DNA of 64,000 nt, from NCBI GenBank assembly GCA_964519305.1, contig CAZFHY010000013.1, positions 1-64,000 of the forward strand, given 5' to 3'. Each line of letters opens with the position of its first letter. Within the stretch, counting starts at the first letter, position 1. Made by a program: the position numbers and the translations under genes. The notes under the pieces were generated by a model. That model saw only the letters and a list, made by a program, of their open reading frames with translations, did not search any database and was not told the DNA's origin. Positions 1 to 64,000 of the stretch are shown here, in pieces. The DNA comes from Candidatus Undinarchaeota archaeon (GTDB taxonomy: Archaea; SpSt-1190; JASMDC01).

Positions 1-1044
1 GGCAACTTCGCATGCGTGAGCTACTCATGTTCATCCTCACAATGCGTCGCCGGATACGAGCTGTGCGGCTCGGGGTGCTACCAGACCGGTACGGGCATCT
101 GCTGCTCGGGAACGTGGGCTAGTGGCGGCGACTGCTGCGACGACGGGGACTGCACCGGTGGATTCTCTTGTCAATCCAACCAGTGCTCAACCAGCTGCGC
201 GTCAGGGTACACCTCCTGCGGCGGAAGCTGCTACACGACCGGCTCAGGCATCTGCTGCTCAGGAGTATGGAAGACCGGCGGCAACTGCTGCAGTGACGCG
301 GACTGCTCAGGCAATTTCGCCTGCATCTCAAACGCATGCTCATCATCGGACTGCGTGTCAGGCTACACTCTCTGCGGCGGAAGCTGCTACCTGACCAGCT
401 CAGGCACCTGCTGCTCCGGGACCTGGGAGGCTGGAGGGGATTGCTGCGGTGACAGCGATTGCTCGGGCAACTTCGCATGTGTATCAAACTCGTGCTCTTC
501 GACCCAGTGCGTGTCAGGCTATTCACTCTGCGGCTCGAACTGCTACCAGACAGGAACCGGTATATGCTGCTCGGGCGTGTGGAAGAGCGGAGGGGACTGC
601 TGCTCCAATACCGACTGCTCAGATAACTTCGCATGCGTGTCTAACGCATGCTCATCCACACAATGCGTCGCCGGGTACACCCTCTGCGGTGGAAGCTGCT
701 ACCAGACCACTACCGGCACCTGTTGCTCGGGCGTATGGAAGGTCGGCGGGGACTGCTGCTCCGACCCGGACTGCTCAGGTAACTTCGCATGCGTTACCAA
801 CCAGTGTTCAACCTCCCAGTGCGCCTCAGGATACACTCTCTGCGGTCTAGGATGCTATCAGACAGGAACCGGTACCTGCTGCTCGGGCGTGTGGAAGGCC
901 GGTGGGGACTGCTGCGGCGATGCCGATTGTTCAGGTAACTTCGCCTGTATATCAAACTCATGCTCCACGACACAGTGCGCATCAGGATACACACTTTGCG
1001 GCGGGAGCTGCTACGCCACTGGCGCCGGTACGTGCTGCTCGGGG
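1..1044 (+). repeat. 156-bp coding tandem repeat (one unit 153 bp)
   Basis: G(N/G)F(A/S)C-type motif starts at 1, 157, 310, 466, 622, 778 and 934. Consensus is GNFACxSNxCSSTQCxxGYTLCGGSCYQTGTGxCCSGVWKxGGDCCxDxDCS. Confidence 0.95.
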
Positions 1045-1047
1045 TAA
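1..1047 (+). CDS. Cys-rich tandem-repeat protein, 5'-partial, probably an extracellular disulfide-rich adhesin-like protein; ends mid-repeat
   Basis: Frame 1 is open from base 1 (GNFACVSYSC...) to TAA at 1045-1047. It has about 6.7 copies of a 52-aa unit with 10 Cys, and synonymous third-position variation between copies supports this frame. Confidence 0.85.
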   Translation, partial: GNFACVSYSCSSSQCVAGYELCGSGCYQTGTGICCSGTWASGGDCCDDGDCTGGFSCQSNQCSTSCASGYTSCGGSCYTTGSGICCSGVWKTGGNCCSDADCSGNFACISNACSSSDCVSGYTLCGGSCYLTSSGTCCSGTWEAGGDCCGDSDCSGNFACVSNSCSSTQCVSGYSLCGSNCYQTGTGICCSGVWKSGGDCCSNTDCSDNFACVSNACSSTQCVAGYTLCGGSCYQTTTGTCCSGVWKVGGDCCSDPDCSGNFACVTNQCSTSQCASGYTLCGLGCYQTGTGTCCSGVWKAGGDCCGDADCSGNFACISNSCSTTQCASGYTLCGGSCYATGAGTCCSG

Positions 1048-1298
1048 GTTACGTCGATGCCGGTGACGTTGATGTGCTTTCCCGCACCGTTGAGGATATG
1101 GAGCTGGAACACACCGGTGTCGCCGAAGATGTGGTCGCGGTAGTGGAGGCGGTCGCTGCCCACGCAGGTCCCCTTCATGTAGGAACCCTCGTTGAACAGG
1201 CCGAAGGAGTGCATGGCGGCGCCAGCGATTACGATGACCAGGATCATGCTCCCGTAGGTGAACAGGAACTCCATTGCCGCCTGTCCACGCGTCCGCAT
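1011..1298 (-). CDS. Archaeal type IV pilin-like protein with class III signal peptide, probably C-terminally truncated
   Basis: MRTRG^QAAMEFLFTYG has Q at +1 and E at +5, followed by a hydrophobic helix. An SD-like AGGAGTGA lies at about 1303-1310 on the minus strand. The last ~10 aa are antisense to the Cys-repeat gene. Confidence 0.8.
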   Translation of the reverse strand: MRTRGQAAMEFLFTYGSMILVIVIAGAAMHSFGLFNEGSYMKGTCVGSDRLHYRDHIFGDTGVFQLHILNGAGKHINVTGIDVTYPEQHVPAPVA

Positions 1299-1438
1299 AC
1301 GATCACTCCTTCATCATCCGAGACATAGTCTATACTCTCTTCTGAACAGTGTTAGGCCGTCATGGACTAATAACATGGCGTATAGAACGTATTTCTTCGC
1401 ATACCTTTTTCTATACAGGTATATGCTGACGCTCGACC

Positions 1439-2452
1439 CTACACCAGCTTCTTCTGCACGCCCTTCCCCAGATGTTCGTACGCCACGTTGCCGGCCTTTC
1501 TGCCGCTGCGCGTCCGTGTCAGGAACCCACGCTTGAGGAGGTAGGGCTCCACCATGTCCACCAAGGTGTCCCGCTCCTCGTTGAGGGTGGCGGCCAGTGC
1601 TTCGATGCCCACCGGTCCGCCGTCATAGAACTCGATGATCGTGGACAGCATCTTGCGGTCCAGATCGTCCAGACCCTCGCGGTCCACGCCCTCCAGCTCA
1701 AGGGCCTGCTCGGCGACGGTAGGGGTGACGACGCCCTTGGCCTCGACCTGTGCGTAGTCGCGGACACGGCGTAGGAGACGGTTGGCGATGCGGGGCGTAC
1801 CGCGGGCCCTTCGTGCGATCTCAGCGCCACCCTTGGGCTCGACAGGCACGTTCAGGAGGTCTGACGACCTGTCGACGATGCGCTCCAGCTCCTGCGATGA
1901 GTAGAAGTCCAGGTGGTGGTAGATGCCGAATCGCTCCCGCAGGGGGGCGGTGAGCGCGCCCGCGCGGGTAGTGGCGGCCACCAGGGTGAATGGTTTGAGG
2001 GGCACCTTGATGGTCTTGGCGAAGGCACCCTTGTCTACTATGAAGTCAGCGGAGAAATCCTCCATGGCCGGATAGAGGAACTCCTCCACCACCGGATTGA
2101 GACGATGGACCTCGTCGATGAAGAGCACGTCGCCGCGCTCAAGGTTGGTGAGGATGCCCATGAGATCTCCCGGGCGCTCCAGGGCAGGACCCGAGGTGGC
2201 GACCAGCTTGCTCCCCATCTCGTGGGCGATTATATGGGCCAGAGTGGTCTTTCCCAAGCCGGGGGGACCATAGAGCAGGATGTGCTCCACCGGCTCACGG
2301 CGCTGGCGTGCTGCTGTGAGGGCGATGCCCAGCTTGCGGACCACTGCCTCCTGCCCGATGAACTCGTTCAGTGTCGTGGGCCGCAGGCTCCAGGTGAACG
2401 CCCGCTCTTCCTCGTCCGTTGGTGTGCCGCTGACGACGCGCTCGCGTGCCAT
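1439..2452 (-). CDS. ruvB: Holliday junction branch migration helicase RuvB
   Basis: SLRPTTLNEFIGQ, Walker A GPPGLGKTTLA, Walker B FIDEVHRL, ATTRAG, RGTPRIANRLLRRVRD. Confidence 0.98.
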   Translation of the reverse strand: MARERVVSGTPTDEEERAFTWSLRPTTLNEFIGQEAVVRKLGIALTAARQRREPVEHILLYGPPGLGKTTLAHIIAHEMGSKLVATSGPALERPGDLMGILTNLERGDVLFIDEVHRLNPVVEEFLYPAMEDFSADFIVDKGAFAKTIKVPLKPFTLVAATTRAGALTAPLRERFGIYHHLDFYSSQELERIVDRSSDLLNVPVEPKGGAEIARRARGTPRIANRLLRRVRDYAQVEAKGVVTPTVAEQALELEGVDREGLDDLDRKMLSTIIEFYDGGPVGIEALAATLNEERDTLVDMVEPYLLKRGFLTRTRSGRKAGNVAYEHLGKGVQKKLV

Positions 2453-2453
2453 G

Positions 2454-3083
2454 TTACCCTCTCACCTTCCTGAATACCTCCGCGATGAGCTCGTCAGTGC
2501 CGGTGGCGCCGGGCAGGCGCGCGATGGCCTCGGACACCATCTTCTGTGCTTCCGGGCGGGAGTATCCGAGCTGTCGCAGCACGGTCTGTGCCTCCTCCCC
2601 GATGTTCGTCTCGCGGTGCGGGGACACTCCGGGCTCGCGCAGGAGGGCGAACCGCGCCATCTTTCCGTTGAGCTCGGCGATGACCTTCTCGGCGGCCCGG
2701 TTGCCTATACCCGGGAGGCGTGTGAGCGTTACCTTATCCTTGGCCTCGATAGCGAGGGCGATCTCGCTGATCGGAAGTGTCAGCGACCTCAGCGCCCGCT
2801 TGGGCCCGATCCCCTGGACGGTGATGAAGAGCTGGAAGAAGTCGCGGGCCACGGGATTGAGGAACCCGATCAACCGGGGCAGGAGCGGGCCGGGACCGGA
2901 TCCTCCCTCGAGGTAATGAAGTGTGTGGAACGTGACGTTAAGATCGGTCGCTTGGTCGAGCCGGACCCTCAACTCGTCGAGGATGCCCGACGGAATCTGG
3001 ACCTGGTACGATACATCGTTGGAGCGCACAACCGCGAACCCGTCGCCCACGTCCTCGAGCACACCCGTGAGCCGCCAGATCAC
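2454..3083 (-). CDS. ruvA: Holliday junction branch migration protein RuvA
   Basis: N-terminal OB fold, HhH motifs VQGIGPKRA and LPGIGNRAA, C-terminal LRQLGYSRPEA. GTG start overlaps the ruvC stop (GTGA). Confidence 0.95.
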   Translation of the reverse strand: MIWRLTGVLEDVGDGFAVVRSNDVSYQVQIPSGILDELRVRLDQATDLNVTFHTLHYLEGGSGPGPLLPRLIGFLNPVARDFFQLFITVQGIGPKRALRSLTLPISEIALAIEAKDKVTLTRLPGIGNRAAEKVIAELNGKMARFALLREPGVSPHRETNIGEEAQTVLRQLGYSRPEAQKMVSEAIARLPGATGTDELIAEVFRKVRG

Positions 3084-3601
3084 GTGTCCCCGCCCCCTTG
3101 AACACCATCACGACGCAGGGCGTCACAATGGCACAGGGCAACGGCGAGCGCGTCGGACACATCTGCCGGCTTGGGTGCTTCGTCAATGCCCAGGGCCGCA
3201 GCTACGGCACCCTGCACCTGCTCCTTGGATGCGCGACCGTTACCGGTGATCGCCTTCTTCACCCTGCTTGGCGGGTAGCCCGTCACCGCAAGGTCACGCT
3301 GAGCGGCCGCCAGGAGCAGCACCCCGCGGGCGTGGCCCATGACGATGGCGGTCCGGGGCCGCTGATAATGGGTGAAGAGCGCCTCTACCGCGACACAGGA
3401 AGGCCGGAACTCCTCCAGAACGCCTCCGAGGGCCTCGTGGAGAGTGCGCAGTCGCAGCTCTAGTGGGTCCTTGGGACTTGTCCGGAGCACACCGCCCTCG
3501 ACAAGTTCGACCGAACTCCCGCGCATCTGGACCACACCGTAACCGGTTATGTTGATACCGGGGTCCAGGCCCAGGACGCGCAGTCCCTCGTCAGGCTCCA
3601 C
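3080..3601 (-). CDS. ruvC: Crossover junction endodeoxyribonuclease RuvC
   Basis: VLGLDPG..TGYGV, VAVE, HARGV, VKKAITGNGRASKEQV, DVSDALAVA. Start moved to GTG 3601, about 25 bp downstream of a TATA box. Confidence 0.96.
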   Translation of the reverse strand: MEPDEGLRVLGLDPGINITGYGVVQMRGSSVELVEGGVLRTSPKDPLELRLRTLHEALGGVLEEFRPSCVAVEALFTHYQRPRTAIVMGHARGVLLLAAAQRDLAVTGYPPSRVKKAITGNGRASKEQVQGAVAAALGIDEAPKPADVSDALAVALCHCDALRRDGVQGGGDT

Positions 3602-3620
3602 GTCAATCTCTCGACGCTCT

Positions 3621-3638
3621 ACTATAAAAAAGGTTTGC
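3621..3638 (-). promoter_or_regulatory. Archaeal BRE/TATA promoter of ruvCAB (leaderless)
   Basis: Minus strand reads AAACCTTTTTTATAGT about 22-35 bp upstream of GTG 3601. Confidence 0.7.
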
Positions 3639-3666
3639 AGGGCCGTCTGCCGGTATTCCGGCAACC

Positions 3667-4998
3667 TCAGAGCCGAGAGAACGCCCTGATGCCACGCAGG
3701 AGGTTCATCGCGTCCCGCGGATCGCGCACTATCTCCCGTAGCCGGCGGCGGGCGAAAGCGCTTGTGAGGTAGAAGGAGCGGTAGGCCTCCCGCAGCAGCT
3801 CCTGGAGCCGTCCCTCGGAAAGGTGCGGGTGGTCGAACACCAGCTCGAACGTGTTGAACCGGTCCCACTCCCGGGAAACGTCGATGCCTCTGTCCGCGAG
3901 CCCGTCCCAGCTCGGGGTGCCGGGGAAGGGAGTGAAGATGGAGAAGTTTGCGAAGTCCGGTCCCAGGTCACGGGCCGTGTCGATGGTCGCCCGGACCGAT
4001 CCCTCGGTGTCGTCGGGGAATCCGAGGATGAAGCAGGCCCTCACGGCGACACCGTGGTCCTGGCACATGCGCATCACATCTTTTGTACGGTCAAGGTCCA
4101 CTGCCTTGCCGATGGACTTGCGCTCGTCGACCGATGCGGATTCCACTCCGATGCCCATGGAGGTACAGCCTGCGTCCGCCATGAGCGTTATCAGGTCCTC
4201 GGTGAGAAGGTCGCTGCGGGCCTGACAGTTCCAGGTGAGATCGTACTCCGTGATACGTCGGCAGAACTCCCGTGTCCGTTCGTCGTCGAATGGGAACGTG
4301 CCGTCCATTACCTTGAAGTCCCGCATACCGTGGTCCTCCACCAGCCGGTCGATGGAGGCGAACACCAGGTCCAGCTCGATGCGGGCGTGGCGTGACGGAC
4401 GCTGGCAGAAACCGCATGCGAACGGGCAACCACGCATGGTGAACACCGGGTATGAGGGCACATGCTTGGATGTGATAGTACCCTGTCCGTACCGGTCCAT
4501 GTCCAGAAGCTCGTAAGCAGGGACGCGGTCCGCGTCGGACGGGACGGGCACAGCATGGACACCTTTCGAGGCCCCGCGCACGATGGCAGCGAGCGCGTCC
4601 TCGCCGTCGCCCACGACGACATCGTCAACACACGCCTCGGCCGCGGTCTCGTTCGGAAGGACCGATGGATGAGGGCCACCCAGCACAGTGCGTGCCCCTG
4701 CGTCCCTGGCCCGCCGTGCGATATCGAGCGCCCCGGGGTACACGGACGTGTGTGCGGTGATGCCCACGATGTCCGGACTTCGGGCCAGGGCAGCATCCAG
4801 GTCCCCGGCCTGACCCACCGCCATATCCAGCACCTCCACCTCGCACCCGGTCACGTCCCGGACGTACCCGCCCAGTTGAGCCAGCCAAACCGGTGGCCAT
4901 GAGGATGCCAGATGGAACATGGCGCGGCCCATGGACCGCTCGCTCTCTGGCGGATTGACCAGCAGGAGGCGGCGGGCCCGCGTCGCCCGGGCCATCAT
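3667..4998 (-). CDS. B12-binding domain radical SAM protein
   Basis: LLLVNPP N-terminus, VLGGPHPS, VVGDGE, RGCPFACGFC (CxxxCxxC), GVES, FTPFPGT. Start at 4998 or 4995 overlaps the upstream stop. Confidence 0.93.
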   Translation of the reverse strand: MMARATRARRLLLVNPPESERSMGRAMFHLASSWPPVWLAQLGGYVRDVTGCEVEVLDMAVGQAGDLDAALARSPDIVGITAHTSVYPGALDIARRARDAGARTVLGGPHPSVLPNETAAEACVDDVVVGDGEDALAAIVRGASKGVHAVPVPSDADRVPAYELLDMDRYGQGTITSKHVPSYPVFTMRGCPFACGFCQRPSRHARIELDLVFASIDRLVEDHGMRDFKVMDGTFPFDDERTREFCRRITEYDLTWNCQARSDLLTEDLITLMADAGCTSMGIGVESASVDERKSIGKAVDLDRTKDVMRMCQDHGVAVRACFILGFPDDTEGSVRATIDTARDLGPDFANFSIFTPFPGTPSWDGLADRGIDVSREWDRFNTFELVFDHPHLSEGRLQELLREAYRSFYLTSAFARRRLREIVRDPRDAMNLLRGIRAFSRL

Positions 4999-5645
4999 CC
5001 CTCCCATTCGTAGGGCCGGGAGTAGAAGCCCTTCATGCAGGTGAGCTCCGACACGTCCTTGACCACCCGGGCCGGGCTGCCGATGACCACTTTACCTGCA
5101 GGCACGTCCTTGGTCACCACCGCGCAGGCTCCGACGATGGCCCCCTCGCCCACGGTAACGCCAGGGAATATGGTGGCCAGCGCCCCTATCTTGGCGCCCT
5201 TCTTGATGTGTGGGGCTCCCAGGCACTCAGTGTACCTCGGGCACCGTGGGTGGGGATCGTTGAGGAATAGCGATCGTGGCCCGATGAATGCATTGTCCTC
5301 GATGACCGAGTACTCGCCCAGGATGGCTGCCGTGTGGATGCTGACGTTATTACCGATTCGATGGCCGTTCTCCATGGCCGCGAGCGTGCCGATGCTCACG
5401 TTGTCACCGATAATGTTGTCCTCGCGGATGCGCGCACCGCTGCCCGTGGAAAGGTTGTCGCCGATGGTGGTCCCCGCATAGATCACCGAGTGGGTGCGGA
5501 CCACGGCGTTATCACCGATGACCAGCTCCAGTTCGCCGTCCTCGCTGCCGCGGGGCGGTACTCCGAGGACCGCATAAGGCTCGATGACCGCGCTCTTCCC
5601 AAGTCTGACGTTGGGGTACCGTACGTATGGGATTTCCTTGACCAT
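4995..5645 (-). CDS. Hexapeptide-repeat (left-handed beta-helix) N-acetyltransferase, WbpD-like
   Basis: IGDN/IGNN hexapeptide repeats, FLNDPHP, VGACAVVTKDVP..GSPARVV. Start placed at MVKEIPY. Confidence 0.9.
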   Translation of the reverse strand: MVKEIPYVRYPNVRLGKSAVIEPYAVLGVPPRGSEDGELELVIGDNAVVRTHSVIYAGTTIGDNLSTGSGARIREDNIIGDNVSIGTLAAMENGHRIGNNVSIHTAAILGEYSVIEDNAFIGPRSLFLNDPHPRCPRYTECLGAPHIKKGAKIGALATIFPGVTVGEGAIVGACAVVTKDVPAGKVVIGSPARVVKDVSELTCMKGFYSRPYEWEG

Positions 5646-5655
5646 GGGCAACACC

Positions 5656-6456
5656 TCACACCGGCGGCCTGGGCTGCACCACAAGCCGCGTGATGCCCAT
5701 CTCCGCTAACCGCCCTTCATCGGGTACGTCGTGGTTCTCGTAGAACACCGCGTTCCCCTGGAGAAGAAGGGGTCCGGGCATGATGGGATGGGTGAGCGTG
5801 AAAGATGTGGTGCGACACTGTCGGTCGCAGGGCCAGACACCAACACGGACTGGGCTGTCGCTGTCGCAGTTCGCTGTCGGGCAGAGCCGTGTAGTGGTCA
5901 CGGCCATGAACGGTGTGTATAAAGAGCCCTCCAGTGGATCGGGCCCCTTGCTAAGATCGAGGTCAAGGCCCTGGAGGGGATTGTCCACCTCGACGCGCCT
6001 GACGCCACGCTCGTGCAGGAACCGCCTGAAGATCGGGACGGTGAGATTGTTCTCACGGTACTGTCGCAGGGTTTCTTCCGGAAGGCGGTCGATCACGCGC
6101 ATGATGCGCGGCCCCTTGCGCAGCCGGTTGAGCACACGACCCATGAGCGGTTCGAGCCCCTGATCACGTAGAGTGGAAAGCACGCCCCAGTCATTGGCCA
6201 CGACCTCGCACGCAGCCTCCTCGCTAGCCAGGGCCGCAAGTACCGGCTCGAGGCGGTCCAGGCCGATATCGGTCACCAGGGGGGTGACGAGCGTGAAGGC
6301 ACGACCTGCATCCCTTGCCGCGTGGAGCACCGACATGACCTCGTTCTCGGTCGGGATCAGGTTCTGACAGAACTCGCTACCAAAGTACACGCGCCGGGCA
6401 TCGTCCTCCACAAGGTCGAGCTGGTCGGCCCGGGCTATGAGCGTGGCGCGCTCCAT
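5656..6456 (-). CDS. U32-family partner subunit (UbiV-like TIM-barrel/Fe-S protein)
   Basis: RVYFGSEFC, FTLVTP, EVVANDWG, TTTRLC..C...PCDRQC, LQGNAVF. Translationally coupled to the U32 gene (TGATG). Confidence 0.7.
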   Translation of the reverse strand: MERATLIARADQLDLVEDDARRVYFGSEFCQNLIPTENEVMSVLHAARDAGRAFTLVTPLVTDIGLDRLEPVLAALASEEAACEVVANDWGVLSTLRDQGLEPLMGRVLNRLRKGPRIMRVIDRLPEETLRQYRENNLTVPIFRRFLHERGVRRVEVDNPLQGLDLDLSKGPDPLEGSLYTPFMAVTTTRLCPTANCDSDSPVRVGVWPCDRQCRTTSFTLTHPIMPGPLLLQGNAVFYENHDVPDEGRLAEMGITRLVVQPRPPV

Positions 6457-7556
6457 CAGACGTCAACCTCCATGACCGACGGATAGTAGCAGTACCCGAG
6501 CTCGCAGTCGACGCCGAACCGCTGCTTGTGCTCGGCCCGGGTGTGGCGGATGAACTCCTCTCGTGAGGGTTTCTCGGTCGCCATGTAGTCCAGCAGATGA
6601 CGTATGAACCGCACGTCGCCCACCTTGCGTGATGTGGGGAACGCGCGTCCGATGATCTTAATGCTCTCCAGTCCCATCGTCGCCAGGTCGTGGATGGCAC
6701 AGGCGCCGCACTCTACCTGAGTCTTTCGCTTGACAAAGCGTTTCATGCGCTCATGTGCATTGGCCTGCTTCTCCTCGTCCAGGTCCCCATCGATTGTGAC
6801 CGTGTGCCGCAGCTCGCAGGGCTCCAGCCATTCCATGCACACGCTCTCGTCAATGAGCGCTTCGAGCACCCGCCGTGGCAGGCGTTTGGCAAGGGAAACC
6901 ACACGGTCGTTGTGCTTTACCGCCATGAAGGCCTTGCCCACCACAGGGTGAACAGGGTTCATGATCTCGTGGAGACCGTGCTGGAATGTACAGAAACCCT
7001 CCACGTTCCGGCAGCGACCGTTGAGGATGAACACCTCGATGCCTGTCCCCTCCGATCCTTTCACGATGCGACGTATCTCCTCGACGGTGAGGTGGCGATC
7101 GAGGATGACCCGTGATGCTCCCAGGTCCCGGAAGAAAGCGGCCGACGTGGCGTTGATGACCGAGGCCCCCGTGCTCACGTGGAGGTCAACGGGCAATCCC
7201 TCGTCCTTCACCAGAAGCAGGAGCCCGATATCGGCGATGATGAGCGCGTCCACACCCGCGTCCACGGCGGTCCTAAGCTCATCGAGCACCACAGGGTACT
7301 GTTCCTCGTCGTAGTAGTGGGCATTGGCGGCGAAGTACAGCCGTGCACCCTTGTCGTGGGCGAGCGTCGCGGCCGTCCGTATCTGGTCGAAGGAGCGGAA
7401 GTTGGGCTCGCCGCACTCGCGTCGGTTCGAAGAGCAGATGGTACTGTAGACCTCCTCCCATTTCTTCGTTATGAGGCCGCAGTAGAGAGCATTGGCGCCA
7501 GCGTCGATCAAGGGCACAACCTCGTCGGCCGTGGTCAGGGGCGCCAGCAGCTCCAT
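6456..7556 (-). CDS. U32 family ('peptidase') Fe-S protein, UbiU/TrhP/RlhA-like
   Basis: MELLAP, GANALYCG, GVDALIIADIG, LHVSTGASVIN, GASRVILDRHL, GRC....GFC, CGACA, SIKIIGR. Confidence 0.9.
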   Translation of the reverse strand: MELLAPLTTADEVVPLIDAGANALYCGLITKKWEEVYSTICSSNRRECGEPNFRSFDQIRTAATLAHDKGARLYFAANAHYYDEEQYPVVLDELRTAVDAGVDALIIADIGLLLLVKDEGLPVDLHVSTGASVINATSAAFFRDLGASRVILDRHLTVEEIRRIVKGSEGTGIEVFILNGRCRNVEGFCTFQHGLHEIMNPVHPVVGKAFMAVKHNDRVVSLAKRLPRRVLEALIDESVCMEWLEPCELRHTVTIDGDLDEEKQANAHERMKRFVKRKTQVECGACAIHDLATMGLESIKIIGRAFPTSRKVGDVRFIRHLLDYMATEKPSREEFIRHTRAEHKQRFGVDCELGYCYYPSVMEVDV

Positions 7557-7580
7557 GGCTCTCGGCGGGAAGCTGTCAGG

Positions 7581-7592
7581 CAAAATATATAA
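7581..7592 (-). promoter_or_regulatory. TATA box of the U32 operon
   Basis: Minus strand reads TTATATATTTTG about 25-35 bp upstream of ATG 7556. Confidence 0.65.
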
Positions 7593-7610
7593 CATGAACG
7601 TCCGGTCGCG

Positions 7611-8840
7611 TCAGGCCAGTGCCCGCTTGATAACGGCCACGGTCCGCTCCATGTCCTGTTCGCTAAGGGTGTGCCACACGGGCAGGGCCAATCCCTGTGC
7701 ATCGGCACGGGCGGCGACTGGGCAGGGCCGAGCGTACTGCTTCAGGGCGGGCAGGTTGGAGCAGTCGTCAGCTATGTTCACCTTCGTATCGATACCTGCG
7801 CGGAACAGCTCCTGCACCAGACGCTGGCGGTCCTCGACCTGGATGACGTAGTGGTAGTAGATGTGGCGTCCGCCATCCGCCTCCTCGGGCACTGTCACAC
7901 CAGGGACGTCCCGTAGGCCCTCGGTGAGAATCTTGGCTCGTTCCCTGCGCGCGTCACTGCTGTCGTCCAGTCCGTCGAGCTGGACAAGCCCCGTCCGCGC
8001 CTGGAGGGATGACATACGCACCGTGTAGTTCGCTGGCATCTCGTCCTGGAGCGTCTCGTCGTGTGACATGCCCTTGGGCGCTCCCCCGCGGACCATGGAG
8101 AGCAGCCGCAGCGGCGGGTACAGGCCGAGCGAGTACACCCACGGCCGGGAGAGGACACCGCCTACTGAGCCTATGGCCACCTTGATGGCGAGCTGCTTCC
8201 TGCCGGGAAGCGTATACTCTCGCTCGAGGGCGCGCACCTTTTCGGCCAGCTCCTCGTCGTCCGTCGTGACCATCCCGCCGCCGAAGGCGGTCATGTTCTT
8301 GAACAGGTTGAAGGAGAAGAGACCCGCTTTGCCAAGTGAACCCGCCCGCCGGTCGCGGTACGATGCGCCGTTCGCCTGGGCACAATCCTCTATTACCGGC
8401 ACGCCCCGCTCCTCCGCCAGCTCCAGCACCTCGTCCATGGGTGCTGGATTGCCGAACAGGTGGGTGGGGACCAGAACACCGGTGTCATCCCCGACAACCG
8501 ACCGGAGCGTCTCGGCGGAGACGTTGAGCGTGCCCGGCCCCACGTCGGCGAACACGGGCCGTCCGTTTGCCATGAGGGCGACATTGCCCATGCCCCAGAA
8601 GGTGAAGGCGGGTAGAACTACCCCCTTCCCCTCAACGTCCAAGGCCCGTAGCAGGTGGTGGAAGCCCGTCCGCGCGGAGCCCACGGCGACGGCATGACGC
8701 ACTCCGATCAGGGCTGCGAAACGTCGCTCGAGCTTCGTGACGGCGTCGGGATCCTCGCTGCCGAACAGGCCACAAGCCCCCCTGACGGTGTCGGCCAGTC
8801 CGACATTGACGTGGTGCCGCGGGAAGCTCTTGAGGCCCAT
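7611..8840 (-). CDS. DegT/DnrJ/EryC1/StrS family PLP-dependent sugar aminotransferase
   Basis: HAVAVGSA, VLPAFTF, PVFADV, THLFGNP, IEDCAQA, FSFNLFKNM (catalytic Lys), LALPV. Start placed at MGLKSFP. Confidence 0.93.
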   Translation of the reverse strand: MGLKSFPRHHVNVGLADTVRGACGLFGSEDPDAVTKLERRFAALIGVRHAVAVGSARTGFHHLLRALDVEGKGVVLPAFTFWGMGNVALMANGRPVFADVGPGTLNVSAETLRSVVGDDTGVLVPTHLFGNPAPMDEVLELAEERGVPVIEDCAQANGASYRDRRAGSLGKAGLFSFNLFKNMTAFGGGMVTTDDEELAEKVRALEREYTLPGRKQLAIKVAIGSVGGVLSRPWVYSLGLYPPLRLLSMVRGGAPKGMSHDETLQDEMPANYTVRMSSLQARTGLVQLDGLDDSSDARRERAKILTEGLRDVPGVTVPEEADGGRHIYYHYVIQVEDRQRLVQELFRAGIDTKVNIADDCSNLPALKQYARPCPVAARADAQGLALPVWHTLSEQDMERTVAVIKRALA

Positions 8841-8984
8841 GGGGCAAGAGGTGCGGTGCAGGTTTTTCAATGTTTGCTCAAGGTCGGGATGTATCGTCGA
8901 GCACTCATTTTCGGATTCACGGTGTGATCCCAAGGATCTATCGCCCCCGAGTCCCCAACGGGTCCGATGAAACACATTTGAGGG

Positions 8985-9701
8985 ATGAGCCACATTATAC
9001 TGTCGATGCAGGATCCTGCGTTCTCAGCCTCGGTCCTTGCGATCGCTGCATGCATGAGCGTGACCCACTACCTCAGCCACCGCATCTCCGTGTTCATGGA
9101 GGAGCACCACTATCGTGTCCTGAGCTTCAGCGGCGGTTCGCTCATCGCCCTCATCTTCCTGGTCCTCCTGCCGGAGACGGTGCGCATCGCCCGCACAGAC
9201 GACGTCTACCTACTCCTCCTGGCGGGCTTCGTGGCGTTCCATCTGACCGAGAAGTATCTCTACCAGCACGTGCGCAACAAGTGCGATCTCCTGGAGGACC
9301 TGCGCGAACTCCACGTAGCGGGTTTCTTCGTGGACCATTTCATCCTCGGGTTCGTTCTTGTGACGACCGTTGAGCTCACACCCCAGGCGGGTTATCTGAT
9401 CCTCATCCCGGTGTTCCTCCACACGATCTCGTCCTCTATCACCATGGAGCACATCCACGAAACTGCGGAGACGCATGTACACAAGCTGCTGCTCTCGGCC
9501 TCACCGCTTCTCGGCGCTATTGTGGCCCTCGCCCTAGAGGTAGAGGCACAGACGGAAGCATCGGTCCTGGCGTTCATCATCGGGATGCTGCTCTACATCG
9601 TCAACCGCGACATCATCCCCAAGGAGGAGAAGGGTCGTCCGGCCATGTTCATTACCGGGCTGGCGGTGGTAGTCGTGCCCTGGTTCCTGATCTCGCACTG
9701 A
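8985..9701 (+). CDS. ZIP-family-like metal transporter membrane protein
   Basis: SFSGG..IFLVLLPE, FHLTEK, His-rich TM segments (ELH..DHF, FLHT). True start may be ATG 9006. Confidence 0.7.
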   Translation: MSHIILSMQDPAFSASVLAIAACMSVTHYLSHRISVFMEEHHYRVLSFSGGSLIALIFLVLLPETVRIARTDDVYLLLLAGFVAFHLTEKYLYQHVRNKCDLLEDLRELHVAGFFVDHFILGFVLVTTVELTPQAGYLILIPVFLHTISSSITMEHIHETAETHVHKLLLSASPLLGAIVALALEVEAQTEASVLAFIIGMLLYIVNRDIIPKEEKGRPAMFITGLAVVVVPWFLISH

Positions 9702-9727
9702 GCATGCTCTCTGGGAACGAGGATTGT

Positions 9728-9752
9728 GGGCGAGGGGAAACGCCCCCCGCCC
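9728..9752. terminator. GC-rich hairpin between the convergent ZIP gene and tRNA
   Basis: GGGCGAGGGG-AAACG-CCCCCCGCCC imperfect inverted repeat. Confidence 0.45.
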
Positions 9753-9754
9753 GG

Positions 9755-9828
<74 letters not shown>

Positions 9829-9886
9829 GCGTCGGGGAAGGCACAGGCACAGCCACAATTATAAAGGTTTTCCATTGCCCCGGTGC

Positions 9887-10552
9887 GTGGCCGAAGACGA
9901 GGGGGAGAAGGCCGAGCACGAGGCGCTCGTTCGCGGTGCTTTCACCTTATTCCTGCTGAGCGCCGTGTTCTACATCCCGCTCGATCTCGCCACGACGTAC
10001 ATCTTCTTCACAAGCGTTGGAGGCGGCATCGAGCTCAATCCGTTCTTCGGTGGGCCCATGGCAAGGTGTACGACCCGCCTGTGCATCCTAGGCGTGCTGG
10101 GTGGGCTCTTCCTGCTCAAGGCAGCGCTTCTCGGATGGTTCGGGTTCATGCTCCTAGTGTACCGGTACGATCCGACGAAGGAGATCATCTACTCCCAGCT
10201 CCTGCTCCGGATATCTCTTGTATCCGCGCTGCTGTCCATCCTGCTGGTGGCCAACAACGCCCTCTTCCTCTGGCTCTACCTGTTCGAGCTTTACGCTACG
10301 TGGTTCCAGGTTGCCCTCTTCCTGACGTTCGCCATCTACGCGACCTCGTTCATACTTGGCATGGTGCTCAACCGGGAGCCCGTGGTGATCGCGGCCGACG
10401 TCGACCTCCCGGTGCTCCTTGTGGTCACCTTGGTGGTGTCGTTCATCCTGTGGGAGATATCTGGCATCCCCTACATCGCCGTGTCCTTCGCCATCCTGAC
10501 GTACGGCAACCTCGAGGTGTTCCGCTACTACTGGGAGGGCGGGGAGAGGTAG
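9887..10552 (+). CDS. Hypothetical multi-pass membrane protein (DLATT...ELNP motif, DUF5658-like N-terminus)
   Basis: About 6-7 hydrophobic helices. GTG start about 25 bp from the TATA shared with the tRNA. Confidence 0.65.
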   Translation: MAEDEGEKAEHEALVRGAFTLFLLSAVFYIPLDLATTYIFFTSVGGGIELNPFFGGPMARCTTRLCILGVLGGLFLLKAALLGWFGFMLLVYRYDPTKEIIYSQLLLRISLVSALLSILLVANNALFLWLYLFELYATWFQVALFLTFAIYATSFILGMVLNREPVVIAADVDLPVLLVVTLVVSFILWEISGIPYIAVSFAILTYGNLEVFRYYWEGGER

Positions 10553-10553
10553 C

Positions 10554-12089
10554 CTACCATCCCATCTCCGCAGCAGGCCCCCCGGGCCGCTCACGGATCC
10601 ATCGCACGATCTCGTTCTTGGTGTCGAACAGCTCGTAGCCACGGAACAGCAGGTGGGCAGGTGCCGAGACGTTCGGTGTATGGGCACGCAGGGCGGCCAG
10701 GATACGCTGACGCGAGCGCTCCTGCCCCTCCTTCTTCTGGTCCCAGGGAACGCCTCCCTCGTCGAAGTGTATGTGCGCACGATTGCCGTCCCACACTACA
10801 TCCCGGTTCTCGATGATGGCATCGATACCGAACTCATCGGGATGCTGCATGATGACCGACGCCCGATAGGGGATGAACACGAGCACATTGTAGTTGTCCA
10901 TGGTATGACCGTGGGTGCGGATGAACGCCTCGGTGAGGGCGATATCCTCCTCCGTCTCGGAGACGAAACCGGCGATGAGGTTCACGAGGTTCCAGATCCC
11001 AGCTTCGTGGGAGGCCTCCAGCACCGCGCCCGCACCGTCGACGGTGAACCCCTTGCGCATGAGCTCAAGGAGGCGTGGGCTTCCCGTCTCCGCACCGTAG
11101 GTGAGGCGCACGCATCCCGATGCGCGGAGACGGTCGAGGCGCGATCGGTCCAGGCCTGTTGGCCGGGCCGAGTCCATCCACAATATGTCGAGCCCCTCCC
11201 GCGCGACCGCGTCGCACCAGTCCCGGACGTACTTCTTCGAGATGTTGAACGTGTTGTCCAGGAATAGGAAATGTCGGGAGCTGTAGGTATCGGAGAGCCG
11301 TGCGAGCTCACCGACCACCTTGTCCATAGCCTTTGCCCGGAGCCCGTCGAGATTATAGCTGTAGTAATTGCAGAACGTACAGTGACTGGGACAGCCCTTA
11401 ACGAGCTGGTAGGGCAGGGGGAGGATGGTGGCGCCGTCCACGTCCAGCGAGTACACGTCCATGGGAAGTCCGCTGAAATCGGGTGCGGGGACCTCCTCGA
11501 TGGGCAGATGAGCGCGAACGTTGCTTTGGACCACGCCGTCCGCGTCCCGGTACACGAGCCCCGGCACGTCCTCCACGCGACGCGTCCCCTCCAGATGCTC
11601 TAGAAGTCCCAGCATGGGGATCTCTGCCTCGTCCATGACCACATAGTCGACGAAGGACGCCTGGGCCAGTGTCTCCTCACCGACATTGGGACCACCCAGC
11701 ATTATCGTGGCACCGGTCGTCCCCTTGAGGTGGCGAGCGAGGCAGAGGGCAGGCAGCACCTGGTCCGGCTCCATCACGGAGAGTCCGATCAGGTCAGCGC
11801 CGCGGATGTCCACCTTCCGCGCCATGCGCTCGACCAGGGTATCCAGGTAGGGATCGGGTCGACCGTCGAGGTAGGGCAGCACCCGGCCACGGTCGGCCAA
11901 GAAGAGAAGGTTGACGTGAAGGGTACGAGCGGGTGTGCGGTTGTCCCGCCACACCAGGGCGTCCACGTCGTCCTGGTCCACCGCAACACCGTTGGTGCGG
12001 AGGAACGCGGCCAATGTCGCCTGCCCCAGCGGGAGGGTGCGCGGATGGGTCCCGCCGTCTGTTGGGGCGAAGAGCAGATGTACCTTCAT
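10554..12089 (-). CDS. B12-binding domain radical SAM protein
   Basis: LPLGQATLAAFL, IMLGGP, KGCPSHCTFC, FLDNTFN, YGAETGS. Confidence 0.92.
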   Translation of the reverse strand: MKVHLLFAPTDGGTHPRTLPLGQATLAAFLRTNGVAVDQDDVDALVWRDNRTPARTLHVNLLFLADRGRVLPYLDGRPDPYLDTLVERMARKVDIRGADLIGLSVMEPDQVLPALCLARHLKGTTGATIMLGGPNVGEETLAQASFVDYVVMDEAEIPMLGLLEHLEGTRRVEDVPGLVYRDADGVVQSNVRAHLPIEEVPAPDFSGLPMDVYSLDVDGATILPLPYQLVKGCPSHCTFCNYYSYNLDGLRAKAMDKVVGELARLSDTYSSRHFLFLDNTFNISKKYVRDWCDAVAREGLDILWMDSARPTGLDRSRLDRLRASGCVRLTYGAETGSPRLLELMRKGFTVDGAGAVLEASHEAGIWNLVNLIAGFVSETEEDIALTEAFIRTHGHTMDNYNVLVFIPYRASVIMQHPDEFGIDAIIENRDVVWDGNRAHIHFDEGGVPWDQKKEGQERSRQRILAALRAHTPNVSAPAHLLFRGYELFDTKNEIVRWIRERPGGPAAEMGW

Positions 12090-12146
12090 CCCGGGGAGCG
12101 GGAGGCGTTCTAGGTTATTTATACTTTGAGTCGCTTGCCCCGTTCC

Positions 12147-13109
12147 ATGCTGCTCAAGGACATCGATGTATGCGTAACCGGCGGTGCGGGTTTCATCGGG
12201 TCGTCCATGACCGACGCTCTGCTAGAGCGTGGGTGCCGGACCACCGTCATCGATGACCTCTCGGCAAGCGACATGTCCAGACTAGCAAAGGCCAAGTGGC
12301 ACGAGACGTTCAGGTTCGTGAAGGGGGACGTGCGCAAGCCCGATGACCTGGACCGAGCGCTCCCTGGGTGCAAGGCCGTGGTCCATCTGGCCGCCAATCC
12401 CGAGGTGCGTGGTACGGCGACCGAGGTCCACCTCGAGCAGAACGTGCTTGCCACTCATACGATACTGGAGGGAATGCGCCGTCACGACGTGCCATTCCTC
12501 CTGTTCGCCTCGACATCCACGGTGTACGGGGAGGCCGACCAGGTCCCCACTCCCGAGGACTACGGTCCGTGCAATCCCATATCCTTCTACGGCGCCTCGA
12601 AGCTCGCGTGCGAGGCCATGATATCCTCCTACTGCCATCTCTACGGCCTTCGGGCCGTCTCGATGCGCTTAGCGAACGTCGTTGGACCGCGCTCGGGTCA
12701 CGGCGTGTTGTTCGACTTCGTGCGCAAGCTCCGCGCCGATCCCTCCCGCTTGGAGGTCCTGGGGGACGGTACCCAGACCAAATCGTACATCTTCATCGAC
12801 GACTGTATCAACGGATTCGTCCTGGCCGCGCAGCGCACCGAGGCCGCGTACGACGTGTACAACATGGGTTCGGCCGACCGCGTACCAGTAACGCGGATCG
12901 CCGAGCTGGTCATCGAGGAGATGGGGGCGGACTGCAAGGACGCGTGCATCGAGTACACCGGCGGCGTGGACGGCGGTCGGGGTTGGGCCGGCGACGTGAA
13001 AATCATGCAGCTGGGGTGCGACAAGCTCAGGAAGCTGGGCTGGAAGCCCGAGAACGGTTCTGAGGAGAGTCTGCGGATGACGCTGCGTGGGATGCTAGGC
13101 AAGGAGTAA
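12147..13109 (+). CDS. NAD-dependent sugar epimerase/dehydratase (archaeal GalE-like)
   Basis: TGGAGFIG, HLAANP, STSTVYG, YGASK, GRGWAGDV. A divergent TATA (TTATTTATA) lies at about 12115-12123. Confidence 0.95.
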   Translation: MLLKDIDVCVTGGAGFIGSSMTDALLERGCRTTVIDDLSASDMSRLAKAKWHETFRFVKGDVRKPDDLDRALPGCKAVVHLAANPEVRGTATEVHLEQNVLATHTILEGMRRHDVPFLLFASTSTVYGEADQVPTPEDYGPCNPISFYGASKLACEAMISSYCHLYGLRAVSMRLANVVGPRSGHGVLFDFVRKLRADPSRLEVLGDGTQTKSYIFIDDCINGFVLAAQRTEAAYDVYNMGSADRVPVTRIAELVIEEMGADCKDACIEYTGGVDGGRGWAGDVKIMQLGCDKLRKLGWKPENGSEESLRMTLRGMLGKE

Positions 13110-13112
13110 GCG

Positions 13113-15185
13113 TCACTTCTTCCCCTTGGAGCCCTTCTTCGCCCGTGTGATGCTGCTCTTCCCCCGAGGTCCTTTCCGCAGGGATGACGCTGGCTTCTCC
13201 TTGACCTCCGCTGCAGGCTTCGACACGGTCTTTTTCCCCTTGGTAACGGTCGGGGCAGGAGATGTCACGGCGGGTCCGGTGCCATCCACTCCTTTAACGA
13301 CCGTCACTTCCTGCTTCACTTCCCTTCCGAGGACCAAGAGAATTATGATACCGACCACGAGGAACATGCTGAAGAATACAAGGAAACCTCCTACGGAGGG
13401 TCCGCTGTCCTGCTCCTGCCACGCTTCTGTCCCTTTTCCCGCGACGTCCTCCATGCCCTCAACGTCCTCGCCGCCGCCGGTGTCCAGGTCCGCCCTGCCC
13501 CTCAACGGTGCGGGGGTGGCCTGCTCCCACGGGTTCGTCGGTTCCGGCCACGGGAGGTCCTGAACGTCGGGCGGTGTCTCCGGCTCTTCGAAATCGGTGT
13601 CGCCCCCCGACTCCTTAACCGGGAGGAACTCTTCGACAGCGGTGGTTCCGTCCTGTTCTTCAGGAGGTGTGGCGATACGGAGCGGAAGCTTGCCGGTGAG
13701 TCGTCTGCCCGTGTCGTTCACGACGACCACTATGTCCCCGGCCCAGTTCTCCCTGACCTCCAGCCCAATCATGAGCGGCTCCTCGACATCGCGCCCCTCT
13801 GCGATGATGACCTCGTATCCGGTGGAATCGTACACACCCACGTCGACCTTTCCCTTCCCCCGGAATCCGTCCTCGTCAGTGAGCTCGACAACGAGGATGA
13901 GGCCGTCGCCCACCTTAATCGTGTCGAGCGTGCCCTCCGGGGAGCGGGCCGTCACCCTCACCTGAGTGACATTTGGTGGGAACTTCTCCTTGTCAAGGTG
14001 GACGGTCAGAGAGCTGATCGGGACACCCTTCAGTGATAAAGTGCCCTTCAGGGTCCAGTTGGTGAGCCGGCGCTGGGGCTGGAGCTGGAATCGCTCGAGG
14101 AGCACACCCTCTCCGCTCGAGACCGAGACCGGGGACGAGCCCTTCCACACGTGCCCCCGTTCGTCCTCGATCAGGATGGCGAACTCGGCACCCTCCAGAT
14201 CGGTCTGCCGGTCAGCGGGTGATACGAACTCCACCGATATGTTCAGGTCCTGACCCCTGTTAATCAGAGGCCGGTGCGGGGTCATACGTGCGACCCTGCC
14301 GCTGTCGCCAACGACGTCGATGCGGCTCCTATAGATCGAGAGCAGTCGATTACCGGCGTATGCCTCGATGAGGATGGTGTAGGCGGTGATCCGGTCCGGT
14401 GAGCGGAAGGTGCCGTTGATGAGCCGCACCTCGCCCGGACCGATCGTCCCGACATGATGGCGGGACTGAACTAGCGGGATGGACGGCGTTAGCGGATCTA
14501 ATCCCGAGACGGGCTCGGTGTCGTCCCAGTCGTAGATAGTCACGCGCAGCTCTACGTCATCCAGCGCGTCCGTGCCCTCGTTCAGGAAGGTCACGTTGAA
14601 AGGCTGCTCGCTCCCCGGATCGACGCGGGGACCGACGGGGCCTATCTCATGGGCGAAGTAAGTCTCGTTGCGCAGCATCCGCAGGCTCGTCCAAGGCCCC
14701 GGGTTCTCGACGATGAAGTGGGGGCAGTAGAGGTGGGGCTCACAGGGTGTCAGGGACTGTGTGGGCGTGAAGTAGATGAAAGGGACGCCAGTGACCGGAC
14801 TATGGGTCGTCTTGAGATACCCGTCGAGCCGGTAGAGTCCAGGACGCGCCCAGACGGGGATTGGGACCGTGAAGCGCCGCTTCACAACGGTTTTCGGCCA
14901 AACGTGGATACCCCGCTCCACCTGCTCGAAGATGACGTTATCCCAGGAGTCCTGTGAGTACGGCTCGGGCACGTCCGCTCCATCGACCAGCTGGAAGGCT
15001 ATGTACCCGTCCACGATGGGTGACTCGAACGCCTGGACCTCGACCTCGACGAGGAGGCCCTCCCCCGCAATATAGCGGTACCTATCGAGACGTAGCTCCA
15101 TGGCACCCGATGTGAACGTGGGCAGGAGCGCGGCCGCCTGCTGGCAAGCGAGGAGCATCGCTAGAACGATTATACTTGCGATCAT
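13113..15185 (-). CDS. Secreted membrane-anchored protein with Ig-like/beta-rich domains
   Basis: Signal peptide MIASIIVLAMLLACQQAAA, beta-rich body, acidic Pro-rich linker, TM helix, Lys-rich tail. Start is uncertain (15185 or 15221). Confidence 0.75.
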   Translation of the reverse strand: MIASIIVLAMLLACQQAAALLPTFTSGAMELRLDRYRYIAGEGLLVEVEVQAFESPIVDGYIAFQLVDGADVPEPYSQDSWDNVIFEQVERGIHVWPKTVVKRRFTVPIPVWARPGLYRLDGYLKTTHSPVTGVPFIYFTPTQSLTPCEPHLYCPHFIVENPGPWTSLRMLRNETYFAHEIGPVGPRVDPGSEQPFNVTFLNEGTDALDDVELRVTIYDWDDTEPVSGLDPLTPSIPLVQSRHHVGTIGPGEVRLINGTFRSPDRITAYTILIEAYAGNRLLSIYRSRIDVVGDSGRVARMTPHRPLINRGQDLNISVEFVSPADRQTDLEGAEFAILIEDERGHVWKGSSPVSVSSGEGVLLERFQLQPQRRLTNWTLKGTLSLKGVPISSLTVHLDKEKFPPNVTQVRVTARSPEGTLDTIKVGDGLILVVELTDEDGFRGKGKVDVGVYDSTGYEVIIAEGRDVEEPLMIGLEVRENWAGDIVVVVNDTGRRLTGKLPLRIATPPEEQDGTTAVEEFLPVKESGGDTDFEEPETPPDVQDLPWPEPTNPWEQATPAPLRGRADLDTGGGEDVEGMEDVAGKGTEAWQEQDSGPSVGGFLVFFSMFLVVGIIILLVLGREVKQEVTVVKGVDGTGPAVTSPAPTVTKGKKTVSKPAAEVKEKPASSLRKGPRGKSSITRAKKGSKGKK

Positions 15186-15330
15186 GGCCGTTCGGCCCGA
15201 GCGCTCCGTTCCGTCATGCATGAGGACCCGTGCTCCAACGAAATTGATACAGGATATATTATTAATCCTCATTGATTCCTGCGGCTTGAGATTTGAACGG
15301 TCGCCAAATGAGTATTTAAAGTGTATTTAA

Positions 15331-15360
15331 GATATATACACATATATATGCGTATATATC
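15331..15360. promoter_or_regulatory. 30-bp AT-rich palindrome in a divergent promoter region
   Basis: GATATATAC-A-CATATATATG-C-GTATATATC (14 of 15 pairs), preceded by two GTATTTAA copies. Confidence 0.7.
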
Positions 15361-15420
15361 AGTATGGCCATAGGTTATAATGGCTGGGCTGCTTTAGCAC
15401 TTATTAGGGGAGTATGGGGA

Positions 15421-18400
15421 ATGTCCTGTAAACACCGCAACAGTAGGCCTATTGCCTACCTGATCATATCAGCCATCGTACTGGCCTCGCTCGTAGTGGG
15501 TGAGCCCAAGCTGATGGTAAAGATAACGGATGTCGAGTCGGGCCTGCGGATCCCGCAGGAGTACACACCTCACCCCGGCGACGTCATCTCTGTGAAAGTG
15601 CAGGGCAAGCGCGAGCTCGTGCGCGATTCCATCATCACGTTCGGTAGGGATGACTTCATCGTACGCAAGGATGCCGATGATTGGGGGACCGCGACCTTTA
15701 CCATCCCGCAGGGCGCCACCGGCGAGTTCACCGTATTCGCGACGCTAATGGACATGGAGGCCGAGCTTGTCACCTTCCCCGTCCAGAACGACCTGGGCAT
15801 CGAGCTCGTCTCAAAGCCATGGCGGACAACGGACGCATGCGAAAATACCGAGCTCGCTGTGCGTGTGAGGGACGAGAGCGGGAACACCATCACCGGGGCA
15901 ACTGTATGGTTCGGTGAGGATTTCGAGCTAACCGGGCTCGACGGCATCGCACGGCACCAGCTCCCGACGGGGACCGCGAACCCTCTCCTCTTACGCGCGA
16001 TGAAGGCACAATACGGAGAAGCGCAGTTGAGCGTCTCCGTTGGCACGAGGAGGATCCAGAACGTTGTGGTACACCCTCAGAAGAGCGATGATCCACGGAA
16101 GCCCTGGAAGTACGGTACCGTGTGCAGGGGCGGTGAGATCATGGTCAAGATCAACACAGAGTGCTTCCCCGAGACCGAGCTCTTCGAAGTGTTCGTCGAG
16201 GACATCTTCATCGGCTTCTGCGCCCCAGAGGGCTCCGAGCGCTACTCTCTTTGGGAGGACCGGAACGGCAACGGCAAACAGGACCCTGGCGAGATAGTCC
16301 AGTACTGCAACCTCGCCCTCCCGCTCTCCGTCGGCCCCGGTCAGCACGGTGTGAGCGTGTTCTACAAGAACGAGACCGTAGGCGAGGGCGATATAGTCAT
16401 CCCCGAGGGCGAGGACACGGAGTACGACTGGCGGTGCGGCGAGGACCCGGACACGACGACGGGCGACCTACCGAACGAATGCTGGTTCTTCGTCTCATCC
16501 TCGTGCGTAGCGAACCGTTGCTTCCACAGCTGGGGACGCAACTCGGGCGGCGAGGTGTTCTCCACGATCATACGGACGCTCGCCGACGACCTCCCCTGGG
16601 AACCGGGGATCCAGGTGTGCCCCGGCAGGCCCGTGTTCACCGCCAGGTTCGGAGGAATGGACCTGCGCTGCAGTAATGGTGTGTTCCGCAGGAACCGGGG
16701 TCGTGCTCCGGTATACGCGCGGATCATGGACTGCCCCCTGGGTGGTTGTGGCGAGGATCCACTGCGCACGCCGGGCGAGATAGTCTCAATGGACCAGACC
16801 AACTCAATCTGCAATCTCTACGTTTCGGGGATGGGCTGGGTCCAGGGAATAGGGATGAAGGCTGAGCTCAAGAGGAAGACCCGTTCCAGCACGTGCTGGT
16901 TCGGATGGAACCACAACGCCAGGGACATGTCTGTGAACGCTCCGGGCGATCCGGGTGAGTACAAGCTCTTCTTCGATGCCGTCACACGTATCTGTGACAA
17001 TCCCCGTGTAACGTCCGGCAGGCGCTATTGGACATGTCCCGACTGCAAGGGCGAGAACGCGCCAGCCAGCTGCTCCCAGGACGCTTCGTGCATGTATAGA
17101 GGTCGCTGGGTGAGGAAGAGGGCGTGGGGATCTGACGGCTGGCAGATCGCTGCTGGTGAGCCCAAGGTGTTCGAGGTTATCCCACCGAGGCTCTTTATCC
17201 TCCAGTACCCGCAAGAGCCGCTATGCCCCGGGGCAGCCATCGAGCCCGTGGTCTATCACGCCATGTGCATCGATCCGACGACCGTCGCCGACCTCATGGA
17301 GTGGGACCCTGAGAGCGGCACATCGAGGGCCATACCCCTGGGCGAGTGCGGGGCAGAGGGCGCCGAAGATCCCTTGGCCGGGAGCGTCGTAGTGGCAAAC
17401 CTGACGTGCCAGGGCCTTACGGTCCCGGAGGACCTGGACTTCATCGGCGGCAGGACCTATGAGCTCGCCCTCCGGACCACCGGTGACACCGTCTACCAGG
17501 ACCGACGGGTTCTCCAGATCTCCGGGAAGAGCCTAAGCGTGCCCTCCATCGATTCACCGGTGTGCACGAACGACACCATGCGTATCCCATTCGTCGCACA
17601 GTGCACCCTACCGCCCTCAGGATTCTTCTTCGGGGAGGAAGAGGCCGCTGGTGACTGCGCACCGTGCGCGGAGCCTGGTGTGACCTGCCGCTCCAACTGC
17701 ACGCTGATCGTTCCGGATGAGATCGATGAGGGCTGGCACCGGTTCACCGTGACGAACGAAGCCAGTGAGAACACGACCGCGTTCGTTGAGGTGTGGAAGC
17801 CCGGATCGCTCAACCTCAGGGAGATCTATCTTACCAAGAGTAAATGCAAGAAGTGTAGGATCCTTATCCTCGATGTGTTCAATCCGGGACCCGGTGAGGT
17901 CCCCCTCATGGGGCTCAGCGACCAAGCTGAGAGGTACGTAGTGCCCAATCTGCCCGCCTGTAAAGTCACGGCCGACTCCGATAATCCCATCTCTGTTGGT
18001 CCGGGTAGCTCGGCGAACCTTACATTCAACATCAAATGCAATGTTCCCATGAAGCAGACCATTTCGATACACTTCAACGTCACGGCGTTCTACTCCGACA
18101 AGTGCGGATGCAGCCAGTTGGTCGATGGCGGACGCCAGTACGTGGACAAGTACTGCAAGGCCACCGACTCCTGGGACGTCGTAATCACCTACAAAGGTAC
18201 GGGGGCTCCGTGCAAGCGCAAGGACGCCAAGGACGGGTACTGCGAGCTCGACGACCCGCGCACCGAGGCCGATGAAGAAGGTGTATGTCTCCCGCTCAGC
18301 GGTAGCGGGGACGCTCCATGCATCGGCTCGCTCTGCGGCTCGGTGACGGCCATCGAAACTGTCGAGGAGGAGGAGGAGGAGCAAGTACCAGGAGAGGAAG

Positions 18401-19380
18401 AGGAAACAACGATCATCCTCGCGGTACCGTCAGAGCCAACGAGCACTCCGGATAATACGACCGAGGACGCTCCCGATGGACCTGTCGTGGTGGAGCTCGA
18501 GCCCATCGAGGTCGAGACCCTCCCGGGAGAGGTCATCTACACCCCCATCACCATCAACAACCCCGAGGATGAGTCGATGAACATCACGATCACCATCATG
18601 GAACAGGGAAAGGCCGTGGTGATAAAGGGGAGCGATACAGAGATGATGGCCACGGTCAAGGGAAAGGAGACGGTAAGGTTCATGGTCCCCGTGTCCGCCC
18701 CCGCGTCGTTCTCGGTGAGCATGGAGGCCGTTCCCGCAGTGCCCGTGGAGGGCGAGGACAAGAAGATCAAGTACGTCCTTCCCGTGGGTGTCGTCGTCGA
18801 CAACCAAGACAAGGGTAAGATCGTTTGCGATAAGGGATATGAGTGCGTCTCCGGTACACACTGCAGCTTCCAGCACTGCTGCCCCGTCCGTGACATGCCC
18901 TGGTTCTGGTCATTCACTGCGAACGGATGCTCGGGTGACCTGAGCATGCTCGAGGTCCCCTCGAGGAACGTCAACCTCGCACTGGGGACCGAGATCCTGC
19001 TCCCGATCAGTGTGAAGAACCCCTATTCCCATGAGGTCGATGTAGAGATCAGCGTCAGCGGGGGTGGAAGGGTGATGGTGACGCTGGGCGCCGAGGAGAA
19101 CATCCTTGCCAAGAAGGTCTCGCTGCTGCCCGGGGAGCAGAGAATCGTTCTCGCACGTTTGCTCGGTACAAAAGTGGGGAGGTTCGACCTTGTCATTGAG
19201 ACGCGTTGTGACGAGGCCGGATGCGCTCTCACGGCTCCCGCACAGGTATCCATGCTCGTGACCACGGACGCGGCACTACTCGGAGAACAGGTCGAGATCC
19301 GGACCGCGCCCGGCACGGGTGTGGCAGAGGTAGCGTTCCTCGCCCTCCTCAGCCTCGGGTATCTATACCGCAGGGACTGA
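15421..19380 (+). CDS. Large Cys-rich cell-surface protein with Ig-like domains and a C-terminal anchor
   Basis: Signal peptide, many paired Cys, DRNGNGKQDPGE Ca-binding-like loop, poly-Glu linker, C-terminal APGTG-hydrophobic-RRD resembling PGF-CTERM. Confidence 0.85.
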   Translation: MSCKHRNSRPIAYLIISAIVLASLVVGEPKLMVKITDVESGLRIPQEYTPHPGDVISVKVQGKRELVRDSIITFGRDDFIVRKDADDWGTATFTIPQGATGEFTVFATLMDMEAELVTFPVQNDLGIELVSKPWRTTDACENTELAVRVRDESGNTITGATVWFGEDFELTGLDGIARHQLPTGTANPLLLRAMKAQYGEAQLSVSVGTRRIQNVVVHPQKSDDPRKPWKYGTVCRGGEIMVKINTECFPETELFEVFVEDIFIGFCAPEGSERYSLWEDRNGNGKQDPGEIVQYCNLALPLSVGPGQHGVSVFYKNETVGEGDIVIPEGEDTEYDWRCGEDPDTTTGDLPNECWFFVSSSCVANRCFHSWGRNSGGEVFSTIIRTLADDLPWEPGIQVCPGRPVFTARFGGMDLRCSNGVFRRNRGRAPVYARIMDCPLGGCGEDPLRTPGEIVSMDQTNSICNLYVSGMGWVQGIGMKAELKRKTRSSTCWFGWNHNARDMSVNAPGDPGEYKLFFDAVTRICDNPRVTSGRRYWTCPDCKGENAPASCSQDASCMYRGRWVRKRAWGSDGWQIAAGEPKVFEVIPPRLFILQYPQEPLCPGAAIEPVVYHAMCIDPTTVADLMEWDPESGTSRAIPLGECGAEGAEDPLAGSVVVANLTCQGLTVPEDLDFIGGRTYELALRTTGDTVYQDRRVLQISGKSLSVPSIDSPVCTNDTMRIPFVAQCTLPPSGFFFGEEEAAGDCAPCAEPGVTCRSNCTLIVPDEIDEGWHRFTVTNEASENTTAFVEVWKPGSLNLREIYLTKSKCKKCRILILDVFNPGPGEVPLMGLSDQAERYVVPNLPACKVTADSDNPISVGPGSSANLTFNIKCNVPMKQTISIHFNVTAFYSDKCGCSQLVDGGRQYVDKYCKATDSWDVVITYKGTGAPCKRKDAKDGYCELDDPRTEADEEGVCLPLSGSGDAPCIGSLCGSVTAIETVEEEEEEQVPGEEEETTIILAVPSEPTSTPDNTTEDAPDGPVVVELEPIEVETLPGEVIYTPITINNPEDESMNITITIMEQGKAVVIKGSDTEMMATVKGKETVRFMVPVSAPASFSVSMEAVPAVPVEGEDKKIKYVLPVGVVVDNQDKGKIVCDKGYECVSGTHCSFQHCCPVRDMPWFWSFTANGCSGDLSMLEVPSRNVNLALGTEILLPISVKNPYSHEVDVEISVSGGGRVMVTLGAEENILAKKVSLLPGEQRIVLARLLGTKVGRFDLVIETRCDEAGCALTAPAQVSMLVTTDAALLGEQVEIRTAPGTGVAEVAFLALLSLGYLYRRD

Positions 19381-19395
19381 ATCCCGACAAGCGAC

Positions 19396-21414
19396 CTAGG
19401 AGCGACGTCCGCTAGTGGCAGCTACTGCTACGAGTACCAGGAAGAAAACGCCCGCGAGCAGGAGGGGGAACAAGGTCATACCACTCATGAATTCCGGATA
19501 TCCGTACGTGGAAGATGTGTCTTCCACGGTTTCCAACGGCCTATCGGATGCGGAAGGCGGTGGTTGTAATGGAGCTACCGGGACATCGGTCGCGGCCGGG
19601 GCCGAGGACGTGGGCGTGCCCGAGGGCGGAACGGTCGCCGATTGAGTGGCCGTGGTGGACACCGGGATCACTGCGGTTGCAGAGGGCACGGATCCGTCGA
19701 GCGAGCAGTCACCGTCCTTTGCGGACGAGCAGCCGGGAGGACAAAGTCCGTCCCCCTCCACACCACAGCACGCGCAGGACTCCCCTCCGTTGTCGCCCGA
19801 GGGCACGCACGAGCCCTCCAGACCCCATTTCGTGCACATACTCTCGCAACCGGTCGGTGTGCACACACATCCCCGCTCGGGATCGCAGCCAGCTCCCTTC
19901 CCGGGGGTGCATGTCGACAATGTGCATCCGTCATTCATGCATGCCTGCTCGCCGAAGAAGCACACCCTGCCCACCATGGTCCCCGGCGATGGACATACAT
20001 CCTCATCGACAACGCATCCCTTTGGCGTGCACCGGCTCCTTAGGAAGCAGCTGTCTATGTCGAGGAATGGCTCGAAATCACAGGGTTGACGCACCACGGC
20101 ACAACCGAACGAGGTGCACTCCCCGGGGCCGTACACGCACCATTCACCGTCCATGGTGCCGGAGGGAGGGCACGGTTCACACGAGGGTGGATCACCGACA
20201 TCGAACAGGAGGAACTCGTCGTTGAACTCGCCATCGAGAGCGGCGTTACCGAGTATGAAGAGGGCCTGGTCGAAGGCACCGAAGCAATCCCAGTCCGTTG
20301 TCGCCCCGCAGGCCGACGGATCGCCCTTGTTACCGGAATGGGGCCCATCGCCGAACTTCTCGGCCCACTCGATATACTTCGCCTCACCGGTGAGCTCGAA
20401 CGCCTGTGAGCTAGCTAGCATGTAGAAGCCCTGATCGTTGCCTGCACCGCAGTCGAAGTCGCCCTTGGATGGGCCACAGTCGGTCTGCTGTCCGAACCAC
20501 GAGCCGGACCACAGTGCCTTGTCCATCCACTCCTTGAACGGCTCGTCACCCAGCACGCGGTATGACGCCCCGTAAGAGAGGGCGACCATGGCGTTGATAG
20601 CGCCGCCGCCACAGTCCCAGTCACTATTGGGGCCGCACTCCTCGCATCCCTGCTCAGCGAGGTTTCTGGCATACCCGAGGTAGGTCTTGTTGCCCGTTAT
20701 ATCGGCCAGTGATAGGTAGCTGAGCACCATGAGCGCCTGGTCCTCCCCCTCCACGCAATCCCAGCCCGCACCGGGTCCGCACTGGCACTCGGGGCAGGAG
20801 TAGCTGCCACGAGGGCCGTCAGCGAGCGACTCTGCATAGGACAGGTAGGTGGCGTTGCCCGTGAGACTGTACAGCTTGAGGTATCCCAGGAGCATCATCC
20901 CCTGGTACCGTCCCTCACCACAGTCCCAGTCGGTGTCGGGACCGCACCTCATGGGGTCGCTGGTCGAGTCGCCAGAGGATCCCGCTAGGGCGAGAGCGTG
21001 GAGCGGTATGAACTCCTGGATGTCATCGGAGAGTTCGAACGCTCGGGCGTAGCCGAGCATCAGGTAGCCTTGGGAGTAGCCGTTCTCACAGGACCATCCA
21101 GTCTCGGGTCCGCACTCGGTAGATCCGGTCCGCGCGAGCGAGAGCATGTGCTCGAGATAGATCTCGTCGCCCGTCTCCTCGTACACACGGGCGTATGCGA
21201 GGATCATTGCGCCCTGGTGAGAGCCGATGCTGCAGTCCCAGTCGGAACCGGGGCCGCATGCGTAACCGCTATCCCCCCCCGTGCCCGCATCAGAGAGCGA
21301 GCGCATATGGTCGAGCCTGTCCGCTCGGTCGAACGCTGTCGCGTTCGGTATCGTCGTCAGGATAAAGAGTATGGCAAGAATGTAGGAGAGACGCGTAGGG
21401 GCCGCTCTCATCAT
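19396..21414 (-). CDS. Secreted alpha/alpha-toroid repeat protein with Cys-rich stalk and C-terminal TM
   Basis: Signal peptide, seven CGP..(D)WDC..G..Q...TG...YL repeats, Cys-rich region, S/T/P linker, TM plus RRS. Confidence 0.8.
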   Translation of the reverse strand: MMRAAPTRLSYILAILFILTTIPNATAFDRADRLDHMRSLSDAGTGGDSGYACGPGSDWDCSIGSHQGAMILAYARVYEETGDEIYLEHMLSLARTGSTECGPETGWSCENGYSQGYLMLGYARAFELSDDIQEFIPLHALALAGSSGDSTSDPMRCGPDTDWDCGEGRYQGMMLLGYLKLYSLTGNATYLSYAESLADGPRGSYSCPECQCGPGAGWDCVEGEDQALMVLSYLSLADITGNKTYLGYARNLAEQGCEECGPNSDWDCGGGAINAMVALSYGASYRVLGDEPFKEWMDKALWSGSWFGQQTDCGPSKGDFDCGAGNDQGFYMLASSQAFELTGEAKYIEWAEKFGDGPHSGNKGDPSACGATTDWDCFGAFDQALFILGNAALDGEFNDEFLLFDVGDPPSCEPCPPSGTMDGEWCVYGPGECTSFGCAVVRQPCDFEPFLDIDSCFLRSRCTPKGCVVDEDVCPSPGTMVGRVCFFGEQACMNDGCTLSTCTPGKGAGCDPERGCVCTPTGCESMCTKWGLEGSCVPSGDNGGESCACCGVEGDGLCPPGCSSAKDGDCSLDGSVPSATAVIPVSTTATQSATVPPSGTPTSSAPAATDVPVAPLQPPPSASDRPLETVEDTSSTYGYPEFMSGMTLFPLLLAGVFFLVLVAVAATSGRRS

Positions 21415-21419
21415 CACGC

Positions 21420-23333
21420 TCACTTCCCGCCGGAGAGCCCGCGCACGTCCCCTGCAGAGACGGTGGCACCGGCTGCAGCCTCCCCCTCTCCCCTGAGCCA
21501 CTCCAGGATGTTCTTCATCAGCCTAGTGTGCTCGAAGGGTGCCTCCGAAGAGACGACACGGTAGTCACCGATGCACAGGACCCTGCCCTTCCCGCGCGTG
21601 GTGGCCACCATAATGGGGATGAGCCCTTTCTTCTCGAAATCGTCGTATTTGAGGTTGAGGTTCTGGTCGCCGAAACTCTCCTTGCTGCCGAAGGCCAGCA
21701 CCGTGGCATCGGTGCCCGACAGAGAGCAGCTCCTGAAGATACGCATACGACCGACGCTCTTGAGGATGGGGTGTTTGGCCAGCCCCTCAAGGACGGGCGC
21801 CACCGTTACACGGTAGCCCGTATCGGTCAGTTCGTAATCGCAGACCAGGTCCTTGTTGAACCGTATCCCGAACGCACCTGACAGTGATGTACAAGCACTG
21901 GCGTCACCCGAACCGAGGCCGGAGCCCAGGATAAGAAGGCCCATACCGCGGTACCGGACGCTGTCGATGATCTTCGACACCTCCTCCTCAGAATAGCGCG
22001 AACCGGGGTTGGCAACGACCAGCACGTCGGTCTCCCTCAGGAGGGGCATGATGTCATCCTCCTTCCGGACCTCACACTCAATGTCCTCGGCCGTCGAGAT
22101 GAGCGGTGAGAGCGCGTTCATGAGCTTGGCGTCCTGGCCATGTCCCACGTCGAACGTGATCGCAGTCTGTGCGGTCAGGAGCCCCGAGGTGCTCAGCTCA
22201 CGGGCCAGAGCAAGTGTGAATCCCGCGGAGAGCACGACGAACGTGAGCACGAGAGGGACCAGAGCGAAACCCCGGAACGGGCTCGGGCGTGGTGTCGGCA
22301 CGGCCGATGCGACGGCCTCGACGGTAGCGGCCCCGGAGGGTGTTACCGATGCCCGTCCTAGGTGCTCCACTACCGCCGGTGTCGGCTCGGCGATCGAGGT
22401 CAGATAGTCCATCTCCTGACGGATCATGGTCCGCTGGTTCCCCTGGTCAGTTATGTACACCTTTCCTTCGGAGAGATAAATACCATGGGGCGTGTTCAGC
22501 TCCAGCGGGCCCGAACCGAGCTTACCGGTCCCGTACTGGCCGAGATATCCGCCGTTCTGATCGAACATCTGGACGCGGTGGTTCTCCGAGTCCGCCACAA
22601 GGACCCTTCCGCTCGCCTCGTCGACAAATACGTCCCGGGGCTGGAGCAGCTGCCCGGGATCGCTCCCTGTACCGTTCCCGATGTGCCTGAGGAACAGGCC
22701 CGCACGGTCGAAAACGCTGATCCGGTCGTTGCCCATGTCCACAACGAACACCTCAGCGGTGGTGACATAGAGGCCATAGGGTGAGTCGAGCTCGCCATCA
22801 CCCGCGCCCTTCAGTCCCCCTATCTGGTACTGGTGGGCCCCGGCCGAGTCGAAGACGCTGATCCGGCGGTTGCCTATGTCCGACACGAACACATTACCGT
22901 CCCGCACGAACACGCTCACAGGGAAGCTGAACTGGTCGACCGCGTCGCCCTCGACGCCAGTCCCGATAGTTCCTACGGAATTACCGTTCAAATCTAATAT
23001 GCTCACCCGGTGGTTGGCGGCGTCGGCCACGTAGACACGCTCATCGGTGACGAAGACATCCTCGGGCTCATTGAACTGTGTCGCGAGGCTACCGTTCTGT
23101 CCCGCTCCGATCTGGCCGACGTGGTTACCGTCAAGATCGAACACGCTCACCCGAAAATTGAGACGTTCAGCGACATAGAGCTTTCCGCCACCGACGAATA
23201 CACCGCACGGCTCGTAGAACTCTCCCGGACCATCGCCGATCCGTCCAGTGCTCCCTATCTGCTGGAGCGCGGACGCAAAGAGGAGCGTAAGGGCAAGGGT
23301 GCCTAGGACAATGACTGCGTTCGTCCTCCCCAC
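21420..23333 (-). CDS. NHL-repeat beta-propeller / TM / GATase-like (DUF4350/GIFT-like) fusion protein
   Basis: Six NHL repeats (F..P.DVFV...VYVAD..NHRV), central TM, then FDVGHGQ..DVLVVANP..GKGRVLCIGD. GTG 23333 lies about 25 bp below a TATA at about 23354-23364. Confidence 0.85.
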   Translation of the reverse strand: MGRTNAVIVLGTLALTLLFASALQQIGSTGRIGDGPGEFYEPCGVFVGGGKLYVAERLNFRVSVFDLDGNHVGQIGAGQNGSLATQFNEPEDVFVTDERVYVADAANHRVSILDLNGNSVGTIGTGVEGDAVDQFSFPVSVFVRDGNVFVSDIGNRRISVFDSAGAHQYQIGGLKGAGDGELDSPYGLYVTTAEVFVVDMGNDRISVFDRAGLFLRHIGNGTGSDPGQLLQPRDVFVDEASGRVLVADSENHRVQMFDQNGGYLGQYGTGKLGSGPLELNTPHGIYLSEGKVYITDQGNQRTMIRQEMDYLTSIAEPTPAVVEHLGRASVTPSGAATVEAVASAVPTPRPSPFRGFALVPLVLTFVVLSAGFTLALARELSTSGLLTAQTAITFDVGHGQDAKLMNALSPLISTAEDIECEVRKEDDIMPLLRETDVLVVANPGSRYSEEEVSKIIDSVRYRGMGLLILGSGLGSGDASACTSLSGAFGIRFNKDLVCDYELTDTGYRVTVAPVLEGLAKHPILKSVGRMRIFRSCSLSGTDATVLAFGSKESFGDQNLNLKYDDFEKKGLIPIMVATTRGKGRVLCIGDYRVVSSEAPFEHTRLMKNILEWLRGEGEAAAGATVSAGDVRGLSGGK

Positions 23334-23394
23334 GAAGATTCTATAACGGCGAGATAATAAAAACCTGTGTTCGGGGGAGCGCGTCCGCGAACGA

Positions 23395-24834
23395 TCAGCC
23401 ACAGATCTCGTAGATAGCAGCTGCGTAAATCTCGGCGTTGCGGACAAGCGAGTCGACAGTCACCCGTTCGTTGGGCTGGTGGGCCATCTCCGGTTCGCCG
23501 GGCATGGTGGGCCCGAAGCTAACGGCACGGGGCATGGCCTTGGCATATGTGGTGCCCCCGATGGCGTGGAGGGTCGCCTGCTGACCAGTGACGTCAGTGT
23601 AGGCCTTCTGGAGCGAGACTACAAGCGGATCCGACGGATCCACGTAGAGCGGGTCCAGGGCACGGTCGTCCGAGCGGACTGCTAAGTCGTACCCATCGGC
23701 CGACTGACCGACACGCTCGGGCAGCTCCTCCTTACCGATACCGTAGGGGAACCTGACGTTGATGGTCGCCCTCGCCTCGTCCTGGGTAGCGTACACGATG
23801 CCGAGGTTGGCGGTCGTATCCCCGAGGAAGTCGTGGTGAGCAGCTATACCTATATCGGTGCCATCGGTCTGGTACCCAAGGCGGTCGTTGATGAACCGCA
23901 CCATCTCGGTCGCCGCGCCGTCCGAGGCATCGATCCCGCCCAAGTAAGCAGAAACGTCAACGATTGCGTTGTGGCCGGCTGCCGGTGTGCTCCCGTGGGC
24001 GCTCCTTCCCACGGCCGACACGGTGATCTCGTGGTCGCCACTGGGTGCGACGGTGAGTGCGGCGTCAGGATTGGCCGCGTTGAACGTCTCGGCTGCAGCA
24101 TATAGTTCCTTGTAGGCATCGGCCGGATTGCCGTTGACATGCAGGATGGCCTCTGCCTTGTCGGGCACCATGTTGGAGCGGATGCCACCATCAAGGGTGA
24201 TTATGTCGTATGCGCCCTTGGCGCTACCGCTGTGCGAAGAGGTAAGATGGAGGTCACAGAAGCCCTTCTCCCCGTTGATGATTGGGAAGTCGGCATCCGG
24301 GACGATAGACATGTCGGGCGCACCCTCCTTCTCCAGGTAGTGTGTGATGCCCGTCCACTCGCCGCTCTCCTCGTTGGTGCCGAAGATGACCTTCACGCGC
24401 TTGTTGAGGGTGACCCCAGAGTCCTGGAGGGCCTTGAGAGCGTAGAGCACGGAGATGGCCGGTCCCTTGTCGTCCATGGCGCCGCGGCCCCATACCTCGC
24501 CGTTCACGATCTCGCCACCGAAAGGATCGTGCTCCCAGCCGTCACCAGCAGGGACCACGTCCACATGGAGGAGGACGCCCAGGGTCTCGTCGCCTTGGCC
24601 TACCTCCACGACAGCGGCCTGTCCGTCGAGGTTGCGGTAAGTGAATCCGAACTTGTCCGCCAGCTCCCCTATGTAATCGAGGGCGCCAGCGATACCGGGT
24701 CCGAGCGGGTCCCCGTCCACGGGCTCGTCAGGCCGCACGGAGGGGATCTTGAGGAACTCGCTTGTGTCGTGTGCGATGTCATCCCGGTATCCCTGGATGA
24801 GAGCCCTTGCACGACCGAGCTCCTTGTCTGTCAT
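23395..24834 (-). CDS. pepV: M20 family dipeptidase, PepV-like
   Basis: HVDVVPAG, GRGAMDDKGP, GTNEES, PDADFPIINGEKG, IGGTTYAK, AHQPNE. Confidence 0.92.
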   Translation of the reverse strand: MTDKELGRARALIQGYRDDIAHDTSEFLKIPSVRPDEPVDGDPLGPGIAGALDYIGELADKFGFTYRNLDGQAAVVEVGQGDETLGVLLHVDVVPAGDGWEHDPFGGEIVNGEVWGRGAMDDKGPAISVLYALKALQDSGVTLNKRVKVIFGTNEESGEWTGITHYLEKEGAPDMSIVPDADFPIINGEKGFCDLHLTSSHSGSAKGAYDIITLDGGIRSNMVPDKAEAILHVNGNPADAYKELYAAAETFNAANPDAALTVAPSGDHEITVSAVGRSAHGSTPAAGHNAIVDVSAYLGGIDASDGAATEMVRFINDRLGYQTDGTDIGIAAHHDFLGDTTANLGIVYATQDEARATINVRFPYGIGKEELPERVGQSADGYDLAVRSDDRALDPLYVDPSDPLVVSLQKAYTDVTGQQATLHAIGGTTYAKAMPRAVSFGPTMPGEPEMAHQPNERVTVDSLVRNAEIYAAAIYEICG

Positions 24835-24881
24835 GGCCGGGTTCTGCAGGGTACGGTGTTTATGAATGTTTCGATGGGTTG

Positions 24882-24898
24882 AAAAAGGCCCGAGGGCC
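24882..24898 (-). terminator. Hairpin plus T-tract terminator after the alkD-like gene
   Basis: Minus strand reads GGCC-CTCG-GGCC-TTTTT just after the stop at 24901. Confidence 0.6.
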
Positions 24899-24900
24899 GA

Positions 24901-25596
24901 TTATCGGCTCCGGGCTGTCTTTTCCTGCAGTCGTCGCTGCACCGGTCCGCTGGTCAGCTCACGCAGGGCGTCGCTGGCCACCCAACGCGCGACCTTGGCG
25001 TCCTGGTGCTTGATCCGCTCGGCACACGCGATAGCCTTCGCGTTCAGGGCAAGGTCCCGCTTGCCGATCTGTCGGAGCGCCCAGTTGACTGCCTTCTTAA
25101 CGCCGTTACGTCCGTCCCCGGCCTCCCGCTCGATGATGGGGAGGTACGCTTCGAACACGTCGTCGGACGCTTTCTTATCGCCCACCGCCAGAGTGGCCAT
25201 GAGCGAGAAGCCTGCCCGCTTGACGAACTCCTCCTCCCGAGCGGACCACTCGACGGCCTTGGTATGGCCGTGGGGCGTGTGGCGGAATAGGTTGAGACAG
25301 CACTGGTCGCATAGCTCCCAATCCCGGAACTTAGTGGCCCAAGCGTCCATGAGCCCGGGGCTCACCTGCGTCGGATCGGCGATGATCGAGGCCAGGATCC
25401 GTGTCTCCCGTAGCCCTTCCGACCATAGACGTAATGCGAGGTCATGGTCTCGACCAATTTCCTTCCCCAGTTTCCGAAGGACCGGTACCCTTACACCGAG
25501 CGCCTTCTCAGGATCGATACCGAACCGGGCCATCCCGGCCACGGAGGCGGCGTCCGCGCTAGCGTGTAGCTTCGCGAGCACCTCGTCCGGGCCCAT
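24901..25596 (-). CDS. DNA alkylation repair protein (AlkD-like HEAT-repeat family)
   Basis: LGVRVPVLR, WELCDQ, EFVKRAGF, VKKAVNWALRQIGKR. Confidence 0.9.
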   Translation of the reverse strand: MGPDEVLAKLHASADAASVAGMARFGIDPEKALGVRVPVLRKLGKEIGRDHDLALRLWSEGLRETRILASIIADPTQVSPGLMDAWATKFRDWELCDQCCLNLFRHTPHGHTKAVEWSAREEEFVKRAGFSLMATLAVGDKKASDDVFEAYLPIIEREAGDGRNGVKKAVNWALRQIGKRDLALNAKAIACAERIKHQDAKVARWVASDALRELTSGPVQRRLQEKTARSR

Positions 25597-25660
25597 CTCA
25601 CCCGGTGTCCGGCCAAAGCGATAAAAGGTTTCCCCATCCGTACATCACTGTTGTGATACC

Positions 25661-26251
25661 ATGATCGTGTTCGCTGTTGTCGATGTAATTTCCGGAAGGG
25701 ACGAGGAGGTCTGGACGAGCATGGCCAAACGTCTCAAAGGCCTCAAAGGGGATGTCACGCCCCTTATCATGAACCGTATCTTCGAGCAGGAGGATATCGC
25801 GCTCACCCTACGTGTAGCTGACCCGAAGATGCTCCCTACGTTCCTCGTTGAGAACGTCAGGTCTATCGATGGGGTTCGGGACATCGAAACGTTCTCGCTC
25901 TTCGAGGGGACGTTCTTGGCCGAGAAGGATCGGGTCCATCGGGACTCTGAGGGACTGCACGCTTACGCCTTCATCGCGACCGAGCCGGGGCTGGACAGGG
26001 AAGTCTACGACACGCTCTGCTCTCTCGACGAGCACATGAGCGTGTACCCCCGGTTCGTAGCGTTCACGTTCCATAAGATGAAGTGCACGATCATCCTATC
26101 CCTCAACGCACCGAGCATCGAGACACTGGAGGAGTTCCTCATCGAGAAGGTCCGCAGCATAGAGGGCGTCACGGACACGCAGACGATGATCGGTACACGG
26201 TACCAGTTCCTCGTGGAACCGGGCGAGGTCTACAAGGGCAGGACTACCTAG
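25661..26251 (+). CDS. Tandem Lrp/AsnC ligand-binding (RAM) domain protein without HTH
   Basis: Two repeats ending VRSIDGVRDIET and VRSIEGVTDTQT. Confidence 0.75.
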   Translation: MIVFAVVDVISGRDEEVWTSMAKRLKGLKGDVTPLIMNRIFEQEDIALTLRVADPKMLPTFLVENVRSIDGVRDIETFSLFEGTFLAEKDRVHRDSEGLHAYAFIATEPGLDREVYDTLCSLDEHMSVYPRFVAFTFHKMKCTIILSLNAPSIETLEEFLIEKVRSIEGVTDTQTMIGTRYQFLVEPGEVYKGRTT

Positions 26252-26257
26252 GGTCCC

Positions 26258-26653
26258 TCAGAACAGAGCCACGTTCTTGCGGGTCACTCCCTCCACTGCA
26301 CCTAGAGCGTCCAGCAGGGCTTGGACCGGGATCGAGTCACCCGCCACGACGACCACATGGAGCAGGCCCTTGCGATCTGTACCGGCTTCGATGTGGGAAC
26401 GGACCACCTCATGATGGGTCCTGAGTGTTGTGTGCACGTCCACATCGGGAGCGGCCAGCAGGGTCACGGTACCGCGCACCCTCCCATGAAGTCGCGCTGG
26501 ATCGCACTTCTCCTCCACAAGGAGCCGGAGGGCGTCCCGCACTGCCTGGGAACGGCCCGAGTAACTGCATTCGGTCACCACACGCTCGAGCTGAGCAAGG
26601 AGCTCCTCGTCCAGTGCGAGGCTGATCATCCGCTGCTTGGTACCCGGCGTCAT
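26258..26653 (-). CDS. CopG/NikR-like ribbon-helix-helix regulator
   Basis: ISLALDEELLAQLE..YSGRSQAVRDALR plus an ACT-like C-terminus. Start placed at MTPGTK. Confidence 0.85.
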   Translation of the reverse strand: MTPGTKQRMISLALDEELLAQLERVVTECSYSGRSQAVRDALRLLVEEKCDPARLHGRVRGTVTLLAAPDVDVHTTLRTHHEVVRSHIEAGTDRKGLLHVVVVAGDSIPVQALLDALGAVEGVTRKNVALF

Positions 26654-26709
26654 GGTCACGATCCGCGAGCGGGTAAAGATTATCAAGCTTTAAAACGACA
26701 TCTTAACTG

Positions 26710-28581
26710 ATGGGGAGGACCGGACTCGTCCTGCTCGTGGTGCTCGCGACCGCTCTTCTTGCCGCGAGCCGGCCTGTACCAATGGCCGCTGGCCGCCTTT
26801 CCGTTCACCTCGCCGTTGCGAGCCTTGTAGAGGGAGACATTGTCAGTGATGGCATGCTCCCCATGTGGACGGACCGATGGGCGCTCGGTCTTCCACTCCG
26901 GCTCGTCACGGGCCCGACAGAACTCCTTCTGGCCGTGCTCCGGCTCCTCGTCCCGGGAGTATCGCTTCACAGAATCGCGCTCACCCTCACGATTCCTCTT
27001 CTTACAGGCGCTATGGCCTCGTTGATAGTTGTGCTCACGCGCATGGGCGTCCCACGCCGATCAGCGACATTTGGGGCACTCGCTGCAGTTGTGCTAGTGC
27101 CCGCCTCGCCACTATCCCTCCCCGGTCTCCTCTCTCAGGGCGAACTTGGACAGCTCGTCGCAGGTGCCCTTGCAGTCACCGCAGCATCGTTCCTTACCGG
27201 GCCCCGAAAACCAAAGATACTGACTGCGATGGTCGTTGCCGTCGCCGTGCTCGCCGATCCATGGTGCCTGACCGTTGTCATCCTGTTCGCTTGGGCAGCG
27301 CATGCCCCCGGGCGTCATGTGTTCTCTACCACGATCGCTGGGCTGGGGCTTGCGGCATACTGGCTCCTGTCAAAGCATGCCTACCTGGCGCTCACGCTCC
27401 ATTCCCACGCTCCGCCCGTGCCCGTCGCAACCTCATTCTTCTCAGGTGAGCTTCTTGATCATTCCATTGGTCCAGGTCTGCCAGGACCGCATACCCTGAC
27501 GATTGTGCTCGCGCTCTGCCTTGCGCTCGTGGGGAGGGGCCGCGGCCTCCGCACCCTGCTCAAACTGACCGTCGCCCTTGGTATGGTCGGACTCCTGCTC
27601 GCAGGCGCTCCTGACGGTCCGTACCAGCTCGATCCCTTGGTCTACTTCGACCGTCTTCTCGGGCTCATCTGGCAGACAGCTCCCGACCTACCCGTCCAGG
27701 GAGGGGCCGTTCTCGGTCGCATCGTGTTGTTGCTGGCACTGTGCGAGGGGATCGCACTGAGCACGCTCCTCGACAGTGGTTTTCCTGGAAAGGCAATCGC
27801 GGCCGTCGTGATCGCCTGGCTCATCGCGGGCGCCGCATGGACTGCACTCCAGGCCCCCGACATCGATGCGAGTGAGGTCGCAACTCTCAAGGACCGGCTG
27901 AGGTACGTCCAAAGCTCTCGGGGGACCATCGGGATTTCAGCTGGGATGCCCCATCAAGAGCATACCGCCGCGCTCATCGTCCTACAGGGCGGAACGGTCA
28001 GCGTTCCGCTCCCCGGAGTGTCCGAACTAGCACCTCTGTCGCGTTGGCACGAGGGCCTGCAGGGTACTGCTGACAGGGAACTCGCGCTCTTCCTTCTTCT
28101 CCTTGAGCGGCATGGCATGGGAGGGTACCTGACTAAAAGCGAGATCATTGGTCTTGATCCTCCCGGTGTTCTTGTGGTCCCTGCGGCGGAGGTGGTCGCG
28201 TTCTCACGCGATGTGTGGTGGGCGACCGCTGAAACGGGCACGACTACATGGGCTCCCTATGTGGTGTTCCTGACGAACACGACGGTACCGACGAGCGACC
28301 GTACAATAGCGCGATACTCGCTCCCCGTCAATGCTCCGGGATGGGCCGTCGTCCCGCTCGGTTTCGATCCGGCTATGTCCGCTTACGTCGATGGCGAGCA
28401 GGTCGATATCGCTCTCGCATCGCCCGGTTTCCTGGCTGCGCGAGTGACGAGTGGATCCTTGCTCGAGGTGCGTTACGGGACACCGCCCATGGAAAGCGCT
28501 GGACGAGTCCTTACGATCCTCTCCCTGATAGTATTGGTCATCGCGAGTATCATCGAAGAGCGGGCACGATCGTCACAATGA
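26710..28581 (+). CDS. Multi-pass membrane protein, PTPS-related/YfhO-like (putative GT-C), divergent
   Basis: LPMWTDRWALGLP resembles the W...W..G.P motif, about 11 TM helices, GLAAYWLL, and a YfhO-like C-terminus (FDPAMSAYVDGE..PGFLA..VRYG-TM). Confidence 0.65.
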   Translation: MGRTGLVLLVVLATALLAASRPVPMAAGRLSVHLAVASLVEGDIVSDGMLPMWTDRWALGLPLRLVTGPTELLLAVLRLLVPGVSLHRIALTLTIPLLTGAMASLIVVLTRMGVPRRSATFGALAAVVLVPASPLSLPGLLSQGELGQLVAGALAVTAASFLTGPRKPKILTAMVVAVAVLADPWCLTVVILFAWAAHAPGRHVFSTTIAGLGLAAYWLLSKHAYLALTLHSHAPPVPVATSFFSGELLDHSIGPGLPGPHTLTIVLALCLALVGRGRGLRTLLKLTVALGMVGLLLAGAPDGPYQLDPLVYFDRLLGLIWQTAPDLPVQGGAVLGRIVLLLALCEGIALSTLLDSGFPGKAIAAVVIAWLIAGAAWTALQAPDIDASEVATLKDRLRYVQSSRGTIGISAGMPHQEHTAALIVLQGGTVSVPLPGVSELAPLSRWHEGLQGTADRELALFLLLLERHGMGGYLTKSEIIGLDPPGVLVVPAAEVVAFSRDVWWATAETGTTTWAPYVVFLTNTTVPTSDRTIARYSLPVNAPGWAVVPLGFDPAMSAYVDGEQVDIALASPGFLAARVTSGSLLEVRYGTPPMESAGRVLTILSLIVLVIASIIEERARSSQ

Positions 28582-28588
28582 TCCTGTT

Positions 28589-30700
28589 TCAGATGGACGC
28601 AGCAGCACCGTGGAGCATACGCGCCCGGTGACCGGAGTAGAACGAGTCGTACTCCTCCTCGCTGTACTTACGGACGCTCTGCCGGTCCTCCTTGCGGATA
28701 ACGAACGCATAGGCGTTGGCGTACTTGGCCTTGACCTTCTTCACACGGAAGGAAAGCCCCAACGTCTCCAGGAGGTCCTCGATGTACGATAGCTTCCACT
28801 GGCGCGGAGCAGAGATAATGTAGAAGGACTCCTCGAACACGAGGATGGTGGCACGACCACCCCTCTTGAGCACGCGCTTGATCTCGCGGAAGAGATTGTC
28901 TGTGCTCACCACCTCCTCGGAGAGGCCAATACCCACGATCTTGTCGAAGTATCGGTCGGGGAATGGGAGGAACTCGGCATCTGCGCGCACGTATGATACG
29001 TTGCGGATGAGCGCCAGGTGCTCCCGGGCGATCTCCAGGTCATGGAACCCGACATCTGTGGCGTACACCCACTTGGCGCTCTTGGAGAGTTCTGGCACCA
29101 GCAGCCCCGTGCGACAGGCGATCTCGAGCACGGTGTCCTCGTGCTTGACGGCCGCCGTGCGCAGGAACTCCTCGCGCATCCACTCAGGATAGGCATAGTA
29201 GGCCAGCGTGTCGTAGAAGGGCGCGATCATCTCGTTGAACGCCACCACGAACTTCTCGTTGTACTCTACTTGGAGGATGAAGTAGATGGGCACCCCCACG
29301 AGCACAAGGGATGTCCCCTTGAGGAACTCGATCTGGTCCACCTGGGACATGATGACGATGGTGGTCAGTACGCAGATGAGCGAGACCAGGGAGAAGGCGG
29401 GGGTCTTGTAGGGTCGCTCCATGGATGGCTTGCTCAGCCTCAGGACTGGAACGGATAGGAAGATGAGCGCGTACACGATGAGCGCCACGGGGATGAGCGC
29501 CGTGATGAGGGCGTGGAAGTCGGCCGTGAGCACGAGCACCGTGGCGAGGGCCGCCTGGATGATGAGGGCGTTGACCGGGGTCTTGTAGGTCGGGTCGAGC
29601 TTGGCGAAGAACACGGGGAGCATCTCGTCCTTGGCCAGGGCGTAGGGGATGCGTGCGTGCGAGAGGATCCATGAGTTACAGCATCCGAGCAGGATGACAA
29701 CCGTCCCGATCACGAGCCAGGGAACGGCTCGTGGGCCGAGGGCGGGGGTCCGCTCCACCACAAGAGCGACGGGCGCCTGGCTCTCTCCAAGCTCGCGGGC
29801 GGGGACCACGCCGAGGGACACGATGACCACGGACAGGTAGAGGAACACGATGATGACCGTGGACCAGACTAGGGCCGTCGGTACGGCGTGCTTGGGGTCC
29901 TTGGTCTCCTCACCCAGGAATGTCACGCACTCCCAACCGATGAACGGCTCGATGATGATGGCTGCTGCTGCCAGCAGCATCGCCCAGTTGGGTTCCACGA
30001 ACTCCATGAAGTGGTCAACCTCGATGGCGGGAGCGCCGAAGAATATGATGGCACCCAGCACGCACAGGGTGATCACGGTGAACACACGTTGGATCTGGGC
30101 ACCGAGCTTGACTCCCAGGTAGTTGAAGAGGGTGAGCACCCACAACATCGCTGCGGCCACCATGCGGGCCCGCGGCTCGCCTATATGGATCAGGTGGTCG
30201 AGGTACTCCACGATGCACGCGCTGATGACCATGGCGATAGTTACCCAGCCGATGACCCACGCCGACCATCCGACGAGGAAGCCGATGAAAGGGCCGAAGG
30301 CCTCCTTGCAGTAGGTGTACACGCCACCGGCCTCAGGGTACATACTGGCCAGTTCGGCAATGCACATGGACATCATGATGGCCAGCGTCCCGATGGACGC
30401 CCACACGAAGATGGACTCGGGTCCCGCGATCCCTGCGGCGATGCCGGGTATCATGAACACGCCCGAGCCCACGATGGCCCCGATGGAGAGGAACATGAGG
30501 TCGTACATGGAAAGCGTACGTTCCATCTCCTCGACCTCATCGAGCTCGAGCTTCGGGATGCGGCGGACTACCTCATCATAGCTGATGCGTACGCGATGGT
30601 AGGGACTTCGCCGGGCTACGCCTTTGCCTCCGTAGGCGCTATAGCTGCCTACAGACCCTGATGCATCATCATCCGATGACGGGCCTTCCTCCGTCTTCAT
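28589..30700 (-). CDS. APC-family amino acid permease fused to a C-terminal class I SAM-methyltransferase-like domain
   Basis: GAIVGSGVF, ELASMYPEAGG, FIGWE..GEETKDP, then VLEIACRTG, ADAEFLPFPDRYFD, EIKRVLKRGG. TATA at about 30724-30732. Confidence 0.9.
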   Translation of the reverse strand: MKTEEGPSSDDDASGSVGSYSAYGGKGVARRSPYHRVRISYDEVVRRIPKLELDEVEEMERTLSMYDLMFLSIGAIVGSGVFMIPGIAAGIAGPESIFVWASIGTLAIMMSMCIAELASMYPEAGGVYTYCKEAFGPFIGFLVGWSAWVIGWVTIAMVISACIVEYLDHLIHIGEPRARMVAAAMLWVLTLFNYLGVKLGAQIQRVFTVITLCVLGAIIFFGAPAIEVDHFMEFVEPNWAMLLAAAAIIIEPFIGWECVTFLGEETKDPKHAVPTALVWSTVIIVFLYLSVVIVSLGVVPARELGESQAPVALVVERTPALGPRAVPWLVIGTVVILLGCCNSWILSHARIPYALAKDEMLPVFFAKLDPTYKTPVNALIIQAALATVLVLTADFHALITALIPVALIVYALIFLSVPVLRLSKPSMERPYKTPAFSLVSLICVLTTIVIMSQVDQIEFLKGTSLVLVGVPIYFILQVEYNEKFVVAFNEMIAPFYDTLAYYAYPEWMREEFLRTAAVKHEDTVLEIACRTGLLVPELSKSAKWVYATDVGFHDLEIAREHLALIRNVSYVRADAEFLPFPDRYFDKIVGIGLSEEVVSTDNLFREIKRVLKRGGRATILVFEESFYIISAPRQWKLSYIEDLLETLGLSFRVKKVKAKYANAYAFVIRKEDRQSVRKYSEEEYDSFYSGHRARMLHGAAASI

Positions 30701-30807
30701 CTGACAGGACAAGTAGGAGCATATCATTAAAAATGATTCGATGAGGGTCGTAGTAACCACCTCGGAGTGTTCACAGCGTTAAGTCGACTTCCCGACCACA
30801 TAATCCG

Positions 30808-31545
30808 CTACCAGGGGATGGCGAAGCCCAGCTCCCCTGCAATGTTTTGTGTCGTGCCCACGAAGAGAAGGGTGAAGAATAGGAGCGACATCCCGAGCGC
30901 AAAAACACGGAGGATGCGCTCGCCACGGATGCCCGCGTCGTCCAGCACCTCGCCGGGATTCCCCTTCTTGCTGAGCCTGAGGTAGCCGCGGTCCCCGTCG
31001 TTCAGTGCGAACTCGTGGACCACGAACTGCCGTGCGATGAGCTCGAACGAACCCCTCCCGACAATCCGTACCTCTCTGAGCGTGTGCTTGTACCGCTCGT
31101 ACAGTTCACGCATTTCGTCGCGTGTCGGTGGCTTCACGGCACGTCCCTCGGACAGAGCCGTCTTGATTTCATCTAGCATGCGCTCTCCTAGCTCGTGGGC
31201 ACCGTCCATGACCATCATGTTCCTGTTACTGATGGACATCCGGACGTTGCGGGTGTCGATATCGTAACTCACGCCATCGTCCGTGTAGAAGGTGAAGGTA
31301 TTGTGTACTTGGCAGCGATCCTCCGGAGGAGATATCCCACCCTTACTGGAGGTCTCTAATGAGATGGCGTAGTATAGATATCGTCCACCGTCCCATCCCT
31401 CCACTAGGTCCCGTCTTTTATGTAAGGTCCCGACGATAGCGCTCCCCGGGGTAAGTAGCTGTCGCACCATGGTGACGGCCAAGCCCAGGAATCCCAGGGA
31501 GATCAGGAGCGCGATGAGGTTTACCACGAGCTTGAAGGGATTCAT
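30808..31545 (-). CDS. Hypothetical protein with N- and C-terminal TM helices
   Basis: 245-aa ORF coupled to the upstream gene by TGATG. Confidence 0.65.
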   Translation of the reverse strand: MNPFKLVVNLIALLISLGFLGLAVTMVRQLLTPGSAIVGTLHKRRDLVEGWDGGRYLYYAISLETSSKGGISPPEDRCQVHNTFTFYTDDGVSYDIDTRNVRMSISNRNMMVMDGAHELGERMLDEIKTALSEGRAVKPPTRDEMRELYERYKHTLREVRIVGRGSFELIARQFVVHEFALNDGDRGYLRLSKKGNPGEVLDDAGIRGERILRVFALGMSLLFFTLLFVGTTQNIAGELGFAIPW

Positions 31546-31997
31546 CAGTCATCACACGTCGATGCGCTCTCTTTCTCATCGGCCAGTACCTCGCGGTGGA
31601 GCGCGATGAGGTCCCAGAGATTCACGGGCTCGCCCTCACCCACTGCGGGACAGGAACGGAAAGCGACCAGCGTCAGTCGCTGGCCATCCAGTTCCACGAA
31701 AGCGCGCCCACCATCCACAGGGGTCCGTGAGAGAGCGAAGGGATACAGCCGGCAGGCCGTCGGGCGGTGAGGGTGTACGCTGCACTGGAGTACCTCGGGA
31801 TCAAGGAACACACAGCCCAGGTCCCATTCACGCTTAGTGAGTACGGGATCGACGTTCTTGCCATGGACCAGCACTCGAACAAAGCTCCGATCGACCTCCC
31901 CGGCCAGCCGGTCAACGTCACGCATCAACAGCGGGACCTCGTAGCGCCTGCAGCATTCCCCGCACCCTCTGCACGCGAACCTCACGTCCAGATCCAC
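31545..31997 (-). CDS. YkgJ family CxxCxxCC Zn/Fe-S cluster protein
   Basis: FACRGCGECC, CVFLD, CSVHPHRPTACRLYPF, CPAVG. Confidence 0.92.
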   Translation of the reverse strand: MDLDVRFACRGCGECCRRYEVPLLMRDVDRLAGEVDRSFVRVLVHGKNVDPVLTKREWDLGCVFLDPEVLQCSVHPHRPTACRLYPFALSRTPVDGGRAFVELDGQRLTLVAFRSCPAVGEGEPVNLWDLIALHREVLADEKESASTCDD

Positions 31998-32136
31998 GGG
32001 AATGACATCCTCGATATAGGCTTCGACTATGGCGTTCCCCTGATGGAGGAGAGCGTACCAACGGTTAAATGGCTTGCCCCCCGGGTCGGGCGGTAGGCCC
32101 CTGACCCTCGATTATAAAAGAGTACCGCGCTTCTGC

Positions 32137-34941
32137 GTGAGTGCGCCCATGTCCGGCGAAGTATTATGGCAGCTTATCCAGGGAGCGGTCCTTCTCACGG
32201 GGACGGTGCTCGTTCCCGGTACCCTCTTAGAACGAGCGCTTGTCAGGTCTCGGGAGCGGGTCGAATCGATATTCCTTGCTTTGGTTTTCGGGCCCGTGGC
32301 CGTCGGTACCCTGGCAATCTGTCTGGGATTCCTGTTCGGAACAGTCGTGACCACACCACTTCTCCTAATGACCGCAGCGATCATCATCGCGGTGTCACTG
32401 AAGGTGATCGCACTCGAACGTCCCGTGTCGTTCCCACGGCTGACACATGTAGATATCCAACGCGGAGTCAGCATCCTGCTCATGCTGCTCGTGGTAGCGG
32501 CCGCCCACTGGTCCATCTACGACGTATCCAATCCAAGCATCCATATGAGATGCTCGGTGGGTGTCGTCCGGTTCATGCTCGGGATGTCCCCCCGTTGCCG
32601 CATCACGACCCATCTTATCGCAGCCCTCCCCCCGCCCAGTGTCCTTCCGGATGACATGGTGATGACCTGTCCGGACGATCCTGCATGCCCTTTCAGGGCT
32701 GAGCTGCATTTCCCCATGAAGACGCTGGTAGGAGAACTGCCTTCAGGTCAGTTCAACATCGCGTACTCCGGAGATGGCCAGGCGGGGTACCCTGTCCTCA
32801 TCGCACCGTTCCTCATCTCTCTCCGGTTCATGGGATTCCATGTGTTCCTTCTGCTCACGCGGGTCCTCTGTTCGCTCGGCATCTATGTTCTGCTACGACG
32901 GGTGATCGGCGGGCACGCAATCCCTCTCCTCCTTGGGGCAGTGGTCATGCTCAATCCAGTGGCCCTCTCGATGATCACCTTCAACGAGAACCTCGTCGGA
33001 CTGGCACTTGCGACGGCAGCGGCCGTGATGCTGCTTGATGACGGACCGGGTTCGGGTCGAAGGACCTTCGCTGCGGGACTAGTGCTAGGTTCGCTCCTTG
33101 GTGTGCGGCATGTCGCGGTCACCTCGGTCCCTGCTGCCGTGATATATCTCGCGATCTCCTGTAAACGGGGGCGATGCGGCCCCATGCTCATGCTCCTCCT
33201 AACCGGCGCGATCGTAACGCTTCTCCCCTATTTGTACTGGCACCGATTCGTCTTCGGGGATATGCTCGTCAACGAGCTAGCGTACCGCAATCCGCTCTAC
33301 GACTATGTCCTTCCCCTGCTCGGCCTGCCGTTCCGCTCCCGGCTCCTGTTCAACTGGCCGTTCCATGACACCGTGGTCAGACCTCTAGCACTGCCCTTCC
33401 CCACACCGGTCCTCCTGATGTTCACTTTACTGAGCATTTTCGGTGTGGCCCTCACCGCCGTTGGCGTTCTGGGTGCGCTAGTGCTGGCACGGGAGCGTCC
33501 ATATCCGTCCCTGTTCCTTGCCCTATGGTTCATCCCGACGATCGCGTTAATGGGCCTGATAACGGACTGGAGCTATGATAAGTGCACGTTCGTCTACATC
33601 GTCGTCCTTGCACCCGCTGTGTGGATAGGTGTGGGCCTGAACACTCTCGTGCAACGCATGGACGCGCGCGGGCTGGTAACAATCGTGGCCGCGACGATCA
33701 TGATCATGTCGCTTGTCCAATGGATGGGAGCGATGGACGTGCCCGCTGATGATCGATACTCTAAGAACGACGCTGACGAGGATACGCTCGCTCTCCGCAG
33801 GGATGCATGGACATCGGTCCCGCTCCTTCATGGAGGGTTCCGACCGTCGGAGGCCTTTATCGCCGAGTTCCCGTTCTGGTCAGGATCGCGGGTATTCCGC
33901 TGGCGTGACGTCCTTGACTACAACCATGACCGCTCCTCCTTCTCCCCCTGTTCAGCGTACATGGGACCTATGCCTGGATTCACATATTCCACACGTTCAT
34001 CGATGCCCTTGGTCCTGGAAGGCCGCCCTTTCATCCGCGAGTACGTCATGAACTCGGCATTCATCACGGAGATCTCGCCGCCAAGGGTCCAGAGCCTTCC
34101 ATTCAACGAGCTTCACTTTCAACGTCTCCTCACTCTCAAACTCCCTCCCCCAACCCTCGTCCTCGTGCGCGATCCTGGCAGACAGGATAGTAGCATTCTA
34201 GAGAACAGGCTCACACGGATCCTAGTAGGTTCGCCGAACACACCGGTCCTCATCCTTCCAGGAAACACTAATCCTAATCCATCGAAGAGCCCTGATATCC
34301 TTACCGATATGGCGCCGGTCAGACGGTTCGAGGGCAAGATCAAGGAAGGGACGTTCCCGCTGGCCGATGAAGTGCTCTCACGCCCCGGAGCTATCCGAGG
34401 GAGGCTCATCCCCGAGCTCATGGTGGACGCTGAGATCGTGTGGCGGTACGAGGACGATGTCCCATTACTGGTTCGCAGGTCGGTGAACGGACGTGATACG
34501 TGGTTCCTTAACGCTCTGCTCGAAGATGATTGGAATGACGACGCGTCCATCGCACTACATGAGGTCCTGATGCGGATCACGGGTTCTGCGGCCAGGATCG
34601 CCCTGGACCTGCAGGGCGACGTGCTCTCAGTCTCGCTCTCACGCCAGGTCAACTCGGCCGCTCCCGACCACGATGTCCCACTAATGACGATCATCCCGGT
34701 GGAGGAGGTGATGGGGCAAGGCCTCACGCTCAACGTACCTCTTGGCGTTGGGGAGGTCCGACTTTCCGTGGATGGCGAGCATGTCCACACTAGCAGTCTC
34801 GGTCCGGGTGATCAGGAGAGCCCGGTCTTCAAGCTCATGTCGGGTCCGGTACCCATCGGGTGGCTAGAGTTCAAGTTAGAGGACCCAGATAACACCGTTC
34901 CTGACGACGGATCGACGGCGCCCGGTCAGACAAATCCTTAA
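32137..34941 (+). CDS. Large multi-pass membrane protein, putative GT-C (PMT/ArnT-like) glycosyltransferase, paralog 1
   Basis: About 13 TM helices, GYPVL, NEN, GVRH, PYLYWHRFVFG, C-terminal soluble domain. GTG about 20-25 bp below TTATAAAA at 32112. Confidence 0.7.
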   Translation: MSAPMSGEVLWQLIQGAVLLTGTVLVPGTLLERALVRSRERVESIFLALVFGPVAVGTLAICLGFLFGTVVTTPLLLMTAAIIIAVSLKVIALERPVSFPRLTHVDIQRGVSILLMLLVVAAAHWSIYDVSNPSIHMRCSVGVVRFMLGMSPRCRITTHLIAALPPPSVLPDDMVMTCPDDPACPFRAELHFPMKTLVGELPSGQFNIAYSGDGQAGYPVLIAPFLISLRFMGFHVFLLLTRVLCSLGIYVLLRRVIGGHAIPLLLGAVVMLNPVALSMITFNENLVGLALATAAAVMLLDDGPGSGRRTFAAGLVLGSLLGVRHVAVTSVPAAVIYLAISCKRGRCGPMLMLLLTGAIVTLLPYLYWHRFVFGDMLVNELAYRNPLYDYVLPLLGLPFRSRLLFNWPFHDTVVRPLALPFPTPVLLMFTLLSIFGVALTAVGVLGALVLARERPYPSLFLALWFIPTIALMGLITDWSYDKCTFVYIVVLAPAVWIGVGLNTLVQRMDARGLVTIVAATIMIMSLVQWMGAMDVPADDRYSKNDADEDTLALRRDAWTSVPLLHGGFRPSEAFIAEFPFWSGSRVFRWRDVLDYNHDRSSFSPCSAYMGPMPGFTYSTRSSMPLVLEGRPFIREYVMNSAFITEISPPRVQSLPFNELHFQRLLTLKLPPPTLVLVRDPGRQDSSILENRLTRILVGSPNTPVLILPGNTNPNPSKSPDILTDMAPVRRFEGKIKEGTFPLADEVLSRPGAIRGRLIPELMVDAEIVWRYEDDVPLLVRRSVNGRDTWFLNALLEDDWNDDASIALHEVLMRITGSAARIALDLQGDVLSVSLSRQVNSAAPDHDVPLMTIIPVEEVMGQGLTLNVPLGVGEVRLSVDGEHVHTSSLGPGDQESPVFKLMSGPVPIGWLEFKLEDPDNTVPDDGSTAPGQTNP

Positions 34942-34981
34942 AAAACTCCCCGGCCCTGCACAATACAACAGGGATCACGTC

Positions 34982-37711
34982 GTGTCAGCATCGATCGCCT
35001 GGGAGGTCATCAGGGGAACTGTGCTCCTTTTTGGGACCGTCGTTCTACCCGGCGTCCTGCTAGAGCGGGTGCTGGCGCGCTCCCGGTCTCGCGCTGAGAT
35101 AGCGTTCCTCGCCCCTGTTCTTGGTATTGTCGTGGTCGGGACACTGACGACCTGTCTGGCATTCCTCCTCGGGACCGTGCTAACTGAACGACTTCTCATC
35201 ATAGGTGCCGGGTTGACGGTCCTTGCGTCCATGATGGCGCTCGGAGGACGCATTCCCTCGTGGCCCAGTCCACCCACACGGAACGAGCTGATCCAAGGCC
35301 TCTCAATCGTGGCCATGGTGGCCGTTGTGACGGCTTTCCACTGGTCGGTCTATGACGTGTCCAATCCCGCCATCAACATGCGTTGCTCCGTGATGATCGA
35401 GCGCTACCTCCTGGGTCTGCCGCCTTACTGCCGTCTTAACTCGGACATCGTAGCGGTGCTCCAACCCCCCACGAGTCTGCCCGAGGACATGGCGATGACC
35501 TGTCCGGACGATCCTACCTGTTCCTATCGCGAGGAGGTCTACTATCCCGTCAAGCTAGGTAGTTCACAGGGAAAGTTCCGGGCGGCGTTCTTCGGAGACG
35601 GCCAGTTCGGGTACCCGATAATCATGTCACCTTTCCTTATCTCGCTACGGTTCCTCGGTTTCCATCTGTTCGTTCTCATCACGCGTGCCCTCTGCGCTAT
35701 GGGTACGTACGTCCTGCTGCGCCGTGTGCTCGGAGGACATGGTGTACCCCTCCTCATCGGCGCCCTCGTCATGCTCAATCCGGTAGCGGCCTTCGCAATC
35801 ACGCACAACGAGAACCTCGCCGGGATGTTCCTCGCAACGGCCATGATGCTCCTTGTGCTGGAGGACGGACCCTTCGATGGACGTCGGTTGTTCGCAGCGG
35901 GTATGGTCCTGGGCGCGCTCTTTGGAGCACGCCATTTCATCGCGACCTCTGCTCCGGCTGTGTTCCTGTACGTGGCCCTCTCCCGCCAGCCGGTCCGCAG
36001 AGAGCGCCACCTCATGCTCCTGGCGGCCGGAACGCTCATCACACTCCTACCTTACCTGCACTGGCACCAGTACTTGTTCGGTAGCTTCATGGGTAACGAG
36101 CTGGCGTACCAGCGTGAGCCTGTGGCATACTCATTCCTCGGTACGACCGTCCGCTCCCGCCTCCTCCTGAACTGGCCCTTCTACGATACACTGGTCAGAG
36201 CCCCGAGCTTGCCCCTACCCACCCCCTTCCTCCTCGGCGTCACCTTCCTTCATGCCTTTGGGGTGGTCGGCGCAGCAGCGGGTGTTCTGGGCGTGGTTCA
36301 TCTTACACGCGAGCACCGGGACCTCTCCGTCCTCCTTGTATTGTGGTCCCTTCCCGCCGTCGCCACCATGGCGTTGGTTGCCGACTGGAACTCTCTCAAA
36401 TGCACTTATCTCTTCCTAGTATTCATCGCACCTGCGATGTGGATCGGAGCGGGGATCGACCGCCTCGTACGAGCCCGCGACAAACGGGATCTCGCGCTCG
36501 TAGTGGCTGCTGTGATAGTGCTCTTGGCCACCTCCCGATGGGCAGGTGGACTGGTCTTCCCCATCGATAGTCGCCGTCCCGGTTTCGATTACGGCCCCGA
36601 TGCGTTCGACCGGGACCGTTCCAAATGGACGGATGTGCCACTACTACACGGCGGGCTCAGCCCTTTCGTCCCTATCGCGCCCATGAGCCCAGAGGCGTCC
36701 CCGCCATTCAGGCTCTTCCGGTGGAGCGACGCCCTGAGCTTCCGCGACGACCGAATGGTCTATTCGCCGTGCACGGTCTACGTCGGAGCCCTACCTGGGA
36801 AGGTCGACACACACAGTGCTGAGCTCCCTCTGCGTTACCGGGACCGCACATTTGCGAGCGAGTTCATCATGAACGCCAACTCGGTCTGGAACGCCGACGC
36901 GCTCATGCACGTATCCCGTATCCTCTCGTTCAACGAATTCTACTTCAACCGGACCTTGGGGACGCGTCTGGATCCCAACCTGCTGCTTGTCGACGCCCTC
37001 CGGGGCCGGGAGCCTGCAATGCTGGAGGCACGCCTCGTCGAGCTCCTTGACGTCACCCCTTCGCGGGTACCCCTCCTCATCGCGCTCGGGGACACCGCCA
37101 CAGCAACGACCTTTGCGGGAGGGGGGATGGCCGCATTGTTGCCCGTCCGGTTCACATCGACCGGTCTGGAGAAGGGTAATTACCAGCCAGCGGACCATGT
37201 GCTCACCCGGCCTGAGGCGATTATTGGAAGGGCTTCGGTCGAGCCACGAGTCGATGCTGAAGTGGTATGGCGATACGAGGACGGAATCCCTCTTCTAGTT
37301 CGAGGGCAGGTGCACGGTCATGAGTCTTGGTTCCTCAATGCGCTCCTCCCCTTCGAAGAGGCGCACGAGGCATCGGCTGTTCTCCATGATTCAATGGTGC
37401 GGGCAAAGGGATCTGCAGTCCGGATATCTCTTGATGAGCGGGACGATATCGTTAGACTGGACATGACCCCAATGTCCAACTCCGCAGTCCCCGATCACAT
37501 CCTACCTACCGTCAGCCTGGTGCCGACAACCGTGGAAATGCAGACGGTGGAGGTGCTCGACCTGATGTTCCCCCCCACGATAGGGCAGGTTATCCTCTCG
37601 GTCGAAGGTGAAACGGTCCATACGGTCACGCTGAACAATCCCTCCTCCTACACGATCATGTCGGGACCAGTCCCTGTGGCTAGACTCGTTTTACGGCCAG
37701 AAAGCGTCTAG
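34982..37711 (+). CDS. Large multi-pass membrane protein, putative GT-C, paralog 2
   Basis: Collinear with paralog 1 (YDVSNP..MRCS, MTCPDDP.C, GDGQ.GYP, NELAY, NWPF, VDAE.VWRYED). Confidence 0.7.
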   Translation: MSASIAWEVIRGTVLLFGTVVLPGVLLERVLARSRSRAEIAFLAPVLGIVVVGTLTTCLAFLLGTVLTERLLIIGAGLTVLASMMALGGRIPSWPSPPTRNELIQGLSIVAMVAVVTAFHWSVYDVSNPAINMRCSVMIERYLLGLPPYCRLNSDIVAVLQPPTSLPEDMAMTCPDDPTCSYREEVYYPVKLGSSQGKFRAAFFGDGQFGYPIIMSPFLISLRFLGFHLFVLITRALCAMGTYVLLRRVLGGHGVPLLIGALVMLNPVAAFAITHNENLAGMFLATAMMLLVLEDGPFDGRRLFAAGMVLGALFGARHFIATSAPAVFLYVALSRQPVRRERHLMLLAAGTLITLLPYLHWHQYLFGSFMGNELAYQREPVAYSFLGTTVRSRLLLNWPFYDTLVRAPSLPLPTPFLLGVTFLHAFGVVGAAAGVLGVVHLTREHRDLSVLLVLWSLPAVATMALVADWNSLKCTYLFLVFIAPAMWIGAGIDRLVRARDKRDLALVVAAVIVLLATSRWAGGLVFPIDSRRPGFDYGPDAFDRDRSKWTDVPLLHGGLSPFVPIAPMSPEASPPFRLFRWSDALSFRDDRMVYSPCTVYVGALPGKVDTHSAELPLRYRDRTFASEFIMNANSVWNADALMHVSRILSFNEFYFNRTLGTRLDPNLLLVDALRGREPAMLEARLVELLDVTPSRVPLLIALGDTATATTFAGGGMAALLPVRFTSTGLEKGNYQPADHVLTRPEAIIGRASVEPRVDAEVVWRYEDGIPLLVRGQVHGHESWFLNALLPFEEAHEASAVLHDSMVRAKGSAVRISLDERDDIVRLDMTPMSNSAVPDHILPTVSLVPTTVEMQTVEVLDLMFPPTIGQVILSVEGETVHTVTLNNPSSYTIMSGPVPVARLVLRPESV

Positions 37712-38043
37712 GCTGCCATGAGCCCGAACTGGAGCAGCACCACGAAGAACAGCATCCAGAGGATGGAGAAGGTGAAGAGATAGAAGGAGAGGCGGGACAG
37801 CCACTCGTACTGCTTTGAGTTGCGCTCCGCTGCCAAGGCCAGCACAGTTATGTAGCTGGTGAGGCCGAAGAAAACAACCGACGCGATGAGGTATATCCCT
37901 ATCATACCGGGCAGTGCCATCCCCGACATCTTGAGGGAGTAGAGGATTCCCACGACCGCCAAGCATATCCCCGCGAACTCGGCCGAGGTGTCGCAGATTG
38001 ACTCCAGTGCATCCCTGCTGATCCCTTTCTCCATGGAGGGCAT
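37708..38043 (-). CDS. Small 3-4 TM membrane protein
   Basis: Hydrophobic C-terminal part of the 188-aa ORF. Start placed at MPSMEK (or 38034). Confidence 0.6.
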   Translation of the reverse strand: MPSMEKGISRDALESICDTSAEFAGICLAVVGILYSLKMSGMALPGMIGIYLIASVVFFGLTSYITVLALAAERNSKQYEWLSRLSFYLFTFSILWMLFFVVLLQFGLMAA

Positions 38044-38086
38044 GTGCACGTCCTGGAGCTGGGCGTAGTAGGGATTCTCGCGAATG

Positions 38087-38644
38087 CTATCCGGTAGCGT
38101 TGACCTCACCCCCCATGAGCCGAAGGAACTCCTTCCTATTGGTCTCGTTGCATCCGAAGTCCACCCACTCCACCGTGAAGTTCTCATGGTCCTCGGCCCG
38201 GCGATGAAGCACATCGAATAGGCAGCAATGCCCGAGCAGTCGCTCGGCTTCCTTGAGCCGTGCACCACCTTCACCCAGCATCTTCCGGGCGAGGGTGACG
38301 TTCTGGCTCAGCAACCGACACTCCCGGGACTGTTGTAGGATAACACAACCGCCCGGTGAACACGTCACTTCGAACGGCTCGAAAGTGTCGTTCACACCAC
38401 CGACTCTATTGATGTTGTCACGGTGCTTGCCGAGAATGTCCTCACCCTGGATCTTGAGGGCGTCCTGACCCATGAACATCATACTGGTGAACATCCCGAG
38501 CACCGCTATTGCGATGAACAGGCAGGCCGCGAGCGGAGGGATACCGGAGAGGTCGAGCTCACCGGAGATCACCCACTCAACGATGATGACCAGGCACACG
38601 AACACGAAACCGAGCACAACCGCAAGGAAGATGAAGTCCAGCAT
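38087..38644 (-). CDS. Hypothetical membrane-anchored protein with Cys-containing soluble domain
   Basis: Two N-terminal TM helices followed by a domain with several Cys. Confidence 0.6.
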   Translation of the reverse strand: MLDFIFLAVVLGFVFVCLVIIVEWVISGELDLSGIPPLAACLFIAIAVLGMFTSMMFMGQDALKIQGEDILGKHRDNINRVGGVNDTFEPFEVTCSPGGCVILQQSRECRLLSQNVTLARKMLGEGGARLKEAERLLGHCCLFDVLHRRAEDHENFTVEWVDFGCNETNRKEFLRLMGGEVNATG

Positions 38645-38668
38645 CGGGGGAGGGGAGGGTAGTTGAAC

Positions 38669-40963
38669 CTATTTAAACTCTTGGCCCTCGTGCCCGATCT
38701 CTGCTTTGACAGGGGGTCCGCCCGTTATGCGAGTGATGGAGATCCGACCATCTGACTCCGCCTCAACGACGATCTCCGATATGTCCCGGAGCATGGCCAG
38801 ACTCTCAGCAGTGCATATCTTCGCGTCCACACCGAGCACAAGAGCAGAATCGTTGCTCTCGCACAGCGACTTCACATGCGAAGCGAACTTGTAGAGCAGA
38901 GTCGTATCTTCCTTCAAGGCCGACGGTGGAAGTTCCAGAACAGTACAAACGGATCCGATCGGGAAGGACTGGAAGGCACGCCGGAGCTCCCAGGATATCG
39001 TGTTGAGCGTAGCTCCGATGAGATTACATCCCGGCCCCATTTCTTTTGATGTGTCCATGTTGGGATCGACAGATAACAGTCTGAGCCTACCCTGGACGAG
39101 TGCGTCATCGATAGGATCAAGTCGCGCCATCAAACGTTTGAGTATCGTGTGACGTGCCTGCGATACCCATATAGCATGGCGGTGGTGGCGCAGGTTCTTC
39201 GTGATGAACGTGGAGTAGAAATGCTCCTTAGCAAAACCGGGACTGTGGATCAGGAGCACCGAGAAATGGGCGGGGATATGTCCTGCGGGTTGATCTATTG
39301 CCTCGAATCCCCATGGATGGCCGGGCGCGAAGAGCGCATTCGTGAATAGGTCCGTAAGACCTGCCGCCTGGAATATCGGTCGTTCGGCAACAGGTCGGAC
39401 GTTGAGGTCGATTATATGCTTTATATCGTCCCGGCTCATTATGTTCTTGAGCTTCAAATGTATCTCGGCAAGGGTCCGCCGATAGCGAGCTACGAGCTCA
39501 GCGTAGGCTTTTTTTCTCCCCCGTGCCTTGCGCAGCTGCTCCATCGTATCGGCGACATCAACGATTGGGGGTCCTTTCTTCGTCGCAGTGACAGCCTCCT
39601 TCCCCCATATCTCCTCCAGCGTCTGTATGAGGATGCTGCGGAAACCGGCCTCCAGTGGTAGTGCTGGGAAGAGAGCGGTGAACGCGTCCTCCATACCTTG
39701 AACGGCTACACGGTCCTTGGGCATGATGAAACCGGCCACGGCCGGAGGCAGGTTATCGGTATCGTCACCGAACAGCCGGTACAGCTCCTTCCGTAGCTGC
39801 TCCTCTGAGTACTTACGATCGGTATTGGGTGGCGAGAGCGTGGTGAGCAGATTGATCATTCCATTGAAGATGAGTGAGAGGTCATCGACGTTGTCGCCGT
39901 CCTCGAGGTCGATGGTATGTGCATCGAAAGTCCTGTCCTGAGCATCGAACGATAGGTCGCGTAGTGCGGGATTCTCGGCCTTCACCTCGTTCACAAGCGC
40001 CTCCAGTTCCACGGTCCTGATGAACCTTCCAGCGAGGTCACAGATCGCTTCGACCATTGTCTCGCCGGCCCCCTCGTCCTCCTCTCGATGACGTTCCTTG
40101 GTCGGTACCGTACCGAAGGAGGCGTTCAGCATGGCGAGGGCCTGCACCTGAATACCAAGCCCTATGATGGAGCACAGGAATCCCAGGGATACAAAGATGA
40201 ACGTCTCACTGAACACGCGGATCCTGAGATGTGGCGACATCATGTACGCCTCGGCCGCGTACATGCCGACGAACATGATCATCAGCACGTAGTATACCAT
40301 TAGCTCTTGGAGGTTCTTGAACGAGGGGATACGCTTGAGGAGTTGGCTGGTTATCTTAGCACCATACGCTACAATGAGGATAAATGACACCGTGATCGCT
40401 GTAACGAACGGGCCGAGAACGGTCTCTACGTTCAATGGCGGGGCCCACATGAATGGGAGGATAGCGCTACCGAGAGTTATGATGGCGGCTGAGGCCAGAT
40501 AACGAGAGTTTGCAGGAGCGTAGAGATCGGGCTCCAGCGAGAATACCGTGCACCATGAGCGGAAGAAGGCCAAGGCCGTAACCACCATGATGAGTACGAG
40601 GAGGAGCCTTATGCCTGTGAGTGCAACGGGGACCGTGGCAAGACGTTCTTCGTAAAGTGCATTGGGAACTGCGAACTCGCTAGCGTTAATGAGCACGAGA
40701 CCAAGCACGATGAGCAGGTGACCGAGCGTCATAGCATCCCAAACGCGCGACTTGACATTGTCATTGATCTCTGCAACGGCCACAAGGAGCGCATAGAGCG
40801 CAAGGATCCAAACAACCAGGACCAGACCGACGTGCAAGGGGGAGTAGGTATCAATGGCCAGATCGGTCGCTGCCATCCCCTGGACGGGGAGAAGAACGGC
40901 CGCCAAGGCCACGAGAGCGAACAAGCTCCCCCTAATCGATCTTGGCTTCGCCACTTCGTTCAC
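38669..40963 (-). CDS. Multi-TM protein with C-terminal degenerate KaiC/RAD55-like RecA-fold domain
   Basis: About 8 TM helices, then PWGFEAIDQPAGHIP..SVLLIHSPGFAKE..AIWVS..LRDISEIVVE. Confidence 0.75.
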   Translation of the reverse strand: MNEVAKPRSIRGSLFALVALAAVLLPVQGMAATDLAIDTYSPLHVGLVLVVWILALYALLVAVAEINDNVKSRVWDAMTLGHLLIVLGLVLINASEFAVPNALYEERLATVPVALTGIRLLLVLIMVVTALAFFRSWCTVFSLEPDLYAPANSRYLASAAIITLGSAILPFMWAPPLNVETVLGPFVTAITVSFILIVAYGAKITSQLLKRIPSFKNLQELMVYYVLMIMFVGMYAAEAYMMSPHLRIRVFSETFIFVSLGFLCSIIGLGIQVQALAMLNASFGTVPTKERHREEDEGAGETMVEAICDLAGRFIRTVELEALVNEVKAENPALRDLSFDAQDRTFDAHTIDLEDGDNVDDLSLIFNGMINLLTTLSPPNTDRKYSEEQLRKELYRLFGDDTDNLPPAVAGFIMPKDRVAVQGMEDAFTALFPALPLEAGFRSILIQTLEEIWGKEAVTATKKGPPIVDVADTMEQLRKARGRKKAYAELVARYRRTLAEIHLKLKNIMSRDDIKHIIDLNVRPVAERPIFQAAGLTDLFTNALFAPGHPWGFEAIDQPAGHIPAHFSVLLIHSPGFAKEHFYSTFITKNLRHHRHAIWVSQARHTILKRLMARLDPIDDALVQGRLRLLSVDPNMDTSKEMGPGCNLIGATLNTISWELRRAFQSFPIGSVCTVLELPPSALKEDTTLLYKFASHVKSLCESNDSALVLGVDAKICTAESLAMLRDISEIVVEAESDGRISITRITGGPPVKAEIGHEGQEFK

Positions 40964-43142
40964 CTGACATTGCGTTGATTATTAAGGTATCCGCTCCCTG
41001 CGCTCGGGCCACCGTTTCGCACATCCCCTCAAGGACCGTGCGAGCGACGCCTGTAAGCGTACGCTCGTTCACGACCACCATGAGGAGCGCACGATGCGCC
41101 TCACAAACGCCCTTGATGCGGTAAAGACTCTTGTATAGGTCCTCATCCTCCTCGTCCAGTGCAGCTATAGGGAGCTCTACTACCACCATCGTGGCATTGG
41201 GAGGGTGTCCCCGGAAAAGATTTGAGAGCGTCGAGGCCATGTTATTGAGCTCGGGGCTCACCGATACAATGCCCGGTCCTATCTCGCGCTTACCGCTCGT
41301 TCGGGGATCGAGCGTGCAGAAAACGAGGCGTCCCACCTCACGTAGCGCGTCCACGTCGATGCCCCCCTCGGTCCTCAGAACCCGCCGCAGCGTGCTGGCG
41401 CGGGCCTGCGAAAGCCAGATCGCGTTCCTCCAAGCCGCGAGGTTCGCACCGAGGAACCTGGATATGAAGAGCTCCTTAGCAAATCCCGTACCATGAACGA
41501 CCATGATTGAGTACTTGGCATCCATCCGACCTGCAACGTCATCAAGTCCTTCTGAACCCCAGGAATGGTCAATTGTAAAGAACGCATTAGCGAATAGATC
41601 GTTGATCCCTGCCGCCGTGTATAGCGGGGATGATGAGATAGGTCCTAGACGTTTGGTGAGCGCTTCCTGGAGTTGTTCGCGTCCAATTACTCGTTCCAGT
41701 CTGAGGCATAATCGAGCGTAGCTACCCAACCAAGCTTCCTCCACGTCTTCGATTGGCCATCGGGCCGCAAAGCCGTTGATGTCCACGATGACAGCACCAT
41801 CCTCAGTGTGCTCGACGTACTCTGAGCCCCAGACCTCTGCGAGTTCTTCGGCCACGAGAGATCCGACGAGATCTGTCCCGACAATCGAGAGGAATCCATC
41901 CAGAGCCTCATCCACACCTTTGACTACGGCCTCCTCGCGGTCCATGAGGAAGCCGGCTATCCCGGGCGGGAGACAGTCTAGTTTGTCAGTTACACCTTTC
42001 CGGACCACTCTTCTGACGCGCTCTTGCGTATACCCCGACTCCGCAAGAGGAGGGATAGCTCCATCGAGAAAGCTTACCAAGCGATGGAAGAACGAGGACA
42101 GGTCCGCGAGCGTTTTCTCGTCGCTCAGGTCCAGGTCGCCAATAACGAACTGTTGTGCCTCTGCATCGATACTGACCTCTGCAAGAGATGGATGGTCGGA
42201 CTCCATCTCGTTCAGGAGACGTTCGACGGCGCCCACATCGAGGAAGAGGGGGAGCAGGCGGGATAGCACCTCCTCTGTCGGGCCTTGGGTTGCAGTGCGA
42301 CGCATCCCTGAGACATCCTTGAGCACAACGGCAATGGTGAACAATCGTAGTGCCCTGGTCTGGAGCACGAAGCCGATGAGGAGAACGGCCGCCCCCGCAT
42401 AGGAATAGAACGCCGTGTGGGCCAGCATGCGCTGGAGCTCGACCTCCTCAAGGGACCAGACCTCGAGCATTGAGACTATCACCAGAGCAACGAGCATGAC
42501 CGCATACACGGCCATCCAAACGAGGCGTGATTGGGCCGGATTGTCTCGGATGATGAGGAGTGACGTTGTGGTTAGATAGAGGGCGAAAACGATTATCGCG
42601 ATCCCTGCGATCGATGGGAATAACAGTGTGCTAGAAGTGACCTCGATGACCGGATGCCACACGGCAGGGAGCACGGTGGCCACACCTGTCAAGGCAAGGG
42701 CCACAAGTAGGAAATGGATGGTCCCCGGTGAGAAGGGAGCGGGTCTGATCCGAAGCGCGCGGCACCACTCCACAAGAATGAAGAACCCGGAGAGGGCCAT
42801 AGTGAAGAGGAGCACGGCCTTACCGCCGACAAGGTTCGCCCTTGCCGCGAATAATTCAACGGGTAATGAGAGATAGCTGGCAAGGAGGAGAGCCATACCC
42901 AGAACGGACACCACCTGACCTATTGCCAGATAGTCCCATGCCCTGGTCCTGAGCCGCATCTTCAGCTCACGAGCGTAGACGAGTACAAGGAAGAATATGA
43001 GGGTCCATACACCGTTGATGAGAACCGTGGCAGCAAGGGGCAGGTCATGGATTGCGAGCTGTTCCGCACTAAGAGCAGGGATCAAGAGTAGAAAAAGGAC
43101 GATGGGCAGGCCTAGAATGACTCTTGTTAAGACTGCCGCCAT
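40932..43142 (-). CDS. Paralogous multi-TM protein with degenerate KaiC/RAD55-like domain
   Basis: SWGSEGLDDVAGRM..SIMVVHGTGFAKE..AIWLSQAR. Shares LPP..AGF.M and AAG..DLF.NA.F with its neighbour. Confidence 0.75.
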   Translation of the reverse strand: MAAVLTRVILGLPIVLFLLLIPALSAEQLAIHDLPLAATVLINGVWTLIFFLVLVYARELKMRLRTRAWDYLAIGQVVSVLGMALLLASYLSLPVELFAARANLVGGKAVLLFTMALSGFFILVEWCRALRIRPAPFSPGTIHFLLVALALTGVATVLPAVWHPVIEVTSSTLLFPSIAGIAIIVFALYLTTTSLLIIRDNPAQSRLVWMAVYAVMLVALVIVSMLEVWSLEEVELQRMLAHTAFYSYAGAAVLLIGFVLQTRALRLFTIAVVLKDVSGMRRTATQGPTEEVLSRLLPLFLDVGAVERLLNEMESDHPSLAEVSIDAEAQQFVIGDLDLSDEKTLADLSSFFHRLVSFLDGAIPPLAESGYTQERVRRVVRKGVTDKLDCLPPGIAGFLMDREEAVVKGVDEALDGFLSIVGTDLVGSLVAEELAEVWGSEYVEHTEDGAVIVDINGFAARWPIEDVEEAWLGSYARLCLRLERVIGREQLQEALTKRLGPISSSPLYTAAGINDLFANAFFTIDHSWGSEGLDDVAGRMDAKYSIMVVHGTGFAKELFISRFLGANLAAWRNAIWLSQARASTLRRVLRTEGGIDVDALREVGRLVFCTLDPRTSGKREIGPGIVSVSPELNNMASTLSNLFRGHPPNATMVVVELPIAALDEEDEDLYKSLYRIKGVCEAHRALLMVVVNERTLTGVARTVLEGMCETVARAQGADTLIINAMSGERSGEAKID

Positions 43143-43198
43143 CGCTGCCTAGCACTCTGACAATGCTTTAAATGCCTATGGTGGTGCCCGCGGAAGGC

Positions 43199-44203
43199 CT
43201 AATCCCTGCCGCCAGTAGCTTTGAAGAAACTCCCGAACGCATCATTGGACGCTGTGTTATAGACTGGTGCTGCGGAGAAGGCACCTCGACGCATGGTACC
43301 AAAGCCCCGGTCCACCGAGGTGGGCTTGCGCATCTGGAGCGTGGACATACGCTGAGATGACGCGAAGTTGCCGGCGATCCTCCCGGGATCGAGCATCTTG
43401 ATCTTGGCATTCTTGATCATGCCACTGTTGGCATTGAAGCTCTTGAGGGCTTTTGAGAATTTCCCGGGTTTCCCGCCCTCACCGGACGTCCAGAACTTCT
43501 TACGTTCCTCGGGCGTCACCGACATCACATAGAAGAGGATATCGAGGATCGCGTCCATAGCAACGAGTACGAACGTACCGGTGAGCATGAAGATCGTGAA
43601 GGTCATGGGATCGGTGGTGGCATTGAATATGGTCGTCTCGACCCAGCGGATGAGACCATTGAGCACGCCGCCACGGGCACCGACGAGAGCCATTGCCGTA
43701 GCAATATAGGTACATGTGCGATCAGAGAGCACCGATGAATAGACTAGGAGCGCCATGCACATGTGGAAGAGGATGTAGATGGGTACTATGATCGATATGA
43801 TGAACTCGAGAGAGAACCCTGCCCGGAGCTCTGCCTCGAGAAAGGCCGAGATAAAGTCGAGGAAGATTACTATTCCTCCTTTCAACTGCTCTGTTGCGTA
43901 CTGGAGCGGTTGCCCAACGCTCGCCTGGATATCCAGGTGCAGAGCGTGCTTTGCGAACATGAAGATGATAAAGAGCACCAGCACCATGAAGTAGTAGGAA
44001 CCGAACCACTTCTCACCGGCCGCCTCCAGTATCAGGAAGAGGAGGAATCCAACGCCCACGATTATCCACAGGTAGGCCTCATTGGGAACTATGAGCATAT
44101 AGTAGAGCATAGCAAAGAGAGTGACTACCGGATAATTAGCGAAAAGAACAAAGGCTATGAGCGTCCAAGACAGCAGCATGAACTTGGGCGTGAACTCCAG
44201 CAT
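43199..44203 (-). CDS. Hypothetical multi-pass membrane protein with basic low-complexity tail
   Basis: 334-aa ORF, about 6-7 TM helices, AT-rich promoter upstream. Confidence 0.7.
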   Translation of the reverse strand: MLEFTPKFMLLSWTLIAFVLFANYPVVTLFAMLYYMLIVPNEAYLWIIVGVGFLLFLILEAAGEKWFGSYYFMVLVLFIIFMFAKHALHLDIQASVGQPLQYATEQLKGGIVIFLDFISAFLEAELRAGFSLEFIISIIVPIYILFHMCMALLVYSSVLSDRTCTYIATAMALVGARGGVLNGLIRWVETTIFNATTDPMTFTIFMLTGTFVLVAMDAILDILFYVMSVTPEERKKFWTSGEGGKPGKFSKALKSFNANSGMIKNAKIKMLDPGRIAGNFASSQRMSTLQMRKPTSVDRGFGTMRRGAFSAAPVYNTASNDAFGSFFKATGGRD

Positions 44204-44246
44204 TTCAAAAACTATATATTTGAGTTGTCCTATTTATAGTTTCTGA

Positions 44247-45719
44247 TTGTCAGTACCTAATGGGGACAATACCTTGTATCTCTTAGAGAGGTGTCTACGG
44301 TGGAAGGTGGTTGCAGCGATTGCACTCCTCCTCGTAATGTCACCTCTTGCCCTTGCCATAGACTTCGAAGTCGTCGGCTGTGGGAACCAGATTTGTGATT
44401 TAGGTGAGAGCCCCGATCTCTGCTGTGAGGATTGCAAGTGTCCCGACGGGCAAGCCTGCACTCCGCTCGGCTGTGTTGGGATCGTTGAGATGGACTCGCT
44501 CGGGGTCGACAGATTGCTCACCAATGTATCCTACTCGGAGGGCACAGAACGGGCCATCGCTCAGGCACGTGGTTTCGCCGGTAACTTCGCCCTTGCCTTC
44601 TCCTGTGGTGAGTGCGTCATCCAGGTCCTCATCCCCAGCAAGGAGTTGAACGTGGCGTGCGACGAGTGCGCTGCGGGCATGGACTCATTCACTATGGGTT
44701 TCTTCTGGGTATTCGACGTGGAACGGGAGGAGTTCATTGCCTACTGTGGGGACTCCAACTGGCAGTGGGGCGAGTTCATCGTACCCAAGGAGATCGTGAT
44801 GTTCGGCTTCTTCCTCATGCTGATCGCCGTCATCTTCCACTTCCTTGGTGTCCACGGCCAGATCAAGGAGATAGAATCGCTGGAGTACGAGGGCACTCTG
44901 GAGAAGATACGAGGTCAGAGCCGTACATGGTTCGCCATCATGAAGCCTGTGTACGAGAAGGTCGCGAAGCTGAAGCGCGAGGGTGAGGGCAGCGACAGGT
45001 ACCTCATCCAGTTCAAGCTCACCGTAGCGGCCCTAGGATTCCTTTCATTTGTGCTGGCCGGGGCCGTAGCGTTCTTCCTCGCCTCCTATGCCCTTGGCGA
45101 GGGCATGGAGTGCGCCCACTTCGGGTTCAAGCTCGCGCTCGGATTCACGTGGGCCTATTTCCTCGTCATGTCCTTCTCCGAGGCCGTGACGTCCTTCGGT
45201 GTAGAGGAACTATCGGACGGGGACCTGGACAGCTATGTGTCAGGGATGAGCGACTCGGACAAGAATACCCTGTCCAAAGTCACATCCTCGGAAGAGGAAC
45301 GTGCTAATCCAGAGCAAGCTAAGGATTCTTCAGAGCAAAGGGGCGTATTGAAGGATCGCCTCAAGAAATCCATGGGCTGGACGAACATGAAGGGTTCGGG
45401 TAGCAAGAAGGAAATAGGATACTTCTACCTGGAGGACTTCATCGGACTCCCCAACTTCATAGCCAAACTGGTCATCGATCCATTCCGGCACCCCATCGGG
45501 CGGACCATCATCGTGCTGATGCTCTTCGATATATTCGACCCGATCCGCTGGGAGTGGACATACCTGCTCCAGCTCAACGGCATCGTGTTCGGCGCCTACC
45601 TCCTCCTATGTCTTGAGTGGGAGTTCAAGGGTATGCTCGTCACCGGCGCCGCCTATATCGCGGACCTGTTCTTCGGCGCATTCATGAAGATCGGTGGAAG
45701 GCTTTCCGGGCGCTCCTAG
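44247..45719 (+). CDS. Membrane protein with N-terminal Cys-rich extracellular domain
   Basis: Signal peptide-like VVAAIALLLVMSPLALA, CGNQICDLGE..CCEDC motif, several TM helices. Start codon is uncertain. Confidence 0.7.
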   Translation: MSVPNGDNTLYLLERCLRWKVVAAIALLLVMSPLALAIDFEVVGCGNQICDLGESPDLCCEDCKCPDGQACTPLGCVGIVEMDSLGVDRLLTNVSYSEGTERAIAQARGFAGNFALAFSCGECVIQVLIPSKELNVACDECAAGMDSFTMGFFWVFDVEREEFIAYCGDSNWQWGEFIVPKEIVMFGFFLMLIAVIFHFLGVHGQIKEIESLEYEGTLEKIRGQSRTWFAIMKPVYEKVAKLKREGEGSDRYLIQFKLTVAALGFLSFVLAGAVAFFLASYALGEGMECAHFGFKLALGFTWAYFLVMSFSEAVTSFGVEELSDGDLDSYVSGMSDSDKNTLSKVTSSEEERANPEQAKDSSEQRGVLKDRLKKSMGWTNMKGSGSKKEIGYFYLEDFIGLPNFIAKLVIDPFRHPIGRTIIVLMLFDIFDPIRWEWTYLLQLNGIVFGAYLLLCLEWEFKGMLVTGAAYIADLFFGAFMKIGGRLSGRS

Positions 45720-45731
45720 GGCGACCGGTAC

Positions 45732-46520
45732 TCACCACTCGTTGAGCGCTCCGACAGCAACTCCTACAGGACCCTCGTCGGGGAACGTGAACCGCGTCCC
45801 GAAGAGGCGCCCGACACGGTCCAGCACGGAGCGCAGTACGGGATTGGCCGCAGGTTTACCGAGCACGACTATGTCGTCCGGGCTGCCAGCGCGATGGGCC
45901 GCCTGGGACGCTACTGTGCCGACGACCTCGCCCACAAGTGTATGGATGGCAGCGGCCAGGTCCTCCGGTGTACGTGAGTCAAGCTTCCCCAGGTTCGCCG
46001 CGGTGATATCGGGGGTGAGGATACCCACACCCTCGTACCCCAGGTCACCTACAGTAAGGTCGACGCGTGTCGCGTCCCCGTTCTCAGCGAGCGCTTGGAG
46101 CGCGTCAGGATCCCCTTGATCGAGGATGAGGCGCCCGAGACCGACGAGGGTGGCCCCGCCGACGCCAGTACCACCAAGGTGGTTGTACACATCGTCATGG
46201 GCATGCACAAGGGCAGTTCCCGTGCCCATGCTCACGGCCAGGCAAGTGCTCTTCTCAGCAAGGCGCTGGGCCCCGCGCCCTATCGCGGTCATCTCATCGA
46301 CACCCGTCAGGGTTAGCTCCTCGTAGGACACACGGGCTGCCCGCGCCCCGGTGACGAAGAGGCGGCGCGGGATTCCGAACCGTTCACGCACTTCGTCCAG
46401 TACCCCAGTAGAGGCCTCTGGAGCATCGCTCCCTTGTAGCGTCCGTGAGACCAGGATGCGTCTACCTTCGGCGAGGAGCACGTCCGTGCAGCTCCCCCCT
46501 GCGTCTATCGCAGCATCCAT
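45732..46520 (-). CDS. coaW: Type II pantothenate kinase (CoaW/fumble-like)
   Basis: IDAGGS, DEMTAIGRG, SMGTGTA, HLGGTGVGGATLVGL, VDLTVGDL, TAANLGK. Confidence 0.85.
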   Translation of the reverse strand: MDAAIDAGGSCTDVLLAEGRRILVSRTLQGSDAPEASTGVLDEVRERFGIPRRLFVTGARAARVSYEELTLTGVDEMTAIGRGAQRLAEKSTCLAVSMGTGTALVHAHDDVYNHLGGTGVGGATLVGLGRLILDQGDPDALQALAENGDATRVDLTVGDLGYEGVGILTPDITAANLGKLDSRTPEDLAAAIHTLVGEVVGTVASQAAHRAGSPDDIVVLGKPAANPVLRSVLDRVGRLFGTRFTFPDEGPVGVAVGALNEW

Positions 46521-46627
46521 ACCACCCCCGAGGGGTCACACAAAGTATATATACAATGCATCCCACATATTCCGGTCCGGGGGTAGCGGGACGGACGTTG
46601 AAGGTGAGACCCTCTATTGGGAGAAAC

Positions 46628-47409
46628 ATGGGCTTGAGCTCGAGACTTACAACGATATAGTCGGGCGTCTCGAGGACCTCGAGAGCACATATGCCGACCA
46701 GATGAACGTCTACACATTCGGCACTTCCGCGAACGGCAAGGACCTTTACGGCGTTGATATCTACGCTGGCACCGGCAATCCCAAGGAGACAGTCTTCATC
46801 ACTGCGGGCCACCATGGGACCGAGGGTGGTGGGGTCGAGGCCGCCATGGAGTTCATCGAGAGCTACCTGGAGAGCGATACGCTCTTCGCCAAGCAGCTCA
46901 AGGAGCGTGTGCGTTTCACCATCGTCCCTTGCGTGAACGTCGACCAGTACGCCCTTGACCCTGTGGATAGGAAGTACAACAACTTCAACGACAGGGACCT
47001 CAACTCGCAGTACAACCGCCGGCGCGCCATCGAACCGGAGAGTAAAGCGGTAAAGGAGCTCTACCTCTCCATCGAGGAGCCGATCAACCTGGCTTTCGAC
47101 CTGCACGAGACCGACGGGGAGTGGGTCAAGGGATTCTCGATATTCGAGAACAAGCCCTACCGTCGCCGCATACTCAACCATGCTGCCCACGCAGCAGATA
47201 AGGTCTCAAAGCAGTACCCCCTCCACAGTAATGGCGTCATCCACGACGTCAATCCGTCCTGCTTCGACGGATTCGCCTGTGGTGAGGGCGCCTATGCTTA
47301 CACGTTCGAAGCGCCCTTGAGCAAGAAGTTCGCTCTCGAGGACCGCGTTGAGATGCAGCTCATCGCACTGGACGATATCATCGCCCAGTACTACAAGGCG
47401 CGCGTATAG
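46628..47409 (+). CDS. M14 zinc carboxypeptidase / succinylglutamate desuccinylase family protein (start anomalous)
   Basis: GTSANGKDL, TAGHHGTE (HxxE), VPCVNVD, DLN, DLHE, YTFE. The first in-frame ATG is 46702, but M14-like sequence starts near 46640. Confidence 0.8.
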
Positions 47410-47421
47410 TACCTCGTCCGT

Positions 47422-47898
47422 CTACTTGAAGGACTCTTCTGCCCTGATGTCCCTACCACCCTCGGTCTCCAGTACCGTGTGGTCGATGGCGGACGTGGTC
47501 AACATGTGCACGAGGACCTTGCGGAAGCCCGGGCCTGCGCACTCCATGAGGAAGATGCGCCGGTCGTGACCGATGAGGAGCTGCCCCCCCGCCACAGGTA
47601 TGCTGCAGGTTACGCCTGTCAGTGCTGCGGCGAAGGCCGGTCGGCTCGCTTCCGTCTCTAGCTTGCGGATCTCGGTTGCAGTGGAACCCACTGCCCCAAG
47701 TAGCCCGCCCACGCCCCGGATGAGGTCGGGTTCGTTCTCAAGGATCAGGATACCGCAGGATGAGGAAGATGATACGAGGGTCAGGACACCATGCTCGATC
47801 TCACGCTCGCGGATCACCTTGCCTATTTGAGGGGTGATATCCACCATCCCCCGCTCGAAGGAGGTCTCGATCTCGATCGCAGTGCTCTCCACCCGCAT
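47422..47898 (-). CDS. YjbQ (UPF0047) family protein, divergent
   Basis: MVDITPQI, SSCGILILENEPDL, SIPVAGGQLLIG...IFLME..GP..RKV. Confidence 0.8.
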   Translation of the reverse strand: MRVESTAIEIETSFERGMVDITPQIGKVIREREIEHGVLTLVSSSSSCGILILENEPDLIRGVGGLLGAVGSTATEIRKLETEASRPAFAAALTGVTCSIPVAGGQLLIGHDRRIFLMECAGPGFRKVLVHMLTTSAIDHTVLETEGGRDIRAEESFK

Positions 47899-47952
47899 GG
47901 ACCATGCACGACGGTCAAATGTTTTATGTTTGTCCTCCTCTCTGAGGATGCC

Positions 47953-48558
47953 ATGGGCACGTTCATACCAGCGCTCAAGAGGTACGAGACTGAAATAGAG
48001 CGTGTAGGCCCGACCATCACCATCAGTGGCCCGGCGGCAAGTGGCAAGTCCTCGGCGGCCAAGGGCGTGGCCAAGCTCCTGGGTATGAAGCATGTTTCCA
48101 TGGGCGTGGTGTTCCGGGAGATGGCCACTGAGCAGGGATTGGCGTTGGACGAGTTCCTGGCGAAGTCCACCGCCGACTTCCACGAGCGGGCCGATGCGCG
48201 CCAGCTCGAGTACGCCATGCGAGGCGGTGTGGTCATCGAGGGCCGGCTCGGCGCCTGGGTCGCCGGCGATCATGCCCAGATGCGCTTCTGGTTAACAGCT
48301 CCTTTGAGAGAGCGCGGACGTCGTGCCGCGGGTCGCGAGGGTCTCTCCCTTGACGACGCCGTCCGCTCCGTGCGCAAACGCGATGCCATCGATGTGGGCA
48401 ACTACAAGAGGATCTACGGGTTCGACTTCACATCGCTAGAGCCCTACAATTACGTTGTCTCCAACCACCTCTACGACCTTAATGGGACGGTCGACATCCT
48501 CGCCTACCTCGTCCGCAAGGCCAAGGACCGCCTGCCCGCCTCCGACACATTGAAATAG
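47953..48558 (+). CDS. cmk: Archaeal-type cytidylate kinase
   Basis: ITISGPAASGKSS, VSMGVVFREMA, VIEGRL, YKRIYG. Confidence 0.9.
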   Translation: MGTFIPALKRYETEIERVGPTITISGPAASGKSSAAKGVAKLLGMKHVSMGVVFREMATEQGLALDEFLAKSTADFHERADARQLEYAMRGGVVIEGRLGAWVAGDHAQMRFWLTAPLRERGRRAAGREGLSLDDAVRSVRKRDAIDVGNYKRIYGFDFTSLEPYNYVVSNHLYDLNGTVDILAYLVRKAKDRLPASDTLK

Positions 48559-48583
48559 GTTGCGCTCCCCCAGAAATCCGGAC

Positions 48584-48864
48584 GGGAGGGGAAGGACGGC
48601 TCTCGGGGTACTCCTGAGGAAGGTCCTCCCACGTCAGGCAGTCCAGCCTTCGGGTCGGGGCGAGAGTCCTGCGTCCGGTAGCAGAAACGTAACGTTCCCG
48701 CCGCCATCCAACGCATGATCCCTCACGGGTGACGGGTGGAGGGGACGGTGAAACGGCCCGGGCGTGGATAGGTGCAAGCTCCCTGGTAGCGGGGTAGCCT
48801 GATCCCGTTGGGAATAAGCGCTCAGCTGAATGCCGTCTAGAACAGAAGGAGGCCTACTCTCCCC
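48584..48864 (+). ncRNA. rnpB: Archaeal RNase P RNA (type A architecture)
   Basis: CR-I GAGGAAGGTCCTCCCAC pairs with CR-V AACAGAAGGAGGCCTAC (P4 with bulged U). Also P2 GACGGC/GCCGTC, CAGAAAC, GGTGAAACGG, GTGCAAG, P6 GTCAGG/CCTGAT and P1 GGGAGGG/CTCTCCC. Confidence 0.93.
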
Positions 48865-48866
48865 AC

Positions 48867-48902
48867 CCGTCCACCCTCCTTCACGGAATAGAGGGTGGAC
48901 GG
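48867..48902. terminator. 12-bp perfect hairpin between convergent rnpB and glyS
   Basis: CCGTCCACCCTC-N12-GAGGGTGGACGG. Confidence 0.65.
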
Positions 48903-48913
48903 ATGGTGAATAT

Positions 48914-50674
48914 CTATTCCTCGCAGGCCACACACAATCCGCAGGGACTGCAACCGGCTTCCACATCACCCTCGCCAGAGAGGAGGACTCCAAGAACGAG
49001 CGGGAGATCGTCCACAGGGACGCGCTCCTGCTTTTTCGAGTCTCGCTCGCGGAGGGTGACGGTCCCGTCGTCCAGGGTCTGAGCGTCCACGGTGATCCCG
49101 AAGGGCACACCAATCTCATCGCACCGGGCGTACCGCCGGCCGATGGACCCTCCGTCATCGTAGACCACATCGAGCCCCGAGTCACGGAGCGCTTCCTCTA
49201 TGGCCTTCGCAAGCTCAGGAAGACCGTCCCGGTTCACAAGGGGGAACACACCGCAGGAGATGGGTGCTAAATGAGGAGCAAGGGCCAGATATGTGCGGTC
49301 CTCCTCCTCCTTCAGAGCATGTTCCAGAACGCACCAGAGTATACGACCCACTCCATAGGACGGCTCGACCACATGAGGGACTATATGCTCGCCAGCGACC
49401 TTCTCCTCGACCTCGCGCACCTCGATGAAGGGGATCATGTCCACCATCTCGCCACCGATCTTGGCCTCGAGCGAGTTCCCGGCGTCCTTCGCCGTCACAA
49501 GGTCGGCGTTGCGTTCCTTGATGAACTCGAGCGCATCCTTGGCGGCCGATTTGAACTGCTTGCCCAGAGCACCCTTATCAGGGACTGCCTTGCGCACCCT
49601 CTCGATCTTCGGTTCGTCATAGGGGAGGAACACGGTAAGGTCCTTTCCGCTCACACGGGTGTGACTGGAAAGGTCGTAGTCCGTTCGGTAGGCATGCCCG
49701 GCTATCTCCACCCACCCGTAGGAGGTCTCGATCTCCACGTCCCATGTGTCCCGGGAGTAGTGGGCCTTCTCATCAGGGAGCTGCTGGCGGAACCGTACAG
49801 CCTCCCATGGGAGGCCGAGGGCCAGGAGGAAGAACTTGCAGATGGTGAGGTAGTAGCCTAGGTAGGGATTGTCGATGATGCCCTTGTCGACCGCCTCGCC
49901 GGCGGGCATCTCCACGATGACACCGTCCTGCTTGAGCTGCTCTTCCCTGGTGAAGAGGCGCAGGGTCTCGTCCCGGACGGTGTCGAACCGTGGATGGGTG
50001 CCGATATTCCGTCCGTCGAGGAACACCTCGGCCTCCATCTGGGTGAACTCACGTACACGGAGCAACCCCTGACGCGGGGATATCTCGTTCCGGTAGGCCT
50101 TGCCGATCTGGATGATGCTGAAAGGGAGCCGGGGACGCATGGTGCGCATGATGCGGTTGAATGCGACGAACATACCCTGTGCAGTCTCAGGACGGGCGTA
50201 TGCCGTGGCGCCGCCCGCTGAGGTGGAACCGATCGATGTGCGGAACATGAGGTTGAAGTAACGGATGGGGCCCAGCCCTCCGCCGCACTCGGGGCACACG
50301 ATGCCCTCGTCTGTGATGAGCGCGTCCATCTCCTCGGTCGGTATGCCTTCCACGTTGCGTCCAACTGCCTCTTCGATGACGTGGTCCGCACGGAAGGACT
50401 TCTTGCAGGACGCACAGTCCGTTAGAGGATCATGGAACTTCGCCACATGACCGGAGGCCACGAAAACGACCTCGGGCATGATTGTGGGCGTGTCGATCTC
50501 GTACCCGCCCTCCTGGACAACGAAGAGCTCGCGCCACAGGTCCTTGATCCCGCGCTCGAGGGACACACCTAGGGGACCAAGGTCGTAGAACCCGCCCACG
50601 CCCCCGTAGATCTCGCAAGAGCGCCAGAGGTAGCCCCTGCGTACACAAATGTCCATGATCTTGTCAGCATCCAT
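48914..50674 (-). CDS. glyS: Glycine--tRNA ligase (alpha2, archaeal/eukaryotic type)
   Basis: EIYGG..GFYDLGPLG, ASGHV..F.DP, RPETAQG, RNEISPRQG..RVREFTQME, EPSYG, IGRRYARCDEIG. Start placed at MDADKIM. Confidence 0.97.
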   Translation of the reverse strand: MDADKIMDICVRRGYLWRSCEIYGGVGGFYDLGPLGVSLERGIKDLWRELFVVQEGGYEIDTPTIMPEVVFVASGHVAKFHDPLTDCASCKKSFRADHVIEEAVGRNVEGIPTEEMDALITDEGIVCPECGGGLGPIRYFNLMFRTSIGSTSAGGATAYARPETAQGMFVAFNRIMRTMRPRLPFSIIQIGKAYRNEISPRQGLLRVREFTQMEAEVFLDGRNIGTHPRFDTVRDETLRLFTREEQLKQDGVIVEMPAGEAVDKGIIDNPYLGYYLTICKFFLLALGLPWEAVRFRQQLPDEKAHYSRDTWDVEIETSYGWVEIAGHAYRTDYDLSSHTRVSGKDLTVFLPYDEPKIERVRKAVPDKGALGKQFKSAAKDALEFIKERNADLVTAKDAGNSLEAKIGGEMVDMIPFIEVREVEEKVAGEHIVPHVVEPSYGVGRILWCVLEHALKEEEDRTYLALAPHLAPISCGVFPLVNRDGLPELAKAIEEALRDSGLDVVYDDGGSIGRRYARCDEIGVPFGITVDAQTLDDGTVTLRERDSKKQERVPVDDLPLVLGVLLSGEGDVEAGCSPCGLCVACEE

Positions 50675-50731
50675 GTTCGGCACCGTTAGAATCAGGTTCT
50701 TGGATAAGGTTTTTAAAATACTCGACAGGGC

Positions 50732-53524
50732 ATGGGGGATATGGCGCGCAAGGCGAAGGGGAAGCGAAAGGGCATAGCCGATAAGGAGGTGCCAAAAACG
50801 AAGAACGCGGCCCCGAAAGCCAAGCCCCTCAGGAAATCCCATTCCCGCACCGTGCGCGAGGAGGGCGGTATCGCTGAGCTAACTGCCGTTGTGAAGAGAA
50901 CTGGCCTCTACCAACCCGCGCTCCTTCGTTATGCCTGGATCCCCCTGCTGATGGTCATCGTGTTCACAGGCCTCTGGCTCAGGATGTCACCAGTGAACTA
51001 CCGTCTGACCGCTTACGATCCGTTCTTCATGGTCCGGATGTCACGGGACGTGGCGGATACGGGCGCCATGCCCCCCATAGACACACGTGCTTACTTCCCC
51101 CTCGGCCGTGATACGGGCACTACTCGCATCCTTACACCACTTGTCATCGCAAAGCTCCACGGCGTGCTCTCCTATCTCAATCCTTCGTACACCGTTGAGA
51201 CGAGCGCCAAGATGTATCCTGCCGTCTTGGGCGGGCTCACTCTTCTGGCCTTCTTCTTCTTCGCCGCCGAACTGTTCTCGACGGAGACGGCCTTGCTTGC
51301 CACCTTCCTCCTCGGTACGGTCCAGGGTTTCCTATACCGTACGTCTGCGAACTTCTCGGACAAGGAGGGCGTTGCCATCCTCCTAATGGCTTTATGCCTC
51401 TGGTTCTTTGCCAAGGCGCTCAATGCCAAGGAAAGGAGACTGTGGTTGGCGTACTCGGGCCTCTCGGGCCTCACACTTGGTCTTATGGGTTATGCGTGGG
51501 GAGGGTACCGCCTCAACTACCTCTCGATCTCATGCTTCTTCCTGTTCCAGACACTACGTATGCGTATCTCGCGTCGTCACCTGGAGATGTTCGGTGTGTT
51601 CATCATCGCAACTTCGGCCCTTATCATCGGTTCCTATTCCACATACATCCTCAAGGACTCGCCTGGGCTCTTCGCCTATGGCACCTTCGTGTTCGCCCTC
51701 GTCTCCGTCTATATCAAGGAGCGTAAGGTGTTCACGACCCCCTGGCTCCAGCTCTTCTCAGCAGCGGTGATCACCTTCAGCATCGGGATGGTGGGCCTCT
51801 TCATCATCTCCAACGGGAATCCCACTGGCCTAATCAAGCCCACGATCAACACAATCATGGGCGTGAAGATGCAGGAGGGCGACGTCCACCGATGGTCGGT
51901 AGGCGAGCAGCAGCGACCTGTCTGGGCCTGGCCGTTCACGTCCGGGTGGAAGACTTCCGAGGGGAGCACCTGGTGGGGCCACCAGAAGTTCCTGTTCCCG
52001 CTCTTCTTAATCGGGCTCATCGTGGCCCTCGCCGAGGGGCATATGCTGGATAACGAGCATGCGGTGTTCGCCGGGGCGTTCATGCTCATGTCCTTCTTCG
52101 TGAGCTTCCTCATGGTGCGTCTCCACTTCCCGCTCTGCGTGCCCGCTGCGCTCCTTAGCGCCTACGTGCTGCGACGTGCCTGGGGACCCACTGTACCTCA
52201 GAATGAGGACGAGGAGGGTTTCATGTTCAGTCACTATGTCTCGCTCGCCTTCATCGTGTTCGTCATCCCACTCACCATCCTTGCGACCCTGCACACAGGA
52301 GGCGCTAACGCCACTGTATCCCCGGAACTGTCCGAGTCGGCCTACGTGCTCCACGGCTGGGCGACAAGGAACATGAGCGATTATGTGTCGAACCTCGGTT
52401 CCACCGAGTCGTTGGCAGACACACTTACCAGTGTGTTCGTGCTTTCCTGGCTCGTTTTCTACCTGGCGCTTCTGGTGTCCTACGTCAGGAGCGTCGAGCT
52501 CCGTAACTTCGCCAAGAAGCTCATCATCGCCTTCTTCATGTTCTGCCTCTGTAGCTACACGCTCATCGACGGGTACGCGTTCGCTTCTGGCCTGAACTCA
52601 TCAATGGACCCTGACTGGCTTGACAGCCTTCTCTGGCTCAAGCATCATTCGCCCGACGATGCGATCGTCATGACCTGGTGGGACTACGGTTACTGGATCC
52701 AGTACGTGGCCAACCGCACAACAGTGACGGACGGGGAGAACCGCATCTCCAACTGGAACGTGGACATGGGCCAGTTCTTCCAGAAGACCAACGCTGACGA
52801 CTTCTTCTCCTTCCGCAAGTGCGCTCCTGACGCATACCCCTTCTGCAATTTCGTGCACGCCAACACCGGTGCTGGCGAGGTGTTCATGGACTATCACACC
52901 CTCGATCCGGACACCGGGAAGCGACGACCCGCCTACATAATCATCGACAACACGCTCATCGGCAAGTTCTACTGGGTCACCAAGATCGGTGATAACTGCA
53001 TCGCTACAAAGTGCGGGACCCAGTTCCAGTACTTCCCCATAGCCAAGACGTCCGAGAACCCGGAGGACCAGCGCCTCGGAGCTGGCGTCTACATGAACTA
53101 TATCTACAAGCGGCTGCCCAATGGTGATGTTTCGCAGAAGGTCGCCCAGATCAACCTCATGTTCGACACACAGCACGGGGGATACATCCCCATCATCCTT
53201 GTAGGGGGCATCACGCCCGAAGGACAGTTCCGTATCGAGGAGGAAGCCATCATCGGCAAGTACATGGTGGCCGGCAGTCCGACCATATTCGAGACCCAAG
53301 GGATCAAAGAGGACGCCAACGTATTCCCCGGCATGGTCATTATCGCACGAAGCTCCGATCCACGACGGGGTGCCCTGTACTATGTAGAGGAGAAGACCGT
53401 GGACATGCTCTTCACAAACCTCTACTTCAGGGACGGGGTCGGCGTAGACTGGGTGGAGAAGGTGCACGACTCCAAACCCTACGGGACCGTGAAGGTATTT
53501 AAGATAAAATACCCAGAAGCCTAG
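50732..53524 (+). CDS. aglB: Archaeal oligosaccharyltransferase AglB (STT3 family)
   Basis: YDPFF, FSDKE, SVGEQ, WWDYGYWI, RTTVTDG, DNTLIGK, 13 or more TM helices. Start is 50732 or 50741. Confidence 0.95.
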   Translation: MGDMARKAKGKRKGIADKEVPKTKNAAPKAKPLRKSHSRTVREEGGIAELTAVVKRTGLYQPALLRYAWIPLLMVIVFTGLWLRMSPVNYRLTAYDPFFMVRMSRDVADTGAMPPIDTRAYFPLGRDTGTTRILTPLVIAKLHGVLSYLNPSYTVETSAKMYPAVLGGLTLLAFFFFAAELFSTETALLATFLLGTVQGFLYRTSANFSDKEGVAILLMALCLWFFAKALNAKERRLWLAYSGLSGLTLGLMGYAWGGYRLNYLSISCFFLFQTLRMRISRRHLEMFGVFIIATSALIIGSYSTYILKDSPGLFAYGTFVFALVSVYIKERKVFTTPWLQLFSAAVITFSIGMVGLFIISNGNPTGLIKPTINTIMGVKMQEGDVHRWSVGEQQRPVWAWPFTSGWKTSEGSTWWGHQKFLFPLFLIGLIVALAEGHMLDNEHAVFAGAFMLMSFFVSFLMVRLHFPLCVPAALLSAYVLRRAWGPTVPQNEDEEGFMFSHYVSLAFIVFVIPLTILATLHTGGANATVSPELSESAYVLHGWATRNMSDYVSNLGSTESLADTLTSVFVLSWLVFYLALLVSYVRSVELRNFAKKLIIAFFMFCLCSYTLIDGYAFASGLNSSMDPDWLDSLLWLKHHSPDDAIVMTWWDYGYWIQYVANRTTVTDGENRISNWNVDMGQFFQKTNADDFFSFRKCAPDAYPFCNFVHANTGAGEVFMDYHTLDPDTGKRRPAYIIIDNTLIGKFYWVTKIGDNCIATKCGTQFQYFPIAKTSENPEDQRLGAGVYMNYIYKRLPNGDVSQKVAQINLMFDTQHGGYIPIILVGGITPEGQFRIEEEAIIGKYMVAGSPTIFETQGIKEDANVFPGMVIIARSSDPRRGALYYVEEKTVDMLFTNLYFRDGVGVDWVEKVHDSKPYGTVKVFKIKYPEA

Positions 53525-53528
53525 TCCC

Positions 53529-54479
53529 ATGGAGCTTGCGGTCTGCCTGGCGGTCTCCTTCGTAGTCACATACCTAGCCGTCCACTTCTACATCCCGCGG
53601 GCCATTAAAGCGGGCATCACCGGTAAGGACATGAACAAGCGCGACAAGCCGGAGGTCGCCGAGATGGGCGGGCTCGCCGTAGTGGCCGGGTTCCTGGTGG
53701 CCTACCTCCTTGTCATTTACAATGCTCCGGCCGAGACACTTCCCGACCACCTCGCGAGCCTGGCCACCATCCTCGTGGTCACCATCGTAGGGATGGTGGA
53801 CGACCTATTCGACATGCGTCAGAGCGTGAAGGCCGTGCTCCCCGTGCTGGCCTCGCTCCCCTTGGCGGCGATCAAGGCCGGTACGCATATCATGTACTTC
53901 CCCATTTATGGTGCGGTATATCTCGGGGACGCCTATCCATTGCTACTGGTCCCCCTGGGGATCACAGGTGCCGCCAACGCATTCAACATGCTCGGAGGCA
54001 TTAACGGGCTGGAGGCAGGGATGGGCATCATCTCGTGTGTCACTGTGCTCGTGTGCGCGGTCATCGCGGAGCGGACCGCGTCTGCCCTGCTCATGGCGTG
54101 CATGGTGGGTGCTCTTTGCGCCTTCTACTTATTCAACCGTTACCCGTCCAAGGTGTTCCCCGGTGATGTGGGCACACTGACCATCGGCGCCGCCATCGCA
54201 GCAGCGGTGATCATCGGGAACATGGAGCGTGTTGGACTGTTCGTGGTTACGCTCTACTTCGCCGAGCTCGTGCTCAAAGCAAGGACCGGGTTCAAGGCCC
54301 AGTGCTTCGGCACACCCACACGCGATGGTCTCGAGCCGCCGGAGGACATCGGCTCCCTCACCCATATCGTGATGCGCCACACTACCGACGAACCTCGAGT
54401 GGCCTATACCCTGTTCGTCATCCAGGCTCTGCTCTGCTCTCTTGTGGTCATGAACGTGTACCTGACCTACGGAGTGTAG
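53529..54479 (+). CDS. aglH: UDP-GlcNAc:dolichyl-phosphate GlcNAc-1-P transferase (AglH/GPT, MraY-like)
   Basis: GKDMNK, EMGG, GMVDD, NAFNMLGGINGLE, FNRYPSKVFPGDVG. Confidence 0.9.
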   Translation: MELAVCLAVSFVVTYLAVHFYIPRAIKAGITGKDMNKRDKPEVAEMGGLAVVAGFLVAYLLVIYNAPAETLPDHLASLATILVVTIVGMVDDLFDMRQSVKAVLPVLASLPLAAIKAGTHIMYFPIYGAVYLGDAYPLLLVPLGITGAANAFNMLGGINGLEAGMGIISCVTVLVCAVIAERTASALLMACMVGALCAFYLFNRYPSKVFPGDVGTLTIGAAIAAAVIIGNMERVGLFVVTLYFAELVLKARTGFKAQCFGTPTRDGLEPPEDIGSLTHIVMRHTTDEPRVAYTLFVIQALLCSLVVMNVYLTYGV

Positions 54480-54482
54480 GCA

Positions 54483-55862
54483 ATGCGCGTTCTCATCCTC
54501 AATCCACCCGGGCCCGGCGGTGTGCGCTACAGTCGCGACGGTCGGTGCCAGAGCGATGAAGGGGCATGGCTAGATACGTTCCCCCCTACCATGCTGGCCA
54601 GCGTGGCCGGTGCCCTCCGTACCGAGCATCAGGTGGTAGTCACCGACTGCATCGGCGAAAGACTGGGCATGGACGCTCTCCTGGAGCGGGTGGAGGCGCT
54701 TGATCCTGACGCTGTTGTGTGCAATACCGCAACACCCACGATCGCTGCCGACATGGCAGCCCTTGCCGTGGTGAAGGAGAGCTGTGATGCCATGACGCTC
54801 GCTTATGGCGAGCACGTAACGGCCCGTGCCACAGAGCTCCTCAAGGATCATCCCTCCTTGGACGTTGCCGTGCTGGGCGAAGCGGAGACACCTGTGCTCC
54901 GGGCATTGCGAGGGGAAGAACGTATCCCCGGTACAGCTGTGCGCGGATGGACGGGAGAACCTTGGATCGAACCCGAACTGGACATACTGCCATTCCCCGC
55001 CTACGACCTGCTGCCCACATACCGCTTCCCCCTTACCGGTGAGCCCTGGCTCTTCGTTCGTGACGGCCGTGGATGTCCCTACAACTGCTCGTTCTGTGTG
55101 ATGCCTCGCTTGGGCGGGCGACGGGCACGGTTCCATTCTTCTGAATACATGCTCGACCAGTTGACCTGGATCGTGGAGCGACTGGGGATCCACCTGTGGA
55201 TGCTCTGGAACGAACTTGCCACACTTGACAGAGCACGCATGGAACGACTGTGCGACCTGCTCGTGGGGTCCGGGCTGGCAGAACGGGCCCGCTGGTTCTG
55301 CACGACCCGCGCCGACCGGTTCGATCAGGCCCTCGCACAAAGGATGCATTCCGCAGGATGCCGTATGATATCCTTCGGTGTTGAGTCAGGGAGCCAGCAC
55401 GTTCTGGACCGGTGCGGTAAGGGTATCACCGTAGAGCAGGTGCATCAGGCCGTGGCCGCCGCCAGGGAAGCTGGTATGCACACCATCGGTCACTGCATCA
55501 TCGGGCTACCGGGCGAGGACGAGGAGTCCGCCCGGGCCACCGTCGACCTCGCTATCGAGAGCGGGCTCGATTTCGCTCAGTTCTATACCGCAACACCCTT
55601 CCCGGGAAGCGCTTTCCACGAGGAGGCCGTGCGAGAGGGGTGGTTCGCTGACGACGACTGGGGCGCGGTCGAGCAGGGGACTGCCGCCGTATCCTACCCG
55701 CACCTTCCCGCTGAACGCATTGCTGAGCTCCGACGCGAAGCGTACCGCGCGTTCTACCTCAGGCCTCGGGCAGCTGTATCGGTGGCGACCATGACGTCGC
55801 CCCGTGCGCTCCTCGACCTACCGCGCATGACGCTCGGATTCCTTGGGTGGATGGGCCGGTGA
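54483..55862 (+). CDS. B12-binding domain radical SAM protein (HpnJ-like N-terminus)
   Basis: LILNPP..RYSRDGRCQ, GEAE, RGCPYNCSFC, FGVESG, ATPFPGS. Confidence 0.92.
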   Translation: MRVLILNPPGPGGVRYSRDGRCQSDEGAWLDTFPPTMLASVAGALRTEHQVVVTDCIGERLGMDALLERVEALDPDAVVCNTATPTIAADMAALAVVKESCDAMTLAYGEHVTARATELLKDHPSLDVAVLGEAETPVLRALRGEERIPGTAVRGWTGEPWIEPELDILPFPAYDLLPTYRFPLTGEPWLFVRDGRGCPYNCSFCVMPRLGGRRARFHSSEYMLDQLTWIVERLGIHLWMLWNELATLDRARMERLCDLLVGSGLAERARWFCTTRADRFDQALAQRMHSAGCRMISFGVESGSQHVLDRCGKGITVEQVHQAVAAAREAGMHTIGHCIIGLPGEDEESARATVDLAIESGLDFAQFYTATPFPGSAFHEEAVREGWFADDDWGAVEQGTAAVSYPHLPAERIAELRREAYRAFYLRPRAAVSVATMTSPRALLDLPRMTLGFLGWMGR

Positions 55863-58069
55863 GAGCGCAGACCCTGCTCCTCATATTAGTGGTCACGTTC
55901 CATACCGCCCTTCTCTGGCCGGTCATCGGCCGGGGTCCGCCCATCGGAATGGACAACTCATATCATATAGGGAAACTCGCATGCCTTTCCGATAACACGG
56001 CAGAAGGTGGACCTGTGTTCGGGTGGTGTCCGGAGTACAGCGGTGGATTCCCACTGTTCCGGTACTACCAGCACGTCCCCTATATTGTCACGCTCGCGAT
56101 GATGCGGGTGCTCCCCCTGAACGTCACCGATGTGTTCAACATCACCCTCGTCCTCTTCTTCGTTGCGCCGGCCCTGGCCATCTTCCTTCTGGCACGTGCA
56201 CTGGGCGCCCCCCCGGGGTTCGCGGCGGCATTGTTCTTGTTCTATCCGACCTGTTGGGGTCACGACCACTGTGCCTACTTCAATCTGGGCGTGTGGACAC
56301 AGCCCTTTGGCCTCTTCTTCGCAGCGCTCGCCTTGTGGTCACTGGCGACGCGCCGTCAGAGACTTGCTACGCTCCTCCTCGCTATGACGATGGCATCGCA
56401 TCTCGTCCTTGCCTACATGCTCGTCCCCGTGATCATCCTCTTCCCTCTTCTTCTTCACACCGACCGTACACTCTCCCGGCGTCTGGCGCAGGGGGTGATG
56501 GTGCTCGTGCTGGCCGCGGCCCTTAGCTCGTACTGGCTGGTGCCCACCCTCACCACTATCTCTGCCCGTGGTTCCAATCCCTGGGTGCAGAACACCATCC
56601 AGAAGCGCTCTCTTGGCCTGGATGCGATCGACCTACTACTGGACGGTCGACTATTGGATGGTGTCACCAATGGCTCGAGCGAAAGGTACACTGTATCGAA
56701 GCTGGGCCGTCCACCGGTCATCACGGCGCTCGGGATGGTCGGCCTCGCGCTCTCGCTGGCCCGCGATCGCCGCTGCATCCTTCTCGTGCTCTCGTTCGCA
56801 TGCTCGATGGTGCTCTTCATAGGCGCTGAAGTGGTCACCCCGCTCAGTTACCTGCCCTTCGAAGCATCACTGTACTACATCCGCGCCCTCGCTCTCGTCG
56901 AGGTGTTCTTCGCCATCCTGGCAGCACGGGGATTGGGATGGCTCACCGGGGAACGGACGGCAGGGCTAGTCCTCGCCCTTGTCCTCCTATGGCCATCCGT
57001 GACACAGAGCGATATGTGGGCGCGGAGCGGTACTTTCCTATCGGATGTTATCGCCCGAGTCCTAGGTATAGTGCTGGAGAGCACAGCTCGTACAGTGCTC
57101 CTTGTCATGGGGGCCATTGTTGCGCTCGCATCCTCCCGGCGACCTCGCGGACGGCGCATTGCTGCCATAGCGCTAGTAGTGGTGCTCCTTCTCCCGCTCG
57201 GACTGGAGCGCGCTGGCTCCGCCGACGGACATGCACGCTCCATCCGCGACCACTCGCACATCGCGCGTCGTGTGTACGGCGCCGCTGACATCCTCACCGG
57301 GCTCCCCGGTCTAGGCAGGGTGCACACTGGCGGTAGCCTGGGATTGGGCAGCCACTGGGACATCGGTATCCTCGCGCTACGAGGTGGGAAGGATGCCACT
57401 TCGGTATACGGTGCCGGTCTTGATCACACGGCGCTCAACCACCATATCATCGGCCCGCGGCTCCAGGTCACGCCTAGTGATCTGGTGATGGCAGGTGTAC
57501 GGTACGTGGTGTCGGCCAAGCCCCTATCCCAAGGCTGGTTGATCGAACATCCCCACGACTATGACGGCTTCTATCTGTACGAGGCACTGGGTTCGTCCTA
57601 CGCCACGATCGTGAACCGCGCACCGTTGTTCCAGGGCACTTGGAACGAGTGGAAAGAGTTCGCGGACACGTGGGACCGCCGTATCACAGCATTGTACTAC
57701 ATGGATGGGCCAATATCGGATGTGGGGCCTACTTTCGGACCGGGCGAGCCCGTCCCCGACGTCGGCCAGCGGACTACACCCGTTTTCGAATGTCAACACA
57801 CCCGAACAGATCATACGTGCACCGTGCGGTCGGACGATCCGGGAGTCCTCGTGTTGAGAGTAGCTTACTTCCCCGACTGGCATGCCACCTATGACGGGAA
57901 AGAAACCCCCTTGTTCGTCGCAGCACCGTTCTTCATGGCGGTCGATTTCGAGCCCGGTACACACGAGATAACGTTCACCTGGCGTCAGTCGTACATGGTC
58001 ACCCTATCATGTCTGCTCTCACTGATCGTGTTCCTAGGAATTGTGTACGGGTCTGTCCGGCGCCGGTGA
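55859..58069 (+). CDS. PTPS-related/YfhO-like multi-pass membrane protein (putative GT-C glycosyltransferase)
   Basis: GMDNSYH, GWCPEYSGGFPLFRYYQ, LSSYWLVP, AYFPDWHATYDG..PFFMAV..GTHEITF. GTGA overlap with the radical SAM gene. Confidence 0.8.
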   Translation: MRAQTLLLILVVTFHTALLWPVIGRGPPIGMDNSYHIGKLACLSDNTAEGGPVFGWCPEYSGGFPLFRYYQHVPYIVTLAMMRVLPLNVTDVFNITLVLFFVAPALAIFLLARALGAPPGFAAALFLFYPTCWGHDHCAYFNLGVWTQPFGLFFAALALWSLATRRQRLATLLLAMTMASHLVLAYMLVPVIILFPLLLHTDRTLSRRLAQGVMVLVLAAALSSYWLVPTLTTISARGSNPWVQNTIQKRSLGLDAIDLLLDGRLLDGVTNGSSERYTVSKLGRPPVITALGMVGLALSLARDRRCILLVLSFACSMVLFIGAEVVTPLSYLPFEASLYYIRALALVEVFFAILAARGLGWLTGERTAGLVLALVLLWPSVTQSDMWARSGTFLSDVIARVLGIVLESTARTVLLVMGAIVALASSRRPRGRRIAAIALVVVLLLPLGLERAGSADGHARSIRDHSHIARRVYGAADILTGLPGLGRVHTGGSLGLGSHWDIGILALRGGKDATSVYGAGLDHTALNHHIIGPRLQVTPSDLVMAGVRYVVSAKPLSQGWLIEHPHDYDGFYLYEALGSSYATIVNRAPLFQGTWNEWKEFADTWDRRITALYYMDGPISDVGPTFGPGEPVPDVGQRTTPVFECQHTRTDHTCTVRSDDPGVLVLRVAYFPDWHATYDGKETPLFVAAPFFMAVDFEPGTHEITFTWRQSYMVTLSCLLSLIVFLGIVYGSVRRR

Positions 58070-58104
58070 AACACATTTAATACTGTCCAAGGAGATATTG
58101 GACC

Positions 58105-60318
58105 ATGGCCCGGGCTGGTACGAGGTTCGCGGTGGTCGCGCTCCTTCTTCTCGTACTGGTCACGGCCGAGGACATCTCACTCACCGTTCGCCTGGTCACT
58201 AACAATCCGCTCGAGATCGGTTCTAGTGCCACTGTATCGCTTAGCATCCAGAACAGTGGCGAGTATGACACTGAGGTAGTGGTGGCCCTTGACGCTCCGC
58301 GCCTCGAGTCCTCTTCAATGAGCGGGCCCGAGCAGAATCTGGGGTATCTGGGCCCTGGGGCGAAAGGTCAGACTGACTGGCGTGTATCTGCCCTGGGCCC
58401 GGGCAATTACACCATCTGCGTGAACGTCACCGGATCAGCCAGCATCGAGATGGACTATCCGACCCTGCCCGTATGCCTGGACGTTAAAGCGATCACCAAG
58501 GTGGAAAGCAAGACAGATGCGATCAATAGCACAGTGCTCACGGCCAAGGGTGTCCCCAAGAAGGGCGGATTGGCCGAGGTCCGCCCACCACTGAACCTCA
58601 CCTTGGCAAAGGGCGCCATTACACGAGAGAACGGTAATATCCAGTTCAAGCTCTCCGTGGAGAACACGGGTACAAGGGGCGGGGTGGTGACCGTGAACGT
58701 AGAGGGGAAGGGCGCCATCGACGTGGACCCTGCCTCATTCAACCTCCCCCCTGATGCTTCAAGGAGCGTCAACATTCTGGTCCAGGGCACCGACCTCCTG
58801 GACATCACCGTGACTGTGAAGGACGACCTAGATCGGTTGTTGGTATCTGAAAGAGTGCTCGACCGCCCTGAAGAGACCACCAACTGGGCGCGAGCAGTCG
58901 TACCGCTCCTGTTGATCATCCCCATAATCCTCGTCATCATCATTAAGGGGCGGGCCATGGAACGGCTCCTTCCCTCGCTGTACGTCCAGCGCTTCGAGAG
59001 CGTCATCGATGTCCGGGAGCGCGAATCCGAGCTCATGGGCAAGCGCATCACCCTTGAGGGCAAGGTCATCCTGGACGAGAACTTCGAGTTCTTCCATACT
59101 GTTTACGTCTACGATGCTTCGGGCGACTACCTGGCCGCCACGACCGACATCCAGTTGGAAGAGGGCATCTACACCGTGACCGGTCGCCTCGGCCGTGCCG
59201 AACACACCCAAGGATACGTCCAGGAGGGCGAGCTCCTGCTCCAGGTGGAGTCCGCCCGCGGCGAGTGGCAGTCCGGTGCGTCGCTGTTCGCTATGCGCAA
59301 CCATATCCGTGCCGTGGCGGTGCTGGCCGTGCTCTACCTGCTCGTGTCCCGGCGCATCCGCGACATCACCTACATAGCTCCCTGGGGCAACCTCCAGTAC
59401 TTGGCTATCGCACCTTTCTCCCTGCCGCTCCTGCCCATCCTTTTCGCGCTCGTGCCACTGCTGTTGGCCCTGGTAATGGGCCCTGTGTTCTGTGGCTGGG
59501 TATGCCCCGTCGGCTTCTTCCACGAGGTCATCGGCACAAGGCTCTCAAAACCACGTAAGGCGCTCGCACGCCTCAACGACCGCAACATCAAGTATCTGGG
59601 ACTGCTCGTCGTAATCGTCGTCACACTCGGCTTCCGAACTCCGGCCCTGTGCAAGGTGTGCCCCTTCGGCGATGTACTGGCGCGGATCGAACTGGACACA
59701 GGTATCTCCGCTGACGCCTTTGCAGGGGGAGCGGTCGCTTGGCGTCTGGGCATCCTGGGGGCGCTGATCATCGCCATGATCCTCATCCAACCCATCTACT
59801 GGTGCAAGAACCTCTGCCCATACGGTGCGCTCCTATCGGTGATGGGCATCACAAAGTGGACCGAGGTCCATGTCCAGCGGCAGGCCTGTGTCGACTGTGG
59901 TCTGTGCGAGAACGTGTGCCCCTACGAGCTGGGCATCCTCACCGACACCCACATGAACGAGTGCACTTCCTGCGGCAAGTGCGTGTCCGTCTGCTTCAAG
60001 AACGCCCTGACGCTCAATTTCAATCCTGGTCTCATCCGACAGAACCTTGTGCCCGCGGTACTGGGTCTACTGGTCGTGGCCATCATCCTGATGTTCCCCT
60101 TCGTCAGCGAGCGGCTCCCTGTCAACATCGACTACACGAAGTGCATCAAATGCGGTGCATGCTGGGAGCAGCACCCCAAGTTCTTCGCTGAGGACGATCG
60201 TACAGGGTTCCCGGTCATCAGCGAGGCTTCGGCAGTGAAGGTCGCTGGGCTCACGCCAGAGGAGGCGGACCGCATAATAGCGGTCTGTCCCGTGGACGCA
60301 ATCTCCGTTGAGGATTGA
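58105..60318 (+). CDS. Membrane 4Fe-4S protein (NapH/MauN/CcoG-like) with N-terminal secreted Ig-like domains and extra C-terminal ferredoxin
   Basis: Signal peptide, CARDB-like region, TM, FCGWVCP, LCKVCP, WCKNLCP, CVDCGLCENVCP, CTSCGKCVSVC, CIKCGAC...VCPVDAI. Confidence 0.85.
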   Translation: MARAGTRFAVVALLLLVLVTAEDISLTVRLVTNNPLEIGSSATVSLSIQNSGEYDTEVVVALDAPRLESSSMSGPEQNLGYLGPGAKGQTDWRVSALGPGNYTICVNVTGSASIEMDYPTLPVCLDVKAITKVESKTDAINSTVLTAKGVPKKGGLAEVRPPLNLTLAKGAITRENGNIQFKLSVENTGTRGGVVTVNVEGKGAIDVDPASFNLPPDASRSVNILVQGTDLLDITVTVKDDLDRLLVSERVLDRPEETTNWARAVVPLLLIIPIILVIIIKGRAMERLLPSLYVQRFESVIDVRERESELMGKRITLEGKVILDENFEFFHTVYVYDASGDYLAATTDIQLEEGIYTVTGRLGRAEHTQGYVQEGELLLQVESARGEWQSGASLFAMRNHIRAVAVLAVLYLLVSRRIRDITYIAPWGNLQYLAIAPFSLPLLPILFALVPLLLALVMGPVFCGWVCPVGFFHEVIGTRLSKPRKALARLNDRNIKYLGLLVVIVVTLGFRTPALCKVCPFGDVLARIELDTGISADAFAGGAVAWRLGILGALIIAMILIQPIYWCKNLCPYGALLSVMGITKWTEVHVQRQACVDCGLCENVCPYELGILTDTHMNECTSCGKCVSVCFKNALTLNFNPGLIRQNLVPAVLGLLVVAIILMFPFVSERLPVNIDYTKCIKCGACWEQHPKFFAEDDRTGFPVISEASAVKVAGLTPEEADRIIAVCPVDAISVED

Positions 60319-60326
60319 AGCGATCC

Positions 60327-60758
60327 CTACTCGATCACAGGATTCGCATCCTCGTCGAACGGGTTCGTCCGCATGGCGAGCGAGAACAGGTACGGGTGAT
60401 CGTCCTTGAGGTGCTTCATGTACGCCAGCCATTGACGGACGAGCAGGCCGTAGGCGCGTTGCAGGTCCTTGGCCAGATGCTCGCGGTCAGTGTCAGGGAG
60501 CACGTCGAGGTACGGACGGACGGATAGTTCTTCGGTCAGGTGGAACACGGCCTGCAGGAGCTCGGTGAACGACTCGTGCTCCAGAAGGTTGGGATTGGCC
60601 AGCAGGCGCACCAGGAACTTACGCTTCTCTATGAGGAACCGTCGAAGGTCCTCGAGCTCCACACGGTCGGTCTCGATATCGTAGCCATGGTCGTCCAGCC
60701 CTTTCCTGACACGGTCGAAGTGCTCGTCGTCCCATTCACTGTTGACGAGGAGGCGCTG
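60327..60758 (-). pseudogene. 5'-truncated conserved hypothetical gene (LANPNLLEHESFTELL family)
   Basis: The frame stays open upstream of the track start (QRLLVNSEWDDEHF...) with no start codon before TAG 60786-60788. From recall, family members have an N-terminal membrane part, which is absent here. Confidence 0.7.
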
Positions 60759-60759
60759 T

Positions 60760-62837
60760 CCGGGAAAATGGCCATATTGTGTATCCTAAAGGGTGCCGAC
60801 GGTGGGTTGTAGTACTTGATCTCACGATCAAGGAGAGAGCTCTATCAGGCGAGATGGGCGAAAAAAGATGAGTTCAAGGATAAAAAATCAATGTAAAATG
60901 TTCAATTTTTTAGCAGATTAGCTATTATAACCTCCTTTTACAATATCCACCATATACCTCATAACTTACGCTTTCTCCACGATGATAGAATGATATTTCG
61001 TAACTCCTCCCTGTTTTGTGCATTTAACCATTTTTTATCAAAATCTTCTTTTTCAACACTCGCAATTATCCACATAAGTGAGTGATACCAGAACCTCTCC
61101 TCGTCAGGTGTATGAACGATAATAAATGCTCCATGGATTGGTGTAGATTTGTATGAAAAAGTAATACCTTCCCTATCCCTAACTAATATAACTTCAAATT
61201 TGCTATGTCCCTGAATAGTGAGGGGAAGACATACCACACGGGAATGGATTATTGCCTGCGGCTTTTGCTCTCGTTCTATTAAAAGCTTGAATAACTCCTC
61301 TCGGCTTGTCTTTAATCGTTCTGCCAATGAATTTGTAACTATTTTAGTGAACTCGTCTGGCGAGAGAGAGGTTTTGAGATCAATAACGGGGCATTTTTTT
61401 ATTAAACGCTCAAACCGCTCCTCACAAATATTGTCTCTTTCTATTAGGATCTCCCTTAGCTCTTCCTCTATTAGGTAACTCGTTGAAGTGATCCCAGTAA
61501 CCCTTTCGACCACATGTAAGAGCGCATATTCTCGTTCTATCTTACCGCTTGCATAGACCCAATACCAGCCCAATCCACAAACGATTAATATACCAACCAA
61601 GAGAAGCGGAACAACGCCCATTTGAAAAATAAGAAATCCGTATCCAATAATTCCTGCTATCTGAACCCATGGATAAAAAGGAGATTGAAAACTTGGCTGA
61701 TAATTTTCGATTTTACTTTCTCGCATAACAATGACCGAGAGAGTTACCATCAGAAACAAGAGGATCTTCATGGTTGAGGCCGTCTTGACGAGACTTTCTA
61801 TGTCCAAGAACAAAATAACGCAGATCATGAAAGCAGAGGTGAAAAGTATAGAAAAAACCGGAGTTCCGCGTTCAGACACACTTCCAAAAAAACTCGGTAA
61901 GAGTTCGTCTTTACCCATTGCCATTGGGATCCTAGAAGCAGATAATATCCCCGCATTAGCTGTCGTTATAAGTGCTATAAGTGCAGCTACAGCCATCATT
62001 ATACTTCCACCCCACCCCATGAAAGTGCTGGCACCGAGAGAAATTGGTGTGAGAGAACCTTGCAGTTGAGTAGAATCCACCACGCCTACTGTTACAGAAA
62101 TTACGAGAATGTAAAGGAGAGATATGAAAACCCAAGCAAAAAACATTCCACGAGGAATATTTCGTCTCGGATTTTTCACCTCCTCTGCAACACTAGCAAT
62201 TTTTGTTAGACCCCCAAAGGAAACAAAAACAAGACCCACCGTTGCGAAAAAAGAACCAAAATCCCTGGGTGCAAGAGGGGCAAATCTGGAAAATTGGATC
62301 GAGAAAGAACCCACGACAGTATACAAAACAAGCAGACAGAGGAGGGCTCCAACCAAGGCTATCTGAGTCTTTCCTGCATGTTTAACACCAACGAGATTAA
62401 TAATGGTAAGAATTACACAAAATGCAACGGCAATAAGTTTCATTTGCATCTCTGTAAAACCCGGATTAAGCAATAAAGCAAACACACCGATTCCTATCAA
62501 GGCAAAAGCACTTTTTAGGGCCAAAGAAAACCACGCTGCAAATCCACCAATTGTTCCCATCCTAGGCCCCATACATCGATCTATGAAAAAATAAGTTCCA
62601 CCTGCTTTTGGCATGGCTGTGGCGAGTTCGATCTTCGAAAGCATGGCAGGAATAACAAAAATACTGGCAAGGAAATACGCAAGAATTACAGAAGGACCTG
62701 TTTTTGCATATGCCAATCCAGGCAAAATAAATAATCCTGAACTGATCATTGCTCCTGACGCTATGCAAAAAAGGTTGAGAAGCCCAAGTTCTTTTTTTAA
62801 CTTATAAGACATTGTTCTACTGCTCCATTACAGGCGG
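60760..62837. mobile_element. Low-GC horizontally acquired segment (no mobility gene seen)
   Basis: Visibly AT-rich sequence and A/T-ending codons compared with GC-rich flanks. The left edge coincides with the gene truncation. Confidence 0.6.
60959..62812 (-). CDS. APC-family amino acid permease with C-terminal PTS EIIA-like domain
   Basis: GAMISSGLF, ELATAMPKAGG, FGGLTKIASVAEEVKNP, then LIERE..ILVRDREGI.F..IHGAFII. Confidence 0.9.
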   Translation of the reverse strand: MSYKLKKELGLLNLFCIASGAMISSGLFILPGLAYAKTGPSVILAYFLASIFVIPAMLSKIELATAMPKAGGTYFFIDRCMGPRMGTIGGFAAWFSLALKSAFALIGIGVFALLLNPGFTEMQMKLIAVAFCVILTIINLVGVKHAGKTQIALVGALLCLLVLYTVVGSFSIQFSRFAPLAPRDFGSFFATVGLVFVSFGGLTKIASVAEEVKNPRRNIPRGMFFAWVFISLLYILVISVTVGVVDSTQLQGSLTPISLGASTFMGWGGSIMMAVAALIALITTANAGILSASRIPMAMGKDELLPSFFGSVSERGTPVFSILFTSAFMICVILFLDIESLVKTASTMKILLFLMVTLSVIVMRESKIENYQPSFQSPFYPWVQIAGIIGYGFLIFQMGVVPLLLVGILIVCGLGWYWVYASGKIEREYALLHVVERVTGITSTSYLIEEELREILIERDNICEERFERLIKKCPVIDLKTSLSPDEFTKIVTNSLAERLKTSREELFKLLIEREQKPQAIIHSRVVCLPLTIQGHSKFEVILVRDREGITFSYKSTPIHGAFIIVHTPDEERFWYHSLMWIIASVEKEDFDKKWLNAQNREELRNIILSSWRKRKL

Positions 62838-62884
62838 CCGAGAAAAGGCTATATATTTCTTTGCCTCCTGCGCCCCCAAGGGGT

Positions 62885-64000
62885 ATGCGCGTGGTCAGCG
62901 AGGAGAGCCTGCTCATTAAGAACGGCACCATCGTCACCATGGGAGAGCAGAACCGGGTCCTGAATGGCTCGGTGCTCATGAAGGGCGGCCGGATCGCCGA
63001 GGTCGGGAACACGAGAAGCTCTGCCGACACGGTCATCGATGCTGCGGGGAAGCTGGTCATCCCGGGAATCCCCTGCGGTCATTCCCATATGTACGGAGTG
63101 TTCTCGCGGGGCATGGCGCTCAAGTCAGAGCCCGCGACGGACTTCAAGGAGATCTTGGAGCGTTTGTGGTGGATGCTCGACAAGGGGCTCACGCTCAAGG
63201 ACGTACGGCTCTCGGCCGAGGTGTGCCTGTGTGAGGCCATCCGCTGTGGGACCACTTCTTTCGCCGAGCACCATGCGTCGCCCAACGCGGTCACAGGTAG
63301 CCTGCAGACGATCGCCGACGCAACAGAGCGGGCCGGATTGCGTGGATTGCTGTGCTACGAGACCTCGGACCGCGACGGCGAGGACATCGCACGACAGGGC
63401 ATAGAGGAGAACCGCGCCTTCGCTGCCAGCTATCGTGACCATCCTCGGATCCGTGGCAACTTCGGGCTCCATGCATCGCTCACGCTCTCTGACGAGACCC
63501 TGGCGCGGTGCGTCGAGGCCGAAGGCCCGCTGGGTTGCGGGTTCCACGTCCACGTGGCCGAAGGCCAGTGCGATGTGGACGATGCAAAGGAAAAGTACGG
63601 TATGGGCGTTGTGGAACGGCTCCATGACCGGGGCATCTCCGGTCCGCGCTCGATCTTTGTCCATTGCGTCCACGCCTCTGATGCGGAGAAGGACCTGTTG
63701 GCCAGTTCCAAGACCCATGTGGCCCACAATCCCGAGTCGAACATGAACAACGCCGTAGGCGTTGCCGACGTTCAGGGGATGCTGGACCGGGGCGTCAACG
63801 TCGGCCTGGGGACCGATGGTTTCACGTTCAATATGTTCCGGGAAGCGAAGAGCGCCTACGTCGTGCACAAGCTCGCCACACGGGACCCGCGATCCATGGG
63901 CGCGGACACGGTGATGGACCTGATGTTCCGTCGCAATTCCGCGATACTGGACATGCCCGTGGGAGAGCTGGCTCCTGGCAAGTGCGCCGATGCGGTCATC
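62885..64000 (+). CDS. ssnA: SsnA-like metal-dependent amidohydrolase (Atz/Trz family), 3'-partial
   Basis: Own translation, absent from the ORF track because it has no stop: LIKNGTIVT, PGIPCGHSHMY, LERLWW.LDK, EHHASP, CYETSDRDG, GLHAS, HVHVAE, HNPESNMNN, GTDG. TATA at about 62849-62857. Confidence 0.9.
   Translation, partial: MRVVSEESLLIKNGTIVTMGEQNRVLNGSVLMKGGRIAEVGNTRSSADTVIDAAGKLVIPGIPCGHSHMYGVFSRGMALKSEPATDFKEILERLWWMLDKGLTLKDVRLSAEVCLCEAIRCGTTSFAEHHASPNAVTGSLQTIADATERAGLRGLLCYETSDRDGEDIARQGIEENRAFAASYRDHPRIRGNFGLHASLTLSDETLARCVEAEGPLGCGFHVHVAEGQCDVDDAKEKYGMGVVERLHDRGISGPRSIFVHCVHASDAEKDLLASSKTHVAHNPESNMNNAVGVADVQGMLDRGVNVGLGTDGFTFNMFREAKSAYVVHKLATRDPRSMGADTVMDLMFRRNSAILDMPVGELAPGKCADAVI

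Follow-up and report, generated by a model that had tools for sequence, protein, structure and literature searches.

At the left end of a contig from an archaeal genome, two genes encoding surface proteins are both truncated at a single junction, where they run into each other across 9 bp of shared sequence. On balance, we favour reading this junction as the fixed scar of a one-off event of illegitimate recombination; the simplest such event would be one deletion that affected two neighbouring, convergent genes, one encoding a very large adhesin headed by a pilin domain and the other a Cys-repeat surface protein. The junction is genuine DNA, and the 3' parts of both genes are absent from the assembly.

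The window analysed here covers 64 kb of contig C13 from its first base onwards, so that window position 1 is a contig end. The assembly comprises 3.63 Mb in 42 contigs, is 99.83% complete, and contains ribosomal protein S8e and an archaeal SSU rRNA (1508 bits). The host is a marine archaeon, a large-genome member of a small-genome archaeal class. The features around the junction are collected in Table 1.

Table 1. Features at the left end of the window.
Feature	Position	Strand	Remarks
Cys-repeat surface-protein gene, visible 3'-terminal part	1..1047	+	5' end open at the contig end; 348 aa
95-aa ORF	1298..1011	-	Starts MRTRGQAAMEFLF...
Native remnant, codons 1-88 of the pilin-headed adhesin gene	1035..1298	-	84/88 identical to P0001
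Non-native tail HVPAPVA (residues 89-95) and stop	1011..1034	-	Antisense reading of the Cys repeat
Junction microhomology CTGCTCGGG, 9 bp	1035..1043		Repeat codons C-S-G, antisense of pilin P-E-Q codons
Interrupted palindrome GTAAGTTAC	1044..1052		Codons V-T-Y of the pilin remnant; not taken as a site
Intergenic region upstream of the pilin remnant	1299..1438	-	GGAGTGAT just before the ATG
ruvB	1439..2452	-	Pfam; opens ruvB-ruvA-ruvC, which reaches 3868; stable right-hand flank of the proposed scar

Both homologies end within the same nine base pairs

A sequence-only reading of this DNA had proposed that both genes are broken at one junction, a rearrangement breakpoint, and our analysis bears this out: both homologies end in 1035-1043, inside CTGCTCGGG, that of the repeat holding to 1043 and that of the pilin from 1035. 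The two ORFs converge tail to tail and their overlap, when measured, had the 37 bp given in that reading. On the minus strand the remnant reads ...GTA ACT TAC CCC GAG CAG / CAC GTA..., its closest paralogue, on contig C20, reads ...TGG CCC GAG CAG GAC..., and the orthologue P0001 has PEQD at this place; from this comparison, native sequence therefore ends at CAG (plus-strand position 1035). The pilin had been thought to be lost after ...DVTY; the truncation itself is real, but its exact point lies three residues later (YPEQ, residue 88). Likewise, the last ~10 residues of the pilin had been taken for the antisense of the repeat, which is correct for residues 89-95 (HVPAPVA) but not for residues 86-88, as these are native.

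We placed CTGCTCGGG using the DNA of all repeat copies together with that of the C20 paralogue at PEQ. It has one plus-strand direction in both parents, occurs in three further copies of the array (at 102, 567 and 879), and is over-represented genome-wide, with 117 occurrences against ~28 expected. The palindrome GTAAGTTAC, which had been said to sit on the junction, is indeed present at 1044-1052, but does not stand out as a special site: the 64-kb window contains 249 such 4-1-4 palindromes, one per 257 bp, so that GTAAGTTAC is at chance level.

The minus-strand ORF is most likely a dead adhesin remnant

What is left of the adhesin gene encodes a putative signal peptide of class III type, then a hydrophobic helix and strands 1 to 4 of the beta strands of a pilin domain; we take MRTRG/QAAMEFL to be the class III cleavage site. 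The Class_IIIsignal model PF04021 matched the remnant weakly (E 0.06; 13.8 bits, below the 23.7 cut-off), and no Pfam or NCBIfam model matched the pilin domain at cut-off. Residues Q6, E10, Y15 and G16 are invariant across 28 aligned relatives, and four loci in the genome score above the PF01478 cut-off for the A24 prepilin peptidase. An AlphaFold (AF2) model of P0001 residues 1-154 (mean pLDDT 87.6; 28 aligned sequences) consists of a helix at 2-31 and eight strands; on this modelled domain, the cut after residue 88 would fall after strand 4 of 8, with the last four strands gone. Foldseek matches for the P0001 domain include the pili of Pyrobaculum calidifontis (8fk7, E 3e-4), as well as those of Sulfolobus (8q30 and 6nav) and Pyrobaculum arsenaticum (6w8u), the latter three at E 1e-3 to 5e-3; the TM-scores were low (0.31-0.42) and eukaryotic TRAP subunits ranked equally high. 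On this modest evidence, we consider it reasonable to call the remnant family pilins.

The family resembles archaeal type IV pilins in its N-terminal RGQAAMEFL followed by a hydrophobic helix, in the helix and eight-strand sandwich modelled for the orthologue, in the pilus matches of Foldseek and in the presence of A24 peptidases in the genome. It differs from them in lacking a family model at cut-off and in the very large C-terminal parts to which its pilin domain is fused in this genus. A further difference of the copy in the window is that it has half a domain: the complete globular beta domain that follows the helix in the intact orthologues is missing from it. Archaeal type 4 filament loci are described as encoding large adhesin-like proteins next to pilins (PMC13705601).

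The identity between the remnant and P0001 (1373 aa) ends exactly at ...DVTYPEQ (residue 88), and P0001 goes on for 1285 residues past this point. Its 90% cluster also includes P0010 (1361 aa) and P0011 (1383 aa; contig up to 60.5 kb). In these three proteins PEQ is followed by ~65 more residues of the pilin domain, to ...LVCTGRI, then by a PKD domain (Pfam) and by ~12 beta modules of ~90 residues each; the Cys repeats are absent from all three.

Comparison of pilin lengths, a check that the sequence-only reading had proposed, set the window copy apart, with 95 aa against 145-173 aa or 1361-1383 aa in its relatives. The shorter range is that of the stand-alone pilins of small-genome relatives in the class (17 of 18 motif-bearing ORFs, at 9 loci), which often lie three in a row and end in ...TGKxE; the window copy has neither this conserved C-terminal block nor the conserved second Cys. 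When a 197-aa paralogue was searched against the genome, the matches at 13 other loci reached residue 196 or 197, and the match in the window copy ended at residue 112 of 197; an extra short match (C2:64317-64415) covered residues 9-41 only.

A tblastn search of the assembly with P0001 returned residues 1-88 in the window and a 55% paralogue on C20, and nothing else. This comparable paralogue on C20 assembled well. A stray C-terminal half of the pilin domain was not found in the genome's own contigs. A class-wide search of 17 genomes gave no close orthologue of P0001; the closest pilin-headed gene of the sister genome G001 (63%) lies at another place, and the gene after it is not Cys-rich. The search for P0010-bearing loci among metagenome contigs led to 27 pattern matches, none of which was confirmed. 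The genome harbours 14 pilin-head loci, most of them fused to unrelated C-terminal domains, and loci of pilin-headed giant adhesins differ between close relatives.

Since half a pilin beta sandwich is left and the second conserved Cys is missing, the 95-aa ORF is most likely a dead remnant, although it retains the start, the ribosome-binding site, the putative signal peptide and the helix.

The Cys-repeat gene halts inside a repeat unit

On the plus strand, the Cys-repeat ORF (19% Cys) halts in the middle of a repeat at the TAA in 1045-1047. Tandem Repeats Finder reported an array with a 156-bp (52-aa) period, 5.4 copies and 73% matches, which ends at 1043. The claim that the gene stops at CCSG-TAA where the earlier repeats continue with (V/T)W was accurate: all six earlier CCSG sites run on into (V/T)W, and the seventh (1033-1043) is followed by the stop. 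Towards the other side, the array runs off the contig both in the assembly and in all four of the run assemblies described below.

The repeat unit has no family match in Pfam or NCBIfam. The nearest relative of the array is P0012 (58% identity, likewise with a 52-aa period), followed by P0003 (45%). P0012 ends in an FGE-sulfatase-like domain (precomputed Pfam PF03781); when this C-terminal domain was compared with the assembly, the only matches were 40-44% paralogues, inside contigs C1 and C14. Neither the flanks of P0003 in the genome's own contigs nor a second copy of the array in the assembly (blastn) was detected, and no other contig end of the genome runs out in Cys repeats of this type.

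Elsewhere in the genome, surface-protein genes are broken at the ends of contigs C5 and C15. We considered whether the array is the middle of a gene that is split across C5 and C15 and is orthologous to P0005 / G001 C28, and set this assignment aside as less likely. The middle repeats of that gene are ~73 aa by our own count, against 52 aa in the array, and the array matches them at 37%, against 58% for P0012.

A conserved flank lies to the right of the junction. ruvB is 94% identical in the sister genome G001 and 86% identical, at the DNA level, in the metagenome contig L034, whose 86% identity to the window extends over ruvB-ruvA; L034 was the sole related locus among 13 found by a scan for an 18-base intergenic motif. 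An alignment with the sister genome shows two short conserved blocks in the intergenic DNA that lies upstream of the remnant. The DNA after ruvB differs in the sister lineage: L034 carries an IS5-like DDE transposase there and no pilin gene, and the ruvB contig of G001 stops 138 bp past ruvB, those bases matching L034 by eye. The region beyond ruvB is variable between relatives.

A single deletion between convergent neighbours is the favoured explanation

According to the explanation that we favour, the ancestor would have carried a ~1370-aa adhesin gene on the minus strand, convergent to the Cys-repeat surface-protein gene on the plus strand, and this adhesin would have comprised a class III signal peptide, an archaeal pilin domain, a PKD domain and ~12 beta modules. 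Two 9-bp direct repeats CTGCTCGGG (plus strand), the first being a C-C-S-G site of the array and the second the antisense of the P-E-Q codons of the adhesin, may have recombined by slippage or by microhomology-mediated end joining. The deletion would have taken the adhesin codons from 89 onwards, the spacer between the genes and the terminal part of the repeat gene, one 9-mer remaining. Its product would be half a pilin domain in a 95-aa ORF, presumably with loss of function, and a repeat gene ending inside a repeat unit.

The joint shows what is expected of a microhomology-mediated deletion, namely a single copy of a short direct repeat with each flank coming from a different parent, and the lost DNA is absent within the 3.63-Mb assembly. 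Replication slippage would leave an identical product. That both 3' parts are gone from an assembly of 99.83% completeness is in line with this explanation, because one deletion would remove both; the missing parts could also sit in unassembled or unbinned DNA, as the array continues past the contig end. For microhomology-mediated joining a range of 4-20 bp is given, within which the 9 bp found here fall, and the process is reported as observed in Haloferax volcanii and Sulfolobus islandicus (PMC8708640).

Compared with spontaneous deletions at short direct repeats, the junction is alike in having one 9-bp copy at the joint, in the loss of sequence to either side, in the absence of an enzyme-specific site and in occurring in one fixed form; it differs in that the parental arrangement, the mechanism and the size of the loss are here those that we infer. 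Some observations run against a deletion. One is the different DNA that the sister lineage has after ruvB (the transposase of L034 and the contig end of G001), and another is the genome-wide over-representation of CTGCTCGGG. The microhomology would also serve an inversion equally well.

The main rival is a one-off, non-programmed chromosomal inversion, to which we assign a clearly smaller, still appreciable chance. Two genes of the same strand would have recombined at the 9-bp microhomology, present in them in inverted orientation, so that their 5' parts came to face each other by their tails; both 3' parts, at the reciprocal junction, would then lie in unassembled or unbinned DNA, or would have been lost later. 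Two converging 5' parts are the geometry expected from co-oriented genes, the array is not resolved at the contig end in any assembly, and further surface-protein genes of the genome are interrupted at the ends of C5 and C15. Against this inversion, ~3.9 kb of adhesin 3' sequence is missing from the 99.83%-complete assembly, in which the C20 paralogue assembled well, and whereas one event suffices for the deletion, the inversion calls for a further event or for a loss during assembly. The sequence-only reading had explained the junction by inversion of a segment carrying the Cys repeats; such an inversion is not needed, since a deletion between convergent neighbours yields the identical geometry.

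The junction is genuine DNA

The sequence-only reading had held a misassembly at the repeat to be an equally live explanation. A chimeric join made during assembly or amplification deserves attention here, as the junction sits 1 kb from a contig end and within a repeat region. Moreover, the chimeras of multiple displacement amplification typically have an inverted join and a short microhomology, and the junction resembles them in these respects. Such chimeras are random and rare at any one site, whereas this joint is the sole form in four separate run assemblies.

Eight of the 12 public runs listed contain at least 0.97 of 404 words sampled from positions 1-4000 of the window. In the Logan contigs (k=31) of the four runs that were compared, which represent four samples from two studies with word depths of 9.6 to 45.6, a single contig covered positions 1-2500 in every case, with no other letters and no gaps, and neither a joint nor a loose end was seen around 1040. 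These four contigs end 0, 0, 18 and 141 nt beyond window position 1, the 141 nt being more repeat. The shared 9 bp is far under k=31, so that every 31-mer over the joint must exist in reads and reads must span it. Furthermore, the exact 95-aa product was found on 12 contigs from NCBI, Logan and ENA, and its 87-aa call on 11 JGI contigs. It may be that the assembly was itself made from these runs and that they represent a single population, which is the point that an artefact could still draw upon. Given the identical contig in four of four runs, we conclude that the junction is genuine DNA and is unlikely to stem from misassembly or from a random chimera of amplification; far from being equally live, this explanation is largely excluded, and the chance that we leave to it is slight.

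Programmed switching is not supported

The sequence-only reading had also drawn an analogy to the PilV shufflon, in which the other orientation would join the signal peptide to a Cys-rich tip. That a programmed, reversible inversion, shufflon-like or phase-variable, swaps the C-terminal part of the pilin-headed protein is, in our judgement, very improbable, and the shufflon reading of the junction is not supported. The idea draws on the 14 pilin-head loci, mostly with unrelated C-terminal domains, and on a tyrosine recombinase that lies ~3 kb from one of the paralogues, on contig C6. The R64/IncI1-IncI2 shufflon has the site-specific recombinase Rci and several 19-bp inverted repeats, and mixed structures are found even in a clone (PMC5430464). 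The junction shares with this system (Rci, sfx sites and the PilV tip adhesin) a type IV pilin-like N-terminus, C-terminal parts that vary between gene copies, and a break point within a coding region; here, by contrast, neither a recombinase nor a repeated site was found, a single structure was seen, and the adjoining segment is not an alternative in-frame C-terminus.

As for the recombinase, Pfam models identified none among RuvB, RuvA, RuvC and 19 further ORFs of the window (3670-29998), and the four genome matches to the tyrosine-recombinase model PF00589 lie on C14, C29, C6 and C17, with none on the whole of C13; a recombinase gene adjoining invertible segments was thus lacking, to the right of window position 1, both in the window up to 30 kb and, for integrases, on the entire contig. 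A recurring site was lacking as well. The 61-mer of the junction had no other match in the genome of more than 14 exact bases, except for one repeat copy of the array, and inverted repeats in 1-12000 were short and poor, the best one touching 1053-1082 being 30 nt at 70%; multiple inverted recombination sites of ~19 bp were not found. A single orientation, with no loose end at the joint, was present in the contigs of all four runs, it being understood that contigs drop rare variants and a minority orientation could go unseen.

The proteins themselves also speak against a switch, as no constant pilin N-terminus is joined in frame to alternative C-terminal segments at this locus. The Cys repeats are not in frame to extend the pilin, and the antisense repeat is not an alternative tip because it adds seven residues and a stop. 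The intact orthologues, which lack Cys repeats, carry instead the rest of the pilin, the PKD domain and the beta modules, contrary to the Cys-rich tip that had been suggested for the other orientation. Between the remnant and the intact alleles known so far, 4 of 88 residues differ, and these alleles therefore represent other lineages and not the flipped state of the clone.

It is equally improbable that nothing is broken and that a natural 95-aa minor pilin overlaps a natural repeat-protein end by 37 bp: both ORFs are open and have stops, and the start and the ribosome-binding site of the remnant are kept, but the HVPAPVA tail has no counterpart in any relative, the homologue searches revealed no diverged relatives with a ~95-aa pilin bearing it, the 90% cluster of the 95-aa form consists of itself and its 87-aa call only, the ...TGKxE end of the homologous 145-173-aa pilins is missing here, and both homologies stop inside one 9-bp stretch. 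The probability that remains falls to more complex events.

Meaning of the junction for the archaeal cell surface

For annotation, our results imply that the 95-aa "pilin" and the repeat ORF are remnants, and not a short pilin and a complete protein. They also illustrate that a tail-to-tail pair of broken genes near a contig end can be genuine DNA. What looked like a programmable pilin switch would be an ordinary gene-truncating scar, so that the finding is mostly a correction.

The wider setting, with its many pilin-headed giant adhesins, is modestly informative on surface variation in archaea, and this surrounding family is a more interesting subject than the scar. One could go further and see in the scar a snapshot of lineage-specific turnover of surface adhesins, a proposal that we regard as speculative and rather improbable. 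If it were true, the 14 pilin-headed genes and the many Cys-repeat genes would exchange, lose and gain outer domains by recombination at short repeats in arrays and in Gly/Ser/Thr linkers, and such turnover would provide strain-level surface variation without a dedicated recombinase.

Pilin-headed genes in the genome

Besides the window copy, we found a pilin-like head of about 150-190 aa in 13 more genes of the genome under study (G000), distributed over six contigs. In several of these genes the head region is 75-84% identical to that of the C1 paralogue, and most of them continue beyond the head, often by way of a Gly/Ser/Thr linker, into unrelated C-terminal regions as long as 1788 aa. Judged by eye, these regions appear to be FG-GAP/VCBS-like, NHL-like, Calx-beta-like, lectin-like and Cys-repeat domains. 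Contig C6 also encodes a tyrosine recombinase (PF00589, within a 434-aa frame), roughly 3 kb away from one of its pilin-headed genes (C6:11294-9603).

A Cys-rich, C-terminally membrane-anchored surface-protein gene looks to be divided between contigs C5 and C15. Both stretches stand at a contig end and run into a (GSGT)n linker. The gene's orthologue in the sister genome (P0005) is unbroken, with 1201-1209 aa. The C5 part is adjoined by a prepilin-peptidase-like gene.

Positions of the genes and loci described (C numbers are contigs of G000 unless another genome is named)
Feature	Location	Strand
Pilin-headed genes, three in a row	C20:29905-19974	
Pilin-headed gene	C1:525298-525891	
Pilin-headed gene	C6:95121-97031	
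Pilin-headed gene	C6:11294-9603	
Pilin-headed gene	C6:17253-15643	
Pilin-headed genes, two	C2:65498-66824	
Pilin-headed genes, two	C14:58742-65958	
Pilin-headed gene	C10:58933-60366	
Pilin-headed gene	C10:2463-2942	
Tyrosine recombinase	C6:6092-6580	-
Split gene, C5 part	C5:1-1369	-
Split gene, C15 part	C15:1-1776	+
Unbroken orthologue	L024:1967-5596	
Prepilin-peptidase-like gene	C5:1472-1762	
ruvB-ruvA-ruvC	window 1439-3868	-
IS5-like transposase	L034:2098-3027	-
Contig break after ruvB	G001:C62:1-138	
ORF, 719 aa	window 13116-15272	-
ORF, 1338 aa	window 15364-19377	+
ORF, 623 aa	window 26710-28578	+

The DNA beyond ruvB and the genomic setting

According to Pfam, the window carries a complete bacterial-type ruvB-ruvA-ruvC set in an archaeal genome. 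In a related lineage (L034) the position directly after ruvB is occupied by an IS5-like DDE transposase (PF01609, PF13737), whereas in G000 it holds the pilin remnant; in the sister genome G001 the contig breaks at this spot. Three large ORFs of the window had no Pfam match at E 1e-5.

G000 and its single congener measure 3.6-3.8 Mb, and the genomes of the 15 other species of the class that were compared, 0.6-1.2 Mb. In small-genome relatives, the domain that forms the pilin-like head of the G000 genes is a stand-alone pilin.

Follow-up and report, generated by a model that had tools for sequence, protein, structure and literature searches.

The window analysed here, i.e., the whole stretch of 64,000 nucleotides, comes from an uncultured marine archaeon with a 3.6-Mb genome. 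The genes and features considered are the following, given in the order in which the minus strand is read up to the radical SAM gene at 3667 and then by increasing coordinate:

7611..8840, minus strand, DegT/DnrJ/EryC1-family PLP aminotransferase (PF01041, E 2.7e-76)
7582..7592, minus strand, TATA-like A/T run TTATATATTTT (minus-strand letters) before the U32 gene
6456..7595, minus strand, U32 large subunit (PF01136, E 4.4e-31, 108.4 bits vs. a cut-off of 22.4)
5656..6456, minus strand, UbiV-like small partner (266 aa) from a family without annotation (no Pfam and no NCBIfam match)
4995..5645, minus strand, left-handed beta-helix (hexapeptide) N-acetyltransferase, QdtC/WlbB-like (PF00132, E 4.2e-22)
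3667..5007, minus strand, B12-binding-domain radical SAM protein of 446 aa (PF02310, 5e-23; PF04055, 5.3e-18)
8985-9701 and 9875-10552, plus strand, two membrane-protein ORFs between the DegT and second radical SAM genes
10554..12089, minus strand, second B12-binding radical SAM protein, 511 aa (PF04055, 5.8e-17; PF02310, 3.1e-6)
12126..13109, plus strand, GalE-like NDP-sugar epimerase of the SDR type (PF01370, 1.5e-50)

The ORFs and domain searches confirmed the gene identities and the order DegT, U32, partner, hexapeptide transferase and B12-radical SAM given in a preliminary description of this DNA, and the ORF coordinates confirmed its overlapping or near-abutting junctions. Base 6456 is common to the U32 and partner ORFs, the partner stop at 5656 is 10 nt ahead of the hexapeptide transferase ATG at 5645 (or 29 nt within an alternative longer frame that opens at TTG 5684, ORF 4995-5684), and the hexapeptide transferase stop at 4995 and the radical SAM ATG at 5007 overlap by 13 nt. 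The DegT ORF extends to 8993, with ATG 8840 as its likely start. The U32 ORF has 379 aa, and its likely start is ATG 7556 (366 aa), which coincides with the beginning of the paralog alignment and of the first strand in the fold model (pLDDT is 41 over residues 1-10). The TATA-like run is located 26-36 nt ahead of this ATG. It is the sole A/T run of at least 7 bases within 3667-8840 (runs of at least 8 bases number 35 across the whole 64-kb window) and is identical in two 93%-identical relatives (L016 and L095). Of the earlier claim that one TATA drives the operon, the single conserved run just before the U32 gene was recovered, and its role as the promoter of that gene is a prediction. Should the U32 gene start at 7595 instead, the A/T run would be coding, the gene would lie 15 nt from the DegT stop and DegT would be co-transcribed.

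The large subunit is related to UbiU, its paralogs matching the E. coli protein with 99.6% probability (hhalign), and the fold model (pLDDT 88.7) has 5d88 as its top Foldseek match (E 2.6e-8). All 75 sequences examined keep seven cysteines, C195, C202, C260, C296, C299, C364 and C369. The CX6C motif is common to both proteins, C195/C202 aligning with UbiU C169/C176, and C260 aligns with UbiU C232; however, the window subunit lacks the canonical third cysteine and has C296, C299, C364 and C369 as extra invariant residues. It also scores below the NCBIfam cut-offs of UbiU (90.6 bits vs. 440), TrhP (82.4 vs. 534) and RlhA. In a tree that contained E. coli UbiU, TrhP and RlhA, with B. subtilis TrhP1/TrhP2 left out, the large subunits form one clade apart from the three E. 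coli proteins (SH-aLRT 99). Of the phylogeny called for earlier, against UbiU/V, TrhP and RlhA, this tree covers the large subunit, which it separates from E. coli UbiU, TrhP and RlhA.

Sequence and model make the partner a U32-like TIM barrel, though a divergent one, whose four invariant cysteines are arranged much as in UbiV; its earlier designation as U32-like anticipated this. It aligns with the large-subunit paralogs (80% probability, E 1.5e-5, hhalign), and its model (pLDDT 95.6) has 5d88 as top match by both Foldseek (1.2e-4) and VIA (Z 14.2). Each of 83 homologs has C30, C192, C210 and C214, as do 146 of the best 150 library representatives. For UbiV, PMC6747719 describes a first cysteine that precedes the remaining three by a long way and falls outside the U32 domain; C30 of the partner is likewise far upstream of the rest. 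The resemblance to UbiU-UbiV extends to gene layout, with a larger U32 protein encoded next to its smaller partner. In contrast to UbiV, the partner has no detectable PF01136 and gave no significant match to the single E. coli UbiV sequence. Against the reading that we prefer below, its likeness to U32 is weak by sequence (the hhalign 80%) and tied by structure with a match to CutC (Z 13.8, VIA).

The U32-partner pair recurs in many anaerobic phyla. A same-strand U32 gene lies within 300 nt of the partner in 92 of 123 cases, and 16 of the 31 partners without an adjacent U32 gene sit at most 1.2 kb from the end of the locus. The archaeon's own genome encodes seven such pairs, as well as four additional large subunits. 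Partner-tree distances were correlated with U32-tree distances over all 65 pairs (r 0.84, reached by 0 of 1000 permutations) and over the seven pairs of this genome (r 0.54, reached by 119 of 5000), showing that the two subunits co-diversify.

Its association with sugar genes, the conservation of which the preliminary description had made a test of its idea, was found in part of the family. Of the 123 partners, 11 have a DegT gene within 6 kb, three in the window lineage and eight at bacterial loci in several partner clades. Ten bacterial cluster-linked DegT proteins form one clade (support 91/91), and the window DegT falls on the same side of a 100/99 branch as the bacterial cluster-linked ones. 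Genes for DegT, radical SAM proteins and glycosyltransferases accompany the pair in some clades only; most clades are without nearby sugar genes, the neighbors being GlcD-like (flavoprotein)/CCG genes, the lipoate genes LipA/LplA or nothing recurrent, and sugar specificity is therefore not a property of the whole family. Orthologs of window genes occur at two further partner loci. In a Woesearchaeota locus (L079) the U32, partner and hexapeptide transferase genes are consecutive, the latter being the ortholog of the window gene (4e-79), together with an ortholog of the window radical SAM (1e-107), and in a Nanoarchaeota locus (L073) the transferase ortholog (1e-82) lies 7.5 kb from the partner. 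Among the best 150 representatives we found three fusions of the partner with a class I methyltransferase, and one fusion joins B12-radical SAM, GT1, partner and methyltransferase. Within this genome, a B12-domain gene is present within 10 kb of four of the seven U32 loci (random mean 0.83, P 0.005). The window also contains consecutive genes for AglB, a GT4, a B12-radical SAM and a GT-C protein.

By their closest relatives, both sugar enzymes are of the expected type. The best solved relatives of DegT are sugar and inosose aminotransferases, i.e., glutamine-scyllo-inositol transaminase 7b0d (5.8e-42), perosamine synthetase and QdtB (no NCBIfam equivalog cut-off was reached), and the acetyltransferase, taken earlier for an acetamido-sugar enzyme, is closest to the nucleotide-sugar N-acetyltransferases QdtC (3fs8, 1.6e-37) and WlbB (3mqg, 1.5e-17), scoring 87.8 bits against the NeuD/PglB/VioB model (cut-off 160.8). 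A DegT protein and a left-handed beta-helix N-acetyltransferase are also what the QdtB/QdtC and WbpE/WbpD(WlbB) systems contain, but the window operon has the U32 pair and a B12-domain radical SAM between or after the two genes, and no 4,6-dehydratase, ketoisomerase or GFO/IDH/MocA 3-dehydrogenase was detected in it by domain search; no enzyme making a keto-sugar for DegT was identified in the operon. The C-methylation inferred earlier for the operon radical SAM (3667-5007) was not supported: no NCBIfam methylase cut-off was reached, and among solved structures the dehydratase AprD4 (6fd2, 5.9e-23) is its nearest relative. Like AprD4, HpnJ, BchE and the class B methylases it has a B12-binding-like N-terminal domain and a radical SAM core, but its NCBIfam scores are all far under the cut-offs, HpnJ (134.7 bits) and BchE (127.3 bits) being the best models. 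Methylase, dehydratase and ring-rearranging activities are not distinguishable from its sequence.

The second radical SAM and the SDR possibly belong to the same locus as the pair. The former is syntenic in L016 and L095, and its ortholog (7e-67) adjoins the partner in L073. The SDR resembles an epimerase more than a 4,6-dehydratase, since its best solved relatives are the SDR 8rdg (3e-96) and an archaeal UDP-glucose 4-epimerase (3ehe, 1.9e-84). Of the membrane-protein ORFs, 8985-9701 is weakly ZIP-like (E 3.8e-5, under the cut-off) and 9875-10552 had no family match.

We propose that genes 5656-7595 would encode a two-subunit U32-type iron-sulfur enzyme, a large U32 protein plus a divergent UbiV-like subunit, for O2-independent oxidation or hydroxylation, built into an amino-sugar operon; we give this reading an even chance. 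By analogy with UbiU-UbiV, TrhP and RlhA, the pair would catalyze a two-electron oxidation or hydroxylation that needs no O2 and probably depends on prephenate. A source of prephenate is encoded in the genome, chorismate mutase being present twice, and chorismate synthase follows another U32 pair. Since the operon holds DegT, the QdtC/WlbB-like acetyltransferase and a B12-domain radical SAM, the most likely substrate would be an acetamido-sugar or cyclitol-type unit, nucleotide- or polyprenyl-linked and bound for the cell envelope, on which the radical SAM enzyme may catalyze a radical alkylation, dehydration or rearrangement step. From the analogy and the operon we infer iron-sulfur binding, a heterodimer, hydroxylase chemistry, prephenate use, the substrate and the order of the steps. 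The aminosugar-tailoring interpretation advanced earlier is partly supported: the gene identities, the sugar-type enzymes and the clade apart from the E. coli U32 enzymes agree with it, while C-methylation gained no support and most clades lack sugar genes. Sugar tailoring by the pair is plausible and unpublished, and, if true, it would be an undescribed oxygen-free route for decorating cell-surface sugars.

As the preliminary description had stated, the U32 roles that we found in the literature concern ubiquinone, tRNA and rRNA, and none concerns sugars. UbiU-UbiV (E. coli YhbU/YhbV) take part in the hydroxylation of ubiquinone without O2. RlhA (E. coli YdcP) hydroxylates C2501 of 23S rRNA, while TrhP, and TrhP1/TrhP2 with TrmR, serve the hydroxylation and then O-methylation of tRNA U34. 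All characterized U32 reactions target aromatic or heteroaromatic carbons (PMC10990095, PMC11574389), and attack on a sugar carbon would be without precedent in this family. The tandem TrhP1/TrhP2 of B. subtilis share one operon, yrrM-yrrN-yrrO, with the methyltransferase TrmR and are described from bacteria only (PMC6599085); this operon methyltransferase is paralleled by the partner-methyltransferase fusions and by a methyltransferase that adjoins a pair at G000:C1:288192-291075.

A fairly unlikely alternative is that the pair works on a membrane-anchored lipid or polyprenyl-linked molecule instead of a soluble nucleotide sugar, oxidizing an electron-rich carbon of the lipid or of a lipid-linked head group, with the sugar genes building only the attachment. 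UbiU-UbiV do act on a polyprenylated ring, octaprenylphenol (PMC6747719, PMC10990095), and a Zn-ribbon radical SAM, with TrsS and the tetraether lipid synthase Tes as best NCBIfam models (below cut-off), is present in 15 of 123 partner neighborhoods. A PEMT-like methyltransferase, LPG_synthase_TM and GT-C membrane proteins also appear in related clusters, and the genome has 44 PMT_2 matches. However, GT-C (PMT_2) genes are not significantly associated with the U32 loci of this genome (3 of 7 loci, P 0.09), neither subunit has a recognized membrane or lipid-binding domain, and the scanned neighbors included no prenyltransferase, quinone gene or SCP2/UbiT-like protein. Near the window pair, too, no UbiT-like or quinone gene was seen; unlike UbiU-UbiV, it sits in an archaeon among genes for amino-sugar and radical SAM enzymes.

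It is unlikely that the pair is instead an oxidase making the keto substrate for DegT, converting a sugar or cyclitol hydroxyl to a keto group for amination and acetylation with no hydroxyl added. DegT lies directly upstream, the operon is without a 4,6-dehydratase or GFO/IDH/MocA 3-dehydrogenase, the nearby SDR is GalE-like, and the first U32 step proposed in PMC10990095 is a two-electron oxidation. On the other hand, a gene in another part of the genome could supply the keto-sugar, and the partner-methyltransferase fusions agree better with methylation of a newly added hydroxyl than with a keto product. We know of no U32 protein acting as a plain dehydrogenase.

Tailoring of a peptide or protein, RiPP-like or in surface-protein maturation, with accessory sugar enzymes, appears quite improbable. 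The second radical SAM has ApyD and a RiPP C-methyltransferase as best NCBIfam models (both below cut-off), and SPASM-type and PqqE-like radical SAMs occur in related loci, but no precursor-like gene was identified in an unsystematic coverage of small ORFs. Runs of at least four H-x-S repeats are absent from the surroundings of this genome's U32 loci and from all 116 loci retrieved, and the Cys-rich repeat protein at 1-1047 has relatives at three other genome sites, none on a U32-locus contig.

An RNA hydroxylase like TrhP or RlhA with coincidental neighbors is highly improbable: although all well-studied U32 enzymes besides UbiU-UbiV act on RNA (PMC6599085, PMC5727448) and B. subtilis has its tandem TrhP1/TrhP2 pair, seven pairs occur in one genome, the partner is found fused to GT1 and B12-radical SAM domains, and the large subunits stand apart from E. 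coli TrhP, RlhA and UbiU in the tree, far below the TrhP cut-off. The large subunit shares with RlhA a U32 domain with conserved cysteines but has PF01136 only, whereas RlhA carries DUF3656 (PMC5727448), and a separate 707-aa RlhA-like gene of this genome (G000:C1:75910-78033) groups with E. coli RlhA.

The minus strand between 3667 and 8993 carries five genes arranged head to tail, which in the order of transcription are the following:

7611-8993, minus strand: DegT/DnrJ/EryC1 aminotransferase (PF01041, E 2.7e-76), with a sensible start at ATG 8840
6456-7595, minus strand: U32 protein (PF01136, E 4.4e-31), the large subunit
5656-6456, minus strand: partner of 266 residues, with no Pfam or NCBIfam match
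4995-5684, minus strand: hexapeptide-repeat transferase (domain search), starting at ATG 5645
3667-5007, minus strand: B12-binding domain followed by a radical SAM core (domain search)

The junctions are tight: the U32 gene and the partner have one base in common, the acetyltransferase ATG at 5645 lies 10 nt beyond the partner stop, and the start of the radical SAM gene is overlapped by 13 nt by the acetyltransferase stop. The sequence TTATATATTTT at 7582-7592 is the sole A/T run of at least 7 bases within 3667-8840, and this TATA-like run does not change in the two relatives that are 93% identical. The ATG at 7556 of the U32 gene follows it by 26-36 nt and is the point where the paralog alignment begins and the fold model of the large subunit turns ordered. 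Since a second A/T run (3623-3631) precedes ruvC, the operon probably ends at 3667; at its other end DegT is a possible further member of the transcript. The gene arrangement of the preliminary description, i.e., the five-gene order, the tight junctions, the TATA-like run before the U32 gene and the DegT gene immediately upstream of the pair on the same strand (7611-8993 and 6456-7595), is real, as established by the ORF coordinates, the domain matches and the single A/T run. Directly after the radical SAM gene come ruvC (3128-3577), ruvA (2454-3083) and ruvB (1439-2452), all on the minus strand and of bacterial type in an archaeal genome. RuvC (PF02075) was detected in 2 of the 41 genomes searched, the window's own and a same-genus relative, and in 0 of the 39 other archaea.

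The large subunit belongs to the Peptidase_U32 family (PF01136, 108.4 bits, cut-off 22.4, profile positions 6-228 of 233) and stays far below the equivalog cut-offs of UbiU (NF047963, 90.6 bits, cut-off 440) and TrhP (NF011996, 82.4 bits, cut-off 534). It is also outside the RlhA class (U32 plus DUF3656), having PF01136 only. Its profile matches E. coli UbiU with 99.6% probability; over about 190 residues the protein itself is 27-30% identical to UbiU, TrhP and RlhA. A phmmer search of the PDB gave nothing at E <=0.01. A quick maximum-likelihood tree contains a branch (SH-aLRT 99, length 1.2) with all 75 of the partner-linked U32 proteins on one side and E. coli UbiU, TrhP and RlhA, together with the genome's own 707-aa RlhA-like protein, on the other. 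The large subunit, which might have grouped with E. coli RlhA, TrhP or UbiU, is thus separate from them by tree and by NCBIfam scores, and is predicted to represent a U32 clade distinct from these three E. coli proteins, the references of the tree, that may equal an unnamed published PepU32# subfamily. Kimura 2017 and Sakai 2019 reportedly define 12 U32 subfamilies; B. subtilis TrhP1/TrhP2 (YrrO/YrrN) are PepU32#5/#3. C195 and C202 align with UbiU C169 and C176, and C260 with UbiU C232. The canonical Fe-S motif, as given in the available part of PMC6747719, consists of four conserved cysteines, CX6CX15CX3/4C; the large subunit keeps the CX6C (C195, C202) and has no cysteine at +15 to +17. Seven cysteines (C195, C202, C260, C296, C299, C364 and C369) are invariant in 75/75 large-subunit sequences and the canonical third one is missing, a variant pattern in which Fe-S binding is putative.

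Profile and fold comparisons suggest that the small partner may be related to the same family. A profile of the seven own-genome paralogs matched the large-subunit profile over roughly its first 150 residues (hhalign 80%, E 1.5e-5). The model built on 83 homologs is a TIM barrel (pLDDT 95.6) whose top solved match is the U32 structure 5d88 (Foldseek E 1.2e-4; VIA-align Z 14.2, 199 residues, rmsd 3.9), tied in VIA-align with CutC at Z 13.8. A search of PDB sequences with the partner profile gave only chance-level matches, led by an SDR (E 0.008), and none of them was a U32 entry. With E. coli UbiV or UbiU as a lone target sequence, an uninformative kind of target, the hhalign probability was 0.3%. 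Four partner cysteines, C30, C192, C210 and C214, are invariant in 83/83 homologs and are present in 146 of the best 150 library representatives (of 2309). According to the available part of PMC6747719, UbiV is peculiar in having its first cysteine far upstream of the other three, and the partner is alike, with a lone C30 apart from C192, C210 and C214. By fold model and cysteine layout the partner can be classed as a U32-like, UbiV-like protein. Its family comprises 2309 representatives at E <=1e-3 among 1.84 billion, and the 30 nearest clusters in the ESM Atlas are all labelled hypothetical protein, so that a name for the small subunit would benefit annotation in many uncultured lineages.

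The pair is repeated within the source genome (3.63 Mb, 42 contigs, 99.8% complete, 4.3% contaminated), whose DNA occurs in oxygen-deficient marine water. The window opens contig 13 and covers its first 64 kb. Fifteen further genomes sampled from the class measure 0.6-1.2 Mb. The genome is archaeal, since TFIIE-alpha and a family B DNA polymerase adjoin another of its U32 pairs and AglB/STT3 is encoded in the window. It contains 12 PF01136 genes, 11 of this clade and one RlhA-like, and 7 of the 11 large-subunit genes have an adjacent partner paralog. The same-genus relative has seven partners too, and none was detected in the 39 other archaeal genomes searched (completeness 72-100%). Near the other own-genome pairs we found arrays of four or five PMT_2 (GT-C) genes, a class I methyltransferase, an asparagine synthase, GT2 genes, a Zn-ribbon radical SAM, B12-radical SAMs, a GFO/IDH/MocA oxidoreductase and a chorismate synthase with an FMN reductase. 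With 26 B12-binding matches and 44 PMT_2 matches in the whole genome, a B12-domain gene lies within 10 kb of 4 of the seven independent U32 loci (random mean 0.83, P 0.005) and a PMT_2 gene near 3 of the seven (random mean 1.14, P 0.09). One locus (G000:C4:167406-176421) packs four large-subunit U32 genes, one partner and, between them, two PMT_2 genes within 9 kb, and an orphan large subunit (C4:139025-140224) adjoins an LPG_synthase_TM gene. At G000:C2:184429-188207 (L011:8429-12207 in the fetched locus) a partner and a U32 gene have directly behind them an FMN reductase-like gene and one for chorismate synthase, whose shikimate-pathway step leads to prephenate. As chorismate mutase is present twice in the genome, prephenate should be available.

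Further loci were retrieved from species genomes (79) and from metagenomes (37), which together with the own-genome copies gave 123 partners; these are not independent, 13 of them being of the window's own lineage. A U32 gene lies on the same strand within 300 nt in 92 of the 123, with U32 first in 61 and the partner first in 31, and 16 of the 31 partners without U32 are <=1.2 kb from the end of the locus. Distances in the partner and U32 trees are correlated over 65 pairs (r 0.84, a value reached by 0/1000 permutations and inflated by shared ancestry) and over the seven own-genome pairs (r 0.54, reached by 119/5000 permutations), so the two trees are congruent. By adjacency and correlated trees the pair is a candidate heterodimer of the UbiU-UbiV type.

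Within 6 kb of the 123 partners the neighbors were non-B12 radical SAMs (27), B12-radical SAMs (22), FAD_binding_4 (12), DegT (11), an amine-oxidase-like flavoprotein (9), CCG (8), LipA/LplA (8), GT2 (6), PMT_2 (6) and hexapeptide transferase (4), and their types sort by clade on the partner tree. Clades with DegT, the flavoprotein, a Tes/TrsS-like Zn-ribbon radical SAM and several B12-radical SAMs come from Omnitrophota, Planctomycetota, Verrucomicrobiota, Lentisphaerota and Kiritimatiellota; the LipA/LplA clade and a clade of solitary partners from Thermodesulfobacteriota and Myxococcota; and the DPANN loci make a further group. The neighborhood thus bears out the association with DegT and radical SAM genes for some partner clades, but others have GlcD-like and CCG genes, LipA/LplA or a solitary partner instead. 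In the GlcD-like/CCG clade (Bathyarchaeia, Hadarchaeota, Chloroflexota, Actinomycetota, Thermodesulfobacteriota and others) the pair adjoins two GlcD-like FAD_binding_4 proteins and a CCG-domain Fe-S protein, e.g., at the fetched loci L027, L030, L046, L048, L054 and L058, and these proteins may serve the pair as an electron-acceptor module. Among the loci retrieved, the whole operon has close orthologs within the lineage only, in the two relatives L016 and L095 (93%); all other partners are <=48% identical. The Woesearchaeota locus L079 contains U32, partner, hexapeptide transferase (4e-79), a radical SAM, a carbamoyltransferase and B12-radical SAMs, among them a match to the window enzyme (1e-107). 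In the DegT tree the ten bacterial cluster-linked sequences group in a single clade (support 91/91); a 100/99 branch has the window DegT on the same side as these and two other own-genome paralogs on the opposite side. Indolepyruvate:ferredoxin oxidoreductase (IOR) genes stand beside the U32 cluster in 2 of the 123 neighborhoods, that of L079 (6189-8206) and that of the Omnitrophota locus L082 (2970-5325), where the alpha subunit is above the TIGR03336 cut-off. Phenylpyruvate is an IOR substrate and the proposed by-product of prephenate-dependent hydroxylation. Runs of four or more His-Xaa-Ser repeats were absent near the U32 loci of the genome and from the 116 fetched loci.

Four of the best 150 representatives (of 2309) are fused proteins. 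In three of them a class I SAM methyltransferase is attached on either side of the partner, and one protein of 1220 aa joins a B12-radical SAM, a GT1 glycosyltransferase, the partner and a methyltransferase, so that partner, glycosyl transfer and B12-radical chemistry are physically joined. Longer fused forms were absent at E <=1e-10 among 8000 candidates from a 5.8-billion-protein set, a weak negative. In ubiquinone synthesis, hydroxylation is followed by O-methylation. The available part of PMC6599085 describes hydroxylation and then O-methylation for the yrrM-yrrN-yrrO operon of B. subtilis, and the partner-methyltransferase fusions fit the order of both systems.

The proposed identities of a DegT aminotransferase and a WbpD-type sugar N-acetyltransferase held up: the former scores 257.6 bits against PF01041 (DegT/DnrJ/EryC1/StrS, gathering score 19.8), reaches no specific equivalog and is nearest to scyllo-inositol and sugar aminotransferases, including QdtB, and the latter is nearest to QdtC (1.6e-37) and WlbB. 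With 87.8 bits against a cut-off of 160.8 the acetyltransferase falls outside the NeuD/PglB/VioB family (TIGR03570), closer to the QdtC/WlbB class that has no N-terminal domain. The radical SAM protein has both the B12-binding domain and the radical SAM core; its best NCBIfam models are below cut-off (HpnJ 134.7 of 577.6, BchE 127.3 of 481) and its best solved relative is AprD4, a non-methylase.

The most economical reading is that the operon tailors an amino-sugar or aminocyclitol building block for envelope glycans. The building block would be aminated by DegT and N-acetylated by the acetyltransferase, the U32 pair would oxidise or hydroxylate it, and the radical SAM enzyme would further alter it. 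For the pair, we infer the chemistry, the substrate and the heterodimer. Sugar tailoring, as already put forward in the preliminary description, is plausible and partly supported by the conserved context, the fusions and the sugar-enzyme relatives; against it stand the aromatic nature of the known U32 substrates and the lack of a keto-forming enzyme for DegT in the operon by domain search. The nearby SDR was rejected as a 4,6-dehydratase, being nearer to GalE-type epimerases. This gap in the operon keeps alive an alternative that we consider improbable, in which the pair itself is the oxidase that makes the keto substrate for DegT.

The known U32 proteins, in the available portions of PMC10990095 and PMC11574389, act in three processes only, the hydroxylation of ubiquinone, tRNA and rRNA, on substrates that are all aromatic carbons or heteroaromatic, and those portions report no in vitro activity for the three. 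Our full-text literature search found U32 roles in ubiquinone, tRNA and rRNA only, and no sugar, glycan or archaeal-lipid context, in agreement with the earlier statement that no U32 role had been described around sugars. The links found here connect the partner family (about 2300 representatives) with amino-sugar enzymes, methyltransferases, glycosyltransferases and radical SAM enzymes. Going beyond tailoring by this one operon, we raise tentatively, as a somewhat doubtful possibility, that U32 pairs form a general modular O2-independent oxygenating family for envelope glycans or glycolipids of anaerobes, acting here on a carbohydrate or cyclitol carbon and not on an aromatic ring, and that a large-genome member of an archaeal class with otherwise reduced genomes gained the pair and amplified it into seven specialised copies working with B12-radical SAM enzymes and GT-C glycosyltransferases. 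The pair may explain oxygenated or methoxylated envelope sugars made without O2 in strict anaerobes, and such systems offer a new, genetically compact means to test prephenate-dependent oxygen insertion.

Other features of the window were apparent. On the plus strand, 50732-58069 encodes in a row AglB/STT3 oligosaccharyltransferase, a GT4 (GlcNAc-1-P transferase type), a third B12-binding radical SAM and a YfhO/PTPS-related GT-C membrane protein, so that this radical SAM lies inside an N-glycosylation gene string, and a poly-ferredoxin protein follows at 58105-60318. A cysteine-rich repeat protein (1-1047, plus strand; repeat length about 57 residues) is cut off by the start of the contig; it was rejected as a substrate, having three relatives in the genome and none near U32 loci. 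At 28589-30760 on the minus strand lies an amino-acid permease that carries a class I methyltransferase domain fused at its C-terminus.
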